Positions 1 to 37,234 of a stretch of DNA of 37,234 nt are shown here, in pieces. The position numbers and the translations under genes were made by a program. The notes under the pieces are model-generated. The model saw only the letters and a list, made by a program, of their open reading frames with translations. It ran no database searches and was not told the DNA's origin. The DNA comes from Perkinsus olseni (taxonomy: Eukaryota), in contig JABANN010000342.1 of the NCBI GenBank assembly GCA_013115125.1, positions 1-37,234 on the forward strand, written 5' to 3'. Each line of letters opens with the position of its first letter. The first letter of the stretch is position 1.

Positions 1-201
1 ATCGGCAGGGCGGGACGAGTCGAGTTCGACGAGTTTAGGGTGGGTCGTGTGCATCGGAGCAGGATTTGCACGTACAGATGTCAATACGTACGGATGAAAA
101 TACGTACAGATGTAGGGCTACGCGTCACACAATCGGCGAGCGCCGCTTCGACCACTCCGCTTGCCTGGCTGCTGCCAGCCTATTCATCTACTTGTCCACC
201 A

Positions 202-1121
202 ATGACGCTCAAGACTCCAAATTATGAGAAGGATCACATTTACGCGTGAGCTTCTCGCGCAGCGCTGCGCTCGTGGCGTGCAACCACCTTTGCTCTGCTG
301 ACTTGTCTTTATCCTTCGTATTCCTTTCAGATATGTGATCACGAACAGAGGGGACGGTACAGCCTCCTCGCCCAGCCATTTCTGTACCAAGCTTCACATT
401 TGGCTCGAGCTCGCTGGCCTACCTTACACCCTCATTGGGGTTGGTAGACCTGATGGCCCTTACGGTAAGTAGTCTCCTCCCCGTCATAGTCGGGGCGCGC
501 TATTGCTCTCCTCGTTCGCCTTCAGGCAAGGTGCCCTACATTGAGCTCAACGGCAAAGCGTACGGTGATTCCAGTGCTATCGTGGAGATGCTCTCGGAGA
601 AGTACAACAAGGACTTGGACGCCGACCTCACCCCCGAGCAAAAGGCAATGAGTGTGGCCGTCCAGCGCATGGTCGAGGAGCACGCTTACTTTCTTTCCGT
701 CGCCGATATCGCCTTACAGGATGGCGCCTTCAGCGTCATGGTCAACAAGTTCCTCTCTCTCTCCGCTTTCACCAAATTGTTCGTTCCTTCACTTGTGCGG
801 AGAAATCTCAGGGGCAATCTCAATGCTCAAGGCATTGGTCGTCTCAGTGAGGCTGATCGCGGCGACAGGATGAAAAAAGACATCGCCTCCCTTTCTGGCA
901 TCCTCGGAAACAAAAAGTACTTCATGAGTGACGAGAAGCCCACTACGGTTGACGCTACTGTCTTCGGCTATTTGTGGACTGCAATGAGCACCGACACGGA
1001 GCTAACTAAGTTTAGTAATTGCCTGAAGGAGTGCAGAAAGTACGACAACCTGATGGCCTATTTTGAACGCATGCAGGAAATGATGATGAAGTCTGCTGAG
1101 AAGTGGAAGACCAAGGCATGA
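202..1121 (+). CDS. FAX/metaxin-like glutathione S-transferase-fold protein, copy 1 (exons 202-245, 331-464, 526-1121)
   Basis: Splicing at GT-AG introns 246-330 and 465-525 gives MTLKTPNYEKDHIYAYVITN...SPSHFCTKLHIWLELAGLPY...GPYGKVPYIELNG..GDSSAI (GST N-domain of FAX/metaxin type). The C-domain has LSGILGNKKYFMSDEKPTTVDATVFG. Confidence 0.88.
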
Positions 1122-1558
1122 AGGCCACTTTTGTGTTTTTTGATTGTGTTTTCTTTCAACTCTGTGTTTTGTTACCGGTTCAGTTCGCTTCTCTGTGACT
1201 TCCGCCGCACATAATGTGCGTGAGAGGGGCGAGGAAAAGAAACAGTTGTTCGCGTTCTCCCCTTCCGTTGCTTACGAGGATATCGTCTTGTGTATGCGCT
1301 AACTGCCCTTCGGAGGCGAACCGAGCCCAGCCAATGCATGGGTACAATAGTGGTGTTGAGTAGGGTATCTCGTTGCTGTTTCGACTAGTAGAGGTCCGTC
1401 TTACCAAAAAAGTTGTTGATGGTGGAGTTACATGTGATTCGGCATTTACATTTCTCGGTCGTCATAGCCTCGGATTCGAGAGTGCGACGGATCGTAGCAC
1501 AGGGGACCCTCGCCTTGGCTCTCAGCGTGAAATCTCTCTTATCTCCTGACGTTCAGTT

Positions 1559-2806
1559 ATGACTGCCACCGCGGAATCACGGAAGAAGGATCATATTTAC
1601 ATGTAGGCGTCTGGTCATTAGGGTAAGGAGTGGTATGAATATTTGATGTTAGGCACCAGTTCAGCAATAAAGGGACCGGGTCTTCTGCGACCATCAGCCA
1701 TTTCTGTGCAAAGCTGCAAGTCTGGCTGGAACTGGCGGGCTTGCCGTACACGCTGATCGACACTGAGCTGCCTGCTGGACCTTATAGTAAGCAGGGTCTT
1801 CGAAGATATGAGAGCAATCTTAGCATCCTGATGTCTGGTAACCGTGACAGCCGTAAATTGATGTAACAGCCGGCGCCCTTCACGGCGAGAGACGTGGCGT
1901 GTTCACAATGTATAGCACAATTCACGAGGCAAGGTAAAATCGACGACGTCGATTGGCACTACGCCGACAGAGCACTGGTCGTAGCAGTCGACGACAGATG
2001 GCCATCAAACTTTGATTTGACGTTCGCTGTTGAGGTTTTTGTGAAGGCGGGAATATTGGCAGGGGCTTGGCCGCTAAGTGCTCAGTCACGGGTAGCGCAA
2101 AATGTTCAAATTCATTGCACTCGGCTCGTTTTCTTCTCCGTACAGCTTGCCATTTTCTTCCTCTCACCTTAAGCCATTTTGTCCATATCTCTGTGCCAAT
2201 TTGAACTCTCGTTCTCCTGCTTCAGACAAGCTGCCTTACATCGAGCTCAATGGTGAGCAATACGGCGACACTGCGATCATCATCGACATGCTGTCCACCA
2301 AGTATGACAAGGATTTTGATAGCGGTCTAAGCAACGAGCAGAAGGCTCTCGGCAATGCTGTGAAGAGAATGTTTGAGGAACATACTTTTTTCCTCTGCGT
2401 AAACGACAGGTGGTTCAACAATCTTGACCTTTTCGGTGGTCACTTCATCGGCACGGTTCAGTCATATCCAGTTTTTATGAGGCCACTTGTGAAGCTGATC
2501 GCGAAAAGACGCCTGCTTGGTGCCACCTACACGCAAGGGGTTGGTCGCCTGCCCGAGGAGGAGAGAAAGAAGAGACTGCATGAGGACATCTCGGCCTTAT
2601 CGACGATTCTGGGCGAGAAGAAATACATCTTGTCCGATGATAAGCCCACTACTGTTGACGCCACGGTGTTCGGATTCATGTGGTGTGAGCTCGGCGTTGA
2701 CCCGGAGTACGAGAAGGTCTGTGCATTTTGCCAGGAGTGTAAGAAGTACGATAACCTGATGAGCTATTATGAGAGGATGTTGAAGTTGATGCACAGTTCG
2801 AAGTAG
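1559..2806 (+). CDS. FAX/metaxin-like GST-fold protein, copy 2 (exons 1559-1602, 1653-1786, 2226-2806)
   Basis: Same intron positions and phases as copy 1. Spliced product MTATAESRKKDHIYMHQ...SHFCAKLQVWLELAGLPY...GPYNKLPYIELNG...KPTTVDATVFG. Confidence 0.88.
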
Positions 2807-3317
2807 ATTGGTCGAAAGACTTGTTGATATCACAGTTTTTATTGAGCGAGGTAGTCGGCCGAGCTGGTCTTTTTCATCTCGACTTACGCCGCTTGCGGCC
2901 AGCTTTGGTTCACTCAGTGTAGAGTTTGTTTGTGTTGCTGAGATTTCAGTCTAGATAATAGGTAACCACAGGAGAATATGAGAGTCTAAACGTTTCTATC
3001 AATGATAGACCCTGAATGGAAAGCGAAGCGAAGACAGCTGCGTATAATCATCTGATGCTAAGACCAAGTCTGCTTTGACTCAGTTTTGGTTCCCCAGAAG
3101 TTTTCGGTGTTGTTCAGTGACCCAATTCTGGCATTCGTTTCCACAAATAGGGGAGGGGAGTGTTCGGCGAGCCGATTGTGAAGTTCAGTGTCGATTCTGA
3201 AACCGCAGTCTACATAACCAATTCCAGAGCCTGAGAAATAGTCCGCTGAACGGTGGGATGGAAAATTTGGTCATCAATTTCGGAATGAATGTGTTGAACG
3301 GTGGGAACAACGAACGG

Positions 3318-3377
3318 TGTGTGTGAGTTTATAGTCCACTGCTGACGGTTCCGGCTTAGTTAGACTCTTGCCGATGT
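3318..3377. repeat. ~60-bp dispersed repeat, copy A (copy B at 4447-4505)
   Basis: Both copies share tgtgtgtgagttt..agtcca...cggcttagttagact.....ccgatgt. Confidence 0.7.
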
Positions 3378-3791
3378 GCTCAGTTGGAGACTCTTTGTAG
3401 CGTTGACATGCGGTGCAATCAGACAGATTGTCAAGAAGCTTTCCTCAGGGGTATATTCAACCACAGAGGCTTCCTTCCCTCCTGGCACGATCCGCTCACA
3501 CAAACGGGGGACTGTGCCCACGACCGTCCCGGGGCCTGTGCGAGATTATAGCCCAACACACGGGAACCAATTTGCTCCCGTTCAATAAAGTAATTCTGAA
3601 AATTTGGACTTGATTTTTACGCGTAAAATGCGGCTTCTGAGTTCCAGAATTGGTTCACTCAACGACCCCTGGGTGATACTTTCAACGACGTGCTCATTCC
3701 CTGGGGGTAATTTCTCATTTCCGCGTCGTGGCCTGCATTGACAAGTCGAGATTTTCTTCGGCCCCTTTTCGTAATAGTTTGTACCACTCCA

Positions 3792-5975
3792 ATGTCTCCC
3801 ACACGTTACACGGTCACATCAGCGTTACTATTGCTGCTGTCGCTCTGGGCTATATTCACCTTGGTCGTGCAGGAGGAATGTGCCCTTCTACCTCCCATCT
3901 TACGTCCACTACCAGCGTCATCAAGTCCAGCCACTCACCCAGATCTTGTTTCGCTCTCACCACACTACAAGAGTGAGAGTTGGCGATTCCCGTTGATGTC
4001 GATTTCTGCGCGGTTAAAATGAATGGTCTTTCTGCTCTCGAGTGTCGTGTCAGTGATTGCTGCACGACTGTTCTCTTGCGCATGTACCATATACAGCACG
4101 ATGTGCGAGGAAAGCTTCAATTTATTGCTGCTCTGCGGCTCATCAGACCTTCCTCGGAGCCGCCTCATCCAGGTGGGGACGGCTCAGCAAGTGGCGGCGA
4201 TGCCTCCGAAGCCGAAGCCTGGGAAGAAGAAGAAAAAAAGAGGCTTCTGGGACAACGATGATGATATCAATGTTATCAGCGAGAGTAAGCCCGCTTGCCA
4301 AGGCAGCGGTATTCACAGCAACTGCCAACTCTGGGGCCTTATTTCTCTTGCTCATCACGCTCGGACATCCTCGCGTGATAAGCTTTCTCCCTCTTCCCCG
4401 CGTTGCCCTCTAGGGAGATCGAGCAAGCTGAGATTCTCAGATCTTCTGTGTGTGAGTTTGAAGTCCAGCGCCGAGAATACGGCTTAGTTAGACTAGCACC
4501 GATGTAACAAATCTCGCAACACGATCTCATCAATAACGTCTCCGATCGCCTTGTGTAAGCGTGCATAGCTGATGCCGATCGAGAGAGTAAGCACAGAAGG
4601 GAAAAAAGCTTCTCGCCTCTCCCGTCTCGCGTTGACTATGAGCAACAACAGAGAAGCAACGGTGGCGTCGTTTACGCGGATCCCAGATCTCTCAGTTCTC
4701 AGACACGTCGTACGACCTCATCAAGTTGGACTACCCTTCCGAGTATCTTTCCGAGCATGAGGTCGAACCGTATCCGCGAGAGCGACTACGCGACCTCGGT
4801 TGGCCGGGAGAGGTTCCCTTCGTCCGGGAGGACATCGAATCTTACTGTGCATGCGTGCAAGATAAGCGGATCTTGATCGCTGGCGATTCGCTCTTGCGCG
4901 GAGTTTATTCGGCCGCTGTGGAATTTCTGAAGGGCGACCGAAACTACTGTGACGATCGCTCGATACCCGGGGCCGAGAGATCGCGGTGTTCCGGTGACGG
5001 GAAGTACTGGCATGATGTTCGCACTGAGGAAGCTAAGGGGGAGGACTTGCGACGCTGCGAGAGGGTTATGAAGAACGAAGGCTCGCCCTGTTACGCGGGA
5101 AAAGTGGAAGGCCTTTGTGGAGGTGCTGCAAAGCCTGTTGCTTGCGCGCTATTCCGAACTCGAAATCAGGCAATGCATCGCTGTTCTTCACTTGGCAACC
5201 GAATAAGAGGTTTGGCGGCAACTTCGAGAAGTATCTTGAGGCCACCCTTGCACGTGACGGTGAGGTTGGCGACGCTCGTTGGTGCTGTCAGTAGCGAGCA
5301 GGTCGAGGCTTCGATTGGATCATCGCGGGCATGGGCTTCCACGAGCTTGCCAGAGTCCTTCGCATGAAGGGTGGCTGTGCAGACGCGGCCTGTCGATTCC
5401 GGAAGATGCCAGAAGGCTTCGGCAATCTCTATAGGCAATTCGTAACGTGACGGATCGAGGTCCCCGGTTCGATCCCTGGTGACTGCAACTTCTTCCCAGC
5501 TTATTGTTCGATCATTGACAGGTACGGAAGTTCTACGATGAACTAATACCAGGCTTCTCCACCCTGGGTGGGGTATGGGTCGGCATGTACGCCCGCAACA
5601 CAGCGATGGCCCTCCCAGATTTCCAAGACCAATCCAATGCTTATGTAACCGCAGCTACTCCGACGACGACGACGACACAATCGCCTGTCCCCCTCAGGTT
5701 CTGTGGCTGAACTCACTGGCGCGTAACGAGACCTCACGGCAGAGTGAAAAGAAGTATCTCGATATTTACGACCTTACCCTGCACGAACCCTTCCGCAGTT
5801 ACACGGGGGACGGGGTGGGCGTTCCCTTGTCGTCTCGCCAATCCGCTTCGCTCCGCAGGTCCACTTCCTACGACAAGTGTCCCTGGCAGTTTTCCACGGC
5901 GCAATTCGACCGCTGTGTCCGTCGGTGAAGTTACCGAGTCGCTTCGAGTCAACCCATGTCCGCATGTACACCTGA
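3792..5975 (+). CDS. SGNH/PC-esterase-like (GDS...DxxH) membrane-anchored acyl-esterase/acyltransferase, multi-exon
   Basis: N-terminal hydrophobic anchor (exon 3792-3972), ILIAGDSLLRGVY block, DWIIAGMGFHE block, and a catalytic-type DGVH formed across the last intron (..TGDG|VHFL..RPLC). Short GT-AG introns keep the frame. Linkage of the first exon to the acceptor at 4702 is inferred. Confidence 0.72.
4447..4505. repeat. ~60-bp dispersed repeat, copy B
   Basis: Aligns by eye to 3318-3377 with an identical 15-mer cggcttagttagact. Confidence 0.7.
5453..5487 (+). pseudogene. tRNA 3' half (tRNA-Phe-like) inside an 80-nt intron
   Basis: gatcgaggtc-cccgg-TTCGATC-cctgg-tgactgca reads as variable loop, T-arm and 3' acceptor strand. 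It lies in intron 5442-5521 with no adjacent 5' half. Confidence 0.6.
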
Positions 5976-6101
5976 ATGCAGTATCCTCGCGTATCTTATA
6001 TTTTGTTTTACGCCGTGGTCGACCTGGCCAGTACTTGATGGTACTACCATCAAGTACTGGCCATCATGGTAGTCGGGAGCCCTTGTCCCTGTTGCACAAG
6101 C

Positions 6102-6262
6102 TTCGTTAGCGCCGGTTACTGCTGTCAATTACAATATAATCTGAACCCTTCCATCGTCGCTAGTGGTGGTTCTCTGGGATGCTTCGTGACGGTTGTTCGT
6201 TAGCACCCGTTACTGCTGTCGATGCCTGTATAATTGAGACCAACGTAGGGTCGCTGGTGGAC
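6102..6262. repeat. Diverged ~94-bp tandem duplication upstream of carboxylesterase 1
   Basis: ttcgttagcgccggttactgctgtc (6102) versus ttcgttagcacccgttactgctgtc (6196), with further similarity downstream (tataat..., gtcgct.gtgg). Confidence 0.6.
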
Positions 6263-6372
6263 GCACTGGTTTTCTGAGATTCTTCAAGGTGACCGTCTTA
6301 CCCGTGCCATCATCGCGTTTTTTCATTCTCCTCATCCATTTGACTTGTCGATCAGTTGTTTTTTTGACAAAA

Positions 6373-8334
6373 ATGCGCTTCTTCGTCGGACTGTGCGTCT
6401 CGGCGATCGCCTTAAGCCTCTCGGGGTGTTCAAGTTCGTCCACAACCACTACAACGACGACCACTCCTAAGCCTCCATCACCTTCCAAGACCGCTACTAC
6501 TGCATCGCCCCTACCCAAGGGCGAAGTCGCGATCTCGAACGGCCGCGTGTCGGGAATTAGCGTAGCGAAGAACGAGACCAAGCAGCAACCTATCATCCAG
6601 GACGTCGAGGTTTTCTATGGTATCCCCTTCGCCAAGGCCCCTGTGGGTGACCTGCGATTCAAGGCCCCTCAGGAGTTCGATCAGAAGTGGAGCTCGGTCA
6701 AGAAGATGGACACTAAGAAGAGTCAATGCCCGGACAAGTACGGCGACGGTGATGAGGACTGCCTCTTCCTCAATGTCTGGCGGCCGGCCAATGCGACGGT
6801 CGGGTCGAAGCTGCCGGTTATGGCTTGGATTTTTGGCGGTGGATTTGTAGACGGCAACGCCGCGTCCTCGGATTACGATGGCAGCGCTCTGGCCTCGCAG
6901 CATAATGTTGTGGTTGTCACGATGAACTACCGGCTGGGCGATTTGGGCTACTTTGCGTCCCCCGCTTCCTTGGACGAGGAAGGGACGACTGGTAACTGGG
7001 GACAGATGGATCAGCAGATGGCATTGAAGTGGATACAGAAGAACATCGGTGCCTTCGGTGGCGATAAGGACAGAGTTTTGCTCTTTGGTGAATCTGCTGG
7101 TGCCTTTAGTGTCGTCTGGCATATCGCCGCGCCGAGCAGTGCTGGTCTGTTCCACTCGGCTGTACTCGAGTCTAGTACCAGTCATACCGATATCTTCTTC
7201 CAACAACCTCAGGATGCTTATCGTTATTATGACTGGGTCGCCAAGGAACTCGTCGGCTGCAAAGACGCCAACGATATGGACTGCCTCCGCAAGGCCGACG
7301 CCTCCAAGTTCACTCTTCCTAAGAACGTGAGGTTCGACCCCGAAAAGTGTCCCGAGTGGGGCTCTCCGATCTTCCCGATGATGCCGGTTGGGCCGTGCAT
7401 AGACGGCAAGATTCTTCCTGATGTACCGCTGAACATGGTCAAGAAGGGCAAGTTCAACAAGGTCCCCACCGTCATCGGCACCAACCGTGACGAGGGCACT
7501 GCCTTCGTCGCCGGTCTCTCTGGCGTCGTCCCCGGCGTTCCACGACAACCGGACATGGACGATGTCCATACTCTGCTGTTCTACATGCTGCAGAGCGAAG
7601 ACGCTGTGAACGAGGCGCTGGCGGCTTATCCCGTAGCGGATTATGCTACTACTTACGGTACGGAGAACCAAGGCTTCGAGCTGGGCTCGGAGATGATTCG
7701 AGATGCTATCTTCCACTGTCCTAGTCAGGAGCTTGCACAGGCCATATCCGACAATGGTGGTGACGCGTATGTTTATCTTTTCAATATGGACCCTATCTTC
7801 CCTAAGTGGGTCGACAAGATCAACACTGGCAATCGGCCTTTGTTCGGGTTTGGCAACTTCACCCCTGAGCAGATGGGCACCTTCCATTCTTCTGAGATTC
7901 CCTTCGTCTTTAAGCGCTTTGAGGACCACGGTGTGAATATGAAGAAGCCGGACATGTACGAAATCTACATGGGCCATCCTCCGCGTGTCGCCGGTGATAT
8001 CTACCATCAAGTATCCGACAAGATGTCTTGCATGTGGGCGAGTATGGCGGCCAGTGGGAAGCCTGTTGGTGGTGATGTGTCGTGTCCGCCCAGGCCTGAT
8101 CTTCCTGACTGGGGAAAGTACTTGGGTAACCCGAGTAATCCTCTCGGTCAGTACTTGCATCTGGGTCGTGATGTGAAGATGGATCCTCTGGTCAAGGACA
8201 ACGCGTACCCTCACTCTGAGTTCGCCAGCAAGGACGTGTGTAAATTCTGGAACGCACAGCAGTTCAGATTCCATGACCTGCGCAGTGACCTCACCGATAC
8301 TAGCTCTGATGACAAGGCACCCATCATCGTGTAA
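6373..8334 (+). CDS. Type-B carboxylesterase/cholinesterase-family protein, copy 1 (intronless, signal peptide)
   Basis: FYGIPFA..P.GDLRF, EDCLFLNV, WIFGGGF oxyanion hole, GESAG nucleophile, NRDEG acid, FHSSEIPFVF His. ATG 6373 starts a hydrophobic signal ending LSGC followed by an S/T-rich linker. Confidence 0.95.
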   Translation: MRFFVGLCVSAIALSLSGCSSSSTTTTTTTTPKPPSPSKTATTASPLPKGEVAISNGRVSGISVAKNETKQQPIIQDVEVFYGIPFAKAPVGDLRFKAPQEFDQKWSSVKKMDTKKSQCPDKYGDGDEDCLFLNVWRPANATVGSKLPVMAWIFGGGFVDGNAASSDYDGSALASQHNVVVVTMNYRLGDLGYFASPASLDEEGTTGNWGQMDQQMALKWIQKNIGAFGGDKDRVLLFGESAGAFSVVWHIAAPSSAGLFHSAVLESSTSHTDIFFQQPQDAYRYYDWVAKELVGCKDANDMDCLRKADASKFTLPKNVRFDPEKCPEWGSPIFPMMPVGPCIDGKILPDVPLNMVKKGKFNKVPTVIGTNRDEGTAFVAGLSGVVPGVPRQPDMDDVHTLLFYMLQSEDAVNEALAAYPVADYATTYGTENQGFELGSEMIRDAIFHCPSQELAQAISDNGGDAYVYLFNMDPIFPKWVDKINTGNRPLFGFGNFTPEQMGTFHSSEIPFVFKRFEDHGVNMKKPDMYEIYMGHPPRVAGDIYHQVSDKMSCMWASMAASGKPVGGDVSCPPRPDLPDWGKYLGNPSNPLGQYLHLGRDVKMDPLVKDNAYPHSEFASKDVCKFWNAQQFRFHDLRSDLTDTSSDDKAPIIV

Positions 8335-8724
8335 CGACCCTGTTGTACATTGGCTCTTTAGTTTTCTGATACACCCAAACCTTCGTGTCTGTTGTTTGAC
8401 TGCAAGGCAACTTCGGTATTCCATTTAGTCCAGGTTTTTTGCCTCGTAGTAGTTGTTGTCTTGCGAATCAAGCTGAATGCTTCTTTTGTCACCCCTCCAA
8501 TGTGTCGGTTAGAACAGTCTCTGAAGGCTTTTGTTAGTCAAAGACGGTCGGAGAATGGGGAGATTCGGCGGTGGCTAACGGGACATTTTTTGTGTCGATG
8601 TGCATGCGTGCAAGGTCGTCGCTGTAGTCGGGAGCTGACTGAGTTAGAAAAGAACCTTCGTAGCAATTGGGTGGGACATCACTGAGACTGGCATAGTGGT
8701 AAGTTCTTCCTTTCATCGTTTCTC

Positions 8725-10704
8725 ATGAGACTTTCCCCTCCGATAACTGCAGCCGTAGCGGCATTGGCTCTGGGGCTCTCAGGATGTTCTTCGAGTAAAT
8801 CCAGGACTACTCCGGTACCCTCTCAAAGCGACACGACCTCGCCCGCCACTGTTGTCCCTTCGACCAGTCCAACCCCACTGGTTGCGAGTGTTGACGCTCC
8901 CATGGGTCCAATGGCCGGCCTCATTATCCACGCCAACGACACGTTTCAACAACCCATCATACAGGACGTGGAAGCCTTCTACGGTATACCGTTTGCTGAG
9001 CCTCCCCTTGGTGACTTGAGGTTCCGTGCGCCGCAGGCGTTGAATGACGGTTGGACGCCGACTAGGTTGATGGACACTAAGAAGAGCCATTGTGTTGACT
9101 CGACCGGTGGTGGTCACGAGGACTGCCTTTACCTGAACGTGTTCCGACCGGCTAACGCGAGAGCTGATTCGAGCCTCCCAGTGATGGCTTGGATCTTCGG
9201 CGGTGGTTTCGTCAACGGTGACGCGGCTAACTCCAATTACGATGGTAGCGCTCTGGCCTCGGAGCACAACGTCATTGTTGTTGCTATGAACTACAGGCTG
9301 GGCAACTTCGGTTATTTTGCTTCGGGCTCTTCCTTGGATGAGGAAGGGACGACTGGTAACTGGGGACAGATGGATCAGCAGATGGCATTGAAGTGGATAC
9401 AGAAGAACATCGGTGCCTTCGGTGGCGATAAGGACAGAGTTTTGCTCTTTGGTGAATCTGCTGGTGCCTTTAGTGTCGTCTGGCATATCGCCGCGCCGAG
9501 CAGTGCTGGTCTGTTCCACTCGGCTGTACTCGAGTCTAGTACCAGCCATACCGATATCTTCTTCCAACAACCTCAGGATGCTTATCGTTATTATGACTGG
9601 GTCGCCAAGGAACTCGTCGGCTGCAAAGACGCCAATGATATGGACTGCCTCCGCAAGGCCGATGCCTCCAAGTTCGTTCTACCAGCAGATGTTCGCTTCG
9701 ACGCGACCAAGGCTCCCGAATGGGGATCGCCGATCTTCCCTATGATGCCGGTTGGGCCGTGCATAGACGGTTCTATCCTCCTCGACACCCCTCTGAACGT
9801 GGTCAAGGCTGGCAAGCACAACAAGGTCCCTACAATTGTCGGTGTTAATCGCGATGAGGGCACTGCCTTCGTTGCTGGGTTGTCGGGAGTGATGCCGAAC
9901 GTCCCCAAGCAGCCGACCATGGAGGACGTCCGTACCATACTTTTCTATGTTCTTCAAGACGAGGATGCGGTTGATGAGGCGCTCGAGAAGTACGCTCTGA
10001 ACAACTACGATGATATCTATGGCGAAGTCAACCAGGGCTTCGAGCTAGCCTCGGAGATGATCCGAGATGCGATCTTCCACTGCCCGAGTCGTGCTCTGGC
10101 CAAGGCCCTCAGCGATCAGGGCGGCGACGCTTACGTCTATCTGTTCAATATGAATCCAATTTTCCCTAAGTGGATTCAGGAGATCAACACCGGTGATCAT
10201 GGTATGTTCGGCTTCGGTAACTTCACCCCTGTGCAGATGGGCACATTCCACTCCTCTGAGATTCCCTTCGTTTTCAAGCGTTTCGACCAGCGCAGCATGA
10301 GCCTTCTCAGCATGGACCTTAGCGTCGACATGTATCAAGCGTACATGGGCCATCCTCCTCGAGAGCCCGGTGATGCCTTCCACAGAGTGTCCGATCAGAT
10401 GTCGTGTATGTGGGCTAACATGGCTCACAGCGGTGTGCCTGTAGGTGGCGAAGCGGTCTGCCCGCCCAATCCGCAGCTGACCCAATGGGGCACCTATGTG
10501 GGTAACGCCAGCAACAGCCTTGGTCAGTATCTTCACTTGGGAAGGTCGGTCGAGATGATGCCTGTCAAGCAGACCGTCTACTATCCCGTTTCTGAGTTCG
10601 CGAGCGCTGAGAAGTGCGAATTCTGGGATGCCCATGACTTCGTCTTTCACAACCTAAGGGCTGATCTTGACGAACCTTCTGCTACTACGACGGTCATCGT
10701 TTGA
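8725..10704 (+). CDS. Type-B carboxylesterase/cholinesterase-family protein, copy 2
   Basis: Same motifs (EDCLYLNV, GGG, GESAG, NRDEG, FHSSEIPFVF) in an intact 659-aa ORF. Signal ends LSGC. Confidence 0.95.
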   Translation: MRLSPPITAAVAALALGLSGCSSSKSRTTPVPSQSDTTSPATVVPSTSPTPLVASVDAPMGPMAGLIIHANDTFQQPIIQDVEAFYGIPFAEPPLGDLRFRAPQALNDGWTPTRLMDTKKSHCVDSTGGGHEDCLYLNVFRPANARADSSLPVMAWIFGGGFVNGDAANSNYDGSALASEHNVIVVAMNYRLGNFGYFASGSSLDEEGTTGNWGQMDQQMALKWIQKNIGAFGGDKDRVLLFGESAGAFSVVWHIAAPSSAGLFHSAVLESSTSHTDIFFQQPQDAYRYYDWVAKELVGCKDANDMDCLRKADASKFVLPADVRFDATKAPEWGSPIFPMMPVGPCIDGSILLDTPLNVVKAGKHNKVPTIVGVNRDEGTAFVAGLSGVMPNVPKQPTMEDVRTILFYVLQDEDAVDEALEKYALNNYDDIYGEVNQGFELASEMIRDAIFHCPSRALAKALSDQGGDAYVYLFNMNPIFPKWIQEINTGDHGMFGFGNFTPVQMGTFHSSEIPFVFKRFDQRSMSLLSMDLSVDMYQAYMGHPPREPGDAFHRVSDQMSCMWANMAHSGVPVGGEAVCPPNPQLTQWGTYVGNASNSLGQYLHLGRSVEMMPVKQTVYYPVSEFASAEKCEFWDAHDFVFHNLRADLDEPSATTTVIV

Positions 10705-11447
10705 AGCGCTCACTACGTATGAGCCGCGCGGTTGGAAGCGCGCATCCGTGCCCCTCCTGATCGTGTCCTTCCTCTCGGCTACATTGATAGCCTCGTTTGT
10801 CCCCTTATTTCTTCGGGCAGGTTTCTATTGCCCTTTGACCAACTGTTTGTCTTTCTCCTACTACATACTTACTCTTCAATCATTGCGATGTTGTGTTACT
10901 GTCAGTTGCGAGCGTGTAGAAGTTCTCTGCTCTCCCGTTCAATAAACTGAATCTGGTATTCAGAATCGGTTCTGAGATTGTTTTGTTCGGCTAAACGGAA
11001 CGCGTTTACGAGACCCGATTCTGAGTTACAGAACTCGTTAATTGAACGACGCTCGGGCGTCTACATGGGCAATCGGTGGACAACCAGAGAACGACGGCTA
11101 CTGACTTGTCTATCAGACCTACGAAGTCGAGAGGGGCCCGTTGGTCAGTTCATATACCACTCAAGTACGCATTTTCCACTTGAAGTCCCACGACAATCAC
11201 TTTCTGGCCAATTTATGATTCCTAGTGTCCTGTGATTGGGAATCAGATCAATCCCTGCCCGTTCTGCGAGCAACTCTCTCGTTAAAAGCTAGCGTGCTGT
11301 GACCAAATTCTCAGCGCACTGTCCCCCATCGAGCTGGCTGGGCCAGCCAAGCTCGCCGCTTCGGCTGCCATCCCACAGGCTCAGCTGTGTTCGCTGAGGA
11401 TAGTGAGTTACCCCGTCTATTCCAGTTTTATCTTATTTTTTGGCCTT

Positions 11448-13416
11448 ATGCATTTTGCAACCATCTTGAGTGCAGCATTCGCTGCTCTTCTCATGTCCGG
11501 TTGCTCAGAATTGGACGAGTTGGAAATGACTACTACTGCCGGTTATCAGCCCTTGGGTGATGAGACCACTGAGGCGCCAAAAACCACTACTAGCACGACC
11601 ACTGCTGCTGCCAACTCTCGCGAAGTGATGACCAAGAACGGCCCCATTGTTGGTACTGTGACTCTCGCTGACATGAGGAAGCAACAGCCCATTCGCCAAG
11701 ACGTTGAGGTTTTCTACGGCATTCCTTTCGCCGAGCCTCCAGTTGGTGATCTCCGTTTCAAGGCTCCCAGGGAGTTCCTGAAAACTTGGGACGAGCCTGT
11801 TAACATGACGACTAAGAAGAGTATGTGTGTGCAGACTACCGGAAAGGGTGACGAAGACTGTCTCTATCTCAACGTCTACCGCCAATGCCACCGAGTCCTC
11901 GAAGCTCCCCGTGATGGCCTGGATTTACGGTGGCGGGTATGTCGCTGGTAACGCTCTCGGCTACGACGGCACTGCGCTGGCTGCCGAGCACAACTCCATC
12001 CGGGTCACGATGAAGTACCGGCTCGGACCCCTCGGGTTTTGGGGTTCCCCCGCTTCGTTCGAAGAGGAAGGCACGACTGGCAACTGGGGTCAGCTCGATC
12101 AGCAACAGGCTCTGAAGTGGATACAAAAGAACATCGCTGGCTTCGGCGGTGACAAGGACCGCGTTATGATTTTCGGCGAGTCGGCCGGTGCTTTCAGCGT
12201 GATGTGGCATCTTGCAGCACCCGGTAGCGCCGGGCTCTTCCACGCGGCGATTCTCGAGTCTGGAACCAGTCACACTGGTGCATTCTTCCAACAGCCCGAC
12301 GACGCCTACAAGTACTACGACTGGCTCGCACAGGAAGTCCTAGGTTGCAAGGATGGCAACGATCTGCAGTGCTTGCGTGATGCCGAAGCGACTAAGTTCA
12401 CTTTGCCCAAGGGGATTCGCTTCGACCCTGAGGCCGCTCCTGACTGGGCATCTCCTATTTTCCCGATAATGCCTGTTGGTCCAGTTATTGATGGCGTGGC
12501 CCTGCCCGACGTGCCCTTAGAAGTCGTTCGTGCTGGCAAGCACAACAAGGTGCCTACTATTGCCGGTGTTAACCACGACGAGGGAACCGCCTTCGTGCTG
12601 GCCCTGAAGGCCCTGGTCCCCAACGTGCCCGTAATACCGACTGAGAAGTCCGTGGAGGACACTATTTATTATGTATTGCAAGATGAAGCCGCGGTGAAGG
12701 AAGCTATGCAGCTTTACCCTGTAGATGAGTACGCCTCTGTTTACGGTAAAGAGAACCTCGGTTTTGAACTGGCAGCTGAGATGATCAGAGATGTCATCTT
12801 CCACTGCCCGACCATGGCTCTGGCCGAGGCCCTCTCCGATTAGGGAGGCGACAGCTACGTCTACGGCTTCGAAATGAACCCTCTGTTCCCGAAGATGATC
12901 GCCGACATCAACACTGGTGACATCCCCGGTATGAATTTCGGCAACTTTACCGTAAACCAGATTGGCACTTTCCACTCCGCCGAAATTCCCTTCGTTTTCA
13001 AGAGCTTCAGTGACAAGCCCGTTAGTAAGAAGAACCCGGACCTATTCGACTTGTATATGGGCCATCCGCCGCGCAGGCGTGGCGATGCCTATCATAAGGT
13101 CTCCGACAAGTTCTCCTGCATGTGGGCTAACATGGCCTCCGGTGGTTCGCCTCTCGATGGTGGTGCTGTTTGCCCTGCCGAGCCTGATCTTGTCGAGTGG
13201 GGTGAGTACATGGGCAGTGATGAGAACCCGTTAGGACAGTATCTTCATATTGGTAAGAAGACTACCGAGATGAGGAAGATCCGCGAAGATAACCAGTATC
13301 CTGATTCCGAGTTCCCCAACACTGAGATTTGCAAGTTTTGGGATGCCCATCCAATTGTCTTTCACAACTTGAGATCTGACTTGACTGCTACTACATCTAC
13401 CACCGTTCAAGTGTGA
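11448..13416 (+). pseudogene. Type-B carboxylesterase copy 3, disrupted
   Basis: Colinear with copies 1 and 2, but has a ~5-nt deletion frameshift at ~11880 (aacgtctac-c-gccaat versus N-V-x-R-P-A-N) and an in-frame TAG at 12841-12843 where copy 2 has CAG. Confidence 0.88.
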
Positions 13417-14012
13417 GCTGGAAGATTTTTTTGACCGCCGCTGTTTGACCTTCTCTGTTCTTGCAAGCGCAATCCAGAAGTGGCCAGCATTTATTGTCAA
13501 CTCCAACCACCAAGGTTTTCCTTGGATAGTTGTTCGGCTTCTCAAGGGCAAGGTGTCCTATGATTCGGGTTTTGCGTTACTGAGTGACAGTACATGTCTT
13601 GTTAAGCACGGATATCGTTCAGCTCGTGGAAGGAATCCAACGCTTGAGGCCGGGAGTGCAACGGAATAACTCCCCAGCCTCTGCACTGCCGAATCGGCCG
13701 CTGCCAAGTTGGTGACACCACTGGGTGTCACATCAGCGACCGACGGAGAAGAGATATGCGATGACTCCTTTCACCCAGGCAGCGTCGTAGATTTCGGGCC
13801 TCGTCTTGGTTTGGTCTGTATTTCGCAGATAGCTGACCCTCCAATATACCTCCAATTTGAGGCCGATAAGCCTCCAATATCTTTCGGTGGTCGCTGCGGC
13901 CTCCCGCGGGCGTGACTCTAGTCGCCGTCTTTTTCGAGCGCATGAGGTGAGTTCCTGATTGTGACTTCCTATAGATTTCCGAGACAATCGCGCGTGCACG
14001 ACATTCCGAATC

Positions 14013-14263
14013 GGGCCGCTATGCCAGAGGGGCTGGNNNNNNNNNNNNNNNNNNNNNNNNNNNNNNNNNNNNNNNNNNNNNNNNNNNNNNNNNNNNNNNN
14101 NNNNNNNNNNNNNNNNNNNNNNNNNNNNNNNNNNGGACGTAGTCATCTACTGCATGGGCCCGCTGTGCCAAAGGGGCTGGACGTAGTCATCTACTGCATG
14201 GGCCCGCTGTGCCAAAGGGGCTGGACGTAGTCATCTACTGCATGGGCCCGCTATGCCTAATGG
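14013..14263. repeat. 44-bp minisatellite spanning an assembly gap (N run 14037-14134)
   Basis: Unit ggacgtagtcatctactgcatgggcccgctgtgccaaaggggct occurs twice plus a partial copy after the gap, and a partial unit lies before the gap. Confidence 0.9.
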
Positions 14264-14431
14264 CCCAGAAGCATACTTAAGTATGATTTTCTCCTCGACC
14301 ACGGCGAATGAGCAATCACCGCCGGCTATTGGCCGCCTTTCAAAATTGCGATAAATCTCACATCGATTGGTGCCCCCTATGCAGCCGAACTCGGAAGTTG
14401 TCCCAGCGAAATCGGCTCCGAGCGATTTTCG

Positions 14432-14565
14432 TTCGACAGAAGCTTTCCTTATACATCGTAATGTACATGGTATATTCGCCACATCTCTCAGCACAAAGGG
14501 CTGTCATGCCAATAATACACAATTGTGGTCTTCAAAACTCTTCAACCGCCAGCTGCTGCAGTCCT
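14432..14565. repeat. Dispersed repeat R, copy 1 (others ~17960-18092 and ~21998-22160)
   Basis: Shared core agctttc...cgccac.tctc.ca.ca...gggctg...tggtctt...aactct...cagctgc. Confidence 0.8.
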
Positions 14566-15047
14566 CGTCAGGGAGCAAAATCGCAGAGCATCATCCTTCA
14601 ACAGCCAGCCGCATCAGTCTACATGACTGGCCCCGTTGCTAGTCCGATGGGATGTCCCGCTGATCGGCAGCGAGGACATCCAGGCGTTTTTCACAACAAT
14701 TCTCTCTCACAGGACTGTATTGTCCATGTTTCAGGTTTTTGGTCATGCCCTTCCGCGGGTGCGTTTCGGTCAACGGCGGCGTTGGTTACGATTGCAGCCA
14801 TCTGTGTGTCCGATTAAGTGGCGTTCACCATCGATGTAATTAGCAGCTTCTCATGGTCCACTCACCGTCGAGAGGCGGATCTCCACCGAGTTTCACAGCA
14901 CCCTACAGTACTGTGAAACTAGAACGCGCAGTTTCGCTGGACGAAAGTCTATACAGCATCACCATCTAGTGCTCCTTTGCCTACTACGTGCAGATAGCCC
15001 GCCTTGAACAGAGATGCGTTGTGTTTGGAGGCTGCTCCACGTTTGCC

Positions 15048-16070
15048 ATGCAGTTCAACTCGTCCCTCATCGCGATTAGCATCATCAATCGAGTATTCCT
15101 GCCCGTCTGCCTGTTGCTCCGCGGGGTCACACACGTTTCTGCTACAACAACACCTCGCAGAAGATGCCAGGCCTCGACCCACCCTTCTCAAGATGACCTT
15201 CCGTCCGGCGTGTACGACTCGGGAGCGCTGTCTCGTCTCGAACTGGGGAATATAACCTCGGTTCGTATGAGCGTTGAGCACTTGGACGATGTGTGTAGGG
15301 TGAATACTACCTTCACGGGTCGATTGTTCAGCAAGTCTTTCTACTATCCGGTCTATAAGCTGGCATCCACAACTCTATTGGCGAGTCTTCGACGGCGTGG
15401 GATCGCGAGGTGCTTCTACTTTCCGAAACCCTGTAATCACGAGATGTCAGCTTTAATTTCGTCGGAGACAGACTTGCAGAAACTGAGAGGTGTCAGCAGC
15501 GTTCTTCTGTGCACTGAGACGGGATCCACCAACAGCAAGGCGGATTTGGTACTCTACTTGGACGCCATTCGAGGGCCCCAAAAACACTTCATCGACCTCA
15601 GAGTGCCCGTGCATTTGACGCTTGGAGCCACTCGAAATGACAGCCCGTCTTCGTCTCCGTTGAGAGGAAAACGTGATACCCAGCAGCATAGCAGCGGGTC
15701 TTCATCCCCCCAGAGAGGAGCATCTGCGAATGTCGGTGAAGCCCCTAGGAAGCGGCCTCGCTTGACTCATACCAGTAGCAAACGTCTCAAAGACGGGCAC
15801 TATTATGATTTCTTTACCATAATTGATGTTAAAACCGGAGATGACGGAGGCCAGCGTGTTGAACTCACATCGACAACTGACGACCTGGAGTTGGTGATAA
15901 TCGATGGATTGTTGATTCCGGCGGAGGACCCTCTCGCCCCGGGCTGCTTCAGAATTGACGGAACAACGCGTTCGGGACTCCGCCTGTGCCCGAATGGGGA
16001 TGTCACGCTTATTTTGAAAGGCCTCGGACAAGATAGACCGTTGGTATTGGTTTCAAAGGTGCAGTTGTAG
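15048..16070 (+). CDS. Lineage-specific predicted secreted protein with an RKRPRL basic motif
   Basis: Intronless ORF with a hydrophobic N-terminus and a colinear paralog at 17053-17965 (DD.PSG, LVLYLDA, RKRPRLT, LTSTTDDLE, LIPA.D). No domain recognised. Confidence 0.75.
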   Translation: MQFNSSLIAISIINRVFLPVCLLLRGVTHVSATTTPRRRCQASTHPSQDDLPSGVYDSGALSRLELGNITSVRMSVEHLDDVCRVNTTFTGRLFSKSFYYPVYKLASTTLLASLRRRGIARCFYFPKPCNHEMSALISSETDLQKLRGVSSVLLCTETGSTNSKADLVLYLDAIRGPQKHFIDLRVPVHLTLGATRNDSPSSSPLRGKRDTQQHSSGSSSPQRGASANVGEAPRKRPRLTHTSSKRLKDGHYYDFFTIIDVKTGDDGGQRVELTSTTDDLELVIIDGLLIPAEDPLAPGCFRIDGTTRSGLRLCPNGDVTLILKGLGQDRPLVLVSKVQL

Positions 16071-17052
16071 TTGAGCAGGACTCCGTCTTCCTCTAACGAT
16101 GTAGTTGTAATGTACTTTGTCAGCGACGGTGCTGTTACTCCCATCCATCGCAGTGGGTCGATGAGTGATGGTTGTTCAAGTGGCACTTGGCAAGTGCATT
16201 GGCTTTGCCTTTTTTGAAATGTGCCCTGATGTCATCTATGATTTATAAACTGTGTTCGTTGTGATCACTTCTATTGTGTTCTGGTCCAATCACACCTTGT
16301 CATACCAGAACTGGGCTGTTAGAATCGGCATGGCTTCTCCATGACCGGTTGCAGCTGAGCGTACAAGTTGCCGGTCGGACCGGCGACTTGGACGAGTTCC
16401 CACCAGCAGTGGTGAGAACTTGTGCGTCTGCGTGCTAGTGTACGCAGGCACATGGCGAAGAACTAGGATCCTAACAACACCTTATGTATTGTCGAACTTG
16501 GTATGTAGATGGAAATATCGGAAGAGCTCGTATTCGTATGATATTAATATCGACGATACGTGCAGAAAGGTGCACTAAGTCATGGATTGCTCGTTATTAA
16601 GGACAGTTTCAATCGATAAGTGCAGAAATATGAAATTGCCGTTTGTGTATTGGTGTATTTGTATCTTACGCATTACCCTTATTGTGATGTACTGTAGCCG
16701 TGATGTAGTATTCTTCGCCATCTTCGAGCAGCCTTCTCGCCAGGTGAAGGATAGCCAGTATAGGAGTACAGCTGCGGGCTCGAAATTGTTGTCTGATATT
16801 GTATTATCGTCTAAATTAATAGAGATTTAATGGGTTTATTTTTTTCTATCAGAGCACTTTATCAGGTCTATGTTCCTACATGCAGACTGTTTGATGTTTC
16901 TGAAATAAGTGGTTAATAGAGGCCTCGTTCGGATAATGATAGAGGTATCTCGATTTTCCTAGACGGCATCCCTTTTTCCTATTAAAGCCGGGTCACGCTT
17001 GAAGGCTGTCTCACGTCTTCTATGCAGTTGAGGGCTCGTCCTGAATCGTACT

Positions 17053-17965
17053 ATGATCAACCCAAAATCACCATTCGTCAGTCTGCTGTTGCTTCTCTTC
17101 GCCGCAACGCACGGTTCTGCTACGACACTTGAACGCAGACCTCGCGGACCCGCGATTCAACCAGTTCGAGATGACATCCCTTCCGGTATTCACAGTTCGA
17201 GTTTGCCTGTACACTCTGGGCTTGGCAGTATCACAGCGCTTAGTCTGGGCGTGGGGCCTTCCGGCTATGCATGCGCGCTGAACTTGACTTTCTTTGGCCA
17301 ATTCTCCCCTATGTCTTTCAGATCGCCGCTTTATCATCTCGATGCCCTGGTCTGAGATTTCGTCAACCTTAGTGCTGCTACTTTTCGCGTTTTTGTACTC
17401 GTCAAATCTCGAATTTAATTTCGTCGGAAACTGGTAGACTCCGAGAGAGAGGTATCAATAGGGTCCTTCTGTGTTCGAGAAATGCATCCACCAGTAGGGA
17501 ACCAGAACTGGTGCTTTACTTAGATGCTGTCCGCGGGCGACGTAGTCAGTATGTAGAGTTCAACTTGCCGGTGGGGCTCGGCCATGGCGCTCTTCATACC
17601 AATGGAGACGGGGAGGGCTCCGATGGTCAGCCGGTCAGGAAGCGCCCGAGATTGACGCGTGTTAGTGGCAAAGCTATTAAAGACGGACAATACTCTGGTT
17701 TTCCACCGTTATGGGTGTGGAAACCGGCGAGGATGGACGTCAACATGTTGTACTCACATCGACCACTGACGACCTGGAGATGATTATCATCGGAGATGCC
17801 TTGTTGATTCCGGCTGATGACTATCTTACCACCGGCTTCTTCAAGCTGGGCGAAGCAGCGTATCCGGAACTTCGGGTGCGGCCGGATGGAAGGGATACGG
17901 TTATTTTGAGTGGCCTCGGGCATGATAGAAGGTTGATATTGGAAGCCGGGGCGCAGCTCCGATAG
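17053..17965 (+). pseudogene. Decayed paralog of the 15048-16070 secreted protein
   Basis: Homologous peptide blocks are split over ORFs 17053-17355, 17511-17783 and 17711-17965 by stops and frameshifts. Confidence 0.8.
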
Positions 17966-18092
17966 CAGCTTTCCTTATACATCGTGCTGTAAATGATATA
18001 ATCGCCACGTCTCGCACCACTGAGGGCTGCCATGCCAATATTACACTATAGTGGTCTTGAAAAAACTCTTCTCGTCATCAGCTGCGCCGGTC
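17960..18092. repeat. Dispersed repeat R, copy 2
   Basis: agctttccttatacatcgt is identical to copy 1, and similarity continues to cagctgc. Confidence 0.8.
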
Positions 18093-18613
18093 TTGTTAGT
18101 ATGAAATGTCGAATGTTCAGCTCTAGTTAAACAGAGCTCCCTTTTTGATGGAGATGTTACTGTCAACCTCGTACTCAGCTGTTTCGTGGGTGCCCGAGTC
18201 GCCCAGGGATAATCGACTTCTTCATACCTTCTCCGCAGTGGCTTCAGTGTAGATACCGTTATCTTCTCTTTATGCTATCGATTCCCGATTGAAACTGTCC
18301 TCAATAACGAGCAATACATGACTTAGTTATCACGTCATCCTGATGTCTTCATGCCTTCTCTTGATGTTATCACGACAGTCACTACCGGATAGTGCATGAT
18401 GCTCGTGAAGCTAGGATGAGGTTATTCTTGTCATGCTTGCGATGTTTATTTTATCAGTTACTCGAAACGATCTTTGGTTGGGTTCTAACAGTATCAATCA
18501 CCGTCGGTTTATCATTCGACCATTCTTTCGTAACAAGGTCGCGAGCGTTGAAGCTAATGATCGTTATTACGACCCACCCTTGTGGTTTGGAGTGAATGCT
18601 TCTCAGTTCATTG

Positions 18614-21380
18614 ATGAAGACAGGTGATGCTTCTGACTCCTCAGTAGCGACTAAAGTGATTGCCATTGACAACGGCGGAGGTCTGCTAAAGGCGGGGTTG
18701 GTGGACTCTGAGCACGAAGAGGGAGCTCTCCTCTATCCCGAAATTGTCATACCGAACGCTGTGGCACGAGCTCGACGCGGTGGGAAGGCCGGGAAGAATA
18801 AAGTGCTCGTCGGAAAGGAGATCATGGCGTGCCCGGAGTGAGTCACCGGGGAGTAGCTGATTCGGCATTGACCGGGCATTAGATTGGACAATACGACGGG
18901 AGTCGTTCACTATTGCTCTTGAGTTGTGGTAACATCTACGCAAGCTAGCAAGGTGCTCCGTAGAGGACTGTCCCGAGTGGAATTACAGAGCGAAACTGTC
19001 GCTTGTGTGCGACATCTCCTCGAATCGGGCTGCATCAGGTATACCATGACAAGACCCTCTCACAAGGGAATCGTTATTGACTGGGAGACGCAGAAGATTT
19101 TATGGGATGGGGTACTGCACGGCGGCCGACGACATCTTCCTGGGCTGCTCTCGAAGGTGATAGCGGGTTGAGAGTGCTCGAGTTCACTGTCGTTATAGAA
19201 CTACTCGGCCGCGACCGGCCGGGCTGGAAACTCGAAATCGTACATCAGGGATCGATCTCCTCCTATTAGAACCCGCTGTATGGTCGTGGTGTATTCGTTG
19301 TGCATCTTGTGTGATTCCTTCGATCGAGCATTTGTGAGTATCTCTCAGGGGTCTGACCTGTCCGACGTGACGGTCATCGTCTCCCAGCCGCTCTTCTGTC
19401 CTGTCATGGTCACCCGCGTCGGCATGCAAGTAGGTCGCGTCCAATATCTCGCCTCAGACCCAACGTCTCAGGTCCTCTTCGAAGACTTCGGCTTCGCTCG
19501 GGCAGTATTCGTTGACTCCCCGCTGTGCCTCCAGTTCAGTGAGAGTATAACATCACAGTTCGGCGAAGATGAGTGGAAGAACCCCTGCGGACTAATCGTG
19601 GACGCCGGCTTCAGCGGCTGTCGGGCGGTGCCTGTGTAGTGCTTGGGTGGAAGTGAAGCTCAAACAGTGAAGTTCATTCGTATTTTGCGATCCAGCTTAT
19701 CGGTGTAGATCTGGTCGTACAGTAGCTGACTGAGCAGCAGCGGATGGAATTATAGGAGTAGTATCTTTTGTTTAAGGTCGTACATCTAGTTACAGGAGTA
19801 CAATAGATTCAGAAAGGGGACGAAGAATTCAATTCGCACGCTTAAGGTTGATTCGGAAATCCTTCGTGCCTTGGACGTGGCTAGGGTTGTGCCCACGCGG
19901 TCGTTCAGGATGCGTGCGAGCATCAGGTACAACACGTACCCTCTCGAACGCTGCGCTCAGAGGATGGACGTCGGGGGTAGAGTTATGACCAACTACCTAA
20001 AGGAAGCTATAGCGTAATCGCACGCATTCCGTCTGGGGCTCATTTATGAGTATGCGACGCGCGTTCAGATACAACAAAGTTGATCTTGATGATGCGCCGC
20101 TTCTCGTTGAGCATATCCGCGAAAACATGTGTTACTCCGCCCAGGACTTCGTCGCCGAGGTTGAAGCCTCTCGGACATGTCCTGGCGAGACCACTCGACG
20201 GTACATCTTGCCTGATCATTCTTCGACGTCCAGTCACCTGGGAAGAGTCGTTGATCCTCGGCTTGGAGAGGACGTTAGTTCTAAAGATTTCATTGATATG
20301 AATCATGAGCGGATGGTGGCTTGTGAGGCCTTATGGCAGCCTGGGTCTATTGGAATCCTGCAAGCTGGGTTGGCTGAGATGGCGGCGCGGGCCGTGATGA
20401 AAGCTCCTGTTGCAACGAGATCGGCAGTCGCTAAGAAAGTACGCTTGTCGTTTGATGGTTTGCAAGAGTTCGAAGTCCAAGTTGTGTTTGTCGGTTGAAT
20501 AAGTTACCCGATGCAGGATTCGAACCTACGACCATCTGCTCCGTAGGCAGACATTCTATCCAGCTGAACTAATCGGGCTCTGAGAATGGTCGCCATGTGT
20601 CCATCGTCGTCTACCCGTCAGGTTATTCTGGGAGGCGGCCTTTTCCTCATTCCCGGAGTCTTAGAGAGGTTCAAGGCGGAGTTGCAGTCTAATCTGCCCG
20701 TGGAGATCGCCAGCGAGGTCAAGTTCTTCGCTGAGGAGGATGGAAGATATGACCTGTCTGTTTGGAGGGGCCTCCACACTCTCGGTGAGCGCCTGCTGGC
20801 ATGTGCTCGGCCAAATTCTATCTCGTTGTGGATTCGCTTTTCGTCGCCAATTCCGTCGCTCACGTTTCCGTGGGGTCATCAGTTAGAGTGTTCAAACAGT
20901 GACCCCATGTGAAGATAGAAACTCTGATTCGGAGCGTCCTGAGTATCGACAGCTGTTAGCTGATCCGTGTGAGTCACTCAGGCTGCGAGGGTTACCTTCT
21001 GCATAATATTGGGACCATCGCCGTTCTCTCGTGGCTGTTGTCTAGGAATCCAGAGACTCGCTGCTCAGATGGTGTCGACCCAGGGTCGTGATGAAATGAA
21101 TTTTCTCGCAGGCCAAATTTTGACACTTTCGGACCGCCTATGGTAGTGCATACTCTCACGATGAGAGAGTTTTTCTACTTCAGGTTCCTCTGAGGAGGAC
21201 TTAGCGCATTTGGGGTTGTTCAACCGAGACACTTGGTTGGCTGCTGCCAAGAAGGCATCACCAAATGGTCATCCCACGGTAGAGCAGAGCGCGTCCACGC
21301 CGAAAGGAAGCTCTCGCCGAGGCTCCAAGAAAAGTCCTAGCCAGTCTAGTCGAAAGAGAAAACGTAAGAAAGAAGAGTGA
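18614..21380 (+). CDS. ARP6: Actin-related protein 6-like (nuclear Arp), about 8 exons
   Basis: Spliced blocks VIAIDNGGGLLKAG, IPNAVAR, RPSHKGIVIDWETQKILWD, LFEDFGF, GLIVDAGFS, RMDVGGRVMTNYLKE, IRENMCY, YILPD, ERMVACEALWQP..IGILQAGLAE, ILGGGLFLIPG..ERFKAEL, SVWRG. The last exon 21184-21380 has a basic tail (RKRKRKK). Confidence 0.85.
20505..20578 (-). tRNA. tRNA-Arg(ACG), antisense within Arp6 intron 20439-20621
   Basis: Reverse strand reads GCCCGAT TA GTTC AGCTGGATA GAAT G TCTGC CT-ACG-GA GCAGA TGGTC GTAGG TTCGAAT CCTGC ATCGGGT A. All four stems pair. Confidence 0.92.
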
Positions 21381-21529
21381 GTTTTCAACCCCCTCACTTG
21401 CGTTGAGTGCATCAACGGAACTTTCGGGATGAGTGGGGATTCGCCCAGAGCACCGTTATCTGGCAGGCCTCAGCCGGCTTCCACAAGCTCACTCGACCTC
21501 GTGCCGAGATTGCTAGGCAGTGTGCCATA

Positions 21530-21952
21530 ATGAGCTCCCCCTTCGCCTTCCTCCGGGAGTACTTCACGGATCTCATGCCCGATCCGAGCACCTGTATTGG
21601 GAGGTGCAACACGGCGTCTGATGTGCGGGAGTCTGAGAAATTCACCGACATATACTCCTACCGCTCGTGAGTGTCATCGGATGGGACGTCTTAGAGGGCT
21701 TAGGGAGTCCTCTCAAAGTTACTTTCTGATGCCTTTAGAGGCCTCATCCAAATGCCTCATACCACTCCTCGACGAAATCATGGTCCCCGAGACGCCGAGT
21801 GTCTCAGGTTCTGTCATAAGGCCTGTGCGGCGGACGAGAGCGAGGTTCGGGATATGCGAGGGTGTGAGGAGTTCTGTCTCAAACTGTGCTTCCGAGATAA
21901 CATCGTAGAGGACACTAACACTAATGTTAATTACGTGGTGCTGGAAAGGTGA
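21530..21952 (+). CDS. Small Cys-rich hypothetical protein (exons 21530-21666, 21739-21952)
   Basis: A GTGAGT...TTTAG intron joins the frames: MSSPFAFLREYF...CIGRC...YRSGLIQMPH...CLRFCHKAC...CEEFCLKLCF...VLER*. Confidence 0.65.
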
Positions 21953-21997
21953 CATATCCTAATGGCGTCCATGGACATGGGCCGCCATCGACTGCTA

Positions 21998-22160
21998 TTT
22001 CGATAGAAGCTTTCGTGCTGTCCATGGTACAAACGCCACGTCTCTCAGCACAAAGAGCTGTCCACACGATAACCACTATCGTAATTTACATGGCTGGCGA
22101 CGGCAGGATTTCTGAAGACCACTATGGTCTTCAGAACTCTCTCCGTCGCCAGCTGCTGCG
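21998..22160. repeat. Dispersed repeat R, copy 3, with an internal inverted-duplication insertion
   Basis: cgccacgtctctcagcacaaag and tggtcttcagaactct...cagctgctgc match copies 1 and 2. There is an extra ~50 nt at 22072-22123. Confidence 0.75.
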
Positions 22161-23319
22161 GTATTTTCAGTGCAATGGTGCTGCTTCTGGATCCATTTCT
22201 AATCTTGCTGGACGCCTTTTCGATTGGCATTTCATCATACCGGTCGGGCACGGTTCTGCACTATCTCGTCGTAGTAGGTGTAGTTGTATAACACAACAAA
22301 AGTAGATTGGGCTCATAGTGACCGAGATAGAGCAGATAGAAATTGGAGTAAGGAGCGTGATTTTTCCTAGGAAAATTAAAAAAAATTTGTGATGTATTAT
22401 GATAAAATTTGTACCCTGTTCAAACTTCAGCCCTTAACTCCCTTTAGTTGACGAGAGACGATAAATTTTTGAATTAGCCTAAGAAAAATGCACGCTCCTT
22501 AGTTAAGAGCATGGGTTGATAACGCGAAGCTAGCATATACTCAGTTCGATTATACAGAGTACAGTTCTGGTCAGATCTCCCGGATCGCCAGAGAACTCGG
22601 CTAAGTGCATGGAAGTCTGCACGGCGGGCTGTGGGTGAGAGCTGTTGCTTCGATGAAGCTGTTGCTGAGCTTGGCGGCCGTGTTGCTGTAGGTTCCGCTT
22701 CTCGAAAGGAGGAAAGGAGGACAACGCTTGGCGATAGCAGCTCCAAGGACGACTCTCATGGGCGTTGCTGCTGCTACTGATGGTGTGTTTCTGTTTCATG
22801 ACCTTCTCGAAGCAGCTTTGTTAATTCATCGATACTGGTAGTGTTGTGAATTCGAAGATATAGGTAGAGGGTGTAGGAGAGGTGATAAGATTCGTTCAGC
22901 GGCTGATAGTAACACGCTTTGGATATGAAAAACAAGAGCAGTGCTCAGTACCGCCTGCTCGCAGACGGGCAAGCGGACCCTGCCAGGAGGAAGGAAAGCT
23001 CCTGAGTTCGTAATAACGCATCTGATATCGTCGTACAAGCATCTCCGGGGGTGATGAGCAAGTCGATAAGAGTCCTGTCCAGGAACGTCGGCGGGCTCGA
23101 AACAAACTGTCCTGGGGATCTTGTCAGTCCTGTGTCGTAGGCTGGTACTATTATACTGTATAAGATCCACCGAAAATAAGAAGAGCTTTCGGAATCGAAG
23201 AAATTTTGTTTCTGATCACACCGTAAGGGTCTCCTATATTCTCATGTATGCAGATCGTGGTCTACCGGCATGAGATCTATCAATGACATCTTGTTTATAG
23301 CATTCAGTAGTCCTACCAG

Positions 23320-24460
23320 GAGACCATGTCAAACGATGCCTCGCACGACGACAGAGATGCCAACGAGGAGCTAACTCGCATGATTGCTTCTAACAAGGAC
23401 GATTGCGTGGGTCGAGCTTGTCGTCTCGCTCCCTCGCCTGGAGAGCCTTTCGTCAGGCCGGCGGAATAGACCACCACCGTGACCCGTTCCTCACTGAGAG
23501 GTACATAACTGTCAAGGACGCTGAGCTGCTCCTGAATTGTTCATCCCGTGAAGAGGCTGAGGAAGTGAGATCTCTCGAGATGGTACCGTGCATAATCTCC
23601 GAAGGATTCCAGCACAAAAGATTCGACAATAAGTCTGAAAAAGAAAGAAGCACGAGGAAGTCTGTATAAGGGCCTGAGTTACAGCACGGGAATTTTCCCC
23701 TTGTCCGCTCATTTGGTGCATCGATCGAGCTATGAGAACAGCATAGTCAACGCACGGGGATAAGACGCATCTAAATTGAATAGATTAGTTGCTGTGCCTA
23801 GCTAACACTATTACAGTGCCACAGCTGAGCGGAGGACGAAAGCGATGTTTAGTACCCCGAGTACAGCTGATGTGGGGATACCGGTGTGAACTTGCATCGT
23901 ACAGTGGCTGGGCCCCATCCGGGCAGGTCGAGAAAAGGGAGCACGATTTGCCTCAGTTTGTGAAGGCCAGTACCAAGCTCATAGAACTCGATATCTCTTC
24001 CGATGATGTGGATGATGAGAATATCCATGCGACCTCGGCGGCGGTAGAGACAAGCTCAGCTTATCACCATTGACGGCGGACTTTCAGACTAGAGCGTCAT
24101 CCGGCTGGCCCAAGAGGGAATCGCAGGAAGGTCGCCGCTTAGCTTGTCTACTTGACTTCTACCTCATGTTCGCGAGGTGAGTTTGCAGCGAAGAACTTCC
24201 CGAAACCGATTGTAGAATGGCTGCTCCCCGAACAATCGCCATGCTGTTAACGCAAGGATTTTCCGAGACGGGCTGCTCGTGTACATGAGTTTAGTTGAGT
24301 TGAGTACCGGACGCTCAGTCTGAGTAGCGACTCGACTCTAGCCTACTAGCTTCTCGTTGCTGCGATCACTCTGGCTAGGTTCTGCCAGCAGGAGAACTTG
24401 ACTGGTGAGAAGGCCTCTACTCTGTTGTCCCTCATGAAGGAGGTGTACTCACAGGCAAGC
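23320..24460 (+). other. Possible exon fragments of an unidentified (possibly decayed) multi-exon gene
   Basis: Several open, AG-preceded blocks with protein-like composition (ETMSNDASHDD..., AGGIDHHRDPFLTERY..., VEKREHDLPQFVK..., ENLTGEKASTLL...). No complete model or domain recognised. Confidence 0.3.
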
Positions 24461-25367
24461 CACGCTCAGTTCCTCTACGTCGCATTCACAAGACGGCGTG
24501 GCTACGAGCAAGCCGTATTGGTATTACATCATAGTTCGCGTCAAGATCGCCAAGCTTCTCTGAGTGTTATTCTTCTAGCGCGGACCTAGTGCGCAAATCT
24601 GAGTGTCCGCCACTGATTATTTACAAGCAGTCGTCAGTCTCAATCGCCCGGGCAGGCTCAAGTTTCTGAGTCGCACTTTAACTCGACCCTCAGGCCATAC
24701 TGCATCGAATGGACGTCTCGACGGCGTTCTCCCTATTCAGAAGGCTCCTCTTGAAGCACTCAGTACAGAGACCGCCGTTCAGTATCAGAGTAGGCCTACG
24801 ATACGATCTGCCGTCCGTTGCTTTGTCGGCGTCAGGTCTTCACGCTCGAGGAGGTCAAGAAAATTACTGAATTCGCGATGAACACGTTCTTCACACATTA
24901 CAAACTTTACGTGTGAGCTCTCTTGGGGATCCCTGGAGTGTCTTCACAGTCGAGACGTGGTGTCAGACAGGTACATGAACATCCCACATCGTCATCTCGT
25001 AGTGCATAGTTCTCCAGCGGAAGACGGCGAAACAACGATGACACACGAGAAGGTTTTGCGGCAACAGGAGTGCTATGATGTGAGTTCCGTATCTCACGAT
25101 CGGTGAAGAGAACGACCGCGCTGCCATCCGAATTCAGTTTACCGAAGGGAAACCCGCTGACACAAGACTGCCTGATCGAGTGAAAGATGCGATTGACTTG
25201 TAAGTCAATCCCAGTCGGCTTTCTCGGATTGTGTGAGGATCGTCTAGTCGGGGCAGTCAACGGTGCACTTAGAGGAGTCAGAGCCTCGTGAGAGTGTGCA
25301 GCGCACATCGTGCATTCGTCCTTAAAGAAAATGTCATAGAAAGTGCGGCTGGAAGCTTGGACGTAGC

Positions 25368-25411
25368 TCGTAGCTACGAGTCGTAGCTACGAGTCGTAGC
25401 TACGAGTCGTA
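25368..25411. repeat. 13-bp tandem repeat (tcgtagctacgag) x3.4 built on a palindrome
   Basis: tcgtagctacga is self-complementary. Three exact units are followed by tcgta. Confidence 0.9.
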
Positions 25412-26880
25412 AGTGACTCGGCTGGTACGAGTCTACCTGCTAATGGAGTATCAGATACGCTAAGAAGATCATGCGAGAGTTTGACCGGAAGATGGAGGGT
25501 GAGCAGAACAAACGACTGGAGGGTGCAGAATCGGCATGAACTGGTGTCTTCTTCTGGAAGATCCACGGCAGAGTTCAATTCTTAGAGTTGGGGTACTTGA
25601 GTTTCCGTTGAATGTTTTGGCGGGTTTGACTTTCCTACTCGGTAATTCGAGATTCATGCCTAGATGAACCGTCGATCCTCGAGAGTTCACCACTCTGTGC
25701 CCCTCGATCTCTCGAAGTTGGACATCCCAGAATGATCAGCAAAGCATTATTACGTCACCTGAAGGGTAGAGGTCGGTAGGTGACATAAGCCAGCCTTCCT
25801 TGTAGAGTGTCCAATGGATCTGCACGTGCGCTCTCTTGTCGTAGGGAGTGTAGTTGCAGGAGTTCTCCTATTTGTTGCGGTCTACTGTAGAACGCAACAG
25901 GGGTAGATCGAGATCAAAGTAAACTTGATAGGCAGACAGAATGTAGAGTACTCGAGAGAATGGGAGTTGACAAGTAGAGATACATCATTTCTTGTGCAAG
26001 TTTGACAAGCGAATAAGCAAAAATGACAATGTTATACCCAAGTTTGACACTGAATATGCAAGTTGGGCGCAAGTCAACAACCACACGGGTATTGGTGGAT
26101 AGCTATTGGAAAGACGCTTCTTCCATCGGTGTGCTACGATGAACCGAAAGATTAATAGTTGAAGTGCTTACCCAGTTAAAACTGAGATTTTCCACCGAAT
26201 TTTAAGCCGTGTAGTCCAAAATTATTTGGCACATTTTTCAAGGGACCCTCAGAGACCTCGGCACCCATTAAGAGTTGTGGTCTGAAACTTCGGGGTTATA
26301 CTCAGTAGGGTACTAGGAAGTATCCCTGTACGTTTCGTCTCGTAACTCACACCAGTTGGAGCTAGCGACGGCAAAAATGCGATATTCCAAAATTCAAGCC
26401 AAACGGGCGGCAGTGGGTGGGTTAAAAAAAGTAGGCAGGAAGTGTACTCAACTAATAAACAAAGTCACACAGCATCACATCTAGGGGTCCGTTACCCCAT
26501 CACGGGCGTGGTGGAGAAGGAGACAGCGTGACGTCGTGCGCAGTGGATGAAGTAGACAGATTAGCTATGTTAGCTAGCTGCCCGCATTCGCGGCAAGTCA
26601 GCGCGCGGCCCTCTCTTTACTTGGCCTCCCGACTCCTCATGTCGAGTTCCGAAGTTAGAACTAAGGAGCGTGCATGAAAGTCACCATAACAGTAATGCCA
26701 TTATCGTGGTGGCATCGCCCAAGGTGACCCCAAAATTGAGTGCTCACGATGAAGCGACGGTTACTCCCCCGCGGGAAGCATCCCTACTGAGCAAAAAATG
26801 CGAATAAGCGCGCGGAACGGATTTCCTACAGGCTCGCCGAGAGGCGGGCTTGTAGAAAATTTTCCCCACGACAACCGGAA

Positions 26881-26941
26881 TTTTGCCACTTTTTGCCACT
26901 TTTTTGCCACTTTTTTGCCGCTTTTTGCCACTTTGCCACTT
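26881..26941. repeat. (T)nGCCAC tandem array, 6 units
   Basis: ttttgccac tttttgccac ttttttgccac ttttttgccgc tttttgccac tttgccac. Confidence 0.9.
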
Positions 26942-27989
26942 CCTCAGACATTTTTTTCGTTTGTCGGAACACCCTGCTTTATTTTTTCACGAAGGAAAAA
27001 TAGTGTAGATAAATAAAAGCAACCATCGAACGATTTTTTTCTACGGAAAAATAGCAGGTAAATGCAAATTCTGGAGAGAATCCCATTCGGACTATGCCGT
27101 AAGTCGTTGAGGATAAAACTATAGGGAATACGTGAATGGTTACTAAGCTGTTAACTTCGGGGCGGCCGCCGAGCCTTCGATGGCTGGGAACATTGTGGAC
27201 ACCAATTGTATGGAAGTGACTGATTATACTGTATGATATAATTTATATCGTCAAACATCCCAGTGGTGGATGCAAGAATGGTGGTCGAGCGCCATAGGTG
27301 AAGGAGTACGTACTTGCAGTAGAGTAAAAAGACAGCTTGGGCATCTTCCATGCTGATGACTTTTGCGTATAAGTGCCTCGTGGTTACCATGCGTTGCTAC
27401 TAGCAACATGCTAGTGTTCAATCTTATTATCGTTAGCGAAGATAAAGCTGGAGATAAATTTCAGCTCGAGGCACCGTGGCCGTGAACAGACTTCTTGGGA
27501 AAGTTAAACTCTAGCTAACTTGCGATTTTTCGAGCGCACTAGGGAAGTTCCGCATTGTTGTTTCCTATGAGCTCCAGAGAAGATCTCGCAGTACTCAGTT
27601 TCCCTTGGATACCCACTCTGACAAGAAGGGGTGTGTATCACCTTTTGCAGTGGTCCACTAACGCAACAACCTGTTCATCCTGCAGCTACTCTAGCAAAAA
27701 CAGTCTGGCTGGTCCAACTAGAGTTTAGTTCGACTAGCTCTTGAGCAGGCAAGGAAGGGAATTTCCGCACGAAATTCAATTTATCGACCCTGCTCTCACT
27801 GCCTGCTTGGTTATGAAATCGTGAAATTCCATTTGGTCTGCTCAAGTGACAGACAAATACGGTGGTGCAACCACGGCCTTACGGAATTATTCCGGACATA
27901 ATATCAACGTGATATTCCATCGGAATATCACGTTGATATTATGTCGACCTCACTCGAATCACTGCGCCAGCCTGATATTCTCCACTGTA

Positions 27990-28705
27990 ATGGGGGTTAA
28001 CTTCCTTCGTCTGCTCTCCATGCCGATTCTGATATCGGGCATGGCCCTACGCAAGGCTCCCACGACCAAGGTAGAGCGGCAACCCCTCTCTTCAGCGAAG
28101 TCACTTGCAGGGTGTCGGCTATGGCCGCGTATCTTGTACTTTTAGGTCGGATCTCTAGTCAAAAGTGCCTTGGCCAAGCAGGATGTATATCGTCCAGAGG
28201 CATACACATGTTTTATTGAATACCCTCTCATTAATATTACGATATCTGTAAGCCGCTTAGATGTCTGGGATAATTACATCGAAGCTGCGACGTTCAAAGA
28301 AAACGAGACCTTCAACCTTAAACTCAGGTAAGTTCACTGCTTCCTGCATTCGGCTCGTTCCTATGTTACTCATTTATTCTCAGACCCGCCCGCGGCTATA
28401 CTGTACAACACAGAAGATACTTGGACGGCCCCTACCAAGGTGGTTATATCGAGAAAATATATTTCCCTAAGATTTCAAAGGAAGAATCTGTCAAAGACCC
28501 GTTCGACACGACCCTTAGAGAAGTTTGGCCCGTCCTCTTCAACAGCACCACAAATAGCACATGCCTGGAAGTGGCCAAATATATCGAAGATCATCCTTGT
28601 GGTAAATATAAAAATGATAACGAAACGGTGTGGGTTAGAGAGTATGTTTCTGAGAGCCTCGTGTTGTATCCGGTTCCTCTCGTAGAGTTACCCTATCTCA
28701 GATAG
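27990..28705 (+). CDS. Lineage-specific predicted secreted glycoprotein (exons 27990-28070, 28146-28327, 28384-28705)
   Basis: Two canonical introns give one open frame: MGVNFLRLLSMPILISGMALRK...YTCFIEY...LDGPYQGG...TCLEVAKYIEDHP...WVREYV. Signal-like N-terminus and five NxT sequons. Confidence 0.75.
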
Positions 28706-30000
28706 GTTTTCTCATGGTACTGACAAATGTGTATACATAGCTCGTGATTATGATGTATCGCTGTGTGTGGTGTTTTTGTACTTGTGTGTTCCAACTGGAT
28801 CTTGTGTGAAAGTTGTCGCCTTACAACGGGGTACGCATCGTGAATCCAAGATCACACCTACAAGGCACCGTTCGGTCTATCTGAAAGCGGAATCCATCCC
28901 CTCGAGCAGCTCCAACTCAAGGCACACTTCAATGAGCACCAAGAGCCAAATCTCGAACTGCGCTACGAGAGGCTCACCCAAGGATTGCAATAAAGCTGGC
29001 TAATGCGCTACGGAACCACTGTTGCAGCTTTATTTATTTATTTATTTGCAATTTTCCTTATTTTTGCATGTTTTCGAATAGTTGCCAATTCGCAGCTATA
29101 TTGATCCTCCAGTTGTTGCGCTGTTGTCGCGTCGGCTGTCGCTCGCCACGCAATGTATTGTGATACTGTCTACTGCTACAGTAGGCTCAAGTGATTTACC
29201 ATTGATTTGTTCATACGTTATTGAGATTCACTCTCCTATATCTGGGTATTGTGTTCCCTGGATTACAAGCGCCTTGGATAAGGCCTTTCTGTCGAATGAG
29301 TCGCTCGCCTGTCAGGCGACGCCTGACCTTGACTGTTGTGACTCGAGGGCGGCTGCCCGGGCCTCGGGGATCACGGCGTGTCGCCTTGCGTCTCAGACGA
29401 ATCGCCTGGATAATAGCGTAGTGATGTCAGCATTAATCGCGCCCCCCTCGGGTGATGGGCCGTTGTGAAGATCGTTGTGTCATTGCTGTCCCTATGGAGT
29501 CGCTCCCCCTTGTGCTACGCTAAGATATCTATCTTCGCGTTAGTACTGTAATTGTACTTGTAATTAGAATCAGGGTGAGTAAGTGAGAATCAGGCCAACG
29601 GTTGGCCGCTAACCAAGTCTGTCTCGTGTTAACTCAATAAGCGGGATTGCCCACCAACACTCAACATGCCGTAAGGGGTATAGTCCACCGGGACTCCAGA
29701 GCGATAGTACGCGAATGCTCTATAAAATTGATGCGTGGATGATCCAGTCGGTTATGACGAGCTCGTTCGCAGTTAGGTCCCGAGATCGATTCTCGGTTCC
29801 AATATTGCCTTGACAGTTGGCTAACGGTTTTCGTCGGAGTAATACATCGGCATACTTGGGAAGAATGCCATAGCATATAAGGTTACCTCATCCTGTAGCA
29901 ATTGGAGTGCTAAGCACCCCGGTGCTTTAGACACCGTGTTCGCAGACCTAACTCTGCGAATTATTTTCTCGATGGAGCATTTCAGTAGGCTGGCTTTAGC

Positions 30001-30097
30001 AAGCTCGGTTCGAGCTTCGAACCTGCGCGGATCCGCTTCGGAGGGTCTTAGCCTAAGACTCTTAGGTCAACCCGCTTAACCACTCGGGTTATCACTC
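30001..30097 (-). pseudogene. tRNA-Leu(TAA)-like pseudogene interrupted by inverted micro-duplications
   Basis: Reverse strand has CCCGAGTGGTTAAG (Leu/Ser-type D-arm), GTTGA CC-TAA-GA, a long variable region and CCGCGCAGGTTCGAA (T-arm). The acceptor stem is not recoverable. Confidence 0.6.
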
Positions 30098-32920
30098 GCT
30101 AGCGCAGTGATGTATAGCTATTGTTGGCGAAGCCATGTGGGGAACTGGCATCCAACTAGCGATCCGAGGCGATTGATATACAACTGGCGAATCGGCCGTG
30201 GCTATGCCCACCTGGCACATGAATGACGTAATGTGGCCATTTTGAAGAATTCAAGCGAAAAACATGATCGAATTTTAGTGATCAATGCGACTAGATGGGG
30301 AACGAGCTTGAGTGAATGAGTGAGTGAGTGTCGAGATGCCTTACTTAGCAGCATCCACATCATCCAAGTATGGTCAAACGGCTGCAGTCACATCGCATCT
30401 CAATTGTCTGAGGAGTTCAACATCGATGTCCTTTATGATAATACCTCACCGGAGTTCTCAAGTTTTCGAGGCGTCTCCGTTCTATCTCGACAATTTCCTT
30501 CCACAACGTCTGAGCTCTGATGGGGTTAAACTTCCAGACGTTGTTGGTAACCGCTCCCAGCGAAAATGAGAACTTCTCATCCTCATTTTCTTCTCTTTTT
30601 TCGCCCCCTCATTCAGCAACTGAGCTCACACCTAAATGAGGAGTCCTCATTGAGAAGTGAGCTGAGTTGCTAACCCCAGGTAGGAAATCTCTTTCGCCGG
30701 ACCCGCCCAGAATGCCCTTGATTTTACAGGCGCCGTCTCAGACGGAATGGGCCATTGGGACGGAGGGAAATTGACAGACTGGAGTCCAGTCACTGGACTA
30801 CTTTCTTCGCGATGACTTCACGAGCCCAACACTGTCAAAAAGTATGCGTGCACTCGGAGGCTTAGCCAAACCCAGTATTAAGTCAGCACAGGCCCGGGTT
30901 GAGTCAGATTGACGTAATCAACGAGTTATAAGTTATACGATGAAACGCTACGATCATACTAGCGTCGCAGCTTGAGACTTGAGCCTCAAGTAGTGCAAAC
31001 TGCGCGTCATAGACGACGGACTGACACAATCGGGGACAGACTAGAGGCGATACGCCACAAGGCGTGCTGTGCGAACATGGTCAATCTAATGGATTCCACA
31101 ACTTGCAATCAATACTCGAGGACGGCAGACGTAAAGGCTGCTACTACTGCTACTTACCCCTGTTATGACAGCTCGGTCGGTAATGTTCCTTAAGCTTAAG
31201 ATATCAGCGTAAGCTAGGGTGCAATCAGTATTACTGATTCAGAATCATACGGTTGATAAGTTGAGTTCCAAGTAATTACCATTTTCCTATGATTAATGAT
31301 CTCGCGATAACCTAGGGGACCGGGTAACCCCGACGTGGCTGAGCCATGATGGCTCCGAAGCAAGGACATTCTACGTCTACATCTCCTGAAGTATTGTCCA
31401 CTGTGTGTGACTCCTTGCATGGATGGTTAACCAAAACGCCAGATTCCGCAAGGAGCCTTCAAGATGCTCAGGCTGAGATGAAGGCCATAGTAGTCCACTA
31501 CTGATATACTGAGATAGGCCACTACCATCCCTGGATACGGCGATGTCAACGCAACAGTGACCCCCCAAACGGCTGCGTGCTGCAGCAGTTGAGCTGCTCA
31601 ACTTGAGCAATAATGGCCGACCTTCACTATGGGGCAGCTAGAGGTGTCAGTATCGCGACGATGCTAGCTCCTTAGTGAATTCCAGCAACCTGCAATGCCG
31701 GCGAGGCCACGGGCCTCAGGCTAGCGGCATACGCGCGCCAAGAGTGCGCCTGGCTGCAGGATGCTGGTTGTAAGTCGGCCCAGCTTAGCTTGCGATGGGC
31801 TTTCACTGCTGCGGTGACATTGGAAACACAAAACCTCGACGGGTGCCATCCAGAACAATGCTGGATGTGCTCACCGAGCAATGCTCGGGTTTCAGGTTTG
31901 GTGTTTTCCTTCCCGCACTCCCGTCTTCTTTGGGATTTTACAGCTCAGTATTAGACTGGTCAAATTATGCGGCTTGAAGGTACTCGGCGGGCTGTGTGCA
32001 GTAGTATCTGAAGCAGTGGCGCCTCTGCCGCGTGCTAGCTGTGCCGGCCCGGAGTAGCTCATTGACTTCATTTCAAAACACAACATCCCGGCTCAAGACG
32101 GCCCATCATGGGTGTGATTATTAAATCACTCATGCGCGTGTTTCAAAGATTGCGCACGAATGAATCCTTGTGTACCTGATCCGCCCGCAATTCCAATCTC
32201 GAGAACCCTTCGAACACATTGGCTTGATCCACTGGAGTTTCACCGGTGAAACGTGTAAAAAAAGTTTTGCGCGTAAGACAAAGGACCCGAAAAACCTTGC
32301 TATTCAAGCTCAGCAAATCGATTAGAAGAACATAATCCTAACTTAGGAATTCCAAGCATAGACAATTATACAGGGAGACAGTCCGAAGGGAACGCAAGCC
32401 CCGATCGACGGGAAACTTTAGCCTCTGGACGAAGCTGAGGAAGTCCCATGGAGGAGCAAAAGTAGTCCAAGCGAGCTCCATACACAACGTAGTGGCGTAC
32501 ACAAGCGTGAGACGAGACGTGCCAGCGAGCATTGTGAGAGTTCTCCAGGAACAAATTTCGTAGCGCGACACACTGGAGGCGCAGGGAGTCAGCACGACAA
32601 CCACCGAATGCTGTTGGCGACACAACGCAGCACATTCACGGGGGCGGAGTCAAAAGATGGTATACATGGTAACCGACAATTGCGGAGCGAGCGAAGCGAG
32701 CGGAGCATATACTGTCACTTCTGCGCTTTTTTGTGCGTTCGTTCGTTCGTTCGTTCAAATTATTTCTCCGCGACTATGTCGATTCAACTCGCGAGACACA
32801 TACCACTCGAAAGCACGTGGTTTGTGTATTCTATAAAAAATACGAAATCGCTCCCATCCCCGTTCCACCAAGCAAAACCGTCGTGGATCGTTGTAGACAA
32901 CCCGAAAAAATACGGAAAAA

Positions 32921-33003
32921 GTCCGTGCTGGGGTTCGAACCCGAGACTTGTGCCGAGCTCCGCTTTTTTCGTTACGAAGACCTAGTGTCAGACCAACATT
33001 GGC
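32921..33003 (-). repeat. tRNA-derived/B-box-containing segment within a probable non-autonomous element
   Basis: Reverse strand reads ...tggtctga...tctcGGGTTCGAACCCcagcacggac. No full cloverleaf. Confidence 0.35.
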
Positions 33004-33170
33004 ATATTTTCAGCATGCTAGAACGACGAATCGTTCGAGGCATGTTGCAGGGGAAAGGCCTTTCTGGGAGACCGTCAACTGTTCGACTCTCCCCGACAAC
33101 TTCCCCGAGCCCCGTCCCCATTTGCTCGCATACATTCTGACATCGCAAGTCCGGGACCTGAGGTCCCTAC

Positions 33171-33480
33171 TTGCGATCGATGGATGGGTCTACTCGCTCC
33201 TATCTCACTCCTGTCATCGAAAGCGAATCGAACTTCTTGCTAGTGTGTCCTTCTCCAACATTCACCGAATTCTTTAGATGTCTGCTCGCTACTCATGTCT
33301 CCTGCACACACCTGTCACGTTGTCCCTCTGATGCTCCACTCGGGCAACGGATCCCAGTACTCGAGTTTGGCTATGGCTGACTTCATTGAGTCGTGGGACG
33401 CTATCCATCTCTTCACTCCCCGAGGATCTTCGCCGTTCAACGGGAGAGCCGAGAGTGTCCATATGTACTTGAATGAATAC
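33171..33480 (+). mobile_element. Degenerate retroviral-type integrase (rve) core of an LTR retrotransposon
   Basis: PLMLHSGNGSQYSSLAMADFIESWDAIHLFTPRGSSPFNGRAESVH matches the SDNG...NG.AE integrase pattern, with the catalytic D read as G. The upstream YL..VIES.SNF block is in another frame. Confidence 0.7.
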
Positions 33481-33720
33481 CTCCTGACACCTCGTCGAGG
33501 TGACCTCGAGGAGGGGGGCAGGTTATGGAGCGCCGTCGGCTCGCACGGTTGTCGCTGCCGACTGGCGCGGTAATCGATTTGATGTGCGCGTATTCCCCCC
33601 TCGTGAGGCCTTATCACTTCCGTTAGACACTGATATCATTGGCTCGAATCAACTCGGTGTTACGCTAGTACGGGACACTCGCACGAGTTCTAGCAGTGAA
33701 TTCTTGATTTCTTCGAAGGG

Positions 33721-34182
33721 ATGCTTCAGCCGAGTCGCCTTATGGCCATGATTACTTTCGCGGTTATCTGCTCGAAGGCAAAGCCGCCTCCGCCGAGAGG
33801 AAGATACTTCAACCAGGTCGTCCCTGATAATGTGTGTATCGAGGTCAACTGGGTCGACGATCCTTGCCGTCCAGAGGAGGACGTGGCTCTGCTGCTCCTT
33901 TGTGATGGCCGTCGAGTTGATTCGGTTCCTATGGAAGTGCAGACCAAGGGATTCAACATCTTCGAGATCGCTCAAACTAGTAGGGAGGAGTACGACGACT
34001 TCTTGCATGTTTCCGACATGAATTGCCACTCATATCCCGTGGATGACGGTCATCTGCATGAATTCATTTACAACGAGAAGGTGAATACCATCGCAGTTAA
34101 GCTACGTGATGGAGTCGTGACTCTGAAGAGCGGCGCCTGTCCCCAAGAACTTGGCGGTCCAGCACTGCTGGTCCAGCAGTAA
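33721..34182 (+). CDS. Small lineage-specific predicted secreted protein
   Basis: 153-aa ATG-initiated ORF with a hydrophobic N-terminus, then PPRGRY, spaced Cys residues and L..G.C near the end. No recognised domain. Confidence 0.7.
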   Translation: MLQPSRLMAMITFAVICSKAKPPPPRGRYFNQVVPDNVCIEVNWVDDPCRPEEDVALLLLCDGRRVDSVPMEVQTKGFNIFEIAQTSREEYDDFLHVSDMNCHSYPVDDGHLHEFIYNEKVNTIAVKLRDGVVTLKSGACPQELGGPALLVQQ

Positions 34183-34999
34183 CTCAAACAGAATCCCTCC
34201 TCTACCGAGCTGGGTAACAGTTGCTTTGTCCGTCAGTTGCTTGGTTTTCGACAATTTGGAAGGCTCTGCTCCAGCAGTGCTGGATCAGCATCAACCAAAT
34301 ACAACCATTCCCTCAAGCAAGCTCGTGAAGTTTGCCCGAAGCGTTCGGGCCGAAGGAGCATCGTCTCATCCCGATCGATTTCATAGGTGCAACTACCATG
34401 CCGGAATCAATGTGGGCGAAAGTTTCACATTGGTTCCGGAACAACGTGTTGCTGACAGCAACTTGCTGTGAATATGAGCCGCATCAGTTCGGAACTGAAG
34501 GGCTGGCCCAGCGCTCACAGGTGTTCCCCCGACAACTCATGTACAATCACGTGACGACGTCACGGAGACGTATCGACCGTCCGATACAGTTACCCAACAC
34601 AGCACCACCGCTCTCAGGATGTCCTGACTACGGCATCCTTGTCGTCGTCGAGCCAGGCATCAGTGACTGATGATCAGTCGCCTCAGACGGGTAGTCAGGT
34701 TCCGTCCCCAAACCCCTACACACAACGGCCCTGAAGGAGGCCGTTTACTGCGAAGGAATGGCCTGGCACCGATCCAGGCACATTCGTCTGACTTACACGC
34801 AGGAAACCACTAACACAGAGCCGTGCCGTAAGAGCAACGACTCCTAGGTTGGGTTCTAGTATTACCGCGCTACACAACCCACACGAAGATGGCCTTGAAA
34901 AAAGCCAAGCAACGCGGAACCTACTGGAGGTTCACCTTATCTGCGTGTGTGCGCCCCTGACACAATGCCGGCTTTCCGGGGCCCCCCTCGACAGCCAGC

Positions 35000-35200
35000 G
35001 ACAACTACGTCGCCAACGAGCTGCCGAGTTGGCCAAGCTAGCAGAGCTCCCTCCGAACCAGTCGGACACATGAGCCTGCACCTGCTTGGGGAAGAGAAGA
35101 CCACAGAGTCTGTGGCCCAGACAGTCTCCGCCATGGCATACTTCAAGTCAGGACGTCGTCCAAGGCGACCGCGTTGTCATCGTGAACTCGCACCAGCCTC
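35000..35200 (+). mobile_element. Possible decayed integrase zinc-binding (H2C2) region
   Basis: H...HLLGEEKTTESV..., W....QDV.. and ..CHR appear across frames, resembling H..G..KT...W.....DV...C..C. Confidence 0.35.
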
Positions 35201-35571
35201 ATCAGCTCGTCGACGGCTACGAGTCGTGGACGGGTCCAGCTGTAAGTCGTCAGAAACCGCAGGGAGAAGAATCAGTGCCGAAGGACACCATTGCTCCTGT
35301 AAGACGTTGCGAAGCCGTGTTTCTCTCCAATATCCTGTCACACTAATTCGAACTTGCGTTTTTTTAAATTTCTCGAAAACGAAGTTGTATTTTTTTAATC
35401 GATCTTGAAAATTCCATTTTGAAAATGCGTTTTCAAGCGTTTTAAAATGAAGTCTTCTCATTTTAGGTTTCGAAAAGAGTATTTAAATTGAGGTCCCATC
35501 CTTTTAACATGAGGAAAAATTCCCACTATCATTTGAAGAGCGCTCAGCACCGCATGTCACCAGCGCTTCTG

Positions 35572-35645
35572 GCTCTGGTGGCTCAATCGGATAGAGCGTT
35601 AGACTTCTAATCCAAAAGTTGCGGGCTGAAGTCCCGCCCACAGTA
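35572..35645 (+). pseudogene. tRNA-Arg(TCT) probable pseudogene
   Basis: GCTCTGG TG GCTC AATCGGATA GAGC G TTAGA CT-TCT-AA TCCAA AAGTT GCGGG CTGAAGT CCCGC CCACAGT A. Mismatches in the acceptor and anticodon stems, and the T-loop lacks TTC. Confidence 0.8.
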
Positions 35646-35699
35646 TATGTGGTGGCACCTCAGATCGGAACTGTCTGTTCCTAGGACAGCCTTCCGTAT

Positions 35700-37234
35700 T
35701 TATACGCTATCGCTGATCGGTGATACGCCGGGCGAGGACGACGTCAGTAATGACATAGTCCTCGATACGCTCGAGGTGCCAAAGGACAGCTGGTCCGTCC
35801 AGCTTACTGCAGCCCTCGAAGCTGGTGTATTCCCCCAAGAGTGGAAACACTCGAAGGGGGTGTTTATCCATAAAAGTGGCCGGGATCCAGCTCGCCCCAA
35901 TGGCTGGCGTCCCATCTGTTTGGTCACTTCTGGTAGCAAGCTGTTCGAGCGATTAATTCTCGAACGGCTCGCTTCGTGCCCGCAGATCCGTGACCGCTTG
36001 GAGTCTCCAGTGATCCACGGTTTCTGTAAGGGCAAATCGGTCGACACTGCCGCCCTGCGCATCATTAACGCGTTCAGGGCTGGCAGGAAGAGGAGTAAAC
36101 GCGCACCAGTAGCTCTGATCCAGCTCGATGTGCAAAATGCGTTTCCCTCGGTCAAGCACAGCCACATTCTGGCTACCCTGGCTCGATACGACGTGCCACG
36201 ATATCTTATCGACATCGTCGAGAGCTATCTCGAGGGACAGAGTGTGGCTGCTACCTACGGCAGCGATGAGGCCACGGTGGGTTTGGAAAGAGGGGTGCCT
36301 CAAGGCAGTGCCTTAGGCCCCTTCCTGTTTTTGCTGAGCACCCTACCACTGGTCGACGCGTTTTCGGGTATGGAGGAAAAAGGCGTAAGCCTCACCCTCT
36401 ACGCGGACGACACGACGGTGGTGGTGTCCGCCGGTACTGGCCCGTCGCTGGTTAAAAGGTGGCGGTCAGCAGAGGCTCTGCTGCTGGCCTGGGCTGCCGA
36501 CGCTGGAGTGTCCTACGAGCCGGCCAAGAGCCAGGCGCTCCTGCCTAGGACCATCGGGGACGATATTTTGTCCCTTGATGGAACACCCGTTGACATCGTC
36601 AAGGTTGTCCGGGTGCTTGGTGTTTTGATCGATCGGCGCTTATCGTTCCAACACCACATCAAGGTTAAATGTGCCGAAGCCAAAGCCAAGTTAGGCAGGC
36701 TGAGGCACCTGGGCTGGGCACGTGCTGGGATCACAGGCAAGAAAGTGATCAAAACCTATAATCCGGGTGTGGGATCCAGCCGGGCTGGTCCAGCCCGGCT
36801 GGACTCCAGCCCCTCCTTCCATGCTGCGACAGCGTTTTCTGACTCCAGCCGCTGGAGTCAGTCACAGCCAAGTCTGCCCTGCTGCAGGTCTCGGCTATAG
36901 TGGCGAGGATAGCCCTCCAAGCTCCACGGAACAGCTCCAACGCGGCACTCTGCGTCGCGGCTGGTATCTTGCCAGCAGACTTGGAGATCGGTAGAATCGC
37001 GGCCACCAGACTCGCTGCGCTTGGGTGCATTACGACGCTGGACCGAACTCTCTCGGTCAAGGGCTTGAAGGTACATGAGAGTCGCGATGGCGGTGATAAA
37101 GTGCAGCGCTGGAGGGCTTTGCCCACTCAACCTTGGCACCCCTGGGTCTCGACTACCATCGCGGAACGTGAGGAGGCCAAGAGCTACGCACTCGAGGCTC
37201 TCCGAACCAAGAATGCCATTTTCACGGATGGCTC
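35700..37234 (+). mobile_element. 5'-truncated non-LTR retrotransposon (RT + RNase H), frameshifted, runs off window
   Basis: TPGED, FPQEWK, WRPICL, KLFER, IHGF, LDVQNAF, GVPQGSALGPFLF, YADD, VLGVLID..LSF. After a frameshift at ~36770-36890 come RIALQAPRNSSNAALCVAAGILP and the terminal AIFTDGS (RNase H first motif). Confidence 0.93.

Follow-up and report, generated by a model that had tools for sequence, protein, structure and literature searches.

Recurrent 22-nt fold-back motifs in a Perkinsus olseni contig as probable hAT-type excision footprints

The stretch of Perkinsus olseni DNA analysed here (37,234 nt, referred to as the window) raises the question of how one short geometry, with a different sequence at every site, came to recur so often. 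The motif has the form x1-7 + revcomp(X) + x2-8, where X is an 8-mer, and thus occupies 22 nt, a net gain of 14 nt. A preliminary description had listed ten such sites and read them as likely transposon excision footprints of the hAT kind. All ten are found where it placed them, five being perfect and five carrying exactly one mismatch, while the list itself proved incomplete: scanning the window adds three perfect sites (29305, 34448 and 36782) and five with one mismatch (33146, 34158, 34335, 35101 and 36775). The catalogue, apart from a variant site and a complex locus described below, is as follows.

16176..16197, no strand: scar, one mismatch (at x1); the sole scar with at most one mismatch in the gene-rich part
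27393..27414, no strand: scar, one mismatch, X = GTTGCTAG; zero-difference contigs of samples X1 and X5
29305..29326, no strand: perfect scar, X = TCGCCTGA; from the window scan, absent from the preliminary list
29593..29614, no strand: scar, one internal mismatch; motif scan
30045..30066, no strand: perfect scar, X = GTCTTAGG; zero-difference contigs in X1 and X5
30777..30798, no strand: perfect scar, X = GACTGGAC; zero-difference contigs in X1 and X5
31334..31355, no strand: scar, one mismatch; motif scan
31588..31609, no strand: perfect scar, X = GTTGAGCA; within a multi-copy stretch
33146..33167, no strand: scar, one mismatch, X = CAGGTCCC; single 8-mer in a paralogous contig
33488..33509, no strand: perfect scar, X = CACCTCGA; inside an integrase-like (rve) reading frame, an identity hinted at by the domain scan; single 8-mer in high-depth paralogues
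34158..34179, no strand: scar, second centre x1 instead of its complement; motif scan
34335..34356, no strand: scar, one mismatch; motif scan
34448..34469, no strand: perfect scar, X = GTTGCTGT; zero-difference contigs in X1 and X5; absent from the preliminary list
34550..34571, no strand: scar, one mismatch; motif scan
34658..34679, no strand: perfect scar, X = CATCAGTC; motif scan
35101..35122, no strand: scar, one mismatch; motif scan
27228..34291, no strand: span holding 10 of the 14 matches with two mismatch columns

Over the whole window, the motif occurs 8, 10 and 14 times with 0, 1 and 2 mismatch columns, respectively, as against means of 0, 0 and 0.68 in 40 dinucleotide-preserving shuffles. 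The two-mismatch matches in 27228-34291 (starting at 27228, 28685, 29387, the overlapping pair 30629/30636, 30970, 31224, 31703, 31867 and 34270) are taken as decayed scars; the remaining four start at 11335, 18332, 18373 and 25569. The sharp peak at a unit length of eight that the preliminary description anticipated is present within the window, with 8 perfect matches for k=8 and none for k=5-7 or k=9-13, and with counts for k=6, 7, 9 and 10 at the background of 40 shuffles. Among 54 related geometries compared, enrichment is confined to k=8 with one base dropped from each forward copy (8 matches, and at most 1 for any other geometry), and the flush form X + revcomp(X) + X (k=8, a=b=0) has 0 matches in the window. 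Counting stems of at least 7 nt closed by a 1-nt loop gives 44 hairpins in the window versus about 2 in shuffles, and zero-loop palindromes lie weakly above shuffles.

The scars keep an 8-bp target-site duplication on both sides of the joint, as hAT footprints do, and their centres follow the hAT rule, being the complement of the element-adjoining base. Fixing the 6-nt core alone gives 11 sites; all 11 have the complement of x8 as their first centre, and 8 have the complement of x1 as their second. The second centre is x1 itself in 2 of the 11 sites and in one paralogue scar, for which opening on the other strand would have to be assumed in addition. A target consensus of the type nTnnnnAn is known for some hAT elements; a target-site logo over the scars shows no visible consensus, of this type or otherwise. 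With a different X at each site and no shared consensus, the idea that the hairpins serve a function of their own was rejected. A strong enrichment in non-coding or dead DNA is evident: 17 of the 18 scars with at most one mismatch fall in 27393-36803 (9411 nt) and one in 1-27000, and the local density reaches 6 scars inside 34158-34679 (522 bp). As a small control, two distant loci that are not perkinsid, found by scanning metagenomes with the reverse-transcriptase ORF (25-26% identity), have no scar at the zero- or one-mismatch level over their 18.1 kb.

The motifs were followed into contigs (not raw reads) of samples X1 (study P1), X5 (study P2), X6 and X7. The expectation that they would recur in independent data was borne out: contigs from two studies, representing three samples, have the scars unchanged, in the same places and at full local depth. 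Zero-difference contigs of X1 and X5 cross the scars at 27393, 30045, 30777, 33488, 34158, 34448 and 34550, and the X6 contigs listed span those at 27393, 30045, 30777 and 34158 with a few other letters and gaps, at positions not given; for the X6 contig 29624-30526, which spans the 30045 scar, this amounts to one other letter, likewise without its position. The X7 contig 33241-33691 keeps the 33488 scar with 0 gaps while differing at 18 of 451 letters (about 4%). In X7, a contig of high depth covers 31539-31941; its gaps total 5 letters (among them 1 at 31561 and 3 at 31859), too few for the 31588 scar to be missing its 14 nt.

Copies without the scar were found in the same material, and they contain the single 8-mer that had been predicted for an empty site. 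High-depth paralogue contigs in X1 and X6 have a joint, 33488 to 33503, that omits exactly 14 nt, and an X5 paralogue contig with a loose end at 33161 runs directly into x2-8 of the 33146 scar. Thus, among the indel rows and joints listed, at least two window scars have a single-8-mer counterpart, in paralogues that are not proven alleles. The reverse case is seen behind 36612 and 36115, where the window has a single 8-mer and paralogues carry a 14-nt insertion; placed into the window sequence, these insertions produce a perfect scar and a one-mismatch scar, respectively. The ancestral state at these four places is the single 8-mer, and the scars are polymorphic among repeat copies, paralogues differing in which they carry.

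Flank hairpins with a one-base offset are known hAT chemistry (Ac/Ds, Tam3, Hermes), and the motifs are real scars that probably represent hAT-type excision footprints. In the proposed mechanism, each 22-nt motif would be the healed donor site of a cut-and-paste DNA transposon making 8-bp target-site duplications. Excision would leave covalently closed flank hairpins with a one-base offset: on the left, x1-7 would run on into the bottom strand at x8', and on the right the mirror image would form at x1'. Opening of the hairpins far from the tip, by at least 8 nt (20 nt in one case), would generate long palindromic tails, and because these tails would hold the full inverted 8-mer in complementary form, they could anneal over 8 nt. 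Filling in of 7 bases per strand and ligation of the ends would then give x1-7 + revcomp(X) + x2-8. The product has more copies of X than one duplex could supply to two hairpins, which suggests that X was already duplicated. From the product we infer a transposase, hairpin intermediates that are opened distally, and their subsequent annealing and fill-in; the scars themselves would be functionless, building up in neutral DNA such as dead retroelements and decaying through point mutation.

A variant site upstream of the first carboxylesterase gene shows the same construction with unequal arms.

6037..6072, no strand: variant scar, X = GATGGTAG

It opens with GATGGTA and closes with ATGGTAG; between them, the left flank contributes a palindromic run of 20 nt and then the right flank one of 5 nt, the two sharing 3 nt. 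This is an exact fit to a generalised two-hairpin model (j=22, p=20, q=5), in which 28 of 28 constrained bases match, and 10 shuffles contain 0 such matches. Its two palindromes are centred on x8' and x1', and the second centre is not templated by unscarred sequence. Here one hairpin may have been opened nearer the tip, so that a shorter microhomology was used.

The closest known counterparts are the Ac/Ds excision footprints of Arabidopsis and Saccharomyces cerevisiae (PMC5873905, citing Weil & Kunze 2000, Yu et al. 2004 and Lazarow et al. 2012; PMC1978519). Both systems show an 8-bp duplication, P-nucleotide insertions centred on the complement of the adjoining base, long palindrome arms and microhomology at the joint. 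According to PMC5873905, citing Lazarow 2012 and Yu 2004, the maximal arm in yeast is 20 nt, arms of at least 3 nt occur in 47% of footprints, and 88-89% of yeast footprints have microhomology; palindromes centred on the complement of the element-adjoining base, and a one-base offset, are documented for hAT elements in that source and in PMC1978519. By contrast with the window, Ac/Ds footprints are heterogeneous, mostly short, and derive from experimental excision of one known element, whereas the window scars occur naturally in about 30 places in 10 kb and repeat a single product in which both tails would be at least 8 nt long and annealed over the whole inverted duplication, for a gain of 14 nt. 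This 7+8+7 product accounts for 8 of 9 exact footprints with a junction of at least 5 nt, excluding a palindromic tandem repeat at 25367. Palindromes of 1-3 nt are the dominant classical footprints in plants and are indistinguishable from chance here, so the stereotyped outcome may partly reflect detectability. A literature search did not find the exact 7+8+7 product described, and it may stand in the tables of Yu 2004 or Lazarow 2012.

Transib duplications are 5 bp. Like the process proposed for the scars, V(D)J coding joints, Transib and MULE elements involve flank hairpins and palindromic additions; according to PMC5499845, the hairpin forms through transesterification and off-tip opening gives the additions. 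However, hairpins of this class (Transib/RAG and MULE) are flush and yield even palindromes, and the flush form is absent from the window.

Three other explanations were weighed against excision by a hAT element. The same hairpin chemistry and repair could have been set in motion by an agent other than a hAT that inserts with an 8-bp stagger and leaves offset hairpins on the flanks, for example another, possibly undescribed or domesticated DDE enzyme or superfamily. The scars reveal a geometry (8-bp duplication, one-base offset) and not a protein, and none of the 193 window ORFs scanned for domains matched a hAT or any other DNA transposase. Candidates exist: MULEs form flank hairpins and have duplications of 8-10 bp (PMC5499845), and Perkinsus marinus is reported to contain Dada elements, which are distantly related to hAT, P and MuDR (PMC3706591). 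The hairpins of the MULE Muta1, however, hold both flank strands in full (43+43 = 86 nt; PMC5499845), which predicts the flush product and so argues against a MULE agent; Dada duplications are 6-7 bp (PMC3706591), whereas k=6 and k=7 are at background; and the one-base offset is the feature documented for hAT in PMC5873905 and PMC1978519. A non-hAT agent is therefore considered rather unlikely. For the hAT reading of the preliminary description itself, the k=8 peak, the empty state, the two-hairpin fit at 6037-6072 and the lack of flush matches hold up, while the window has yielded neither a hAT transposase, nor an element with an 8-bp duplication, nor a filled allele. No filled site X-element-X was found among identical 8-mers 40-8000 nt apart in the window (0 pairs with at least 11 of 14 matching positions in inverted termini), a 42-nt inverted pair at 16574/18286 has no flanking duplication, and self-BLAST of the window returned gene-family repeats alone. 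Two alternative alleles, 30557 to 30653/4 (11-13 other letters) and 32263 to 34243 (34 other letters, X6), could not be interpreted as either filled or empty. A literature search returned no report of hAT elements in Perkinsus.

Replication or repair errors could also generate such motifs, with no mobile element involved. Short template switches and polymerase-theta-type insertions at breaks place inverted copies of neighbouring sequence locally, as in the scars, and a double switch, in which the nascent strand copies the opposite strand and then switches back, gives precisely a forward-reverse-forward triplication. The very high local density and the missing element would also be easier to reconcile with an endogenous mutational process. 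Such products, however, have variable lengths, with microhomology at the switch points, and no fixed 8-nt unit or pair of complement centres; the scars do not show this variability, k=8 alone being enriched, nor this microhomology, switch points of the kind needed here appearing to be without it. The turn with a 1-nt loop could hardly come from intramolecular snap-back priming, and the second palindrome at 6037-6072 is centred on the complement of x1, a return point absent from unscarred sequence that a single template switch does not predict. Errors of this kind are thus judged improbable. Finally, fold-back chimeras are a known product of amplification methods, and the scars might be sequencing, amplification or assembly artefacts, given that contigs and not raw reads were compared and that the best-matching sample may be the window's own source. 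Against this stand the identical scars in three samples of two studies, the scar retained in the contig that differs at 18 of 451 letters, the decayed copies with one or two point mutations, the enrichment in non-coding or dead DNA, and the differences among paralogues, and an artefact appears very improbable indeed. A relation to Amoebophrya-type introners was considered separately and rejected, introners being introns with direct repeats of 3-5 nt.

Counting against hAT-type footprints, the density of the scars (17 in 9.4 kb, 6 of them within 34158-34679) is extreme for transposon traffic and would require local hopping or a hot spot; the heavy turnover envisaged in the preliminary description is a possible reading of it. 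It may tentatively be proposed that this perkinsid lineage has, or had, a hAT-like system so active and local, with hairpin repair so uniform (distal opening and 8-nt annealing rather than tip opening and end joining), that fold-back insertions of 14 nt are a leading indel class in neutral DNA. The genome would then contain a sequence-independent, datable fossil record of tens of thousands of excisions, and the uniform product would hint at unusual double-strand-break repair, e.g. no Artemis-type tip opening or weak classical end-joining. Excision footprints are usually known as heterogeneous products of single experimental loci, and here one exact product is met about 30 times in 10 kb, detectable through its pattern alone, with no need of the element's identity. 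Confirmed genome-wide, the scars would allow past cut-and-paste events to be counted and dated after the element's departure, would reveal, in a mollusc parasite, a strong and hitherto unlisted origin of small palindromes and of insertions that shift reading frames, and would offer a natural read-out of hairpin opening and end joining in a little-studied alveolate. The same scan, with k set to the duplication length, is applicable to any genome.

In the scar-rich part, ORF frame changes between 33.2 and 35.4 kb follow no simple +14 pattern, in ORFs that are without homologues and may be spurious; no protein relatives were found for 33700-34179, and no RNA samples covering 27235-37234 were listed. 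The remaining locus lies inside the reverse-transcriptase gene and appears as a record of several events, for which the simple two-hairpin model does not account.

36775..36861, no strand: complex multi-event locus

Paralogue contigs skip 36759-36850, and a tblastn match across the locus stops at 36771 and picks up again, in another frame, at 36846/36852. Positions 36775-36811 form a forward-reverse-forward-reverse-forward chain that contains the one-mismatch scar at 36775 and the perfect scar at 36782. The chain is followed by 27 nt of ancestral coding sequence and then by a palindrome at 36839-36861 (11-nt stem, 1-nt loop), and within the locus SFHAATAF still aligns to LSHAVAAW of P0002.

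All ten sites that the preliminary description had listed as 22-nt scars (bases x1-7 of a site-specific 8-mer X, the reverse complement of X, then x2-8, a net gain of 14 nt) were recovered at their positions, five perfect and five with one mismatch, but its total was too low. A full scan of the window yields eight perfect scars, ten with one mismatch column and 14 matches with two, compared with means of 0, 0 and 0.68, respectively, in 40 dinucleotide-preserving shuffles.

Scars in the window
Starts 29305, 30045, 30777, 31588, 33488, 34448, 34658, 36782: perfect scars (n=8), full window scan
Starts 16176, 27393, 29593, 31334, 33146, 34158, 34335, 34550, 35101, 36775: scars with one mismatch column (n=10), full window scan
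6037-6072: variant scar with a left run of 20 nt, a right run of 5 nt and a 3-nt overlap, two-hairpin model

The proposed peak at a unit length of k=8 was borne out, with k=6, 7, 9 and 10 at background in the mismatch-tolerant scan, and zero perfect matches in the window at k=5-7 and k=9-13. Among 54 geometries (k=6-11, forward copies short of 0, 1 or 2 bases), enrichment was found only for k=8 with one base off each forward copy (8 matches versus at most one for any other). With the six core bases alone held fixed, 11 sites were obtained; the first turn base, the middle base of a 1-nt-loop palindrome, is the complement of x8 in all 11; at the second turn, eight sites have the complement of x1, two have x1 itself and one has another base. 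In total, x1 replaces its complement at the second turn in three scars, two in the window and one in a paralogue, an outcome derivable from hairpin opening on the other strand if this is added as an assumption. No target-site consensus was found among the scars.

For Ac/Ds, two reports (PMC5873905, PMC1978519) describe flanking DNA that carries hairpins, insertions that are palindromic about the complement of the element-adjacent base, palindrome arms reaching 20 nt in yeast, and frequent microhomology at the joints. By a similar route, both flank hairpins would be opened at a distance of 8 nt or more from the tip, the unfolded 3' tails, ending x8'..x1' and x1..x8 (primes denoting complements), would pair perfectly, and the filling in of seven bases per strand would give the 7+8+7 product. 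Because the 8-mer is the longest microhomology when both tails are long enough, this would explain the single dominant product, and since one duplex copy of X cannot feed two hairpins, a prior duplication of X, i.e. an insertion, would be required. MULE-type flush hairpins, described in PMC5499845 for Muta1 (43+43 nt), would be an alternative source, but the form that they predict, X followed by its reverse complement and X, has 0 matches in the window. The scars resemble hAT excision footprints in their 8-bp duplication, offset centre rule and single-8-mer ancestor; at the level of the element, no filled allele (X, an element with inverted termini, X) was found in the window, and the scan of its 193 frames gave no transposase domain. 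We file the scars as probable hAT-type (Ac/Ds, Tam3, Hermes) footprints, assigned by footprint geometry, the element itself not being seen in the window. Literature searches turned up no description of exactly this 7+8+7 product or of a natural genome in which it abounds, nor any hAT elements described from Perkinsus; the product may already be recorded experimentally in the primary yeast work.

A general two-hairpin model, comprising x1-7, p bases of a left run from x8', q bases of a right run ending x1', and x2-8, with overlap allowed, was searched by exact match in the window and in ten shuffles. It returned the eight standard scars (8-nt junction) and the variant at 6037-6072, where 28/28 constrained bases agree; the shuffles gave 0 matches for junctions of at least 5 nt. 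In the variant, each of two distinct odd palindromes has as its centre the complement of a base that would have bordered an element, one base on either side. Were this site instead the product of a simple double template switch, the return point needed would be one that is missing from the unscarred sequence. Classical short footprints, with junctions of 0-4 nt, are indistinguishable from chance in 37 kb and may or may not occur. ATCGGTG-CCT-TCGGTGG lies at the same place in both intact carboxylesterase copies (7045-7061 and 9409-9425) and agrees with what the model would give as a short in-frame (+9 nt) footprint, within chance (0.2 expected per window at that junction length). A perfect palindrome at 27895-27945 (24-nt arms, 3-nt loop), with a smaller one upstream (6-nt stem, 1-nt loop), is possibly a one-sided footprint of a long hairpin whose tip has undergone a point change.

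Logan contigs, as distinct from raw reads, of four sequencing runs were compared with 17235-37234; the evidence given here is the best supported, a further 116 indel rows and 65 joints lying outside it. Contigs of runs X1 and X5, from different studies and samples, have 0 differences over 26605-29160, 29619-30973 or 29619-31040, and about 33405-34628, and thus carry scars 27393, 30045, 30777, 33488, 34158, 34448 and 34550, although the best-matching contigs may include the window's own source sample. Among the contigs listed for X6, a third sample, those over 30045 and 34158 each have 1 other letter, that over 27393 has 8 other letters and 4 gaps, and that over 30777 has 7 other letters and 26 gaps (positions not given). 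Scar 33488 is present in X7, a more distant run, in a contig with 18/451 letters different and 0 gaps. The scars are real DNA.

The copies compared for scar state are paralogues, not proven alleles. The anticipated single 8-mer is found at 33488, where high-depth X1 and X6 contigs, which are other copies of the repeats, jump from 33488 to 33503, with exactly 14 nt absent, leaving CACCTCGA. Likewise, at 33146 an X5 contig runs from unscarred sequence directly into x2-8. In the reverse case, paralogue contigs have 14-nt insertions behind 36612 and 36115, which, placed in the window sequence, create one perfect and one one-mismatch scar. These opposite states show that copies of the same repeats gained different scars, each adding 14 nt at a single 8-mer. 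A complex locus at 36775-36861, in a reverse-transcriptase gene, contains a chain of five alternating segments and a second palindrome, 80 nt standing in for 18 residues of the homologue; the middle 27 nt encode SFHAATAF, matching the homologue's LSHAVAAW, a combination that points to several superimposed events.

The window is DNA of a Perkinsus-like eukaryote. If perfect and one-mismatch scars are taken together, 17 of the 18 fall within 27393-36803. The remaining one is in the gene-rich part (1-27000), where two GST genes, a tandem set of three carboxylesterase genes and further frames are found. In 27000-37234, no gene is intact except the reverse-transcriptase frame (35611-36900; 63-65% overall identity to two Perkinsus olseni proteins, with 91% to the second over tblastn segment 36846-37232); an integrase-like fragment occurs at 33244-33570. 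Judged by contig depth, 17235-37234 is a mosaic in which some stretches are single-copy and others multi-copy. A repeat of very high depth at ~32.6-33.2 kb and, at 35.6-36.8 kb, the open reverse-transcriptase frame are both nearly scar-free and look like the youngest stretches of the region. This distribution is expected of neutral insertions building up over time and, presumably, purged from genes by selection. The remarkable density, six scars inside 34158-34679 and about 30 in 10 kb, is a point against the excision reading, since it would need local hopping or a hot spot.

The carboxylesterase genes (6289-13416, period about 2364-2724 nt) comprise two open frames (681 and 659 aa) and a third copy broken over three frames (11286-11948, 11809-12840, 12844-13413), either a pseudogene or intron-containing. 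Two frames of a multi-copy stretch at 20013-20909 match the actin family weakly (E 2e-6, 7e-3), perhaps marking an actin-related pseudogene or intron-containing gene. At 14037-14266, a 98-N gap, probably inside a longer tandem array, is directly followed by three 44-nt tandem repeats. A 42-nt inverted pair (16574-16615/18286-18327, 95% complementary, 1670 nt enclosed), at which no target duplication was found, sits in a local duplication (14.4-16.1 kb versus 17.4-18.1 kb). A 13-nt unit repeated three times at 25367-25405, each with a 12-nt even palindrome (TCGTAGCTACGA), is not a 7+8+7 scar. At 26881-26934, directly upstream of the scar-rich region, copies of TTTTGCCAC(T), 10-11 nt each, follow one another. 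The ~96 nt at 30558-30653, edged by two palindromes (7-8-nt stem, 1-nt loop) with the common words ATGAG/CTCAT, are replaced by 11-13 other letters, an alternative form, in X5, X6 and X7 contigs. A single-copy-depth X6 contig joins 32263 to 34243 via 34 other letters with a small palindrome, and may represent a haplotype without about 2 kb (32264-34242), including the integrase-like fragment.
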